DNA of 64,000 nucleotides from Takakia lepidozioides (GCA_030704615.1 CM060734.1:58466001-58530000), one strand, 5' to 3'. Counted from the first letter of the stretch, positions 1 to 64,000 are shown. Notes: a model not told the origin generated them from the letters alone. Made by a program: numbers and translations.

Positions 1-158
1 CAACTAGGACTAAAGTTCTTCCGAACAATCGACATATTGAGGATCATCACTTTGCACAATACTGGCATGAGGCAAGTACAATGTTGAAGGAATTAATTGT
101 CTTCCAAGTTGTACATTGATTCATTTATACCAAGACCAAGGAGGTAGCAAGTATTGTC

Positions 159-887
159 ATGGGATGCGGGCTATACTACGCTGCTTGTTTTCTGGTACGT
201 TATCACATTGAGCAACACAAGATGCAATCGCGCTTTCTGAGTTATTCCAGTGGGGATCATTGGGTCTTACCTTCAGTGTCACCTCATATGTACCTATATG
301 GGCCAAAAGTTATGATGCAAAAGGATTCTCAAATTCGTTCATGGTTTCAAGCAGCCTGGCACAATTTGTCAACACAGAAATTCGGCATTGATGATATTTT
401 CTATAAGGGACATGTGGCATGGAAATACTTGCACGGTGCACAAGTAATTGGTACCCCACTCACCTGGACAGACAAGGAGCTCAGTGTCTTCACCAATTTT
501 GCTGTTCAGCGTTTACAGCAAGTTTTAAAATATAAACTTCCAGACATGGTAGGACAACATTGTATGCCCCAGAGGATTCCACAAAAAGTTCGACAATTAA
601 AACACCTGAGAGGCGATGAGGATTCTGATACAACTGTTTCTTCAGCGGATTCTTTTGACATGGGAGAAGACTATGCAATTCAGATGGCAGAGAAGAAGCG
701 ACGGGGGTCTCCTATGCCTGAAAGGTTACCTCGATATCAGCCTCCAGAGGGCCTCACTTATCCGGGTAGTGTTCAAACATCTCCGTCAACCAGTGACAGA
801 CCTCGGGCTCGTACACACAGTCCGCCACGAAACTCTCAACGTCAGAAAGGTGCTCGATCACAAAGGTTTGCTAATCCCAATCAGTAA
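159..887 (+). CDS. Unknown ORF (242 aa), probably TE-associated; the frame continues upstream past one stop to the window edge
   Basis: Long ORF with an ordered N-terminal part and an S/P/R-rich tail; no recognisable motif; lies antisense and 3' of Gypsy copy 1. Confidence 0.35.
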   Translation: MGCGLYYAACFLVRYHIEQHKMQSRFLSYSSGDHWVLPSVSPHMYLYGPKVMMQKDSQIRSWFQAAWHNLSTQKFGIDDIFYKGHVAWKYLHGAQVIGTPLTWTDKELSVFTNFAVQRLQQVLKYKLPDMVGQHCMPQRIPQKVRQLKHLRGDEDSDTTVSSADSFDMGEDYAIQMAEKKRRGSPMPERLPRYQPPEGLTYPGSVQTSPSTSDRPRARTHSPPRNSQRQKGARSQRFANPNQ

Positions 888-1039
888 ACCGTGAGGACAC
901 GGCTTTTTGAGAGGGGAAGGGGTAATGTTAGAGGACTGTCTAGGACTTAGACACTTATACGGGATCTGTAGGGTACCCTTAATTTTTGCACAAACTGAGA
1001 CCAACAGGAGCCTTAGGGGTGACAGCAGCGCACTGTAGA

Positions 1040-1312
1040 GGGGGGTTACACAGTCCGTCACAGTCCAACACAGCCCGTCATAGCCAACACATCCCATCAC
1101 AGTCGTCACAGCCGACACAGCCACACAGCCAGTCACAGTCAACACAGCTCGTCACAGCCCAACACATCCATCACAGCCAACACAGCCCGTCACAGCCGAC
1201 ACAGCCACACAGCCAGTCACAGCCCGACACAACCAAACACAGTCGCACAGCCAGTCACAGCCCGTCACAGTTTCACACAGCCAGTCACAGCTTGACACAG
1301 CTGTCACGACCA
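1040..1312 (-). repeat. CACAGCC(CGT)-type short tandem repeat; same family as 11970-12660 but on the opposite strand
   Basis: Repeated cacagcccgtca / cacagccagtca units. Confidence 0.85.
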
Positions 1313-1939
1313 TAGGGAACGGAGAGCAGGACAGGGAACGACTGTGGGGAACAACACCTGCAAATGGAACATGTTAGTTCACAGACGACGGTTAGTGAGG
1401 GAAACGGTTAGAGCCACGGGTAGGAAGATAAAGCGAGAAGCAAGGACTGAGAAGGGGGATTCTTGGAAGCACTTCGGACATCACTGGGGGAAAGGAAGAG
1501 GGAGCGGATCTCTGAGCAGAAAGATGGAGAACACGGAGTAGGAGGAGGAGGAGGTATTGAGGCATAATGAACGCAAGCAGTAGAATTGTAATGTAGAGCA
1601 GATTAAAGACTCCATGGTTTCAGCCTGATACTTGATAAATATTAATCTGATACACACTTCATACTCACACTGTGTAGAGAGATCTGAGTGAAGCTGTGGA
1701 ATGAATGGATGAGTTGATGGAGCAAACTGATACTTAATTACCAGCAGTAAGGTAACTAGCTAACATGAATGCGGGAAGGAAAACAAATAGGAAACACCCC
1801 CATGATACACTAGCTGTAGGTCATGACTGATTGTTCTGAGCGGGCTGAGTACTTAGAGATTTCCAACTCTTCTATCTTGGAGTTTCCGCCTCGGATAGCG
1901 AAGGGATGGATGAGTAAAAGCCGCGCGACATAGCAGCTT

Positions 1940-4900
1940 CTCTACGAATGGATGTAGGTAAATCCGGCTCTCAGCCAAAGAGAAGAAAATTAGGTGAGAA
2001 TGAGGCAAGTGATGCTTGCTTACTGAACTTGTAGCCCATGGCTAACCAGGATAACTGAAGGTCCCAATCTCCTAGGTGTCCCTTCTGCAAGCCATACTTG
2101 TGCAAACCCCTCTTTACTGTCTGAACAACCCTCTCTGCCAAGCCATCGGCCTCAGGATGATCCCGAGAAGTGGTGCGGTGGTCTACCAAGGCCTTGTCAC
2201 ACAAAGCCTGAAACTCCCCCAAGAACTATTTCCCTTGGTCCGTGAGTACCTCAGCTGGAGCACCAAATTGGCTAAGTACACAATCCAAGAATGCATACGT
2301 AGCTCCCTCACTAGCCTTATCAGGCAATGGAACCAACTCGATCCACTTGGAGAAGTGCTCCACCATCACCAACACGTACTTGTTGTGGCGCATGGTCAGT
2401 GGCAACGGCCCTGCGAAGTCAAGACTTCACCTGTAGTCCAATCCCATGATCGGAAGAGGGTGCAATTGTGGAGTAGGGGCGTTGAATGAAGTACACTCCC
2501 TGTCACACACCATGCACCTAGCCACAAATTGTTGCATCTCTGTGTGCATACCACGCCACCAATACTGCCCCTGCAGTAGACTATGAGTGCGTCGCACCCC
2601 AAAATGCCCCAACTCCTCATGGGCATGCCGCACTAACCGTTCCCGCTGGGTTGGGTGAGGCACAATCCTCACTCGACCATCCTCCCACACTCAAAGCAGG
2701 TGTGTCCCCTCCTACTTGAACTTCTTGGCTCGTTGTAGGATCCGATCCCTCTCCTTGGCAGTCACAGTGGCTGTCGTGTCTCCAGTGCGGAGATAGTCCA
2801 ACACAGCTGAATCCTCATGTATATCTTTGGCGCCACCTTGCTCATTGCTGGCCTCAAGGTCCTCAGACACTTGATCTACAGTTATCCATGTTGCAGGTCC
2901 AGCCTGGCCTTCCGCTGCCAAGGTACACAGAAATGCAGATGCATGCCATCCGGGCACCATCTCCTCATCCATCCCACCATGACCAAACCCGGTCGATGCA
3001 CAACCTGAAAGTCATACTCTTGAAGGATGAGTGCCCACCGTGCAAGCTTCCCTGTAAGCTTGTCTGACTCCATCAACCACTTGAGTGGTTGGTGATCCGT
3101 GACAAGGGTGAAGAGATTGCCGTATAGATAGCACCTGAAGTGTGCCACGGCCCACACTGCAGCTAAGCATTCTCCCTCATATGAGTCATACTTAGACTCT
3201 GCAACGTTGTTCGAGCGGCTAGCATAAGCCACTACGAACTCTCTTCCCTCATCATCCACCTGTGTGAGCACCGCTCTAAGCCCCAGCATGCTCCAATCTG
3301 TATGCAGCTGAAAAGGACGCCCCCTGATAGGTCGTCTCAAATTGGGCGCCGAGGTCAACCTCGCCTTGAGCTCCTGAAAAGCTTGTTCTTGCTCATCTTC
3401 CCACTGCCACTCCTGATCCACCTTGGCCTTTGCAATGGTACTAAATCCCTTAACAAACCGTCTATAATAGTTTGCTAACCCCATAAAAGCTCGAACTCGG
3501 CTCACATCCGTGGGGCGTGGAATCTGTGCAATGGACCCTACCTTAGTCTGCTATACCCCCAATCCTCCAGGATATATCATGTGACCCAGATACTCAATTT
3601 GGTTGTGGAAAAACTTGCACTTCCCCGGATGTAACTTCAATCCGTGCGCCCTGAAGCGCTCAAATACCACCTGAAGGTGTCTCTCATGCTCCTCCACTAT
3701 AGCACTAAAGATGATGATGTCATCTATGTAGCACCGAGCAAACTCCACCCCTGCTAGAATCCTGTCCATAACTCTCTGAAACTCTGCATGAGCGTTCTTA
3801 AGCCCAAATGGTAAGAATCGCCACTGGTATAGGCAATCATTCCCATGCTCATTGATCCCCCATAATGCCGTCTTCTGCTTATCCGCCTCCTTAATCAGCA
3901 ACTGGTGATATCCGGATCATAAATCCAAAGTGCTAAAGACCTTGGCATGCCCAATGGCATCAAAGATCTCCTCTGGTGTCGGCATGGCATACCTATCGGA
4001 CTTGGTCTGACGATTTACAGGCCGGTAATCACCGCACATACGTCTCTCCGTCCAATTACCATAGACATCCTTCTTGGCTGGCATCACTGTGGCTGAAGCA
4101 TACTCTCCCCCAGATAGCTCCACCAAACAGCCTCCCAAAGGTCCTGAGTTCTCATCTGAATCAAGAACCTCTCCATGTCACGGTATCTATAGGGTCTCCG
4201 AAAGATTGGCGTGTCAGTAGCCAATTCAATGCGAATCTCTTGACCATTCAGTGCTCCTAAGTCCTTCAAACTAAAGGCAAAGCAGTTCCTGTAAGCCCTC
4301 AAGAACCGCCGTATACGTTGTCTCTCTCCTCCGGTGACTATGGGTCCAACATCAGGCTCCTAGTTGTCCTCCGTGACTACAACCTTGAGTCCAGCAGGCT
4401 TAGAGGTAGAAGACGCGTCCCGTGGTTGCTATGCTGCAACCTCTTGAGCAGTGACCACTCCCTCCTCTGTCAGTGACAATGTCTCATCCTGCCCCATCAT
4501 CCCATCCTTGAGGACCTCCTCAACCCGAGAAAAATCCCCAACCTCATCCATCACGGCCGCCTTGGCTGCCAACTCCTTTTGAACCTCGAGCACCTCCCAC
4601 GTGTGCCATGGATGCGGCCTGCATCTCGTGGTCCTCACCTATTCGCCCCCACTCGCTGCCTATACCGTCTCGGTAGGCAAGGAGACCATCAAGAGAAGTG
4701 TACTTCGTACTGAGCGCTGCTCAGCCATAGCCAAGCTGATAATCCAGGTCAAGCAATTGAGATCCATTGCTTGCCCCAACATCTGACGACGTGATGCCTC
4801 AGAAAGAGATGGCACCGCCATGGTACCAGTGGTAAAACCCACCGCCCGCTCGCGCTGGTCAGCATTGGGCTCCACTAATTGGTGCAACTGGCTATCCCAC

Positions 4901-7900
4901 AAGAGGCCAGGTCCACCATAAAAGCATGGGATCCTGGAAAACTGAGCAGTGTAGGCGGCTCTTGGGTGACCCACCTTATTGACCACTGCCAAAGGTGATC
5001 GGTCATCGTGTCTCACACGCTGAGACTGTCTCCCTATGTCCAAAATGCTATCCACCGTCAGGTGTGGTGGCCGCTGCACCCCATCAAATGCACGTTTGAG
5101 CAGTGCAGGTGGCATCAAGTTGGTCCACCATAATCGTGGGCGATGAGCCCGTGACCCCACTGCAGCTGCATCCAGCAACACTGCTAACCCAAGCCAAGAC
5201 CGCACTTGATGCACACTGGCCATCACCTTGGCCCGAGAATCACCCATCAATGGCATTATCCAAGATATATATTGGAGAGTCTGTCTGATGAAGTTGTAAA
5301 TAGCGTAGGACCCTCAACATTTCCCAAAACAGGCGTGATCTTGAGTCGTGTAACCCATTGTCATGCCCGGCTGATGAATGCCCTTGGCAAGGCCAACCTG
5401 CCACTACCAAGTGAATAGGGTCAACCCGCTCCAAACCATGCGCCCCCCGCAAAGAGATGTCTGTTGGCAATGCTTGTTGGTATCCACGAACTGCAGACAC
5501 TGGTAACAAATCATGGTACTGCTGCACCAATTGAGCAACATGGTGCAGTGAGACGCGTCGTGTAGTCTCATCCCTCTCCACATACAGGTAACGTCGAACT
5601 CGTACACATGCCTGCAGCACTGCAGCCAATCCAGTGCTGATCCCGCCAAACAAGTCCAGAAGGCATATGCCTTCATCCGGGCACTACCACACAAGAGGTG
5701 TGGTGTCCAATGGCGACAACTGAGGTGGTCCTGGTGCAATCACCGCACTCTCCTCTTCTCCTGACGATATGAAGGCCTCTACTCAGGCTTGTTGCACCTA
5801 TCTATCAGCAGCCTGCTGCAAATCCCTGCTTGTACCCCATAATGGAATGTGAGCAACCATGGCAGGCAACTCCGTCATACCATGCATGTCATCCTACTCT
5901 GCTGGAGGTGGCACATCCTCTGCATGGGCATTGCCCTCCAGTAACTCTCCAGGCCAACTAACTGCAGCTGTGAAGGCTGCTAGTGTTGGCATCTTGCCCC
6001 GTTGGGCAGCAGCAACACCCCCAATGAACGTCACAGGGAGCTGTACATAACGACCATCCCCTGACTGCTATCCAGGCCTGTAGGATGCTGACTCCTCCCA
6101 AAAATCCAGGATGAAGCCCATGGGATACAACACTGCCCCACCAACGAAGACATCGTAAGAGACCGCATCTGTCACAATGGCCTTGGCTCCCATCATTGAG
6201 CCATCTATAGGATGATCCGGCTGTAGTCTAATGGCCAACTCACGCCGTGTCATGCCCCGAGCCTGCTCTGATCCTCCCAGAGATGTCTGTATCTGGAAAG
6301 GACAAGGCTCCATATCCGCCTCCATGAGGCCCAAACCTGCAATAGTATCTCTGCCCAACATCAGTGGCTGAGCTCCCGAGTCCAGCAAGACCCGCAGTGG
6401 CCGGTACCTCTTGCCTGCCGGTCCACTCAAAGAGAAAATGTCATCCTGGTTGTCTAACAAGACAACTCCATGTGTCACCATGGCGCGGTCAAAGGCTGGC
6501 CTAGCTGGTAGCTCCGTCAACCTGGCAGCTGCAGCTTGCCATGGCGCAGCCGTGGCAGTCTTGACCCTCAAATCCGAGGATTCCTCTGCCACTACACCTT
6601 CCACCAACTCTGTAGAAGATGAAGTGACCTCCCCACTCTCGCAGAGTGTTGCTGCTAGTCTGAACACTACAGCTGGTCTTACCCCCGGTGTCGCGATCAT
6701 GGTTGCCGAGAACAGTGGGGCTTGACACACAGAGGTGGCTGCCCCCAACAACACGCTGGCTGTACTAGCCTTGGCAGCAGGTGTCAGTGCTGCATGTGTA
6801 GCTCTCCCCAATGGCACAATAACGGCCTCTGTATCTTTCGGGCGAGAACTAGGTGCCATGGATGTCGTCGACACTATCTTCCCCAAGATGAATGATTGAG
6901 GTAACCTAGCCTGACGGCTTGCCTCCCCACGCTGTGGATCTAACTCCACCTCTGCACCTCGTGGCTCAGGAACTCGTGCTGCTCCTCGAGTGACGGCTGC
7001 AGCAGACTCCACCTGCACTAGTGGTAGTACTGCCCCACACATAAATCCCATGTCTCTCATGTCTCCTCCGTCAGGATGACGCTGCTGAGGAGGAACAGGA
7101 GGTGGACCCTCAGGTCTTGGAGCTGGTACCACCTGAGCTGTGGCCATGGTAGCAAGCCTTTGCTCTTGTTGTTGAAGCCGGTTGGCCATGCCTTGGTCAA
7201 CGCCCTGACCTCCACGTCCTTGGCCATACTGTGCTTGCCCTCGTCCCACACCTCGTGCCTGATCACCTCGTCCTCTCTGAGGTGCTCCAGCTCGCCCTCG
7301 GCCACCATTGTTCCCTTGGAATTGGCCTTGCCGCAACTCAGGGTGCAAGTCATAACAATGGGCATCTCGATGCCCATACTTGCCACAATGCCCACACTGC
7401 AACTGTGCAAGCTGTGCTTGTGCCGGCCTTTTGCCACTCTCTGGGCAATCTTTCTTGACATGGGGTCCTCCACATGTCCAACATATCACCCCTGGTTGAT
7501 GTTGGCTTGCAAAAGATGCTACTGGCCTCTGTACCTGAGGTCCCCTGTAAGCTCCATGGAATTTGGGTTGGGAAACCTTGCCCCCTTGACCACGCTGTTG
7601 GGCAGACCCTTGTGCCTATTGGCTGGCAATTGCGCCTCGTGCAGGCATGTCCTTGCCAAATCCAATGGTAACAACTCGCTCCTCCACCATGTTGAGCTCA
7701 ATCCGCTCAGCCAGCAGAAACACATCTGCTAATGTGGGTTGGGCTGCTTGTTATAGGGTTGCATCCCGCACCCTTCTCCTGAGCTCTTTGTCCAAAATTC
7801 CATACCAGAACTGGACTGCCTGAGCTTCAGTAACCCCTTGGGTCACACTTATCAAGCGCCTCATACGAGTGTAGGCCTCTCGCAAGCTCTCACTGGATTT

Positions 7901-9915
7901 GCGCTGGAAGTCTTGCAAACTTCGCAGCTTCTCTATCCGTACACCTTGGTAGTTCGTCCACAACTCCTGGAAGAACTCCACCACCGGGTTGAATCTAGGC
8001 ACATGTGTTGTAGTCATGGCAGGAGGAGTAGTAGCACCTTTTGAACTGGTACCACCTGCAGAAGTACCGGCACTACTTATTCCACTACTAATGCTGGCAG
8101 TGGGAGATATTGGTGCTGATGCAGCTACTGGTCGCGTCGTGCCTCGAGTAATGGAGACGTAGTCACGTAACCAATACATCCTCCACTCCTCAATCTTTGT
8201 TTCATGTCCTCGCCTGTGGTAATCGTCCATAGGCGGGCCTTCCAAATGCTGGAACAGTCTCTTCCACGCCATGAATGGGGTGAACAGCTGTGGATTGCGC
8301 ATCTGCTGCAAATCACACGAGCTGTCGAACTCCTGGATAAAGTTGTCCAGCTCGATTGTGCCCATAGCTCCACAGTACCTACAAGGCCCCTTGGTAGCTC
8401 CATACATCTCCTCCATGTCATCCCACAACAATGGCGAATGAAACTGCACATCTGTTGATGAAGCCTCCAAGTTTGTGTCTGACTCTGCACTAGTTGAGGG
8501 TGGAGGTGAAGGTGGTCTGAAACGAACACCTTGTCTAGTGAACCTACTCTCACTGCTATTGCATGTAGCCGTACTCCCCTCAAAACCCTTGGGTAACTCC
8601 GTGATGACACTCACAACCCGCATCTCCCCCACGTGACACTATAAGGCTCTAGTACTAATTCTAATAGTGACACGGGTGAGCACCTATTGCGGATTAAGGG
8701 TCATATCCCAGTGGCTAAGGGCACCTGCACCTGCATCCACCGCAAGAACTCTTATGGTTGGCTGGTCATCAACCCAGCCTCACCATAGAAGAAACACTGG
8801 TGGTCTTGCTGGTCATCACTCCAGCCTCACCACCGACAGCATACTCTAGGATTGACCGATGATCAAATCCGGCCTAATCCCTATGAAAGCAAGCGCCCAC
8901 ACAAAACCAACATGGCGCACAGTCAAGCATGTAGGTGTGGGGGGGATCCAAACACAAGAAACCAAAACATCAACACCCCCACACCAAAATCCCTCCACAA
9001 TGCTACTCCTGCAGAATACCCCAGCCCAAAAACCCCGGACTGACTGGCCTCCACCAACAGAGGCTTTGGCAACTACAAGTACAAAGTAATGAAAATAGTA
9101 AAGAGATGGAGGGGAAGAATAGAGGTCCGACCAAGCAAGATCTAATTCTGATCTATGCTATCAACTGTCAGACTTCTCTCAAAGTGCCTCGCTTGGCATG
9201 ATGGTAAGTTGTGGGAGGTATATCTATATCCAGAAACCTGCCACTAACTTTATCCCAAGCTACAGTAGCTCGCTCTGACCAACCCTCCTCCTCTCTCTGC
9301 TAGGTAGAGACAAAACAATACTCCTCTATCTCCCGCTCACTGAATACTACAGAAAATAAAGGTAGGGTCTGACAGTCTCTCAACTCGAAAGCTTTGAGAC
9401 GGTTGCGGGTGTCCTTGTTGCAAATGACTGCATCTCCTTCAAGCAGAACAAACTGTTTGTTGCTAATGAACCCCCATTCGTGGTTGCCTCGTGCAGAGCG
9501 TGTCCGACTGCAACCACGTCTGATTGCAAAAACTTGTGCAGCTCCTGCTCCTCTGCTCCAGTACACCACGGCCTTGTGGCTGAACACCTTGGTCCCCGGG
9601 GCTGTCTTTGGCTGTGTTCCAAGCCTAGCTTCCACCCACTTTGGTATTTCACCTACAGCTGCAAAACTGCCCAGAAACACATTATCAGACATGTGATTGT
9701 GTTGTATTGAATGTTTCTGTGTCAACAGTGTGATTTTAGTTTTCAATCACTCAAGAGAGATGAGCCGCACGACTGATGCTCTCGTGAAGATAAGATGGTT
9801 CAGGTGTCAAGCTAAACTTGACACCTGACTTAACACTTGAACTAAATCCAAGTGTTAAATACAAATAACTAGATTTATTCTAGTTAGTTTCACACTGTGT
9901 TTATTTAACTTGACA
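1940..9915 (-). mobile_element. Ty3/Gypsy retrotransposon copy 1 (gag-PR-DNMT / RT-RH-IN), decayed, integrase 3'-truncated
   Basis: gag 8632-7751; Zn knuckles CWTCGGPHVKKDC and CGHCGKYGHRDAHC; protease LLDSGAQ; DNMT motifs; RT YIDD (3551-4300); RNase H TDWS..TDHQPL; integrase HHCC and rve core; many stops and frameshifts; colinear with copy 2. Confidence 0.93.
4730..5672 (-). pseudogene. DNMT3/DRM-like C5 cytosine methyltransferase domain of Gypsy copy 1
   Basis: Motif I LLDLFGGISTG, II YVERDE, IV VAGWPCQGHS, VI degenerate (ILDN plus frameshift), VIII AHRPRLWWTN, IX RERAVGF, X RRQMLGQAM. Confidence 0.88.
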
Positions 9916-10577
9916 ACCTAATGTAGAACTACCTACTAGCTGAGAGCAAAACACTTTTGAGTCTTCACAAGGTCTCACAATGCTTATGGTATTTATACCT
10001 TGAATTCCATTCTCAAGGCTAGTTTTCTAGTATACTCTAGAACAATAATTCATGATAGATAGTAAATATCAGAATATTTCAGTAACATGTTAGTTTTAGG
10101 AGATGCAAATAATAGTACTGTAGTAGATAGAAAGGTCAAGAATATTGGTATGGCCAAGAATGCGTTAATTTCTTTGATTGCTCTGCATGTATTGTGCATA
10201 TTAAAATCGGAGGGTCTGTCTAATTTCGACATCTGCAACAACTTTGGTAGGTTTGGCTACCCAGCTACCCTGATACATGCATGTCGTATCTCTTGAGTCT
10301 TGCATTAACTACTCCACATATAGACAGTCCACAGTCCATGGCACTCTGAGAAAAATAGAATCCACAATAATGGCCGTAGATGACGACTCACACTAGTTAA
10401 GATTCCATTAACCCTTAAGTTCCCAAGCGACCTGAATCGGATCACTTTGAATTTACAGTTCGACCAAATTTTTGCAGATCTAATCTAATGGGCCCCACTC
10501 CTGAAGCTTTAATGACAAGGAGATTTGTCTTGAGTATGATGTGTCAAGTTATTTTACCACTAGTGTGAAACTAGCTA

Positions 10578-10654
10578 GGGATATTTACTTGAAAGTTTTC
10601 GTAGGCCCTAAACGCTCATCCGTATTTGTTTGTCACTGATATGTTTGCTTACCC
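10578..10654. repeat. 77-bp GGG...CCC insertion with 4-bp GCTA flanking duplication; second copy at 25602-25678
   Basis: Absent from the homologous terminus of Gypsy copy 1; near-identical copy at 25602. Confidence 0.65.
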
Positions 10655-11969
10655 GCTAGCTTTTACATATTGACATTTGGGATTGGCCCAAGTGTCAATC
10701 CAGGGGTCAAGGCAGATTTAGGCCCTGGAGTGGTTATCTTCACGGTAAGCGCAGGAGGCTCATCTTTCTCGAGTTGAGCCTCACCGCGCCTAGCTATGGC
10801 GCCGTAGTGTGGATTCCCCATGGCGTGGGGTGCACTTGGCTTGACTTGTATTTGAGTGATGAGGTTATATATGCATGAGTTTATGCTTCAGCTTTGTGAG
10901 TTCGCATGAGCTTGTGCTTGTATTCTTCTTCTTTATCACTCGAGAAAGATGAGCTCGTATCTGTGAGTGCCAGATACGAGTTAGTTGTAGCACTTGTGGT
11001 TTTTGCTTGAGAATGAGAGAAACCAAGTTGTTATGCAAGGAGCACCGTGGAGCTCTTGGTTGTTAGAAGCGGAGGCGATGTGGGTTACGGGGTGGTAGAC
11101 CTTGGCATTCGATCTTCAGCTTCAGAGATGAAAGCACCATGCTGCAGGTAATTCCAGAGCACCTTGATGGTTTCAGATTGTGTACATGCATGAGCAAGCA
11201 CGATTGGGAAGAGGACCAGTCAAGAGCAGGTTATAGTGGCTTTGGTGGCAAAGCTGAAAACTGGACTTGGGAATGTGAGCTTTCATTGTGTGAAGGATTG
11301 CAAGACCAAGCGAAAGGGCTGATTTGGCTTGGGGCAAATCAGTGCACTTTGTGGAGTATGTTGAGAGTGGGTTTCAATCTCGAGCTTCAGCATTGAGAGG
11401 GCTCTTGTCATGGCAAGAGCAGGGCTGGAACAGGAGCTAAGAGGTGCGGCAAGGCCATGGAATGTGCACCTAGGGTTTCAGAGCTTGGAAGAAAAGTTCT
11501 TGCACCACAAGAGGAGTGTCTTGTGGCTAGAAATGTAAGCCTTAGGGTTTCAGGAGCTTGGCAAGGGCTGTGGAGTGCTTAGTCTTGTCTTAGAGAGCAT
11601 CAAGGAGCCAAGCAGCAGGTGTAGGGGGCTGGAATAGGCTCTAAGACAGTTGCTATGGCCAAGGAGAGTGCTTGAATGAGTGCTCACAAGGGCTGGGAAC
11701 CAGCAGGGCTTGGTTGTTTGCCATTGAGTTTAGTGGCGTGTTTGGGGAGGCTAAGTGAGAAAGAAGGTTTGGTTTGTGGCAACCACCTCATGGCTTAGGG
11801 CTACTATGGTGGTGTGTGGGAGCCGAAAGAGCAAGAATACATTGCCGATTTCCTCACAGCCACCATAGCTCGGTGGAAAGAAGCCTAGAGTCCAAGAGAC
11901 ACAAACCCTAGCTTGGCGTGGCTAAACCCCTTGGAGAAATGGCTAAAACTGCCAGAGCGGCCATGGATG

Positions 11970-12660
11970 GGGCTGTGACGGGCTGTCCCTGTGGCCTTGG
12001 GGGTTGTGACGGGCTGTGAGGGGTTGTGCCGGGCTGCGCCGGTGGCCTTCAGGGCTGTGACGGGCTGTGTCGGGCTGCGCCGGTGGCCTTCGGGGCTGTG
12101 ACGGGCTGTGAGGGCCTGTGATGGGCTGCGGCCCTGGCCTTTGGGGCTGTGACGGGCTGTGAGAGGCTATGATAGGCTGTGCCCATGGCCTTTGGGGCTG
12201 TGATGGGCTGTGACAGGCCGTGCCTGAGGCCTTTGGGGCTGTGACAGGCTACACCCGTGGCCTTTGGGGCTGTGATGGGCTGTGAGGGGCTGTGACAGGC
12301 CGTGCCTAAGGCCTTTGGGGCTGTGACGGGCTGTGACAGGCCGTGCCTGAGGCCTTGGGGCCGTGACGGACTGTGAGGGGCTGTGTCAGGCCGTGCCTGA
12401 GGCCTTGGGGGCTGTGAGGGGCTGTGGCGAGCTGTGACGGGCTGTGAGGGGCTGTCACAGGCTGTGCCCAGTGGCCTGTGGGGCTGTGACGGGCTGTGGC
12501 GGGCTGTGCCCTGTGGCCTGTGGGGCTGTGACGGGCTGTGACAGGCTGTGGCAAGCTGTGACGGGCGATGAGGGGTTGTGACAGGCTGTGCCCAGTGGCC
12601 TGTGGGACTGTGACGGCTGTGACCAGTGAGCTGTGTGGGCCTGTGCTGGTCTGTGGTGGT
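11970..12660 (+). repeat. GGGCTGTGAC-based G-rich tandem array in the leader of Gypsy copy 2
   Basis: Dozens of gggctgtga(c/g) units with a higher-order period of about 40-50 bp. Confidence 0.92.
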
Positions 12661-15600
12661 CCGTGTTGACCTGTGGACGGCCTGTGCTGACTCGTGGAGG
12701 CACTGGTGGACTGCCTAAGGACTGGCATGTGGTCTTGAAGGCCGAATTTTGACGCTCGTGGAGGGCGGTTTGAGGAGTATCTTCATGATATTCCCATGGT
12801 CATGCAAGTACAGGTGTAGGCTATGTTAGGAACTTAGTATTCCAAACCATAAGCCGCAACAGGTTCTCTACCCGGTTACCTTGTGGAGAGGGGGTTAGGG
12901 ACATGTTCATGACCGGTTGAGTGTCAACACGGAGGTGCCACTAGTTGCTGGGGACAGTGCCGGTTCGAGCACTAATGATACTAGTGGGTACATGAGACGA
13001 GGTATGCGGTTTAGGCCACCTTCACCTCCTGTGTCTTCTACGGAAGGTTCTGATTCGGATTGTGAATCAGGAGGACTCATACCGGCGGTGCAAGTTGTTT
13101 CTTTGCCATTGTTGTGGGACACAATGGAGGAGATGTATGGAGCTACCAAGGGGCCACGAAGGTACTCTGGGGCGGTGGGCACCATCGAGTTGGATGATTT
13201 TATCCAAGAGTTTGATAGTTGGTGTGATTTGCAGCAAATGTGTAATCCACAACTATTTACGCCTTTCATGGCATGGAAGGGGCTGTTTCAGCACCTTGAG
13301 GGGCCGCCTATGGATGATTACCATGAGTTCAGGCGGGGGCATGAGGTTGAGATCGAGGAGTGGAGGATGTACTGGTCACCCGACTATGTCTCCATCACTA
13401 GGGGCACTAGAGCCACGAGGGCAGTGGCTACACCTGCCGCTGCACCGACAGCTTCAGCAAGTAGTAGAGGGACTAGTGGGACTGGTGGTACAGTAGCTAC
13501 GACGTCCACCCAAGCCACTACCGCACCAGTACTAGTACCGGTGCCTGCCTTCAACCCTGTTGTGGAGTTCTTCGAAGAGTTGAGAGGGAACTACCAAGGG
13601 GTGAGGACAGAGAAGTTGCGGAGCTTGCAAGAGTTCCAACGGAAGCCGACCGAGAGCTTGAGGGAGGCTTTCACTCGCATGAGGCGCTGATAAATATAAC
13701 CCAAGGGTTACGGAAGCTCAGGCAGTCCAATTCTGGTATGGGATATTGGACAAGGAGCTGAGGAGAAGGTGCGGGATGCAACTCTCCTACAAGCGGCCCA
13801 ACCCACCTTAGCAAATGTGTTTTTGCTGGCAGAGCAGATAGAGCTCAACATGGTGGAGAAACGAGTGGTCATGGTGGGATTTGCTAAGGAGACACCACGG
13901 GGTAGTGGTGCTCCTAGCCAACCACTACCTCAATGTGCTCAAGGCAACAAGGGGGCTCAGGTGAAGCTCAGGGAAGGGCAGAGAGGACCTCAGATGCAGG
14001 GGTCTCTCCCTTCATTTGCTGGCCAACAACGGGCGGATGTGGTGTGCTGGACATGTGGAGGACCCCATGTCAAGAAGGATTGCCCAGAGGGAGGCAAAGG
14101 GCCGGCACATGCACAGCCTGCACAGTTGCAGTGTGGGCATTGTGGCAAGCACAGGCATGGAGAGGCCCAGTGTTATGGGGTGCATCCTGAGTTGCGCCCA
14201 GGCCAGTTCCAAGGGAACAATGGTGGCCGGGGGCGAGGTGGAGCACCCAGAGAGGACGAGGTGGCCAGCCACGAGGTGCAGGCCAAGGGCAAGCTCAACA
14301 TGGCCAAGGACGCGGAGGTCAGGGGGTTGACCAAGGCATGGCCAACCGGCTTCAGCAGCTAGAGCAGAGGCTCGTTGCCATGGCTACAGCTCAGGTGGTA
14401 CCGGCTCTAAGGCCGGATGGTCCACCTCCTGCTCCTGAGGGAGGAGATATGGGAGGCATGGGATTCATGTGTGGAGCAGCACTACCACTAGTGTAGGTGG
14501 AGTCTGCTGCAGCCGTGACTCAAGGAGCAGCACGAGTTCCTGAGCCATGAGGTGCAGAGGTGGAGTTGGATCCACAGCGTGGGGAGGCAAGCCGTCAGGC
14601 TAGGCTTCCTCAGTCATTCACATTGGCGGAGACAGTGTCGACGCCATCCATGGCACCTAGTTCTCGCCCGACTATTACCGAGGCGGAGGTTACTATGCCA
14701 TTGGGGAGAGCTACACGGGTAGCACCATTACCTAGTGTTGCCAAGGCTACGGCAGCTAGTGTGCTGCTAGGAGCGGCCACATCTGTGTGCCAGGCTCCAT
14801 TGTTCTCGACTACCATGATTGCGACGTCGGGGGTAAGACCAGCTGAGGTGTTCAGGCTGGCAGCTACACTCTATGAGAGTGGGGAGGTTACTTCATCTTC
14901 TGCGGAGATAGTGGGAGGTGTAGTGCCGGAGGGATCCTCGGATTTGAGGGTCAAGACTGCCACGGCGGCGCCATGGCAAGCTGCAGCTGCCAGGTTGATG
15001 GAGCTGCCAGCCAGGCCAGCCATTGAGCGTGCCATGGTGACACCTAGAGTTGTCATGTTAGACAACCAGGATGGCATTTTCTGTTTGAGTGGACCGGCAG
15101 GCAAGAGGTACCGGCCACTACGGGTCTTGTTGGACTCGGGAGCTCAGCCATTGATACTGGGCAGAGCTGCTATTGCAGGCTTGGGCCTCACGGAGGCGGA
15201 TATAGAGCCTTGTCATTTCCAGATACAGACGTCTCTGGGAGGATCGGAGCAGGCTCGGGGCATGACACGGCGTGAGTTGGCTATCAGACTACGGCCGGAT
15301 CACCCTACAGATGGCTCAGTGATGCGAGCCAAGGCCATTGTGACAAACGCGGTCTCATACGATGTCCTGGTTGGTGGGGCAGTGTTGTACCCCATAGGCT
15401 TCACCCTGGATTTTTGGGAGGAGTCAGCTTCCTATAGGCCTGCATGGCAATCAGGGGAGGGCCGGCGTGTGCAGCTCCCTGTGACGTTCATAGGAGGAGT
15501 TGCGGTTGCCCAGCGAGGCAAGATGCCAACACTAGCAGCATTCACAGCGGCAGTGAGTTGGCCTAGAGAGTTGCTTGAGGGCAACGCTCATTCAGAGGAT

Positions 15601-15846
15601 GTGCCACCTCCGGGAGAGCAGGATGACATGTATGGTATGGCGGAGTTGCCTACCATGGTTACTCAGACTCCATTGTGGGGCACGAGCAAGGATTTGCAGC
15701 GGGATATTGATCGACGGGTGCAACAAGCCTGGGTGGAGGCTTTTGTACCGTCAGGAGAGGAGGAGAGTGTGGGGATTGCACCAAGACCATCTCAGTTGTC
15801 TCCATTGGACACCACACCTATTGTGTGGCAGTATCTGGATGAAGGC

Positions 15847-16740
15847 ATTTGTCTTCTGGACTTGTTTGGCGGGATCAGCACCGGATTGGCTGTTGTGTTA
15901 CAGGCAAGTATACGAGTTCGGCGTTACCTGTATGTGGAGAGGGATGAGACTGCACGACGCGTTTCACTTCGCCATGTTGCTCAGTTGGTGCAGCGGTACC
16001 CTGAGTTGTTGTCGATGTCTGCAATTCGTGGATATCAGCAGGCCTTGCCAGCAGACATTTCGTTGTTGGGGGCGCAGGATTTGGAGCGGGTTGGCTCCAT
16101 TGATCTGGTAGTGGCAGGTTGGCCCTGCCAAGGGCATTCATCAGCCGGGCATGGCAATGGATTGCGAGACTCGAGATCGGGTCTGTTTTGGGAGATGGTG
16201 CGGGTTTTGCGCCACTTGCAGCTTCATCAAGCTGTGCATCAAGTCCGGTCATGCCTTGGGTCAGCAGTGTTGCTAGATGCAGCTACAGTGGGGTCACGGG
16301 CTCATCGTCCACGGCTATGGTGAACTAACTTGATGCCACCCGCACTGCTCAAGCGTGCATTTGATGAGGTGCAGCGGCCAGCACATCTCACTGTGGATAG
16401 CATTCTGGACACAAGGAGGTAGTCTCAGCGTGTGAGACACGATGACCGTTTGCCTTTGGCAGTGGTCAACAAGGTGGGTCAACCACGAGCAGCATTACCT
16501 ACACTGCTCAGCTTCCCAGGATCGCATGCTTTCCGGGATAGTGGACCTGGCCTCCTGTGGGATGCTCAGTTGCAGCAGTTAGTGGAGCCTAATGCTGACG
16601 AGCGTGAGCGGGCAATGGGTTTTACCACTGGTACCACGGCGGTGTCGTCTCTTTCTGAGGCATCACGTCGTCAAGTGTTGGGGCAAGCAATGGATCTCAA
16701 TTGCTTGACCTGGATTATCAGCTTGGCTCTGGCTGAGCAA
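15847..16740 (+). pseudogene. DNMT3/DRM-like C5 cytosine methyltransferase domain of Gypsy copy 2, in frame with the protease
   Basis: LLDLFGGISTG, YVERDE, DLVVAGWPCQGHS (PCQ at 16123-16131), AHRPRLW*TN, ERERAMGF..GTT, RRQVLGQAMDLNCL; motif VI region deleted relative to copy 1. Confidence 0.9.
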
Positions 16741-17022
16741 CGCAGAGTGCGGAGTACACTTCCCTCGATGGTCTCTCTGCCTACCGAGACGGTACAGGCA
16801 GTGAGTGGGGGCGAGCATGTGAGGACCACGGGGTGCATGCATCCATGGCACACGTGGGAGGTGCTCGAGGTTCAGAGGGAGTTGGCAGCCAAGGCGGCTG
16901 TGATGGATGAGGTTGGGGATTCTTCCCGGGTTGAGGAGGTCCTCAAGGATGAGATGATGGGGCAGGATGAGGCCTTGTCATTGACTAAGCAGGCAGGGAG
17001 TACTGCTCAAGAGGTTGCAACA

Positions 17023-17031
17023 TAGCAACCA
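17023..17031 (+). promoter_or_regulatory. Putative stop-codon readthrough signal UAG-CAA-CCA (also at 4423-4431, minus strand)
   Basis: Same in-frame TAG CAA CCA in both copies; fits the UAG-CAR-YYA consensus; open in-frame continuation into RT. Confidence 0.7.
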
Positions 17032-17184
17032 CTGGACGCGTCCTCTACCTCTAAGCCCACTGGACTTAAGGTTGCAGTTACAGAGGACAATTGGGAGCCT
17101 GACATTGGACCCATTGTCACCGGAGGAGAGAGACGACGTATACGGCGGTTCCTGAGGGCTTACAGGAATTGCTTTGCCTTCAGT

Positions 17185-19868
17185 TTGAAGGACTTGGGAG
17201 CACTGAAAGATCAAGAGATCCGTATTGAGTTGGCCACTGACACGCCAATCTTTCGGAGACCCTATAGATACAGTGACATGGAGAGGTCTTTGATTCAGAT
17301 GAGGACTCAAGATCTCTGGGAGGTAGGTTTGGTGGAGCTCTCTGGTGGAGAGTATGCTTCAGCCACAGTGATGCCAGCCATGAAAAATGTCTATGGCAAT
17401 TGGACGGAGAGACGTATGTGCGGTGATTACCGGCCTGTAAATTGTCAGACCAAGTCCGATAAGTATGCCATGCCAACACCAGAGGAGATCTTTGATGCCA
17501 TCGGGCATGCTAAGGCCTTTAGCACTTTGGATTTACGATCCGGATATCACCAGTTGCCAATCAAGGAGGCGGACAAGCAGAAGACGACATTCTGGGGGAT
17601 CAATGAGCACGGCAAGGATTGCCTATATCAGTGGCGGTTCTTACCATTTGGGCTTAAGAATGCTCCTGCAGAGTTTCAGAGAGTCATGGATAGGATTCTA
17701 GCAGGGGTGGACTTTGCTCGGTGCTACATAGATGACATCATCATCTTTAGTGTTACGATGGAGGAGCATGAGAGACACCTTCAGGTGGTATTGGAGCGCT
17801 TGAGAGCGCACGGATTGAAGTTGCATCCGGGGAAGTGCAAGTTTTTCCACAACCAGATTGAGTATCTGGGTCACATGATATATCCTGGAGGATTGGGGGT
17901 ACAACAGACTAAGGTAGAGGCCATTGCACAAATTCCACGCCCCACGGATGTGAGCCGAGTTCGAGCTTTCATGGGGTTGGCAAACTATTATAGACGGTTT
18001 GTCAAGGGATTTAGTACCATTGCAAAGGCTCTAACCAAGCTGACCAAGGTGGACCAGGAGTGGCAGTGGGAAGATGAGCAGGAACGAGCTTTTCAAGAGC
18101 TCAAGGCGAGGTTGACCTCGGCGCCTATCCTGAGACGACCTATCAGGGGGCGTCCCTTTCAGCTGCATACGGATTGGAGCATGCTGGGGCTTGGAGCGGT
18201 GCTCACACAGGTGGATGATGAAGGAAGAGAGTTCGTAGTGGCTTATGCTAGCCGCTCGAACAACGCTGTAGAGGCTAAGTACAGCTCATATGAGGGAGAG
18301 TGCTTAGCTGCAGTGTGGGCCGTGGCACACTTCAGGTGCTATCTATACGGTAATCTCTTCACCCTTGTCACGGATCATCAGCCACTCAAGTGGTTGATGG
18401 AGTCAGACAAGCTTACGGGGAAGCTTGCACGGTGGGCACTCATACTCCAGGAGTATGACTTTCAGGTTGTGCATCAACCGAGTTTGGTCAATCGGGATGC
18501 GGATGGATTGAGTCGCAATCCATGCATGAGCCAGCAGGATGACACTGGAGCTCGGTGTCATGGTGAGACAGACGAGGAGATGTGCCGGGATGGCACGCAT
18601 CTGCATTTTTGTGTATCTTGGCATCGGGAGGTCAGGTTAGACCTACAACAGGGATGATTGTAGACGGAGTGTCTGAGGACCCTGAGGCTAGTGATGAGCC
18701 AGGTGGTGCCAGAGATATACATGAGGATTCAGCTGTGTTGGACTACCTCCGCACGGGAGACACGGCAGCCACTGTGACTGCCAGGGAGAGGGATCGGATC
18801 CTGCAACGAGCCAAGAGGTTCAAGTGGGAGGGGATACACCTACTTCGAGTGTGGGAGGATGGTCGGGTGAGGATTGTGCCTCACCCCACACAGCGTGCAC
18901 GGTTAGTGCGGCATGCCCATGAGGAGTTGGGGCATTTTGGAGTGCGACGCACTCATAGTTTACTGCAGGGGCAGTATTGGTGGCGTGGTATGCATACAGA
19001 GGTGCAACAGTTCGTGGCTAGGTGCATGGTGTGTGACAGTGTGCGTGCTTCATTCAACGCCCCTACACCACAGTTGCATCCTTTACCAATCATGGGATTG
19101 GGCTACAGGTGGAGTCTTGACTTCGCAAGACCGTTGCCACTGACTATGCGCCACCACAGATATGTGTTGGTGATGGTGGAGCACTTCTCCAAGTGGATTG
19201 AGTTGGTTCCATTGCCTGACAAGGCTAGTGAGGGGGCTGCGTATGCATTCTTGAATCGTGTGCTTAGCCGATTTGGTGCTCCAGCTGAGGTACTCACGGA
19301 CCAAGGGAGAGAGTTCTTGGGGGAGTTTCAGGCTTTGTGTGATAAAGCCTTGATAGACCACCGCACCACTTCTCGGGATCATCCTGAGGCCGATGGCTTG
19401 GCAGAGAGAGTTGTTCAGACGGTGAAGAGGGGTTTGCGCAAGTATGGCTTGCATAAGGGACACCTAGGAGATTGGGATCTTCAGGTTCCTTGGTTAGCCA
19501 TGGGCTACAGGTTCAACAAACAAACATCACTTGCCTCCTTCTCACCATATATCCTTCTCTTTGGCCGAGAGCCGGATTTGCCTGCAGCCATTCGTAGGGA
19601 CACTGCTCAAGTCCTTAACCTTGACGATCCGGACGTGTGGGTATGTGCATGTGATCAGCGTGCAGAATTGTTCAAGAAAGTCATGCCCATGGCTTTTGAG
19701 AACCTTGCCATTGCACAACACCGTGATACGTTGAGGTATGCCACTATACGTGGTGGAGGATATCGTCCTGGGGTTCGGAGGTTTAGCCCTGGTAATTATG
19801 TTTATTTGCAGCAGACTGCTCCTACGACTCTGGATGTTACTGCAGGGCGTGTTATTCTGAGGGTTTGA
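17185..19868 (+). pseudogene. Gypsy RT-RNase H-integrase (frameshift near 18580)
   Basis: RMCGDYRPVN, LDLRSGYHQ, PFGLKNAP, YIDD, TDWS, YSSYEGE, HEELGHFG..CMVC, TDQGREF, DGLAERVV. Confidence 0.95.
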
Positions 19869-20015
19869 GAGGTGTTGCCCTCAGGGGTCCTGATCTTGGA
19901 GGGTCGGGATGGCATGACTTGGAAGGACCATGTGCGTAATTGTGCGTCATGTCACCTTCCCAATGTCGATGGCAGAGTTGACCCAAACTTGGCAGTGGTA
20001 CCTGCAGGTTTGAGG

Positions 20016-20159
20016 TGCATTCTCTGTGGGTCTGCCAAAGGGGCAGCCACCATGCTGGTGTGTGATCGATGCTCAAGGGGTTGGCATATGGGATGTTTGA
20101 CACCACCTCTTGAGAAGGTTCCTGACGGAGATTGGTTGTGTCCACACTGCTTGGGATAG
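20016..20159 (+). CDS. PHD finger at the C-terminus of the Gypsy integrase
   Basis: CILC..MLVCDRCSRGWHMGCLTPPLEKVPDGDWLCPHC (C4HC3); same frame as integrase across a single TGA at 19866. Confidence 0.9.
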   Translation, partial: CILCGSAKGAATMLVCDRCSRGWHMGCLTPPLEKVPDGDWLCPHCLG

Positions 20160-21554
20160 TGGCAGTGGACATGACTGGAGGCAGCTAACAAGACATGGGA
20201 GGCCAAGCTCATAGGAGTCAATACATGAGATCCCAAGCTCAAGTTCACAGGTTGCAAGACGACGACTAACGATGGGGCAACTCTTGCACCCGGCCTCTTG
20301 ATCTATCGAGTTTAAGTGTAGTAAGGATAGTGGTGGAAGACTTAGTGAGGCTATGGTCACTATCACATCTTGTGGCTACCTGGACTTAGAGGGACCTAAG
20401 CACCAGCTAGGGGGGCGATTGTGTGGACTAGTGACTGCCATAGTGGGCAGCATAGTGGCAGCCTAGTGACTGACTAGTTGTAGCCTAGTGGTTGGACTAG
20501 TGGCTGGACTAGTGGTGGACTAGTGGTATACTAGTGTGTGGTGTGCACATGTGTTGTGTGGTTTTGGACAGCAATGTAGTTGTGTAGCGATATGTATGCG
20601 CACGACAGATGCAAAAAACACAATTGAAAAAAAGCAAAAGCTACCACCTACAAAAAATATCTTAGATCTCTTATTTACGTTTTGGGCCTGAAAAGGGCTT
20701 GTTGACCACTGACGTGGCAGGTAAACAAGCCCAAAACAGATTGCACTCCAAAGGCCATTTTTGGCAGAAAATTAGCAATTTTAGAAAAAGCACTTCACAT
20801 TGTGGTGTGTGAGCATTACATACACACATCGGCTTTTAAAGATTTTGTAGAAAAAAAAGTACTTCATTTGGAGGCACATTTTCTCTTGTCAATTTTGAGA
20901 TTTCAACCCCTATGTAATTGCATGCAAAGCAACCATAAGTGAAAAAATCAATTGGACCTGCAATTTAGGGGGTTCATAGCCACTCCACTATTGATTTGGA
21001 AATGGTGGGTCTTGAGGCAAGAAAAATTGGATAAAGCTAGGTTTTGATTTGGTCAAACCAATTTCTTTCTCATTTTTTCTTTGGGACCTGATATTTGAGG
21101 TCTGGGCCACAATTATAATCTCACAATTTCCATGGTGGACTTGGCTCATTTTTTGGTATGTCATGTATAAATGAGCTGGGCCCATTGCTATAAGGCTAGA
21201 ATCTCTGGATGATTCTTGGTAGGTTTCTAGGGGCAATTTACTACAGTTCGGTACCCAAAATTGATAAAAAGTCAAAAAATGGCTTGGGAACTTAAGGGTT
21301 AATGCACTCATGGAATGATTGGACGTTAGTATAACAACGACGCTAGGTCGTGAACAACTTTTTTCTTTTCTTTTTTCTTTTCTTTTTCCTTTTTGTTTGG
21401 GCGTGGATGTGGCAAAATTTTCTTGAGGTTAAGTGCAGAGGTGGTAACATGTACAATATCCACCTGGATCCTACCTAGCTATAGGTATGCAATATATTGT
21501 GCAATATGGTGATTTCTTGAAAACATCAAGGATACTTCCCAGGCGACACAGCCC

Positions 21555-21790
21555 TTTATTTTTTTTATTTTTTTTAAGGGGAACACCTGGTAGCGATAGC
21601 TCACAATTCAGGCCCCTTAGTAGTGAGAGGAAAAAAAACCTCTTTCAGAGTAAGTAACCTCGCCCTGAAGGCTTTTGTATGGGAAGTGGGAGAAGAACAT
21701 ACCATAGCCATCAAGACGTAGCAGGATTTGACCCCAGAATCATTTGGGTGGCACTAAGTGCACTATCCAACAGAGCTACCAACTGTTGGT
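21555..21790 (-). mobile_element. tRNA-derived SINE
   Basis: Minus-strand head with A box TAGCTCTGTTGG and B-box-like GGGTCAAATCC; A-rich tail; copies at 41800-42045 and 61520-61775. Confidence 0.75.
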
Positions 21791-22373
21791 AGCCCTTTTG
21801 GAAGCATAAACAGGTGGTGTAATTAGCAGGTGGCGGAATTAACCGGTGGTGAAATCGTAATTCATCTAGGCGCAATGGGGCGCCAACCCTTAGATTTAGG
21901 GTGCGTGGCTCCCCAGTTCCCAAGCGAAATGTGTGGGGTCCCCCCGTGCTTTTTGGCACCAGCTGCCCAGGGAACCGCCACCTTTGGCCCTTTTTTTTTG
22001 CATAGGGGTGTCGATCGCGGACCAACTTTTTTTGGTGCAATCTGGTTTTTAAAAGGTAGGGCTGGTCGTGAACCTAGGCTTATGCTAAGATAATTTGATG
22101 TGAGCCAGCTAGGCTCACGCTTGCCACGCCGGTGGGATTCTGTGGCTCACGCCATATGATCCATGAGAAATGGTGTATATAGCCGTGGATATGGGCCTCC
22201 TATTACCGTGGAACAATGTCGTGAATGTAAACTAGTGAAATAGTATAGGATGACAGTTAGCCTGCCATTTGTAAGCATATGTGATGATAGGGCACATGCT
22301 GTCATATCTTATATGACATACTTTTTAACTCTAGTATAAAGCATTTGTACATAGATGTCATAGAACAAACATA

Positions 22374-23461
22374 CCGTACTTACCTAGCTTATTAGGCAAT
22401 AATTAATGCTTCTCATTGTTTGATGATTGGGACTTGAATGCGGGCACGTGTGGTTGTGGCGGGGCCTGCAGGTGGCAAGGGGGTACAGCAGGGTGGGCCG
22501 ACCTCTACCTGGCGGGGTCAGTCTGCGGGGGGGAGCCGGCCCAGGGGCACGCGCGCAGGGGAAGCTAGAGGGGAGCGAGTCTGTTGGGCCCACAAAACAC
22601 CTGTATATTTTGTTTGAGGAGGGTCTGAAGGTTGGAGTTAGGCGCTCGCCAGTTGGAGTCCGCTCGTCAATCGCTCGTCAATCGCCAGTCTGCTGGTGTG
22701 TCCGCTCGCCAGTCTGCCGGACTGAGTCAGTCCGCTCGCCAATCGCCAGTCGGCTGGTCAGTCCGCTAGCCAATTGGAATCAATCTGTTGAGGGTTTGGC
22801 AAGTCCGCTGGAAGGTCCGCCGCCGTTAAAGAACTAGGACTTAGAAAAAATTCAGAATCTAGACCCGGTCAAAGGGGGGTGGGTTCATGAGCTCACCCTA
22901 TGGGCCGTACTGGCGGGGCCCATAGGTGCATTCAAGACCCAATTATTAAAAAATGAGAGGCTTAATTAATTCAAAATGAGGTGCCTAACTAAATTTAGAA
23001 CTTTTTTGGAAAATGTGCCTAAAACTTAGAAAAACCTCCTGAGAACTGCCCAATTGCTCAAAAATTGTGGAAAATACCAAAATGTCCAAATACATGGGAA
23101 AAATGCCTAAATTATATTATTTAAAATATTAAAAAAAGGCAAAAATTCCTACAATTTAAATTTTCATGTCCAGGTATAGGGTTTAGGTAGTACCAGGTGT
23201 GTAGGTGCGTACAGCCTTCACTGCATCCATTCTTTTATCACATATCAAACATTATGTGTTTTTAAAATAAAATAACCTCAACAATAGTTTTTGAGAGAGG
23301 TCAAAAAACTATTGTTCATCATTATTCAGCCTGGTCGACTGAAAATATTTGGGAAACTACCTAGTGGAGGTGCCTAAATAATAAAAACGAATCTGCCTAA
23401 TAATATTCCATTTTAATTAATTATTAGGCACGGAAGTGCCTAATAAGCTAAGTAAGTACGG
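22374..23461. mobile_element. Non-autonomous Tc1/mariner-pogo-like element, TA TSD
   Basis: 25-bp TIR CCGTACTTAC(C/T)TAGCTTATTAGGCA; TA on both sides; empty site aacaTAgtct at ~42605. Confidence 0.88.
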
Positions 23462-23899
23462 TAGTCTTATATTTCCTCTACTAGTCATATCTTCATTGTT
23501 AGCGCAAAGTCTTGCATGCAATATGACAACATATTTGACATGCTACACGTACAACTTTGGTTATGCATCTCAACTTTAGTTTACCTAAACCCGAATGTCT
23601 ACATTGACCCCCTCTATGTCAAGGACATGTGAATGTCATAAAGAACATACATCTCATCCTAAACCATATTACATATTTATTGCAACACTAAAACTAAGGT
23701 GATATCAATCTATGAATCAAGACTTTTGTTTTGTTTGTTTTGTTTTGTTTTGTTTTGTCACGTTGAGATGTCCCGAACCGCAAGGCCCCAATGTTGGTGC
23801 TTGGTACTGTTGGAAAGCCCTCGACGAGGAGGGGTGCACGGGCTTGGTCTCATGATTTTTGAACCTGCAGTGTGGGAGATACGGAATTCCAAGTACTTT

Positions 23900-25130
23900 T
23901 GGTCGTTGAAAATTCACAAAAAATAGCAAAAATGGCAAAGTGGGCATCCTGGGACAATGGTTGGAGCCTCGACGGGATAGATATCAAGGGAAAGGTCTCC
24001 GGTTCAAATCTGGTCGTAGGCTATGTGGGAAAAAAATGCATTTGGACTTAGATGACATTGGACACTGGGCCAATGGCACAGGCTACCCTAGAGACGGGAG
24101 GTATATCAATAATGATCGGATATTACTACTCAATAAATTCATGAAAAGAAATAAATGGGGCCTTGTCATGGGAGACGTACTTGGATACATAGGAGATTGC
24201 ACATTGGGGTTAGATGGGCCTCGATATAGGAGACGCACATGGGAGACGCCCTTAGATATATAGGATATCGCACTTGGACTTAGATGGCATTGGACACTGG
24301 AGGTCATACTTGGGCCTCTACATGGGAGAAGCACTTAGATACATAGGAGATTACACTTGGGCCTAGATTTCAATTTTTCACACATGGGCCTCGACATAGG
24401 AGACGCACTTGGATACATAGGGGATTGCACTTGGACTTAGATGACACTGGACACTTGGGCCTATACATGGGAGATGCACTTGGATAGTCATGAGAGCTAA
24501 AGCCATTGTTACGGACGCGATGTCCTATGATGTGCTTGTTGGTGGGGCTGGTCGTTGGAAATTCACAAAAAATAGCAAAAATGGCAAAGTGGACATTCCT
24601 GGGACAATGGTTGGAGCCTTGACGGGAGAGATATCAAGGGAAAGGTCTCCGGATCAAGTCTGGTCATAGGCTCTCTGAAAAAAAAGAAATGATATTAGAT
24701 ATGGGATTGCACTTGGACACTTGGGCCTATACATTGGAGATGCACTTGGATACATGAATAGAAGATTGCACTTGGGCTTAGATTTCAATTCTTCACACAT
24801 GGGCCTTGACATAGGAAACACTACTTGAATATATAGGGGATTGCACTTGGACTTGGATTTCAATTCTTAACACATGGGCCAATGGCGAGGCCTGGATCTC
24901 CCAAACATGAGGGTTTTTAGATACATAGAGGATACATAGGGTACAGGCTATCCTAGAGGTTGCATTTGGGCCTCGACATAGGAAATACATAGAAGATCTT
25001 ACACTTGGACTTAGATGACACTTGACACTGAGGTCATTTTTGGGCCTCGATATAGGAGACGCACTTGGATATAGAGAGGATTGCACTTGACTTAGATGAC
25101 ATTGGACACTTGGGCCAACGGCACAAGCTA
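23900..25130 (+). repeat. Duplicated tRNA-like (SINE-like) head followed by degenerate ~60-70-bp tandem repeats
   Basis: 23901-24035 repeated at 24550-24690, with GGACAATGGTTGGAGC and GGTTCAAATC boxes; repeated gattgcacttggacttagatgaca units. Confidence 0.65.
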
Positions 25131-26209
25131 CCGTAGTCCAAAATAAGGAATAGTACACAATATCATCAAATCTGGAAAACAGACTAAAATTGATGTTGAA
25201 CTTGCATCTTTCTTATAATCCGACTGGTAATAAAGAACATTGTATTGTCAATTCAAACATACTTCCTAAACTGTGAATTGTCCATACTCTAATGGAACTG
25301 TGAATTGTCCAAAGATTTGCATGTTTTTAGTGCTAGGAGGTAGGGAAGTGAGCTGTGGTTGTCAACGACCTCAATTTTACCATCTACATTGCACTACTCA
25401 TACTCGCTTTGTACATGTTTTATAGAGGTTGCACATATGTTATAATGTTGCAGAAAGATAGAGAAGAAAATTGCGGTCCTCAACAACCTCCATTTCACCA
25501 TCTTTCTCACGAACCACCCATATTGGTTTTATATAGAGCTCTACATATGTTTGCATGTTTTGTGGTCCTCGACATCCAATGGATAACATACTTATATGGT
25601 TGGGATATTTACTTGAAAGTTTTCATAGGCCCTAAACGCTCATCCGTATTTGTTTGTCACTGATATGTTTGCTTACCCTAAACCTTATATCCTAAAACCT
25701 CGTTCTAATATTTGAAGCTCATTCCAAAAAAACAAAATCAACTGTGGGTTACGATAGAGTTATTGGGATGGTTAACTTATATACCTTAGTGACTGGGATG
25801 TTAAATTTGCAATTGTTACCAATTTCTTTCATTCTATGTTATATTTCTATATCTACCATTTTATTTTCCAATGTATGTCATTTGACTTCGATGTTGACGT
25901 TTTATGAATTGAGTTGCATTCACAAAGTGAATTGATTATGTTGTTTTTATTTTATTTTATTTAAATACTAAATTCTATTCAGTTTTGTCCGGGATTAAGC
26001 CAAAAGTCTAGAATTAGTTAAAGAGAGAGAAGACTCCGGCCAAAGCCGGCGTAACTAAGAGCCACTTCACCTTGCGGCTACTGCCCTCTTTCGGGGCTGG
26101 GCCCTATAAGATAAACAGATATCCTGTAGGACACCAAGTAACCGGGGGTATAGAGGTATTTATGTTGTGGAATTAGTTAAAATATTTGAGATGATGAGAT
26201 GACGGGATC

Positions 26210-26450
26210 TTATACTCTAAAACAAAATAGAGCCTGTGAATGGGAAACCAGATTTATCATTGAAATGGTGCCAAGTATGATCTATGCAAGTACCGTTCAT
26301 CCGCGGATCCGGGATGGCCGTATATATTCTAAATCATACGCATATCCGTATGATACCTGAGAAGACGCCATTTGAGCTTTGGACAAAGGAGAAGTCGTCC
26401 ATTGCACATATGAGTGTTTGGTTGTGATGCATACGTGCATGTGCCGAACG
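26210..26450 (+). mobile_element. Ty1/Copia integrase remnant (paralog of 43495-43730)
   Basis: Translates as ..EMVPSMIY..AVYILNHT..PEKTPFELWTKEK..CDAYVHVP. Confidence 0.7.
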
Positions 26451-26579
26451 ACATGAGGCAGCGCAGCTACGGTGTGAGCCTAACATGTGAGCCTGTGAGC
26501 TAGGTTCACGCTTCCCCACCACAACGTAAGCGCAGGGTGGTATTTTAAAGAAAGATAACCTATACCCGAGGTTAGGTGA

Positions 26580-29500
26580 AATAAGACATAATATCGTGGA
26601 AAATCAGATATTTCTTTGACTGAGAGAAAGATTGTAGACAATGAGTATGTCTGGGCAGAGTCTAGCTGGGCAGGAGCATGGTGAACAAATGCATGTTAGC
26701 AGCCACAGTGGTACTGTGTGGTCAGGTGGCCTACCCTGGTAGGTGTCAGCATTCACGAGTGAGAACCACCTAGTTTCCGCACGTTTTTAAAAAAACTTAT
26801 GGAGGGGCCAAACTACATGGTTGTGTCTCGTGATATGCGTACATTGGCTGAGAAGATGCGGCCATGTGTCACGAGCTTGGTGGGTGGTGGAACATAGCGG
26901 GTAGTAAGGGGATGGGAACAAGTGTGGCCATAAATGTGTTTGCGTTGGTCAGCCATGTATTAGACGTATTTAAATTTGAGTGTTTGTCAGATTTGTGCGT
27001 CAGTGGTTGCTTTGGTTAGCCAGAAGTGATTTGAGAGTTTATGGTGTAGGATATCGGATTGAGTCCATTTTTGGATGTGTACTTTTGGTATGGCTGATGG
27101 AGACGACGGCTTGTTTGTGTGCTTCTCGGGTCAGAGTGGTTAGGAGGTTATGGACTGGTCTAGGTGCAGGGGGGTCGGGGACTGGGTGAATGAACCAAAA
27201 GGGGTGTGTGTGAGCGATGTGGATGGGATACTTCGTGGGTAATACTGGGGGTTGAGAGGCGCTGAGGTGAGCGAATAGATCGGCTTTGTCATTTCCATGA
27301 ATACCAGTGTGTGAGCGGACTTTGAGGAAGTGGACTGGGTGGGTGATAGAGGTGGCTTTGTGAACAATGGCAACAATAAGGTTACGATCGGGGTGATGAT
27401 GGTGGGTAGAGGGGCGGGAGACGTGGTTTCGGATCAGATATAGGGAGGTAAGGCTGTCAGTAAAGCTATAGTATAGAAGGGGGAAGGCGCCAATCAAGGA
27501 GAGAGCGTCATGGATAGCCATAAGTTTTGCTCTAAGAAAGGTGGCAGGGCCCGGGAGCCGGAAGGCAACTCCCTGCCCGTCGCCAGCGTGGTAAATGTCA
27601 TACCCTGCCTTATGGTTGGTGAGGGAACCATCCGTATAGTGGGAGTTTGTTGGGGGATTCTTGAGGGTGGTGTTTTGTTGATATATTGAAGGAATGGGGG
27701 GATGGGGTGTTGTTGGTGTAACTTGGGGGGGGGGGGGGGGGGGGCGACTCCGCCATGCCCCAAGCTTTATTTGTTTTAATCCGGAAGGGTGTGACGGGGG
27801 TATATCTGGGTAGTGGATGATGTCTTCATTTTATGATTTATGGTTAACAGCTGTTCGAGTTGGTGAAGGAAGAGTGTCGGTATGTCTGTGTGTAGGGGGT
27901 TTTGAACGTGCAGGATCAAGGTAAGGGTAGGTTCTTTACGTTTAAGGTGTTTGGGGAGAGGGGGGGTATGAGCATATTGTAGTTGATTTATTTTGTCGAA
28001 AGGGTCTGCCGGTCTGCTGGAGGGTTTGTCTACTAGAAGGTTGGAGTCGGTCTGTTGGAGGGTCTGCCCAGTCTGCTAGAAGGTCCGTCACGGTAGTTGA
28101 ACAAGGACTTGGAAATTTTTTTGAATCTGGCCGACTCGGTGAATGGGCAGTGGGCTTATGAGCTCACCCCAAGGGCCGTACTAGCGGGGCCCGCCCGTGT
28201 ATTCATGACCTTATTATTGTAAAATGAGAGGCATTACTCATAGGGTGAAGGTATTTTTGAATGATACGTGTCAAGCAGTGTATGGATATGTAGTGTGAAA
28301 AGAAATGGGCAAAAACCCCTTTGTAGTTAGTTAGCTGATTGTTCATTGACCAGATAATGCCATTGTCACAGACATAGCTCAGAAGAACTTACCAGGAGTA
28401 AATATCAGAAGTTATCAAGTTACCATGTTACCAAAAGTTACCATGACTTACTGTGATTTACCATGATCTACCATTATTTACCATTATTTACGAAGTTACC
28501 GGGAGTTTATCAAATTACCAAGAGCAAATTGGGAAACTGCTCATGAAGCTTTCTTTGGAGGAAACTTCTCCATCAAGATACCTCATTTGTGTAAGGAAGC
28601 TTCTCCATCAAGAAACCTCCATAGGGGAAGCTTCTTAGGGAACTTCTTAGTAGCCAGTATATATAGGAGGCAAGACTGGACATTCTTAAGTCTCGCCAAC
28701 AAAAGTTCAAGCTACTCTTGTTCCCAGTTTCAGTACTCCAGTCCAGCTTCCAGTACTCTGTCTAGTTTCCAGTATCTGGTACGCCAGTCCAGTTTCCAAC
28801 ATTCCAGTATTCGAGTCGAGTCCCAGTATCTTGTACTCTTGTCCACTGTTATAAAGATCATCTTGATTCTTGTTTACCCACCATGCATTCGGCCACGCCG
28901 ACCTTGTCTTCTTGTCTAGTCCATCAACCAATATTATGGTATTTTTAAATACTTCTCTAAGTCGAGAGGGCATCTGAAGTTCAAGTACGATGTCACTGAT
29001 AATAAATGGATAGATATTGATTCTAGAGTATTTTGGGTTTGAGATGTCATTGTGACAAGAAAGGGCTTGTAAGCCATGCACATTCTAAATGGGAGGAGGT
29101 GTTGGGATAATCTGGCAGCTCAGTTTGTATGCGAATTTTCATTCGACGTAGTATGAGCAGTGTATGTGCAATGGGGGAGTGTAAGCAGGTTTGTGAGTGT
29201 AAGGAAGCTAGTGAGTACATGCCATTGTAGTTTAAGGCAATGTGTTTAAGAAGTCCCTGGTAGATGATACCTAGACATCCTGGGTCGTTGAGCGCTTCTT
29301 TTAATTGTATGCCCAATGTCCTGGCATATGAGATGATTAATGGGCTAGCTCCGATTCCGTAGTTATCAGTTGGGAATTGTGTAAGAGCATTAGGGGTACT
29401 AATTGGTAGACCACATACATGTTTAGTAAGATGAATAATTTTTTTGTCTAGTTTTTTGACGTCAGGTATGGAGAAGGGGGCAGCATGGAACGAGTATTGA

Positions 29501-31580
29501 ATTTGTGTTTGTAATACTGATTTAATGATTGAGAGTTTGGGGCGGATGACAATAAGAGCTTTGAGCAAGGGTAGACTTTGGCATCTAGTTTGGATGTCGT
29601 TGTTGCTTTCTGTACGTGCCATGTAAAGGAGGGTACTAATTGGATACCGAGATAGGTGTATGATTCATCTGGTCCTAGGAAGGGGAAGGGTGTATTTTGG
29701 TAATGTACATAGAGTTTATAATGTGAGGCCATGGCAGTTTTAGTAAGTCAACTTTGGTGTGTAGCGGCTATAATGGCGCACTTGTGCAAACTAATTTCCA
29801 TGCCAGACCATTGATTGAATGTGGATAGTTTGGTAACTTATCGGTTTAGATGTTGTGGTTTATGCAAGGATGGCAAGGTCGTCTGCATATGCTGCGGCTG
29901 AGATGTCGCTAGTGGAAGTTTCTATTGATATCCTAGCTTACCTCGAGCAAACCATCTAAGTAGCGGTTCTAAAAAGATGATGATTAGGTAGGGGCTTAGA
30001 GTGTCCCCTTGGAAAGTGCCTCGGAGAATGGAAATAGGAGGGGTGGAGCCATAATAGGCACCAAAGTATTCAGTGGTGTTGTTTGAGTATATATTTCCTA
30101 TTAGGTGAACGGCATCCGTAGGATATCCAAGATCAAACATGATGGTGAGTAATCTAGCGTGATCTAGAGAGCCAAATGCATTCTTAAAGTCGATATATAG
30201 TAGATATATGTCTTGCTTTGTGAGTTTTACGTCTTCAAGGGCGGATAAAACATATTAAATTTGTCGGGTTGTACTCCGTGTGGCTCGGAATCCTTCTTGG
30301 GGGTCGCTGAGAATTTGGTGTTGTTCACCGTAGCTTGACAACATTGTGGTGAGCGTGCTAGTGAATAACTTATATATGGTGTTGGCCAGTGCAATGGGTC
30401 TGTAGTTACTAAGGTCATTAGGGTCACTTTTTTTTAAAAACAAGATGGTACGGCTATGCTTCCAAGAGTGTGGTATACGTTGCAACTTGTAACAAAGGTG
30501 AAATTTTTTGTAGAGGAGATGGTGATGTTGGGGGTCTAGTGCTTGCAGTATACCGTTTGGTATAAGATCGGGGTTGGGGGCTTTGGATTTAGATAGTTTT
30601 TTAAGACATGACTCATAGAGGTCAATCGTGAATAGGTCCAGTAGTATGCGATCTGTTGGGGTTCCCCTGTTGTCTATTGAGAAACCGTCTCTTTCATGCC
30701 ATGGGTAGTGTTTAGCTTTGCACGTGCAATTGGTGGTATGGAGAGTGGGATTGAGACAGTTTGTGACGGTAGGTGTGTAGGTTGAGGATGCTTGTGTCCA
30801 TATTTCCTGGTGATGTCCTTTGGGTTGGTGAGGCGGTGGCCAAGCTTGTGTTTGAGACAGTCAATGGGTGGGTTGAGGGCCGGGTTGAAGATGGCTTTGT
30901 GAGTTTTTTTTGGGGTAGTCATGTAGCAGCTGGTTGAAAGAGGAGACAAATTTTCTATGATTGGTGGCAGCTTTTTGTTTGGTGATATTGTAGGCACATT
31001 TCTTAGCATCTCTACCAATTCTGGAGGAGAAGCTATCCAACTAGGTAGATTGTGGGGGTTGTCGGGTGGGGGCATAAGTGCTTGACATGCTATTAGGGTG
31101 GATAGGCAGGTGATGCGGGGATCTGTGGCCCAAGTATTATCTGGGTGTATAGAGGTAGTGGTGGGTATGATAGTGAGGGCTCGTCTAATTGTATGGTAAG
31201 TGTTAAGATAAGATGTCCAGGTGCATTTTTGTACGCGAGTTAGGTAGCCCCCATTTTGTTTTGATCGTGTAGTTTGCGGTATCTCAGGGGGGGCAGAGCA
31301 GGTGACGATGACTGACTTGGTCATTTCTTGCATTAATGTTGTGAGTATGATTTCGGATTCGGTCCAGGCTTGATCTGGGGATTGCGTAAGGTTTGCATCA
31401 GTGAGTATGTCTGAGAGTTTGATCATGAGGTATGAGGATGTTGGTTGAAAGTTTTTGAGAAAGGCGGCGATGTTCCGTTGGGGGAGTGGAGATAGAATTA
31501 TGGCTTGAGGTGACGGAACATGGACTGATGGTATAGGCCGGAAGGGGATGAGGGATGGTGGGAAGGTTACAGAAACAGGG
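26580..31580 (-). mobile_element. Decayed LINE with RT, RNase H, CCHC and restriction-like endonuclease motifs (Dualen/RandI-like)
   Basis: NYRPIAL, QEGFR, YIDFKNAF, RGTFQGDTLSP, YADDL; RNase H FTDSL..KVRSHTGIHGNDKAD (27039-27521); PLC..DTWPHLLSQC..RHNHVV (~26820-26900); PDILIV (~26640-26660). Confidence 0.8.
28262..28926 (+). mobile_element. Probable solo LTR inserted in the LINE
   Basis: TGAT...ATCA termini, internal TATA-like tatatata at ~28658, interrupts LINE coding sequence; no clean TSD. Confidence 0.5.
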
Positions 31581-31834
31581 TAATGGTCCGAATCCTAGTT
31601 GCAAATTTGGACGTGACGTGGTGTTGATGTGTCAGCGTCACGTCCGACGTCAGCGACGGACGTGCGTCACGTCACGTCCTAAACCGACGTTACTGTACAT
31701 AAATATATATATATTTTTTACTTTACTATTGACTATTTACTATGAGAACCGACGTGGCAACCGATGTGGCCTCATTACGTGGACTTCATTAATTATCTGT
31801 AAAATTCATATATTATGATTTATATTGTCAATCA

Positions 31835-32250
31835 TGCGACCATCAGCAAAGGTTGGTCGGACAAAATTTTATTTATTTTAATAGGTGCGACCACCAGAAA
31901 TGGGGAAGTCGTACATTTTTTCTTTTTTTAAAAATTGGGTGCGACCACCAGTAGGTGGTGGTCGCAGCATTTTCATTTTTCTTAATAGGTGCGACCACAA
32001 GCAGAGAGTGGTCGCACATTTTCTTTTTTTTAAAAATTGGGTGCGACCACCAGCAGGTGGTGGTCGCAACTTTTTCATTTTTTTTAAATAAGTGCGACCA
32101 CCAGCAGGGGATGGTCGCACATTTTTAATTATTTTTTAAATGGATGCGACCACTAGCCGGTGGTGGTCACAGACTTTTTTCTTTTTTGTTATTAGGTACG
32201 GCCGCTTATGGGGGGTCGCACATTTTCTTTTTTGTTATTAGGTGCGACCG
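31835..32250. repeat. Array of ~8 palindromic TGCGACC-N-GGTCGCA units, period ~51 bp
   Basis: Units at ~31835, 31885, 31940, 31990, 32042, 32093, 32145 and 32197, separated by T/A-rich spacers. Confidence 0.85.
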
Positions 32251-32613
32251 CTCCCTGGACACGTGGCGAGGCGTGAATGGGCAGCAGAGGCGGTCGCGCG
32301 CCAGGCCTCTCCAGGCAGTATATAAGGGCCTACCCCTCATTCCCAACCCACTTTTCATCTATTTGTGAGTGTGGTTCTGGGGCTTCTTGGAATTTGAACT
32401 TCGGTTGCCAGGACTTAGCGTGGTGGGGGAAGAAAGTAGATTTGTGCGGGGGGGGAGTTTTTGCCTTTTTTTCCTGGGACTGCGAGAGCGTTTGCTTTTG
32501 GTACTATACCAATAGAGGGTGAGGAAATTGGTCTGCTAGTAAATAAGGTTATCAATAGTCTAGGTTTAGTTTTCCGTTACGAAGCCGTGTCTATTCCGCA
32601 GAGTACTTTCATC

Positions 32614-34110
32614 ATGTCCGGAAACGTTGCTTCGAATGCAGTGTCAGAGGGTTCCTCGGTAAGTGGGCGTAAAGGTAGGAAGCGTAAACATGTACATGAA
32701 CGGGATAGTCAAGTCAACAAAAAAGACTATCCAAGCGCAGAGGCCGCGAAGGTCGTGAAGCAAGTAGTGCTGGATTATTTGAAGGACAATGACATAATGC
32801 GTTTGAATCTTTTGCATGTCCGACATGGGAATGAGGGGTTCCTTAGATTCCAGCACAATATGGAAATGAGAATAAGGGAGGAGGAGGACAGGGGATGAAT
32901 GGGAGGAGGACAGGGCGAAGTTCCAGTTCACAAAATGGATGGAGGACCGGGCCCATGATGCCACATGAAATCTGAGGCAAACCATGGACAAGTTTGTTAC
33001 GAGAACACATGTCACATGCCAACTTCGGAGGAGGAGTTGTTTGTGCTTGTGGATTGGTGGTCTGACATAGCAAAGGCCCACACCAAACTACGTACGAAAC
33101 CATTCCCATGGAAGGTAGGGTCCTCGTCCGCGGATGCAGCATTGAACGTGAGATACATATCCACAAACGCACAAGTACAACTCGACATGCCCAAACATGG
33201 AGGGTATGGTACAATTCGGAGGGTTAGAATTGTTGGGGATCAATTCATTCCTCCATCTTGGGAGCTAGAAGGGAAAACGCCCAGGGAAACAAATGTTGAG
33301 CTTGCCAAAGTCCAACATAACAATGAGGCGTTGGCTGTAAAGTTCCACCATTTCGGCATCATAAAGTATTTTGCGTTGCATCCACGTCAAAATGAAAGTT
33401 ACACACGTTGGTGGAATGGGGGGACCATACGATCATGGTTGAGTATTAATAGGAAATGGGGGAATGATCGGGATAACAGGGAGTTAATGGAACGACGAGG
33501 AACGGAGCAGGAAATGCAGGAAGTCAACCGACTGGTTCGATTCTGACAGAATCGCACCCAATTAGCATGGGCGTTTTTGCACATCATGCTCAACGTCCAT
33601 AATCGCCACCGCTTGCACAACGACATGTCCCCCGACAACATCTTGTTGCATTTTCCACAAGGGTCTGAAGATGTGTACATCGGGGTATGCGATTGGGGGA
33701 TGGCCTCCATGACGGATGACCCAAAAACCACGTTGTACACTTTCGAGAGCAGAGACAAGATGATAAAGACTCTCGCACATAGATGGTGGATTGCACCTGA
33801 AATTGCAATTGTTCATAATATAGCCAATAACCAGTCAGATGACACACCTCGTAGGCCCCATCTAACCGTGCCATCAGAGACCTTTGCAATTGGGAAGATA
33901 GCCCAGGCAATAAATGAGGGTAATACGTTCGATGCAAGCCTGTTCAACGATATGTCTACTGGAACCTGTTTTGCTTCCGCTCTGGAAAACTTGTGTGTAG
34001 ACACAGTAGAGTTGCGGTACAAACTAGAAAATGTTGTGAAGCGTTTCATGACGGGGCTATTCAATTGGCCTGAGCCCAAAACTTGCTGGAAGATGGATAG
34101 AAACTTGTAG
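32614..34110 (+). pseudogene. Intronless atypical protein kinase pseudogene, repeat-embedded
   Basis: HGGYGTIRRV, HNDMSPDNILL, CDWGMA, WIAPE; in-frame TGA at 33544 plus upstream stops and frameshifts. Confidence 0.75.
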
Positions 34111-34279
34111 ACCTCTGACTGTACATCATGTTTGAATAAAGGTTGTTTTCAATTGTGTTTGTCTCGTACCATAATGTTTTAATGGTTTGTTACTTGGCCA
34201 TGGCACTTGGGTCCATCATATGGGATAATCAAGCACCACACCACACCCACGAATCTTGAAGAATGACAGTGTACACCGG

Positions 34280-36120
34280 GTCAATGGGTGAACCAATCGT
34301 TCCCCTGCCAAATGATTTTAGATTGATTTGAAACTTTGGGAGTGTCTTGTACATGCCCTCTTTAAGTTACCGGACAAGTATGAGGTCAATCTAAAATGGT
34401 TCTAAGGGTGAACCAATAGTTCCCCTATTAAATGATTCATGATTGAAAATTGATTGAAAGGTTTAACGAGTCGTTCGGGGGGCAAATGATTATTTCTTCG
34501 CTTGCAACTTTGTGTCCGTGATTTGTACGTATTTAAGTACATATGGACCAAAGTTGAACTTCAACAAAGTTATTTGGATGGGTTATTCAAATTCATAAGG
34601 AGAAATAACCTTTCACCTACACATGAATTGTTTTTAATTGCATTCTGAAGCTATATGCTTGATAACAACATGAAGAGTTGCATGCAAAATATCACCATGA
34701 ACAGACATCGTCTGCATCCAAAACATATTTTATTCCCTCATTTGCACTCCAAAGTGAAGTTATCTTCAACTTCATGCACTCTTCATAGGAGAGTTCTGCA
34801 ATAATGAGCATAGAGCAAAGGATGGACGTTTTTTTCCAAACATTTTTCCTTGGTATATTTTTTGGCAAGGATGTGGTGGTGTGAGAGTTCAACTCACAGA
34901 ACAAAATCAAGCCAAAAACAAAATCATTGCGCCCCACACTCATTGCGCCCCACAATCCTATGCCATCTAAATCATTTTATTCAGTAAAAATCCAATTCAA
35001 TTCAAAATTGGATGAAAGGGTGAACGGAAACTTCCCTGATGAAATGATATTTTACTGTTCCAGAACTTTGCAAGTGTCTTCTACATGCCCTCTTACACGT
35101 CTTTGAGAAGTATGACATCAATCTAAAATGGTTTAAAGGGTGAACCAATCGTCCCCCTACAAATGATTTTAAATTGATTTGAAACTTTGCAAGTTTCTTG
35201 TACATGCCCTCTTACAGGTCTTTCACAAGTTTTAAGTCAATCTAAAATGGTTGAAAGGGTGAATCAATCATGAACATATCAAATGATTTTGGAGTGCTTT
35301 AAAGCTTCGCAAGTGTCTTTTACATGACATTTTAAAAGTACCGGACAAGTATGAGGTAGTAAAATATGGTTGAAAGGGTGATCCAATTGTTCCCCTATCA
35401 AATGATTTTACATGCTTTGAAGCTTTGCAAGTGTCAGCCACATGCCCTCCTACAAGTACCGGACAAGTATGACGTGAATAAAAAATGGTTGAAATGGTGA
35501 ACCAATCATTTCACTATCAAATGATTTTATATTGCTTTGGATGTCATTGCTTTGGTACTTCTAGCCCCCCAATGGCCCATTGTAACCCTTGAATTACAAT
35601 TCAAAATGCAATTCAAGCCCTTAAATTTGATAATGCCATCCCTAAAATGACTAACCCTGGCCGCCCCTCAAATTGTAATTTGAGCCCTTGAAATTGTCAA
35701 TTCCAACCCTTCAAATTGTAATTGAAGCCCCTGAAATTTAATTCCAACCCCTTAAATTGCACTTCTAGCCCCTGAAATGGCAATTTCCGCCCCTCAAATT
35801 TCAACTGTAGCCTGTGAAATGGCAATTGCTAGTGCAGCCCCTGAAATTAACAATTGAAGCCCCTGGAATGGCAGTTTTAGCCCCCTCAAATTGCAAGTCC
35901 AGCCCCTGGAATTGGCAATTCGAGCCCCATAAATGACAATTTCAGCCTCTGAAATTAACTATGGGTGAACCAATCATTCCCCTGCCAAATGATTTTGGAT
36001 TCATTTGAAACTTTGTGAGTGTCTTGTACATGCCCTCTTAAAGTTACTGGACAAGTATGATGTCAATGTTAAATGGTTCAAAGGGTGAACCAACAATTCC
36101 CCTGCTGGATGATTCATGAT
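34280..36120 (-). repeat. ~120-bp tandem repeat array, with a ~21-bp gcccctgaaattgcaatt array at 35560-35960
   Basis: Repeated aagggtgaaccaatc..aaatgatttt..acatgccctctt..gacaagtatga. Confidence 0.85.
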
Positions 36121-36129
36121 TAATCATTA

Positions 36130-38275
36130 ACGATTGATCTCATATTATACTGGGACCTATCAGAGGGTACATTGAACACATTGGCCAAGTCTCAAAGCGA
36201 ACGAAAATCATTTGGATGGGCAACCATCCGTCGACCCATTGAACGAATTTCGGATGATCTCATATTACTTTGGGGCCTCTTCCATGGTATATTGAACATA
36301 CTAGCCAAGTCTCAAAACGAACCAAAATCATTTCGATGGCCAACCATCCGTTGAGCCATCGAATGAATTTTGATTGATCTGATATTAGTCTGGGACCTGT
36401 GAGAGGGTGTTTTAAATGTACTGGCAAATTTTGGAAGCAAACAAAAATGATTTGGATGGGCAACCATCCGCTCACCCATTGAATGTATTCTATTGGATCT
36501 GTTATTAATTTGGGACCTGTTGAACTGCGTTTCGCATGCTCATGTATTTTTTTCATTCTGTTTTTTAATGAGGCGTGTAATGTAGCTATATGCAACGTGC
36601 GTGCCAAATTTGGGAGCAATCAAATTTCATTTGGACCCAAAACCACAGTTTTTTGCCCGTTTTGCACTCCAAATTTGATTTGTGTTCAACTTTATGCATT
36701 CCTCATAGAGAGTTCTGCAATAATGAACGAAGAGAACACTTTTTTTTTGGGGCATTTTTGATTGGTCCAAATTTTGGCGGGGTAGTAGTAGTGTGATGTT
36801 TGAAGCCGCAGAACAAAATTGAGCCAAAAACAAAATCGATACGTGCCAGAAACCCCCAATGAAAGGCAGTGCAAACCTATTTATTGGCTTAAAATGAATT
36901 TAAATTCAATTAAATTGTGGAATAGCTTGAGGAGTGAACGCGTCGATGGGGAGGCAAATGATTTATTCGTCTAATGTGTCTCCACACATGTTCCAGCACA
37001 TGGGGGCGAAATAGGGGCTTCAACCACATCCGTTCAATGGGTGCAATAGTTGTGCACGCATTGCAGGATTTCTTTTTCACATTGAACAAAAACCAGATGA
37101 CAAATGAACGCCTCATTGGACAATCGAACGAATTTCGATTGATCTCGTATTACACTGGGACGTATCATAGGGTATATTGAACACACTGGCCAAGTTTCAA
37201 AGTGAACGAAAATCATTTGGATGGGCAACCATCCGTTGGCCCATTGAACAAATTTCGATTGATCTCATATTACTCTGGGGCCTCTTACATGGCACATTGA
37301 ACATAATGGCCAAGTCTAAAAACGAACCAAAATTATTTCGATGGCCAACCATCCGTTGAGCCATCGAATGAATTTCGATTGATCTGATATTAGTCCGGGA
37401 CCTGTGAGAGGGTGTCTCGAACATACTGGCAAAATTTGGAAGCAAACAAAAATATTTTGGATGGGCAACCATCCGTTCACCTTTTGAATGTATTCCGTTG
37501 GATCTGCTATTGCTTTGGGACCTGTTGGACTGTGTTTCCCTTGCTCACGATTTTTTTTTCATTCCGTTTTTGAATGAGGCATGTATTTGTAGCCATATGT
37601 AACGTGCGTGCCAAATTTGGGAACGAACATAACTCATTTGGACCCAAAACCACAGTTTATTCCCTGTTTTGCACTCCAAACTTGATTTGTGTTCAACTTC
37701 ATGCACTCTTCATAGAGAGTTCTGCAATAGTGAGCGAAGAGAACACTTTTTTTGGGGGGCATTTTTGATTGGTCCAAATTTTGGCGGGGGAGTAGCAGTG
37801 GGATGCTTGAAGCCGCAAAACAAAATTGAGCCAAAAACAAAATCGATGCGTGCCAGAAACCCCCAATGAAAGGCAGTGCAAACCTATTTATTGGCTTAAA
37901 ATTAATTTAAATTTAATTACATTATGGAATGGCTTGGTGTCGATGGGGAGGCAAATGCTTTATTCGTCTGTTGTGTCTCCGCATATGTGCTGCACACATG
38001 TTCAAGCACATGGGGGCAAAAAAGGGGCTTCAACCACATCTGTTCAATGGGTGCAATAGTCGTGCACGCATTGGACGATTTCTTTTCGCAATGAACAAAA
38101 ACTAGATGACAACTGAACGCCTCATTGGCCCATCGAACAAATTTCGATTGATCTCATATTACACAGGACCTATCAGAGGGTACATTGAACACACTGGCCA
38201 AGTCTCAAAGCGAACGAAAATCATTTGGATGGGCAACCATCCGTTGGCCCATTGAACGAATTTCGATTGATCGTC
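36130..38275 (+). repeat. ~1.0-kb tandem duplication built on ~120-bp subunits
   Basis: Unit starts at ~36136, ~37141 and ~38149; subunit aaatcatttggatgggcaaccatccg. Confidence 0.88.
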
Positions 38276-39122
38276 ACAGAAGGCACCTATATTGTCCGTG
38301 AGGGCGATCTAGTGAATGAGATGCTCTTCATTATCTGTGGGCGCCTTGACAGTGTGACGACAAATGGTGGGCGTACTGGCTTTTTCAATTTTGAGACTCT
38401 AGGACTTGGAGACTTTTGTGGTGAAGAGCTACTTACGTGGGCCCTTGATCCCAAGCCCAGTCATCACCTCCCTACCTCTACACGTACCGTGCAGGCATTG
38501 GTGGAGGTTGAAGCCTTTGCGCTATCAGCTGACGATCTTAAGTTTGGGGCCAGTCAGTTTCGGCGCCTTCATAGCAAGCAATTGCAACACACCTTCAGGT
38601 TTGTATCTTTTTGGTCTTCTGGACACCCTACAGTCTGTAAAGCTTTTTCTCCTGATTGTGCATGGCAAGAATCAAGCACATTGCCAGAACAAAAATGACT
38701 GATTCACTAGTTTTTTTGGGTAGTATCCAGGCATTATACATGCATTATCCAAGCATTAATAGTCTCAAAGCAATATGTTAGATGATGAACCAAAAAGCCA
38801 GTTCCTTTGCTTCAGGTACTACTCACACCATTGGCGCACATGGGCGGCATGCTTCATCCAGGCTGCATGGCGCCGATACCAAAGGCGAAGGCTGGCAGAG
38901 CTGCGGCGTAAAGAAGAAGACTATAATTTGCAAGAGGCGATTGCTGCAACAAATCGAGAGGCGAGCAAATCTAGCCTTGGGGCCACTCTCCTGGCTTCCC
39001 GATTTGCCACAAACGCGATGCGAGGGGTCTAGAGGTTACGAAGCATGTATGCAGCTGAAGTGTCGCGCATCTCAAATATTCCAAAGCCCAGAGAGCCCGA
39101 CTTCTCTGTTGACACCGAATAG
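38276..39122 (+). pseudogene. CNGC: Cyclic nucleotide-gated channel 3' fragment (CNBD, IQ motif, C-terminus)
   Basis: REGDLVNEMLFI..GDFCGEELLTWALDP..LQHTFR / YYSHHWRTWAACFIQAAWRR..KPREPDF; GT-AG intron 38599-38815; premature TAG at 39030; 5' end abuts the repeat array. Confidence 0.9.
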
Positions 39123-39789
39123 CAGCACATATCTAATTAAGCAATGAGTCTGTATTATAACAATGCTATAGGGACCTCAAAACAGCTAGCCAGCAGTGTT
39201 AAACTTACAGGAGCTAGAGGGCGGTCTGCTTCTCCAGCAGTATATTCTGGCCTAGCTAGCAAGACATAGTTGCCTTGGTGATTTTGGGTGAGTTCTCAAG
39301 TGGAGAACTAAAAGAAAGACATATTGATTTGGTGAAAGAAAGAGCACAGCTCTGTGACAAGGTACACTTGGGCTGGAGGGTTTGACTGCGGTCATTAACC
39401 TCTAACCTCCCAGCAGCTGTGACAGGGGATGGTTTGAATGCCATGGACAGTGAAGGGGTTCAGCATGGTAAGCATTTTGGTTGTGGTATGGGGCCATGGC
39501 AAAAGCAGGAGTGCTTAGGCTGCTCGCAATACCGAAAATAAGCTGGTGGCAGAGCACATCAACCTCGGCATTGTATTATAGTTTTCACTGTTCAAATCTC
39601 CCTCTCTAGTTTAGGTTATTACCACATTTTGTTATCCCACTCTCATGCTATACGGTCTTGAGATTGTGTGCGATGAAAGCTGTATGTGCTGAGATAAGTA
39701 AAAAAGCACTAGGACTAAATGACTGCACCAAGATGGAGAGAGAGAGACATGTATTCATTGACAGTTCCTTGTGGATGTATTCTTTGATG

Positions 39790-40085
39790 TGTGACAATTG
39801 TGAACTTATCCACAAGGGATTGCTGTATGAGCACAATATCTGGCTGAAATTGAAATTGAAAGGTGGCGTGAATACGAAGGACCTATTTGTGGGTTGTGTT
39901 AGTGCTAACGCAAACAAAGCCTTTGAAGGAGTAGAACTGGACTGTGCTAAGTTCCTCGCCAAAAGGTAAGGTGGTCTTCATGGGTGACTTCAATGCCCGA
40001 GTCGGCAAAGGTCTTTTTCAGGATGATATCATTGGGCCTTTTGGTGAGGATGAGCCGAATTCTAATGGTAGACGGTTACATAGTT
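39790..40085 (+). mobile_element. LINE APE endonuclease remnant
   Basis: IWLKL..LFVGCV; VFMGDFNARVGK..FGEDEPNSNGRRL. Confidence 0.7.
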
Positions 40086-40347
40086 GGAAAAATTGTTTCT
40101 ATGAATCAAGACAGCCCTGATGAACTGGATTATATTTTAAAGACTAAAGTACTGAATTCTGTAACCAATTCATGGAGGTGGTGTGTTTCAATGCAAAATC
40201 TTGGTAGAGAAGTTTTTATTGTGACAAAATCAGACATCCTTACATAAAGATCGCCTACTCAACATATATTAATAAATTGGAATATCGTATTCACACATGA
40301 AAAGGAACTTGGCTAATTGTATTATTTAGCAGTTGGTAGCTATCGTC

Positions 40348-40812
40348 CTATGGACCATTTCCAGTTTCAGAGCACCATGAGACTGGATATTTAGTTTTGC
40401 CATCCGATGGATCCACGTACGGATCTGTACAAATCACACACATGTTTCCAGTTTCAAATAGATAAAATGTATATTGCTGAGTGTCACACTGTATTTTACC
40501 ATATGACTTGGAATCCCAAAGCGGTTGATTTGACCCATCATAAACCACAAGGTTTCCGTCGTCTTGCGCAACCATGTAACAATAGAAACCGTGACCACTA
40601 GTGTTTGAGGCCCATATGGGTGTCATCCCGCCATAATGAGTGTCATACAACACCAAATTACAATCATCTTGCATGACTAAGGTGTAGTGTCCGTTAGAAA
40701 TTGCATATCCTGCTTGCATTATCCAATATCCATCCACTGGACGCATAAAGAGTAATGTCATAACCATTAGAATCATCCCCGTGACTTTGCTCATACCAAC
40801 AAGAGTCTCCAT
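40348..40812 (-). CDS. Secreted bulb-type (GNA-like) mannose-binding lectin
   Basis: Hydrophobic signal peptide; two QxDxNxVxY motifs (QDDCNLVLY, QDDGNLVVY), WASNT, WDS; intact single-exon ORF. Confidence 0.9.
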   Translation of the reverse strand: METLVGMSKVTGMILMVMTLLFMRPVDGYWIMQAGYAISNGHYTLVMQDDCNLVLYDTHYGGMTPIWASNTSGHGFYCYMVAQDDGNLVVYDGSNQPLWDSKSYGKIQCDTQQYTFYLFETGNMCVICTDPYVDPSDGKTKYPVSWCSETGNGP

Positions 40813-41534
40813 ATTTTAAAGTGCTAGTAAGATGTAATCTAACGTCCACTAGACGAGGTCCAATGCACATATGATTGTAGAACTACTAGCTGAGAGCAAA
40901 ACACTTTTGAGTCTTCACAAGGTCTCACAATGTTTATGGTATTTATACCTTGAATTCCATTCTCAAGGCTAGTTTTCTAGTATAATCTAGAACAACAATT
41001 CATGATAGATAATAAATATCAGAATATTTCAGTATCATGTTAGTTTTAGAAGATGCAAATAATAGTACTGTAGGTCAAGAATACTGGTATGGCCAAGAGT
41101 GCGTTAATTTCTTTGATTGCTCTGCACGTATTGTGCATACTAAAATTGGAGGGTCTGTCTAATTTCGACATCTGCAACAACTTTGGTAGGTTTGGCTACC
41201 CAGCTACCCTGACACATGCATGTCGTATCTCTTGAGTCTTGCATTAACTACTCCACGTATAGACAGTCCACCGTCCATGGCACTCTGTGAAAAATAGAAG
41301 CCACAATAATGGCCTTAGATGACCACACACACTAGTTAAGATTCCATTAATACTCATGGAACGATTGGACATTAGTATAACAACGACGCTAGGTTGTGAT
41401 CAATTTTTTTTTTAAATTAAAAAAAAAAAATTATGCCTGGGCGTGGATGTGGCAAAATTTTGTTGAGGTTAAGTGTAGAGGTGGCGACATGTACAATGTC
41501 CACCTGGATCCTACCTGGCTATAGATATGCAATA

Positions 41535-41733
41535 CCGTAGTACCTTGGCAAGATCGACAATCATCTGTTGAATATTTATGTTATTTTGAGAATTTCATTT
41601 CGACATATGGAATATTCCCAAAGATGCCTTATTGTCATTCACGAAGTTATTTAATTTCACAAAATCAGTTTCCAAAATTTTCAACAATATCTGAAATATT
41701 AAAATTTCTGTCGAAATTGCCAAGGTACTACGG
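41535..41733. mobile_element. 199-bp MITE, TA TSD (Tc1/mariner-type)
   Basis: 17-bp TIR CCGTAGTACCTTGGCAA; empty site in copy A at ~21493. Confidence 0.88.
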
Positions 41734-41799
41734 TATATTGTGCAATATGGTGATTTCTTGAACATCAAGAATACTTCCCAGGCGACACAGCCCTTAAAT

Positions 41800-42045
41800 T
41801 TTTCTTATTTTTGTTTTAGGGAAACACTTGGGAGCGACAACTCACAAATCAGGCCCCTCAATTATAATGAGAGGAAAAAAAACCTCTTTCAGAGTAACCT
41901 CGCCCCAAGGGCTTTTGCATGGGACACCGCCCAAGGGAAGTGGGAGAAGAACATACCAGAGCCATCGAGACGTAGCAGGATTTGACCCCATAATCATTTG
42001 GGTGGCACTAAGTGCACTATCCAACAGAGCTACCAACTGTTGGTA
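41800..42045 (-). mobile_element. tRNA-derived SINE (duplicate of 21555-21790)
   Basis: Same A/B boxes and body. Confidence 0.75.
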
Positions 42046-43904
42046 GCCCTTTTGGAAGCAGAAACAGGTGGCGTAATTAACTGGTAGTGAAATCGTAAGT
42101 CATCTAGGCGCAATGGGGCGCCAGCCCTTAGATTTAGGGCGCATTGCTCCCCAGTTCCCAAGCAAAATGTGTGGGGTCCCCGGTGCTTGGCACCAGCTGC
42201 CCAGGGAACCGCCACTTTGGCCCTTTTTTTTTGCATAGGGGTGTCGATCGCGGACCAACTTTTTTTTGGTGCAATCTGGTTTTTCAAAGGTAGGGCTGGT
42301 CGTGAACCTAGGCTTATGCTTAGATAATTTGGTGTGAGCCAGCTAGGCTCACGCTTGCCAGGCGGTGGGATTATGTGGCTCACGCCATATGATCCATGAG
42401 AAATGGTGTATATAGCCGTGGATATGGGCCTCCTATTACCGTGGAACAATGTCATGAATATAAACTAGTGAAATAGTATAGGATGACGGTTAGCCTGCCA
42501 TTTGTAAGCGTCTATGATGATAGGGCACATGCTGTCATATCTTATGTGACATACTTTTTAACTCTAGTATAAAGCATTTGTACATAGATGTCATAGAACA
42601 AACATAGTCTTATATTTCCTCTACTAGTCATATCTTCATTGTTAGCGCAAAGTCTTGCATGCAATAGGACAACATATCTGACATGCTACATTTACAACAT
42701 TGGTTATGCATCTCAACTTTAGTTTAGCTAAACCCAAATGTCTACATTGTTAAATCCCCTCTATGTCAAGGACATGTGAATGTCATAAAGAACATACATC
42801 TCATCCTAAACCATATTACATATTTATTGCAACACTAAAACTAAGGTGATATCAATCTATGAATCAAGACTTTTGTTTTGTTTTGTTTTGTTTTGTCAGG
42901 TTGAGATGTCTCGAACCGCAAGGCCCCAACGTTGGTGCTTGGTACCGTTGGAAAGCCCTCGACGAGTAAAACCTCGTTCTAATATTTGAAGCTCATTCCA
43001 AAAAAATAAAATCAGCCTTGGGTTATGATAAATTTATTGGGATTGTTAACTTATATACCATTGTGGCTGGGATGTTAAATTTGCAATTGTTACCAAGTTC
43101 TTTCATTATTTGTTATATGTTATATCTACCATTTTATTTTCCAATGTATGTCATTCGACTTCGATGTTGACGTTTTATGAATTGAGTTGCATTCACAAAG
43201 TTAAATGATTCATTGTTTTGTAATGCTGTTATTATTTAATTTAATTTAAATACTAAATTCTATTAAGTTTTGTCCGGATTTAAGCCAAAAGTCTGGATTT
43301 AGTTAAAGAGAGAGAAGACTCCGGCCGAAGCCGGCGTAACTAAGAGCCACTTCACCTTGCGGCTACTGCCCTCTTTCGGGGCTGGGCCTTATAAGAGAAA
43401 CATGTGTCCTGTAGGACACCAAAGTAATCGGGGGTATAGAGGTATTTATGGTGTGGAATTAGTTAAAATATTTGAGATGATGAGATGACGGGATCTTATA
43501 CTCTAGAACAAAATGGAGCCTGTGAGTGGGGAACCAGAACTATCGTTGAAATGGTGCCAAGTATGATCTATGTAAGTACTGTTCATTCGCGGATCCGCGA
43601 TGACCGTATATGCTTTAAATCATACGCATATGATACCTGAGAAGACGCCATTTGAGCTTTGGACAAAGTAGAAGCCGTCCATTGCACATATGAGTGTTTG
43701 ATTGCGATGCATACGAGCATGTGCCGAACGATGTGAGCTACGGTGTGAGCCTAGCCTGTGAGCCTGTGAGCCTGTGAGCTAGGTTCACGCTTCCCCACCA
43801 CAACGTGAGCGGAGGGTGGTATTGCAAAGAAAGATGGCCTATAAGACATAATATCGCGGAAAAATCAGATATTTATCTACCTGAGAGAAAGACTGTAGAC
43901 AATG

Positions 43905-45999
43905 AGACTCTTATTTTTTCCTCTATCAGTGCACACACAATGTACAAAACACCGCTGCAGAAGGTAGTGCTATCATGATCGTCAATGATCGTGGTTCCCA
44001 ACACCTACACATACAGTTGGCCTAAGGGGTTTTTTTAAAATAAATAAATAAATATTATTTTAAATTGTTTTTTTAAAGCCTTTGCTGTGTGAGGCCAGAT
44101 CCACGATCAAGGCAAATGGATGGATATAAGGCCAAAAAAGAAAAGAGAAAAACCTTAGCTGCATAAGGCCAAATCCACAATCATTCATGATCGAGGCAAA
44201 TGGACGTATATAAGGTTTTTTTGTTTTGTTTTGTTTTGTTGTTGTTTTTTTTAAGTGAAAGGGGAGGAAGCCTTGATTAGCTTCATTCGAATTATTGAAG
44301 GGGAAATCTTTCTCTTGAGGAGTTAGGTGCATAGATATTAACTAGACCAATAGGTTCTGGGTCATTGGGGAGGCTAAGGGAGCAAAATTGCACCCTGCCT
44401 GGCTCGCAAACTTCATCCTTTACTAGACAGGGTTGAGTTTATGCTATTGTAAGAAAACTATGGCTTCTATAGGGATGATGGGAGACAACAACACTCTTTT
44501 TGCAATTTTGCAACTACCAGGGATCGCAACAAAAATTTCAAAGCACCATGAAATGTGCCCCGATCTGCAACCCCTGGGCGTCGCAAAATAACGACCTCTA
44601 GGCGTCGGGGAAAAAGGAAAAAAAAAAAAAAAAAACCTTTATTATGTAATTGCAACCAATGCTGATCCCAAGACTGACACGTGGCATCATCCACCAAGTG
44701 CCGTCATCTAACTCGTGACAACTAATAGACTAATAGACCATACTGCTATATATATATATATTTGAACTCAAGACCTTTGCGCTATTGCACAGTTAAGTCA
44801 CTGTACATAAACTAGTAAACCCATTAGTACTTCATGCACATTAAGGTGGTTTGATTGTATAATAAACAATAATATATGTAAGATTCTATATCCTATTTTC
44901 ATCGCCGTTTTCATTGTCGTTTTTCACACTCACGTATTTTAACATCACGTTATCAATAATAAATCATATATTTCATATACTATACCTAAACAAACTAACA
45001 ATTCATGAAATAAATAAATAAATATATTTATAATATATTAAATCTAACCTATATATATATATATGTTGCTTAAACAATGTATTGCTACTATAACTCGACG
45101 TTGTAACCAATGTTGGGCAATATTTGATTTCATTCATAACCATCTGTTCCGGTTTTTTCAAAAACTTATAATTAAAGAACCTCCACTTCTAGGTTTTCCA
45201 TATGTATTTTCATGGAAAGAACCTTTAGTTTCGGTTAATAATAAGAATCTCAAAGAACCGGCGGTTTTCATCTAATAACCGGTGGATCTTTCTTGGTTTT
45301 CAGACAAGTTATTTCAAAACTATGTAGCCAACGGGAATGAGCCATTGCTGGTTCTTTGTTTTTATGAGATCCGTGATTATATATCCACAAAATATTCTTG
45401 ATAATCTTTGGGGGTTTATAATTGAATCGAAGAACCTCCCAACATTAGTGGCTCATGTACACTAGTGGTTCATATAAATTCTAGATACCTGCATTATATA
45501 ACATGTTGAGCATCTGCGACCCCCTGGGGTCGCAAAATAATTGTAACGTTTAGAGCATCTGCGACGCTTAGGGGGTCAAAAGGAGTAGCAGGGGTCGCAT
45601 GGGTCACAAAACGTCGCCATACCAACCCTTAAGCGTCGAAAAAATAAAATAAAAATTATTTTATTTATTTCACACCTGTTGCGGCGCTTGGGGGGTTGCA
45701 GGAGTCGCAAAACGTCACCATACCAACCCTTAAGTGTCACAAAAACAAATATATATATATATTCCAAATCAAGGTGTATCATCTTGCGACGGACAAGCGT
45801 CGCATGATGACCATCTGCGACGGCCAACCGTTGCAGATTGCCCTCCTTAGTTTCATTGCAAAATTTTGGCTGCGGGATGCCTCCAACGTCGCCCCCCCGC
45901 CCCCCGACCCTCCCTAAACGCTATAGTGATAGCACTACCTTTTAGGAACGTTGTATTTGTTCATATTTCTGTGTGCAGTTACTGAAAAAGTAAGGGTCT
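43905..45999. mobile_element. Non-autonomous element with ~70-bp imperfect TIRs (Mutator-like)
   Basis: agactcttattttttc..aaggtagtgctatca versus tgatagcactacctt..aaaagtaagggtct; no TSD seen. Confidence 0.55.
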
Positions 46000-46903
46000 T
46001 CCTGTCATAATGTGCACATGTTTACGGAAATGGGCATCTGTCTGCGGTAATAACTGTTAGTCTGCGGTGATGGGCCCGCGAAATCATGTGCCTAAACGTG
46101 AGCTTGCTTAGGCTCACAAGTTCACAAGCTCACGTTCTAGCATTCCCTGACATGAGGACGAAGCTGGATGCAAAGAGCCAGAAAGGAGTACTCATGGGGT
46201 ATAGCCTCACAAATAAGGTCTACAGGGTCTGTTTGAATGATAAGCGTTGTATTGAGGAGAGCCGCAATGTTCTTTTCAATGAGGAAGATATTCTTATCTC
46301 AAGCATTGAACGTGATGCATAGGTAGCCAGCCATGCAACATTCATGATTGAGGATGGTGAGAGCTTGCATGCAAAGCCGGTAGGAGTGGCGTTGGTGCCA
46401 ATGGGAGGCATGTTGTAATTGGGAGCAGTGGAGGACGCGGAGCCAACGCTTGATTAGGGAATCCAAGACTAATTGTCTGGGAGTCATCCCATAAGCACAA
46501 GTGGTTTGCAATCTCCAGTGACCAATCGACCGTTGGAGCCGGTCACAGATGTAGGATCCAGTGACACTCATCCTAGACGAACGGAACGAAGTGAAAAGAG
46601 GTAGCTCCAACACTAGAGCCAGGAGGGCAAAGGCCGCCAATGATGTATGGAGACTGCCTTTATCCAAGACGACACTATGCTTAATTGGCTACAAGTCATG
46701 AAGAGCCGATGTTGCCATAAGAGCCATCCAGTTGCAACGAGGCTGTATGTTGTCATGAAACTGCACAGTGGCAAGAAGCAATGATTGTAGAATATGAGTC
46801 TCCCATGGAAAGTGAGACTTGGGAGTTAGAGCTGTTACCTCCAAGTCGCAAGCGCTTAAGTTGCAAATGGGTATATAAATTAAAGCTTAATGCTGATGGA
46901 GAG

Positions 46904-47561
46904 CCCTATGAGGTCCAAACCCGGAAATGAGGAGGTACGAAGACAAGTATTTGCAAAGGAAGAATTGCATGAAATACCAGTAGTGACCTTGGGGCATGCC
47001 TGCTTTGTGGGGGTTGTCAAGTGAACTTCAGATAGTGGTATTGAGTCCTGAATTTTCCCTTTCCCTTTGGATGTAGTGCCTTGCCCTTGAGAGAGAAAAC
47101 AGATTTCATCTTGCATAGGATCAAGGTTGAAGTGACCCCTTTGTGAAGGAGGGCAGTTGCTGCTTACGGTGGACCAAAAATGTTGTCACAACAGAGTTTT
47201 TGGGATTTGAGCCTTCATAATAACTATTTTCGTAAAGTCTTCCCTGACTAATCAAGATCCCAAAAAAACTGTGTTGTGACAGCATTTTTGGTCCACCGTA
47301 GGCTGCAACTGCCCTCCTTCACAGAGGGGTCACTTCAACCTTGATCCTATGCAAGATGAAATCCGTTTTCTCTCCCAAGGGCAAGGCACTACATCCAAAG
47401 GCAAAGGGAAAATTCAGGACTCAATTCCGCTATCTGAAGTTCACTTGACAACCCCCATAAAGTAGGCATGCCCCAAGGTCACTACTGGTATTTCATGCAA
47501 TTCTTCATTTGCAAATACTTGTCTTCGTACTTCCTCATTTCCGGGTTTGGACCTCATAGGG
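46904..47561. repeat. Long inverted repeat, ~305-bp arms with a ~45-bp loop
   Basis: 46904-47208 is the reverse complement of 47254-47561, with scattered mismatches. Confidence 0.93.
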
Positions 47562-49200
47562 TGTTCAGCTCTAGAAATTATAGAGGCCCCCAGGGCCTCC
47601 TGTGTCACACCTCTCATATTCAGAAGAAGCAAACCTCCATCAATTCTTATAACCTCAGATGACCTCGAGTGTATAGAATCTCTCTGGATCACTACCAAAG
47701 ATATCAAACATTTTCTCCAAACCAACCCTCCTAGCAATAATCCGGATCTACTGTTCAAACACAACATCCAGGAGTTCTTCCGGTTGCTCTTACCTTGTTA
47801 TTTCCTCAACGCAGCCACCAAGATATCGTGGGGGGCTTACTTGGAGGACCACCCGGGTTTGAGTTGTAGGCCCTCGATGCACGTTTTGGCCCTTATGGAG
47901 GATGCTGATATTTACAACTCCCCACCCCTTTTGGGAGCCATTTGGACGTATGAGGAGTGGCTAGAGGCTCCACGTGGTAGCCATAAAGTCCAAATCAGAA
48001 ATCGGGATACTCTAGTCAACGGGTTTCAGCTGCTAGGGGCTTTGATGTTGGAGTCCGAAATTGAAGAAGAGAACCACCGCATGGAGCTGCAAAAAACCAG
48101 GGACTGTTTAAAGGCTGTCGCGGTACCGGACTCATCCTCATCTTCCTCGAAGCTTGGGGGTTCCTCGCCACAGTCAACGGCAGCTGAAGGGGGAATATCG
48201 ATCTCGCTTCCAACGTCAATGAGCTGCACATCTCCCCCCCACAATGATTGACATCAGTCAGCCTCCTACCCGAGAATGCTCAACACCCTTGCCTGTCCCA
48301 CCTGCCCTTCCACATCCATGCAATCAGGTGCCCTCCTCTCCCTCCCCCTGTTTTATATTCTAGGTGAATGCAAGGGATCCCAACAGATGCTGGTTGCTGG
48401 GGGGGAAGAAAAAAAAAACAGCTCGGGTAAGCAATTAAGGCACTTGTTGCCTACTTTTGTTTTACTAGATTCCAGTCCATCTGGCACTCCGCCAACAGAT
48501 GGCTCGCTCGCGCGCCGGTATCCGGCCTTTGCTTCCCTGTTTTCTGCATATTACTTTCCAAAAGATGCTTCAGTTATTAGTGTGGTGATTACGACGGCGT
48601 CTGCTGATCAATTCCTGATCAATTCCAAGTCATTCCTACATTGCCAACACTCGGCTCATTGAGAGCCATTGCTATCCAGATTGCCAGAAAACCACAAAAG
48701 CCCCCAGACAACTTTGTTTGGGTCAACTCCCTCAGACCTAAAGATCGAAGGGTCAAATTTTTCTTTCTATATAACGGGCCATCAAATTCGACAACCAGTC
48801 AAAGCCTATGCGAGGGGGGAAGCTTATACCTTGCGTGGTACTTTTTTCCCTTGGTCATCATCCCGATATTGGTCTTCTTTGCACTTCTACATGAACACAA
48901 AATGGACTAGGTAAAAATAGACAGGTTCAATGACTAATTGTGGCCAATAATATCCTCAGCTCTGTGGAAGACCACCTCGGTGGGGACTGCGATTCTGCTA
49001 GATCTCCCTCCCTTCGTACACTACTTTCCAATGAAGAAGTTTGGCTACCAGGTAGGCTCCAGTTTTGTTCAATCTCGTTGCCCAACAACCAAGGCACCTT
49101 GGGTCTGGTGCATGTTTACGCTCCAAATATCTCCTTGGAAATGGCTAACTTTTGGCAGACCTTGGACTCCAAAAACCAGACTTTGTGCCAAGGGCTACAC
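47250..49200 (+). mobile_element. L1-like LINE 5' remnant (ORF1-like region and endonuclease start)
   Basis: LVHVYAPN..ANFWQTL endonuclease motif at ~49110; 234-aa ORF 47547-48251. Confidence 0.5.
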
Positions 49201-50406
49201 CTAGAGAGCGGGAATTGCTTATACATAGACCTTTTCGCATGTTGCCAAATTTGACTCGATTAGGACATTATTATCTGTGGCAACCGTTGAAGATTCGGAA
49301 ATCACCCAATTTGATTGAAAACTGCGTTTCTGTATGAGATAAGTGAAGAGATTTACATGGATCTGGATTCGTTTGATCAGACAAGTCCCACATCGGTGTG
49401 TAGGCTGAAGAAATATTTGTAGGGCCTGAAGCAGGCTAGTAGAACCTGGAACAAATGATTCAACGTTTTTTTCACTACTCATGGCCCGAAGCCCAGCGAT
49501 GCCGATGTATACCACTCCGACAACCGTCGATTGTTGTTGGCAATATATGTGGATGATGGATTGATTTTCAACCTGAAAGAAAGCTCAGCAATTGACATTT
49601 TGACCCATATTGGGCAAAGCCTTCACGATTACTGGTCAAAGGAGTGCCCAAGGTGTATGTTGGTCTGCACATAACGAGGGATCGGTTCAATCAAACCATG
49701 AAGCTGGATCAGACGCAGTACAATTTTGAAGATTCTCAGAAGCACCATTGAGTTTGAATATATTGTTGGAGCTATGGCGGCTACCAAAGAAATTGTGTGG
49801 CACCCCGCCGTTTACTGTAGAGTATTGGTTTCCCACAACAAAAGATGAATGAATTGCAATTTTTACTTCAAAGTGTTTAAAGAACAGAGATGAGGCATGA
49901 ATGCCCCACAAAGGAGCCTAGAGAAAGGAAAAGAAGGAAAAAATAACTTAAAGCTCAAGAATGGCACCATCTGCCATTAGGCCAAGTTGTGGGCCTTCTC
50001 CATAAGGAGGTTCAATCAACACCTGCTTCATACCATTGATGAAGGTTCCTCTCCTCATGAGGATCGATACTCCAAAATCAGTTTACAAAAATTACTCCAG
50101 GGGTTTGGGTGGGTGGGATAATAAGTCAGGGAGCGAGGAGGCACAAGAAGTAAAATTTGCTGATAGTTCTTTGCTGCGCTAGTAGATCTCTTATAGCAGC
50201 TGTTCAATTGTTGATCTAGCTCTAGTCAAGCTCTATCATCATATCGATGTAACTACATCCCACTTCCGCACCTTCCCACTTTCCCACTACCTGATCAATG
50301 GTCATTGGTACAAACCTTTGACAAGAAATTTTGTAAGTTAATCATGTATTATTTACTACAAACTTTAAAATGTCACTTATTTCAATCGCTACATTTTTTT
50401 CACTTC

Positions 50407-53400
50407 GTAGTAACATAATTTGACTTCCTTAAAAATGGAATCGTCATATACTTTGACTGATAGAAGAGGCAGTAGGTTCAAAAATACTGACAGCCTTTCT
50501 GAGTAAGGAAAGACTTCATGTTCTTGAACTCTTCATCTTCCATTGTAGCTAGTGCAACCCACCCTGCACATCCCGCTGTACTCGAAGCTCATCAACATCG
50601 TCATTTGGAAATTGGCCCTAAACCCAATTTTCTAGTGACGGATAACTTGTGATCTAAATCAGCGGTGACATATGCATCTTTTGTCAGTTCTGATTTCCAT
50701 CTTCCATGACTTTTGAAAAGTCTATCAGGGATTTTAGAGTTTGGGTAGAAGCATGCTACAATGGCTCACTTTTGTTCAGTCTACTCTAATTTTCTCTGAT
50801 TTTTCATCTTCAAAAGACAACAGCTTAGTTTGTAAACCAATTTTGGGTGATCTCAAATTGAGTTGACAACAAAAGTAAATTGCAACACCTAATTTGAAGA
50901 TCCTATGAAAAAAGATATAAATGAGTTTAGACTGGACAAATTTTTCGCAAAGTGAGCCACTATAGCATGCTTCTGCCCGTTTGCAGCCCGAGAGGCACCA
51001 CCAGCGTAACCAGAATGAGTGCCAAACATTTGCGGATCTTCACCTATGGCAACAAGGCAAAACCTGAACCAGTCCCGAAGCGTTGAATAAGAGATGCCAC
51101 AACGTCGTAAACACATAGATTTCCCTTTGGTTACTACCAGTAATTCCTTGTAGCAAGAGGCCACCTTGAGAACCATCTATGGTTGTATAGTTCCCTAGTA
51201 TAAGTAGACATTCCATCAGTGCTACATGACAACAATCACCGCTCATGCGGGCAATCAATACCCAAGTGCCTACTCTATGCTGATCAATCTTGGACTTTTG
51301 AATAAAAAGCCGCATGTGTGAAGGGAAAATCTCATGCTGACGGACTTTGCTCCCACGAAGGAAGCCAGTAAAACATAGGGTTATTGAGACCACTCCCATA
51401 AGATTTAAGAGGTTACATTTGGCTAGGGCAAGCTTCTGAATGATGAAAAACATCATGAAGGTAGGATGGGTTTCTTTCTATTACTTCCTGAGCTAAGCGT
51501 TCGACGTGCCACTTCTCTGGCAATGCGGACCAACCGATAGTTTGTAGGAAAAGACATACCAGCAATATAATGAAAGAAAAATATTGCGGAAGAAGAAAGA
51601 AGAATCGGAGCAGGTGTGTTCGACGACTTTGTTAATTAGTAAGGTATTTAGACATATGAGTAATGGATCAGTTGGTAGGGCGGAAACCTTCTTAGTTTGA
51701 CACCACATATTAAAATTATGCCAAGGACTAGCGTAAGTTTTCAAGGTGGATCGAACTTTAGAAATATTATTTGAAAACATCTGCCGCAAGGTCTAAAGCT
51801 CTTGGATCAACAAGAGGTCTCGTAACCCATTCAGTTGAAGCGAGAATATCTGGAAAATATAGACACATACCTTGGTTAGAATTCGCAACGTAAACCGTAT
51901 ATTGAACTTGTCAACCGCGAGAATGGATGATTTAGAGCATCTAGATTGCTCGAAGCTTGATCTAGTGTGTCACCGCCCTTGGGAAAATAAATGAAATCTG
52001 CAATAAAATTGGCCTATACATCTGTGGAGATTCGCAGGAGAGGCCACCATGGTGCTGATTGCCATTCGAACACCACCAGGGACATAGAACCATTTTCATG
52101 GGTCTTTTAGTTTTGAACAATCTCACAGTGCTTCCTCGTCCACTTGGCGAGAATTATTTGCGCTTTTCTCATTTTTAGATGCTTACGGTCACCTCCTTTC
52201 CCATCTTCTATAGTGGCTAGGTGTGACTCATTAAACATCTTTCACATTATTTTGTCGGGAGGCTATCGCCATTTACATCTACATAATTCATGTTTTCAAG
52301 TTTATCTTTCTTGTTTCAAACACTCTATTAGACTAGAACCCTAGTGGATCCCTAGATCTGAAAATGAATGGCTGATTACCTTTCAAAAATTAGAGACTTC
52401 GATAATTTTTCTCTCTCCCCCAATAATTTTGCTTTGATCGAATCTAGATGGGGTCCCCATCATGTAGATAGATTTGCTAACTCCGTAAATACTCAACTTC
52501 CTGAATTCAATTATTGGCATTAGGTTAAGGGTAGTAGTATAAGTCATGATGCTTTCACACATGATTGGAGCCTTACAAATAATTATTGTTTTCCTCCGCC
52601 ATCCCTAGTTTCTTTAACACTTAGGCATGCTTCCCAATGTCATGAGTGGCTCAGAATTTTGTGGATAAAAGAGAAACCCAAGTGGAGAATTCAGTCCGAG
52701 CCAACCGTATAAAGTAATGAAACCCTGCCAACATGATCTAGTCAACAAATCTGCATGAAGGTGGAAGGTCAATAATCTACAATGGGGTCCTAGAACTAAT
52801 GCCATAGGAGATAACATGCCTAGGATAGAAGCTAAAAGTCTGGAAGTGCATCTAGAAAGTTTAAGACACCTATGAATAACATTAATTAATTTATCTTGAC
52901 GAGTTTTTGTAATCGAGAAGCGACCAAAAAGAGCTGAAGTGTCTATAGTGAAACCCAAAAAGTTTGCTTGGTGAGAGCACTACAACTGGCATTATTGCAA
53001 GCCACTAAAAAACCAGCTGATCGGAGATAAAAAAAAACCTGATATCTAGTAGAATAAATTCAGAAGATGACTGGCAGGTGAAAAGAAAATCATCTAGGTA
53101 CGGGATGCACCGGAAGCCGTGGGAACGCCATAAACGAAACATTTGTATTGAATGATTTTGTGAAGACATAACATGCGGTAGCTACCCTAAATTCAAAACC
53201 GAGATAGATAAAAAGCGGGGGTGGATGTCAATATGATGGTAACCAGACTTAAGATCGAAGGTAAAAATATAGTCGTTGACGCGACAAATGGATTCTACTG
53301 AGGTAATGTGTTCAAAACCTAAGGTATGTAAAAGAGTTGAGAACTCTAAGGTCAAGAATCAAACGAAATTTTCCATTGGCCTTGGGCACAACTCCAAGAG

Positions 53401-54222
53401 GTGAGCAGAAGAAAGGCTTAAGGGGAGAGACCAGCACCAGTTGAAACTAAAGCTGCGATTGCTTCTGTCACAAAAGAAGAAAATTTAAAAACTGAGGCAT
53501 GGTTCTTGCCAATCCATGGGTCAGTAGGTGGCCTTAAAAGCCATGGTAATTGATAGCCACAAGAAATCCAAGCGAGGATGCAAAAAGTTCTCCATAAAGG
53601 GAGAGCCTTCCTAAGGCGGTGACACACTTGTGAGCCTTGAGCTGAAGAGGTAGAGAATCATATTCAGACTTAAAAGAAGTTATATCTGCAGTATATAGAT
53701 TAAAAAACATCATTAGGTGAGGAGGATAGAGTCTGGAATTTTTTTTGTATTTAACTAAGTTCCTCCGATAGTCCATTGATCGACATTTACACTAGAAAAA
53801 GAACTATATAGATACTACGTTAAACACCTACGGTCTTGCCGGCTGATAGTCCATCGATCGACAATTACACTAGAAAAAAAGAACTCTATAGATACTACGT
53901 TAAACACCTACGGTCTTGCCTGCTGGAAAAAATTTACACGAGTTATTGCCCGGATACCATTGTGCCCCACATAAGGTCCATGTGGAATATTTCCCCCACG
54001 CATAGGTGATGTAGGTGTGCCAACTTGATTCGCAAAAATGCACACGGAGGCCTTATGACCCGAGGTCCCACAAATCAAGCAATTTCCCTAGAAACTCTGA
54101 GAGAAATTCTGATTTAGACGTCCTTGATGTCTAGAGTAAAATTCTTGTCGTCGTCTCCGGGAACATAATTGTAGTAACATAATTTGATTTCCTTAAAAAT
54201 GGAATCGTCATACACCTTGACT
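50407..54222 (-). mobile_element. DIRS-group (PAT/Ngaro-like) tyrosine-recombinase retrotransposon, decayed
   Basis: RT: PLGVVPK..KFRLILDLR, FDLKSGYHHI, YLDDF, FLGFTID; WQSAPWWP; YR: STLKTY, GFLR, KSKIDQ, FGTHS..GGAS, HGRWKS..AYV; 52-bp direct repeats at 50407-50458 and 54171-54222. Confidence 0.85.
50743..50978. mobile_element. 236-bp MITE with GGG..CCC ends and 4-bp TSD (Sola2-like)
   Basis: ~30-bp TIR GGG(T/C)AGAAGCATGCTA..GGCTCACTTT; GTTT on both sides; removing it restores the YR frame. Confidence 0.85.
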
Positions 54223-55106
54223 TGTGAAGAATGAGTTCCACTGCCTCACCAAGCACATCAACATTGTTTTTCATATCATTCAAGAGAAGTATGAAGAAGG
54301 CCAGATCAATGTGACCTACATATGCGCCAGTGATGACTAGATTGCCGATGTGCTCACAAAGCCTCTGCCAACCGCAAAAACTCCTTGGATTAATAGCAGT
54401 TCTATGTTGTTGATAAGAAAGACTACCCCATATGTCGAGTGGGAGTTTTGGAGGAGATTTTTGCTACTACATATGGATAGTCTCACAAGAGGCCATCCAT
54501 TCGACTAAACCAGTGCCAACTTAATAAGAGGTCACCGCACCACCGCACCTACTAGCGGTGATTTAACTAGAACTCCTACAGATGAGCAATACTACTAGGA
54601 TGGGAGAAGTAGTGGCCTACAACTCTTTATAGAAGGTGCTGGTGGGGAGCGATCATTACTCTCTCTCTCTCATTGCCTTGTGATCAGCGCTCTCTTGCAC
54701 GTAGCGGGGAAGCTGCTCTCTATGTACTTGTAAGTTGTAAGTTGTGTGAGCTATAGATTGTTTGATCGGTATTATGTAGTCTCTGGGTTGGATGCGTGAA
54801 GTAGCAGCAGTTAGTTAGTTCGCCTGTAGAGTCAGCGTTGTATTCCTTGACACGAGCAATACTAAGTCTGGTTACTGGTAAAAGATCGTGTCATTTGTCT
54901 TCCGGGTGGGCTGAACTTGATTAAGCATATTCAAAAAACCCAACGTAAATAAGATCAGCGGCTTCCCCAGAGAAGCTGCAGAATAGCGGTTACCACGGAG
55001 GTATGCCCAGACCGCAACTTTCTGTCTCGCTCTCAAGTTCTGCTCAAACTGGTCGTGAGCTGGTCTATGCCCACAAGGCTACCACAAACAAAGTCTTATG
55101 ATTACC

Positions 55107-55150
55107 TTCTCTCTCTCTCTCTCTCACATACACACACACACACACACACA
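55107..55150. repeat. (CT)n(CA)n microsatellite
   Basis: Direct inspection. Confidence 0.9.
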
Positions 55151-55324
55151 TCCCATACACAAGATGCAGACTACTAGAGGCTGTCATAATCGTACTAGGG
55201 GTCCGCTCTTCACTCAGAAAAATCTCCCACATGGAATCACAAGGGGTCGGATTGATCGAGGACTTCAATCGACTCAAGGCTCTACAGCTATGTACACCCG
55301 AAAATATTTACACAAAGGGGATGT

Positions 55325-56959
55325 CTAGTCTGATTCCAAGTTAGACTTGAACTTTTGAAGTAGGTAGTCTACAGTGATGTCAAATGCATCTTTACTCTCC
55401 ACAACATGCACTCCAGGTTTTCTGTAGATTATTTGCGGTAAAATTTCAATGATCTTTTCCTGCATAGCAACGATGGTTTCTTGCGAGATCTGAGTCAGGT
55501 GCTCCATCACATTGAACTGGCCTTTAACCACCTCCTCCCCGGAAAATAGAACAGAGTAGCTGCTCCCATCATGGGGGAGATGCCACAGATATTGTTTATA
55601 AGCAGAAGACGGATCGAAGAAGACGGGTATACTCCCGGCCACCATACAATCAAACACAGCTTTCCGGGTTGGGCTATCGCCCGGGGGTTGCAGGCAGAAT
55701 ATCGAGCGAAGCGACAGTCCAGTAACAGTTTGTGGGTTCTTCACACACTTGTCATAGGTACAGAGGAGGAGAGAGCAGGCTGAACTGTTTGAGCATTGGT
55801 CCATGAGCTCTCCTCGAAGAGACCGCTCCTGATTCTGTTGCCTTGGGGACCCGGCAAACGAAACCAATATGTCTCTCTTTGAGCTTCTCACAGTAGCTTG
55901 CCATGCTCGAATTTGATCGTTTGTAGAAGGGTGAAAGGCTGTTGGATACGGAACCGCCATTTCATCATTGACCCAGGGATTTCTTTCTATTGAGAGCTTT
56001 GTGACGTTCTCCATCTCAGGAATAGACAATAATGAATTGCCCCAGCCTGTTTCCACCTCTTCCTGCCTGCGGAAGTCCCACACAATACGCCCCAGGACAA
56101 GCACATGATTTTTACCCCCGTAGCGCTTCCAATGTGGGTGACCTTGCAGCCATCCCACCATCCTCTGGCTCAGACGATCCCGTACTTGCATCCAGGGTGA
56201 ATGTATATGCCGTATCAAATCGAGCGCGGGGTAGAATGGAAGGTATAAAATTGTGGCCTCTTCGGGGTTAGTGGTGAGGCAAGTGTAGGTCTTCAGTCTT
56301 TCATGAAACATAATCTCCAAATTGAATTGGTCTGTATGGAACCAAGCATCGTGAGGTAGGAGGACATCATATAGTGAGTCGTTCTTTGGCAACTGAAATT
56401 GCCGCCCAAGCCCTCGGTTCTCAAGATTGTCACACATATCTTCCCATCCTGACACACCCACACAGTCCTCTACCAGAAGTTGGTTGTATTGTGGGGGCAA
56501 GTCGTAAATGTAGATATGCCGGCCCGAACAATCCCCATTCTTCCTGATCATAGTGTCCAGATGATCTCTTCTTGAAGCCTCCGATTGTGAGACGAGGAAA
56601 GAATGCCTAGCTTGTAGAAGTAGCTCATCCACTCCAATGAAAACATACAAAATCACAAACACACTTAGTGCAATACCGACAGCAATGGACCACCTCCTCC
56701 CTGCACTCTTGTGCTTTGCAGAGTCCACAACGTCCTTTCGTGCCTGCAATAATATCACCCACCACTCCAAAGCTGTCCGAATCCCTCTGTCGACCTCCTT
56801 AAGTTTGCAACTCGTCTTCATGGAACTGTACGCATTCCAACAACACTGACGTGACGTTCCAATATCTCGGTACTGACTTCTTGGCATCACGGGGTTGAAT
56901 TCTGGAGGTTTATTTCTAGGGAACCGTACAAAACGTACACAAGTCTCTTCCTCCTTCAA
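55325..56959 (-). CDS. GT47 exostosin-family glycosyltransferase (xyloglucan galactosyltransferase MUR3/XLT2-like); true start uncertain
   Basis: Type II TM helix, IYIYDLP, TDQFNLE..FHERL, FCLQPPGDSPTRKAVFD, AGSIPVFF, QYLWHLP; uninterrupted 544 aa. Confidence 0.92.
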   Translation of the reverse strand: MKEEETCVRFVRFPRNKPPEFNPVMPRSQYRDIGTSRQCCWNAYSSMKTSCKLKEVDRGIRTALEWWVILLQARKDVVDSAKHKSAGRRWSIAVGIALSVFVILYVFIGVDELLLQARHSFLVSQSEASRRDHLDTMIRKNGDCSGRHIYIYDLPPQYNQLLVEDCVGVSGWEDMCDNLENRGLGRQFQLPKNDSLYDVLLPHDAWFHTDQFNLEIMFHERLKTYTCLTTNPEEATILYLPFYPALDLIRHIHSPWMQVRDRLSQRMVGWLQGHPHWKRYGGKNHVLVLGRIVWDFRRQEEVETGWGNSLLSIPEMENVTKLSIERNPWVNDEMAVPYPTAFHPSTNDQIRAWQATVRSSKRDILVSFAGSPRQQNQERSLRGELMDQCSNSSACSLLLCTYDKCVKNPQTVTGLSLRSIFCLQPPGDSPTRKAVFDCMVAGSIPVFFDPSSAYKQYLWHLPHDGSSYSVLFSGEEVVKGQFNVMEHLTQISQETIVAMQEKIIEILPQIIYRKPGVHVVESKDAFDITVDYLLQKFKSNLESD

Positions 56960-59038
56960 AGTGACTGCTGCATCATCTGTTCAAAGTAAGAAATTGGAAT
57001 ACAAATGAAGCAATTTCCAGAACAGCTAGTTTAAATCCTACAGTGATAAATGGAGGGAGAGACAAGGAGCAGAAGCGAAGCATTTCCAGGTGCTCTTCAA
57101 GTCATGATTGTGGAAACAGACACTCCCCCTGATTTAGAGAAGACAACTCCAGACTCGGACTGAGAGGGACATACAGAGACGGATTCTACCACCCCCTTCT
57201 TCTTCTTCTTCTACCCACCTCCATTGCGGTCAAACCCAACACCGAGTTTGTGCCACGACACTACCAAATATAACACATTCTCCACCACAGCCAAAATTCG
57301 TCCACATTCATTGCTGGCCTTGTGTTTTTATTTATTTTTGTTACTATGGGAGGGAATAAAGTAAGCCCATTGACACTTTTACTGTGTAATTTCAAGAAAA
57401 TTGTTTGTTTTTACTTTCCATACCCCAAAAAATAAACAGTGCAGTTTTAATCTCCATACCCAGAAATATGAGGAGCTTGGTATTGAGGCATCACTAAGTT
57501 TGGAGTAGAGTCAACCCTGTAGCCCTTGCGTGTAAGAAGAACACTTGCACAAAAGAACCACCAAAATGTGGTGGAGGTCCTTCATTGCACTAATTTGCTC
57601 AGTACACATGCTCATGCTCAAATGTGGGCTTTAAATGGAAAACCTTTTGCCAAAATATAATGTCCAAATTGACCGTTATAAAATAAGAAGGATAAATCTG
57701 AAGGAAAATGAATATGATGGAATTGCAAGTGAGAGATTCGGAAGGGATAAATCTGAAATGAACTGAACATAAAAGGATTCCAAGAGATGGGAAATTATTC
57801 TCCATTTCAAATCCGTTATCTTTCCTTTTCTTACCACTAGTGTGGCCTTGAGCGCGTAATATAAGTTTATAAGTATTTCAACTTTAAAAGATATTGTAAA
57901 CGGCAACATTCCACTAAAACCCAATTCGTTTTTTCTCATGAATTTTCAATGACGAAAAATACTTGAGATTCTTCCCCTTGCAGGTCCAAAAAATATGAAA
58001 CTGCCCGAGGGCTTTCCAGCTGTATCGAGAATCCGGGCAGATGCCTTGCCGTTTGGGAGATCTCAACGTAGGAACAAAACAAACTACCTTGCTTAATATA
58101 TTGACTACACTCACAAAATACAGTAATGAATAGTCCTGAGATGATTCTCATATGTATATCACAGAGGGGATGAAAGGGTGGTGATAGTAGATGGATGAAT
58201 CTTAAACATTTGAAGAAGTTCTTTACTACAAGTGGGTATTTGAAGGCATCATCTTGACAAGTAGGTAAAGGTTGGGGAAGGTACATGAAGAGAAGAGAAA
58301 AGCAGCAATGCATGCATGGTCTCTCCTCACATTTAGGGAGGGCAATAAAAAAACAAAGAATATGGAATTGTCTGTGCCTGAAAAGCCAAAGTGCTGCAGG
58401 AATCTAGAAGCCCATGGATTGATTTGGGAATAGTCTCCGATTTGGTATATATAGTGCAGTAATTAAGTTCTCAGTTCAATTGATCGCATATATTGTTAGT
58501 TTTGCAATGTGAGACAGACATAGACAGACAGACATGGGGAGGGTAGTGAGACGTGAGAGATGCTGCAGCCATGCACAAGAGGAAAGAATAACCTCTGGGC
58601 CCGTGAAAGGCGAGTACACATGGGGCACCAAGAACAGCGCGAAGGAGCTCCAACAGGAACCAGAGCTAACTTAGAAAGGGATGGCGCAGAAAAAGCAGCC
58701 GCTCAAAAGCGCAAGGAAACTAGCAATCCCGAACACGAAAGAACTATGAAGCCACATCAAACGTCCCCAGAAAAATCTAGCTGAGGCTTGACGTGGGGGG
58801 ATCCTGCGTTTGGGGTGACGCCAGTTCACCTCATCCTCTGCTGGGGACTTGCCATGAATCGGAGATAGTTATCTACTTTTAGTCAAAATTTCGGACAACT
58901 TCAGCACGCAAAACAGAGTTAGTATATTGATGCGGTATATTTGATTTTGCCGAGATTTGAACAACCGAATGCTGTCAAAGCTGCTGTGTGCACTCTGATC
59001 ATCACTCATGTGGCTCAACTGTGTGTGACAAGGGCCCA

Positions 59039-60215
59039 TCAGGGAGGGGACAGATGCGTCGTCCGCCTTGTCCCTCCTGTAAAAACTCTCTCAGCCTGCA
59101 GGGACATCCAATCGTCGAGGTGTGGGTAGCTCTCCACAAGCCCCTTATACGGAGCACCTCGGAGGTCAAGAAGTAGAGACTGCGGGTTGTTGAAGTTTGC
59201 CTCGATCGCACGTCTAACTATCGCTTCCGAGTTGCATTTTAAGCCCACATCAAGAATGGTCAAATTGCTATTCTGGTTGATATCTACGTTGCCCTCCACA
59301 TACTGCTCACATTGTTTCTTCGGGGCTGCAACTTCATATTCCGTTGCCAACACCAGGAGGTCCTTCCACATGTGCGGGAGGCGAGTGGGAGACACGGATG
59401 CCCGGTAGAAGTAGTCGACAAATGCTTCGAACACATCCTCCTTGTGGGTAACATTGCTACTGTCTGTACATCCTGGCGGAGACAGTAAGATCAGATCACT
59501 TGACTGCCATTCGAGCTCTGATTACCCGCGATTTAGCTGCCTGGACCGACCCAGAAGGAAAAAATACAAGATGAATTCCATAGTCTTCACCTATAAATGG
59601 ACAGAGGAACAGTGCACGACGCAGTAAAAATGGTGATCACACCAGTTAGACTAGCACACTAGCTGAGAAAAGGTGAAATCGAAGCTGCAATTGCACACAG
59701 ATTTTAGACAGCACATTACTTCAGTAGACCTCGTGAACAAAAATGAACTGCCTCAATAACATGCATTGGTGGAGATGTAGAGAATTCCTTCTTAGTTCTT
59801 ATCCTCCATACGTCTGCGCTAGTGAAATCAAGCTAGGCTGTGGATCGCCCTTGTGTAAATTGCATCTCGTTCTGTTGACATATTTGCCACGTAATAGCTG
59901 TATCCTAGCACGCGGCCATCATGGTACGCTGAAGGCTCCAAGGCATGTAGCCAGGTTCTCGCGTAAAACCGAGTTTAAAAAAGGCGACCTGCTCGCACAG
60001 AAAGATATTCGGTGCTCCTGCGCAGCCACCTTCCGTTCCCACATCCCATCCCGATCTGAGTTCGCCCCTTCAGCGCTCGTGGCTGCAGTGAGTGGGGTAT
60101 GGCAATTGACGTCGCGGCCTTCATGACTTGCAGCGGTCATGGAGCCTTCGGTTGTCCCGTTACCTGCCATAGCTGCCCAGAGTACAAGCACGAGCTGTTC
60201 ACTGCTGCACGCCAC
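59039..60215 (-). CDS. Probable BTB/POZ-domain gene; exon structure uncertain, possibly degenerate
   Basis: ASRSPFLNSVL; FEAFVDYFY..LLVLATEYEV..KKQCEQY; AG acceptor near 59473. Confidence 0.6.
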
Positions 60216-61519
60216 TCCCTCGAATCAGTCTGTATATATGTTAACTTAGTTTTTGTCCTAAGTTAGTATTCTTTTGATCAGATGTACAGTAACAACTAAC
60301 GACATTGATGAAAGCGGCTGATCTGCTGACAGTTACTCGATACTGACCGAATTCCACAGCTAGCATGGAAAAGCCAATCACTAATTGCACAGTGAAGAGC
60401 CAACCCTCCACCGGTGCGCTGCATGTTTTGTTTTTGGCGAAAAATCGCCCAATGGTGACCTCAAAACATTAAAATGGAATATTCTGTCATAAATTCCCAA
60501 TTTTTTGTCCTATTTTCCCAGCCCTATTCCTGCGGCCTTATTCTCCTCCTATGCCTATAATAGTTCCCGACTATGCAGGTTCGGCAACTGCCAAACCTGC
60601 TTTTTCCGAACTGAGGGCAAACTTCTAGGCCACATTATGATGCAGCACCCGAGCGCACTTTTCGACATGAAAAACAGTCAAAATTAGGTCGGGAAGGGCT
60701 AAATTCTAGGAATATTCCCTAAAAATTGCTCTGCTCATGCTTACATGTGCTCCTGCTCATGCTCACCGCTCATGCAAAGTACACACCCTTGAATCTGGGC
60801 TGACGGGTTGTTTGATCAAGATGAAATGTTAGATCTATCCCGGTGGGTGTGAAACAAGGCCCTGTTTTTGGTATCAGAGTTGCTGATCGCGGCCATTCAA
60901 GTTCAAGTTGGCAGACCAGAGGGCTGCCGATTTAGTGACACAATGGATGCACAGCTCTAACTATACTACACATGGACTATACTACACATGGACCAGACAT
61001 TGGTGATTTGGTCTTACGTATAGAGAGTTTTGGTCGCATCTCACTTGTAGGTTTGAATCCACTGTCTCTTTACTGTACACCAGGAGATATAGCAATCCGT
61101 ATCGTGCACACGGGTGGAGGAACTTACGCTAAAACATGGATTCTTGCTAAGGATATAGGAGGATGATTCTATCCAAATTTTCAATGGATGAACATAATAT
61201 ATAGCTATTTCTTGTAAAACTTAATAGCCACTCGTGCTATTTTTCAAATTTTAAAAACAAATCACTGTATAATAATCCATGGGTGTCCGAGGTGGAACTT
61301 CCCGCTCGCTTTAAGTTCTTGTGAGGACCCAAGTGGTTCTGGTAGAGAGGGGGCATAGCATAGAATAGAGAGACAGGGTTTTTTTTAAGGTTTTTGAAAA
61401 GGGGTAGGCAGTGCAAGTGGCCCACTTTAGATAATTTTCCTCCAATTGGTAGGCTACATGTATTTCCACTCTTGTGGTATTCTGCGAATCAAATGGATGT
61501 TGATGAGCAATAGAAGTCG

Positions 61520-61775
61520 AAGTAAAAAATAAAAAATAAAAAAGGAAACACCCGGGAGCCACAGCTCACACATCAGGCCCCTTAATAGTGAGAGGAGAAA
61601 ATAACCTCTTTCAACCGCGCCATGGAGGCGTATAAGTGGGACAGCGCCCCGGGAAGGGGGAGAAGAGAATACCGGGGAGAAGAGAATACCACACCGGTCA
61701 AGTAGCACGATTTGACCCCAGAATCATCTGGGTATCACTCAGTGCACTAACCAACTGAGCTACTGACTGTTGGTA
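61520..61775 (-). mobile_element. tRNA-derived SINE, third copy
   Basis: Head TAGCTCAGTTGGTTAGTGCA..GGGTCAAATC; body homologous to 21555-21790. Confidence 0.75.
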
Positions 61776-62565
61776 ACTCTTTCTATGTGAAAACCACAGT
61801 TGCAGACTCAAAGCTCAAAGCTAGACAGGCGAGCGGCAGAAACGGAGCAGGCCAACAGCTTTATTTGGATCACCTCATTTGGCTGCAGGTTGACAATGAC
61901 AAAATTCGATCAATACATATCGAGGGCTTCCATCCCTTTCAAAAACTAAATAAAACAAAAATCGATCAAAAGTCAGTTGCCACCTTTCTCGTCGTGAGCA
62001 TATCTAGACTGGCCCCCCTACATGATTCCATTGCCAGCTGCTGTTGGCAGAGTAAGCGAATTTAGTCTAAAGCCCTCTTCACCTTCTCAACAGCCATCAT
62101 CTCTCCATCTCTCCTTGGTCAACATCTGAGAGACAACTGATGGTTCACAAAATCTCCCAGCCCCACTTTATCAATCCACTAACCGCTTCTTCCTTCTCCT
62201 CGGATTTACAGATTGCGAGTCACTCCTCTCATTCTTCTAGAGTACAGTGATAATAAAGTTGTCATAGCTAGCTACTGATTTGATTGGGCCTTATCAAGGA
62301 TCTTAGATTAAAACAAATCTTAAAGAGAGATGTTTGTCTAAAGCCACCAGATTTTTCCTAATCCAATCTCGATGTTGGCTTCATGGATTCTTTATCTTTT
62401 AAGTGTAGAATGACTTAGGAAGAGTCTAACAAACTCTGCAAATAGCTTTCCATTGCCTTCACTATGTTGACCTCTATCCAGGCTTACATAAATTAAACGA
62501 GATCATGAATCTTTCAACCTCACGTACGAGTTGACTGCTAAAATTCATATTGCATGGTGCTTGTT

Positions 62566-64000
62566 TCACCAGTAATCCCCACAAGAGCAACTTCCACCTT
62601 GGAAGTGGTGAAAGCGGTTCGAATCCCGTACAATAACTGCTCGTCCCACTATCTTTGATATGAACTTGGTGGCAGTGTGGCAGTCACCACACACCCGAAG
62701 GTTCTTGATCACGCGGATAGGTGTCCCAGGGGGTGTGCTGATGAGCCCAAAAGCAATGGCCAGCTTCTCACCATGGTGGCCAAGAGACAACTCCTTTTGC
62801 TCCTCCTCCACATCATGCAATACAAAGCGTGTGTCAGGCACGTACCCTGCCTCCTTCATCTGACCAAACAACCTCTCCAGCTCAGTATGAATTTCTTCAG
62901 TTTGCGGATGTGATCTGTCTTCTACAGCGAATTCATGCACCTTGTTGTTCAGCTCAATGCAGCTACGTCCGCGTTCCTTTCTGACACCTCTTTCCTCCAT
63001 CATTTCTCTCACCTTTGCTTTATCAGCCCACCTGCCAGCTGCAGCGTACATATTCGATAGCGTCACATATGATGGAGCATGCTGTGGATCTGCCTTGAGA
63101 CTGCATTTTGCAGCACGTTCTGCTAGCTCCATATTGCCATGAGCTCTGCAAGCACCAAGCAGGGCCCGCCAGACCCTGGCATCTGGTTCAATTGGCATTT
63201 GATTGATAAAGTCCTGTGCCTCATCCAGTCGCCCTGCACGCCCAAGAAGATCCACCATGCAGCCAAAATGCTCTACTGTAGGGGTGACACCATGATCTCG
63301 ACTCATGGAATCAAAGTACAGGCGGCCTTCATTGACTAGGCCTCCGTAGCTGCATGCAGAGAGAAGAGACATAAAGGTTATACTGTCTGGCTTCAAGCCT
63401 TCCTGTTGCATTTGCTCATAGATTTCAAAAGCCTCATCAGCATGCCCATGCTGGGCATATCCTGCGATCATGGCATTCCATGAGACAACATTTCTTTCAG
63501 CCATTTGTTTGAACACTTGATACGCATCCAGTAGGCTCCCACATTTAGCATACATGTCAAGAAGGGTAGTCTTCAAGTTAATACACCAGCCAATTCCAGC
63601 CTTGATGATGTCAGCATGGACTTGTTTGCCCTTTTCCAGAGCCCCTAGACTGGCACATGCATTGAGCACGCATATGAACGTAACCCTGTCAGGTATCACC
63701 CCTTCCAATTGCATTTCCTTGTACATTCTGAAAGCGTCTTCACCATGCCCATGCTGGACATAGCCTGCAATCATGGCATTCCATGAGACCACATTTCTTT
63801 CAGCCATTTTGTCAAACAATTGACGGGCATCTGTTAGGCTCCCACATTTGGCATACATATCAACAAGTGTGGTCTCCAAATTAATATATGACCCTATTCC
63901 AGCCTTGAGGATGTCAGCATGGACCCACTTTCCCTTTTCCAAGGCTCCTAGGCTGGCACATGCGTTGAGAACACAAATGAATGTGACCAAATCCGGCGTT
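62566..64000 (-). CDS. PLS-class PPR protein with E/E+/DYW domains (organellar RNA editing factor); 5' part outside the window
   Basis: P-L-S repeats (DMYAKCGSL, RNVVSWNAMIAGY), E domains, HGEKLA, CGDCH, terminal DYW. Confidence 0.96.
   Translation of the reverse strand, partial: TPDLVTFICVLNACASLGALEKGKWVHADILKAGIGSYINLETTLVDMYAKCGSLTDARQLFDKMAERNVVSWNAMIAGYVQHGHGEDAFRMYKEMQLEGVIPDRVTFICVLNACASLGALEKGKQVHADIIKAGIGWCINLKTTLLDMYAKCGSLLDAYQVFKQMAERNVVSWNAMIAGYAQHGHADEAFEIYEQMQQEGLKPDSITFMSLLSACSYGGLVNEGRLYFDSMSRDHGVTPTVEHFGCMVDLLGRAGRLDEAQDFINQMPIEPDARVWRALLGACRAHGNMELAERAAKCSLKADPQHAPSYVTLSNMYAAAGRWADKAKVREMMEERGVRKERGRSCIELNNKVHEFAVEDRSHPQTEEIHTELERLFGQMKEAGYVPDTRFVLHDVEEEQKELSLGHHGEKLAIAFGLISTPPGTPIRVIKNLRVCGDCHTATKFISKIVGRAVIVRDSNRFHHFQGGSCSCGDYW

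Follow-up and report, generated by a model that had tools for sequence, protein, structure and literature searches.

The window, a 64,000-nucleotide stretch of Takakia lepidozioides DNA, holds two copies of a Ty3/Gypsy-type retrotransposon on opposite strands (Table 1), sharing 82–90% DNA identity. The domain order of copy A is gag-protease-DNMT-reverse transcriptase (RT)-RNase H-integrase-PHD. A sequence-only reading of the window had placed a Gypsy element at 13130..20159; its location stands, but the span was too small on both sides. The C5 methyltransferase domain proposed there for both copies is borne out by matches to Pfam DNA_methylase (PF00145) in copy A (E 1.1e-10, 41.9 bits against a gathering score cut-off of 22) and, on the minus strand, in copy B (E 7.6e-9), and motifs I (LFGG), II, IV (GWPCQ), VIII (AHRPRLW), IX and X follow one another in the order it gave. 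The other Pfam domains that it named also match in copy A (RVT_1, 1.9e-32; rve, 1.2e-13; PHD, 1.4e-11), as does RT_RNaseH (1.5e-35).

Table 1. Features of the two element copies, numbered from the first nucleotide of the window
Feature	Position	Strand	Remarks
Copy B: gag-PR-DNMT (4716-5671)-TAG (4429-4431)-RT-RH-partial integrase	1932..9915	-	TGTC start at 9915, cut off near 1932
Left target-site duplication GATG, copy A	10538..10541	+	
Copy A, whole element	10542-20607	+	between 4-bp GATG duplications
Terminal repeat A, copy A (start TGTC, end TCA); 3' half of the LTR defined by reverse transcription	10542..10938	+	terminal letters match those of loose ends adjoining B in host contigs
Predicted RNA 5' end and self-primer, complementary to PBS	10758..10773	+	16 nt, 0/1000 shuffles
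Primer-binding site (PBS), putative self-priming type, copy A	10939..10954	+	pairing with repeat A
GC-rich tandem repeats, 5' leader of copy A	11968..12623	+	host-contig coverage same as rest of element
gag with zinc knuckles, copy A; broken by stops and frameshifts	13127..14500	+	
Aspartic protease (LLDSGA), copy A	15040..15480	+	Asp_protease_2 in intact relative L062
DNMT3-like C5 methyltransferase domain, copy A; motif VI deleted, two in-frame stops	15844..16734	+	
Conserved stop and putative readthrough context TAG CAA CCA, copy A	17023..17031	+	TAG = 17023-17025
Reverse transcriptase and RNase H, copy A	17416..18456	+	Pfam
Integrase, copy A (H2C2 zinc finger, DDE core, C-terminal region); frameshift upstream, stop at 19866	18885..19865	+	
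PHD finger, integrase C terminus, copy A	20016..20156	+	
Polypurine tract (PPT) AGCTAGGGGGGCGA, copy A	20405..20418	+	conserved in relatives
Terminal repeat B, copy A (end ACGACA); 5' half of the LTR defined by reverse transcription	20419..20607	+	
Right target-site duplication GATG, copy A	20608..20611	+	

Both copies are broken. Copy A carries in-frame stops and frameshifts, and a deletion of 23 codons near 16235 has taken out its motif VI; contigs of other copies from the same organism have motif VI at this site. In copy B the reading frame shifts at motif VI; because this copy ends within the integrase, the PHD finger is visible in copy A only. Between the two copies dN/dS is 0.16 for the RT, 0.16 for the N-terminal half of the DNMT and 0.35 for the protease. 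Host read depth over the element lies far above that of the flanks, a value that is not a copy number. Positions 10578-12801 were considered as a foreign insertion, a proposal rejected since they comprise repeat A, the PBS and the leader. The closest proteins to a neighbouring host gene are from mosses, which points to a bryophyte as the likely host. On the strength of its sequence, copy A is a decayed member of an old green-plant Ty3/Gypsy lineage with a DNMT3-like enzyme and a PHD-tipped integrase.

The methyltransferase, the conserved stop and the PHD finger

The domain order recurs in dozens of loci, in agreement with the proposal that the DNMT is a family trait, and the domain is absent from the standard land-plant Gypsy survey, as expected if it is not a usual feature of such elements. 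Fifty proteins match the N-terminal half of the DNMT, the closest (60–77% identity) coming from Marchantia, Calypogeia and Sphagnum. Among solved proteins the nearest are DNMT3A (E 6e-12) and DNMT3B, well ahead of DRM2 (1.6e-4) and bacterial enzymes (M.HhaI, 4e-3), and a predicted model of the domain from an intact relative (pLDDT 87) finds its best fold match in DNMT3A/B (TM about 0.67–0.70). Judged by sequence search and predicted fold, the family enzyme is of the DNMT3 type and unpermuted, as the sequence-only reading had it. In the 49 full-length domains, the catalytic cysteine of motif IV is kept in 46, the glutamate and asparagine of motif VI (ENV) in 49 and 48, and the two arginines of the motif VIII R-x-R in 48 and 49, respectively. 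DNMT dN/dS is 0.10–0.12 in three pairs among relatives L060-L062, where the RT gives 0.04–0.05, saturated pairs having been set aside; two old moss-like copies compared with each other give 0.77, in line with what is expected once a copy has inserted. The PC and ENV residues on which that reading had staked its claim are thus kept in relatives, with low dN/dS, and these ratios indicate that the DNMT is under purifying selection there. With a putative de novo methyltransferase carried by elements of Marchantia and Sphagnum, its use to a retrotransposon becomes genetically testable in these plants. The family is abundant, yet it may be overlooked or wrongly assigned in repeat libraries of bryophytes and in counts of DNMT genes.

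The DNMT had been described as lying in frame between protease and RT. The position and frame hold, but the reading is not uninterrupted, as a TAG separates DNMT from RT in both window copies. A TAG or TAA followed by CAR-YY is present in 43 of the 44 loci in which the RT start is in view (the exception being L081), a count dominated by one moss-like family, compared with 7 of 631 decay stops. The full CAR-YYA occurs in 6/44 loci. Five LTR families, unrelated to one another in their linkers, nevertheless share the stop with CAR-YY. CAR-YYA is described as the readthrough signal of tobacco mosaic virus (PMC2754532). The two cases are alike in combining a stop with a downstream six-base context; however, the viral signal lies within the replicase, whereas here it follows Gag-protease-DNMT and is read from sequence alone. 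The conserved TAG-CAR-YY suggests that Gag-protease-DNMT is the major product and that methyltransferase output likely matches that of Gag, leaky readthrough yielding a rarer RT-RNase H-integrase-PHD extension. The intact relative L062 consists of exactly two frames (1369 + 1047 aa), and distant relatives (P0065, P0085 and P0100) have one frame without a stop. As 36 of the 44 contexts have CAA CCC/CCT, or an ATG shortly downstream, reinitiation is possible in the moss-like family. By analogy with proposals for other elements, a DNMT made and packaged at Gag level would most likely mark the cDNA. The Klebsormidium enzyme is reported to have had no activity in yeast (PMC5890265).

The PHD finger matches the fingers of KDM5-PHD1, CHD4, BHC80, BAZ2 and UHRF1. 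At the position that we take to be that of the H3K4me3 cage tryptophan, all 41 matched fingers have Gly or Ala. PHD fingers without a cage tryptophan form a class that binds unmethylated H3K4, as does the ADD domain. These resemblances, and the co-occurrence of DNMT and PHD across algae and bryophytes, would speak for the model of the sequence-only reading, in which the two domains jointly write and read the insertion site in the manner of DNMT3-ADD. We consider such a unit improbable, as the PHD sits on the integrase, in a different ORF from the DNMT, past a stop and presumed protease sites, and as each domain occurs without the other: L086 has a PHD without a DNMT, and P0115, P0121, P0127 and P0130 have a DNMT without a PHD match. 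PHD fingers are, moreover, described as common accessories of green-algal elements, including those without DNMT (PMC8557442, PMC9940879), which together with the separate occurrence of the domains makes the ADD analogy a loose one. The finger is instead best read as an integrase tether, which would bind the integrase to H3 tails that lack K4 methylation, while the DNMT would mark the new copy and not the target. A PHD-bearing Gypsy element has reportedly been seen in Selaginella; our literature search found no report of it. The EpiLTRs, as described (bioRxiv 10.64898/2026.05.21.726589), likewise pair a methyltransferase with a chromatin reader in an LTR element; however, they combine Dam, a DNMT4-sister enzyme and a chromodomain, whereas the present family has a DNMT3-type enzyme and a PHD, and neither Dam nor a chromodomain was found in L062 or the window.

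Relatives from green algae to bryophytes

Relatives were found in Marchantia, Calypogeia, Sphagnum, Closterium, Klebsormidium and green algae. The loci compared are short-read metagenome contigs. The order PR-RT-RH-IN with a DDE integrase is that of Ty3/Gypsy, and the DNMT3-type domain within a Gypsy polyprotein is shared with KnitGypsy-Dnmt3 of Klebsormidium nitens, described as a Gypsy element with DNMT3 in Pol and DIRS-like repeats (de Mendoza 2018, PMC5890265). As far as the available text of that study goes, both have a polyprotein with a DNMT3-type domain in unpermuted order, show purifying selection and lay out their repeats as A-coding-B-A-B, but they differ in host (a land plant here) and in that the putative leaky stop parts DNMT from RT here, while both lie in one ORF there; the same text makes no mention of a PHD, self-priming, an internal palindrome or an integration route.

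In an RT tree of 125 sequences (FastTree, midpoint root; drawn from elements other than Phygy and Selgy), all DNMT- or PHD-bearing elements fall in one clade, apart from chromovirus and animal Gypsy matches. The clade includes members from Klebsormidium, Closterium and Tetraselmis, and the window copies adjoin Marchantia and moss-like loci. The Klebsormidium protein P0155 (RT-RH-IN-PHD), which begins past the DNMT position, lies within it with support of 0.96–0.998. The spread of relatives across bryophytes and algae makes it probable, on a tree without the published Klebsormidium sequences, that the window family is the land-plant branch of the KnitGypsy-Dnmt3 lineage and not a new capture. 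Where both domains are present (39 elements), the DNMT tree and the RT tree nowhere disagree with strong support, and of the 17 strong splits for the RT, 16 reappear for the DNMT; this agreement points to a single old acquisition of the DNMT.

Viral contigs searched with the window RT or P0085 gave no match, and searched with the alignment they gave one unrelated Gypsy element. The genome-contig search returned six contigs, all assigned to bacterial assemblies; five belong to the DNMT/PHD clade. Loci L077-L080 were rejected as family members, being unrelated prokaryotic-type methyltransferases, and were excluded from the counts of ends. Our literature search, whose coverage was partial so that prior mention is possible, found no account of the DNMT family in land plants, its readthrough or its integration route. 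The DNMT3-Gypsy concept is thus already published, although apparently not for land plants. Readthrough, self-priming and integration at an internal palindrome are offered as new readings of the sequence.

Element ends and the route of integration

The unusual ends, like the leaky stop and self-priming, were overlooked in the sequence-only reading. Although the enzymes are those of Gypsy elements, no pair of identical LTRs flanks the coding region; loci show A..B-A-B (six independent long-form insertions) or A..B. Copies begin TGTC and end GACA between 4-bp duplications. Of 8 independent insertions for which both ends are present, 6 have an exact duplication and 2 a duplication with a single mismatch; the GATG of copy A comes in addition. 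The split direct repeats of DIRS/PAT elements have a similar A..B-A-B layout; in contrast, those elements use a tyrosine recombinase and make no target duplication, whereas an rve (DDE) integrase, a PPT, a PBS and 4-bp duplications are found here. A PBS, a PPT and a 4–5 bp target duplication are also what Ty3/Gypsy elements have. In every family the PPT precedes B and the PBS follows A; given how reverse transcription normally proceeds, the LTR therefore reads B-GC-A.

The stretch that follows A is complementary to a central part of A. The pairing covers 16 nt both in copy A and in three moss-like loci, and it covers 15 nt in L062 and 12 nt in L082. This self-pairing exceeds all shuffles (0/1000 each) in four families, with a different sequence in each, but of five old moss-like copies, two pair no better than their shuffles. 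A tRNA-type PBS was looked for and not found. The observed pairing of the PBS with the element's own repeat suggests self-priming, as known from Tf1/Sushi and Tcn1, where the PBS is likewise described as complementary to the element's own RNA and not to a tRNA (PMC6317226). Those elements, as described, are chromoviruses with ordinary LTRs, whereas the present family lies outside the chromovirus matches in the RT tree and, where chromoviruses such as Tcn1 and Chlamyvir have a C-terminal chromodomain, has a PHD and no chromodomain match.

After the PPT, the LTR centre reads ACGACA-GC/GT-TGTCA in the window host, the moss-like loci, L060, L062, L082 and L083, a palindrome kept among otherwise unrelated LTRs. 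The termini of the copies coincide precisely with its two CA dinucleotides, and the spacer is missing. Both joints (B-A and A|B) are seen in host contigs, A|B in one contig only. Since PPT and PBS define B-GC-A yet copies run from A to B, the integrase appears to cut GACA-GC-TGTC inside the LTR. That the odd ends are instead secondary, an ordinary A-B LTR element having been rearranged, nested or misassembled, might be argued from the short-read metagenome origin of the loci and from one insertion that shows the short form in one of two assemblies and the long form in the other (L027 and L045). This explanation is largely refuted, and we give it very little credence, as the order of PPT and PBS holds in every family, the B-A joint has a constant 2-nt spacer without target duplication while duplications flank the whole unit, and the same repeat layout is reported in Klebsormidium (PMC5890265).

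LTR circles are regarded as dead ends, and DDE integrases as using linear cDNA ends. A cut at the mid-LTR palindrome would nevertheless most likely act on circularised cDNA: the second A is followed by B, and this A|B joint equals two cDNA ends ligated. Most A|B joints are precise, and the L014/L015 insertion retains 9 nt of PBS plus PPT-side letters there, as expected of an aberrant circle joint. The chemistry has a precedent, HIV-1 integrase being described as cutting the palindromic 2-LTR circle joint in vitro (PMC1905944), although that palindrome consists of the joined cDNA ends and its cleavage is a side reaction, whereas a separate mid-LTR site here defines the ends of every copy. The mirror form was seen at 0 of 19 independent 5' ends (20 clusters, with one internal A dropped), a one-sided use of the palindrome for which a plain circle model has no account. 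The same long form, 4-bp duplication and occasional PBS/PPT remnant would arise without a circle if the PBS-side palindrome were cut on linear cDNA, both cut ends were inserted, and host end-joining sealed the A end to the B start. We regard this as unlikely, since it requires a chromosome break at every insertion, sits poorly with the precision of most A|B joints and accounts no better for the one-sided choice.

Returning to the circle, the course of events may be proposed as follows. RNA beginning mid repeat A would prime itself on the PBS, and reverse transcription would yield linear cDNA with the LTR B-GC-A at both ends, as the PPT and PBS positions imply. Once the cDNA ends are joined, the integrase would nick the GACA-GC-TGTC of the LTR on the PBS side, once after each CA; loss of GC and insertion with a 4-bp duplication would give the observed product form A..B-GC-A-B, a two-LTR circle opened at the PBS-side palindrome being the simplest reading of the long form. 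Only the long form would have the terminal redundancy needed for a further round. One-LTR circles, or a B-by-B deletion at a later stage, may give rise to the short form, a predicted dead end; some cases may instead reflect assembly collapse, as the L027/L045 disagreement suggests. We think it rather probable that the window element, a decayed green-plant Gypsy with a DNMT and a PHD integrase, integrates in this way, by a palindrome cut inside the LTR on circularised cDNA first methylated by packaged DNMT. For the lineage at large we lean, by a little, to the view that from green algae to bryophytes cDNA ends have been abandoned as integrase substrate and LTR circles are cut mid-LTR, hidden from LTR-finding software, with DNMT3 packaged via leaky readthrough methylating the cDNA and possibly gating the palindrome. 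A natural, widespread lineage whose ends imply an internal palindrome cut makes the old idea of circle integration testable with a short oligonucleotide substrate, and the internal-palindrome route would account for the previously unexplained DIRS-like repeats of KnitGypsy-Dnmt3.

The B arm carries CG (ACGACA) and the A arm TG (TGACA) in all DNMT-bearing LTR families seen, whereas DNMT-less L084 is symmetric (CGTGACA-GC-TGTCACG). The DNMT could on this basis be an integration switch, 5mC at the B-arm CG mimicking the A arm so as to license or block one palindrome and shield chromosomal ones, which could account for the one-sided cut. It is doubtful, however, that the enzyme works in this way: the proposal presupposes a sequence specificity of the enzyme, and the contrast comes from a single DNMT-less family, in which DNMT absence is read from sister contigs L085/L086 and the L084 termini are out of view. 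The listed target duplications contain no NCGN, the target preference of Phygy, though old copies lose CG. As the DNMT-less relative keeps the palindrome, the DNMT would not be required for the internal-palindrome route.

Position of the DNMT in the polyprotein and other domain sets

A well-supported subclade of related proteins (P0047, P0048, P0148, and P0156-P0169) carries the same DNMT3-like methyltransferase (DNMT) between RNase H and integrase, in contrast to its position before the reverse transcriptase (RT) elsewhere. The DNMT of this subclade has changed place inside the polyprotein, and the DNMT and RT trees are compatible notwithstanding this shift.

P0167, a Gypsy polyprotein, branches at the base of the clade of DNMT- or PHD-bearing elements; its protease is followed by a Dam-like domain, and a PHD finger precedes its integrase. 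A further relative (loci L084-L086) has the PHD finger without a DNMT, as read from L085 and L086, and has only one ORF and a symmetric palindrome; its contigs, like those of L082 and L083, were binned into bacterial assemblies.

Marchantia entries annotated as host genes

Three Marchantia entries are listed as host genes in the annotation, one of them under the label "DNA cytosine methyltransferase." All three are Gag-protease-DNMT frames from the DNMT-bearing Gypsy family.

Copy B and its surroundings

The sequence truncating copy B, the minus-strand Gypsy copy, contains GC-rich tandem repeats resembling the leader of copy A, the plus-strand one, and is possibly an insertion of another subfamily into copy B. 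Elsewhere lie another retroelement, tandem-repeat arrays, and a hairpin-like inverted repeat. The best named relatives of the GT47 gene are Sphagnum, Physcomitrium, and Ceratodon proteins (~44-52% identity), which suggests that the host is a bryophyte with no closely related annotated species.

Features of the window and Marchantia entries
Feature	Position or protein	Detail
Sequence truncating copy B	1048-1932	TGTC start on minus strand
Retroelement frame	27039-27830 (-)	RNase H
Tandem-repeat arrays	34994-38272	119-120 bp units; 1.1-kb duplication included
Inverted repeat	46904-47561	660 bp; self-complementarity 91%
Exostosin GT47 gene, intact-looking	55325-56980 (-)	-
Marchantia entries	P0003, P0004, P0006	Mp4g09160, Mp8g15430, Mp8g17980
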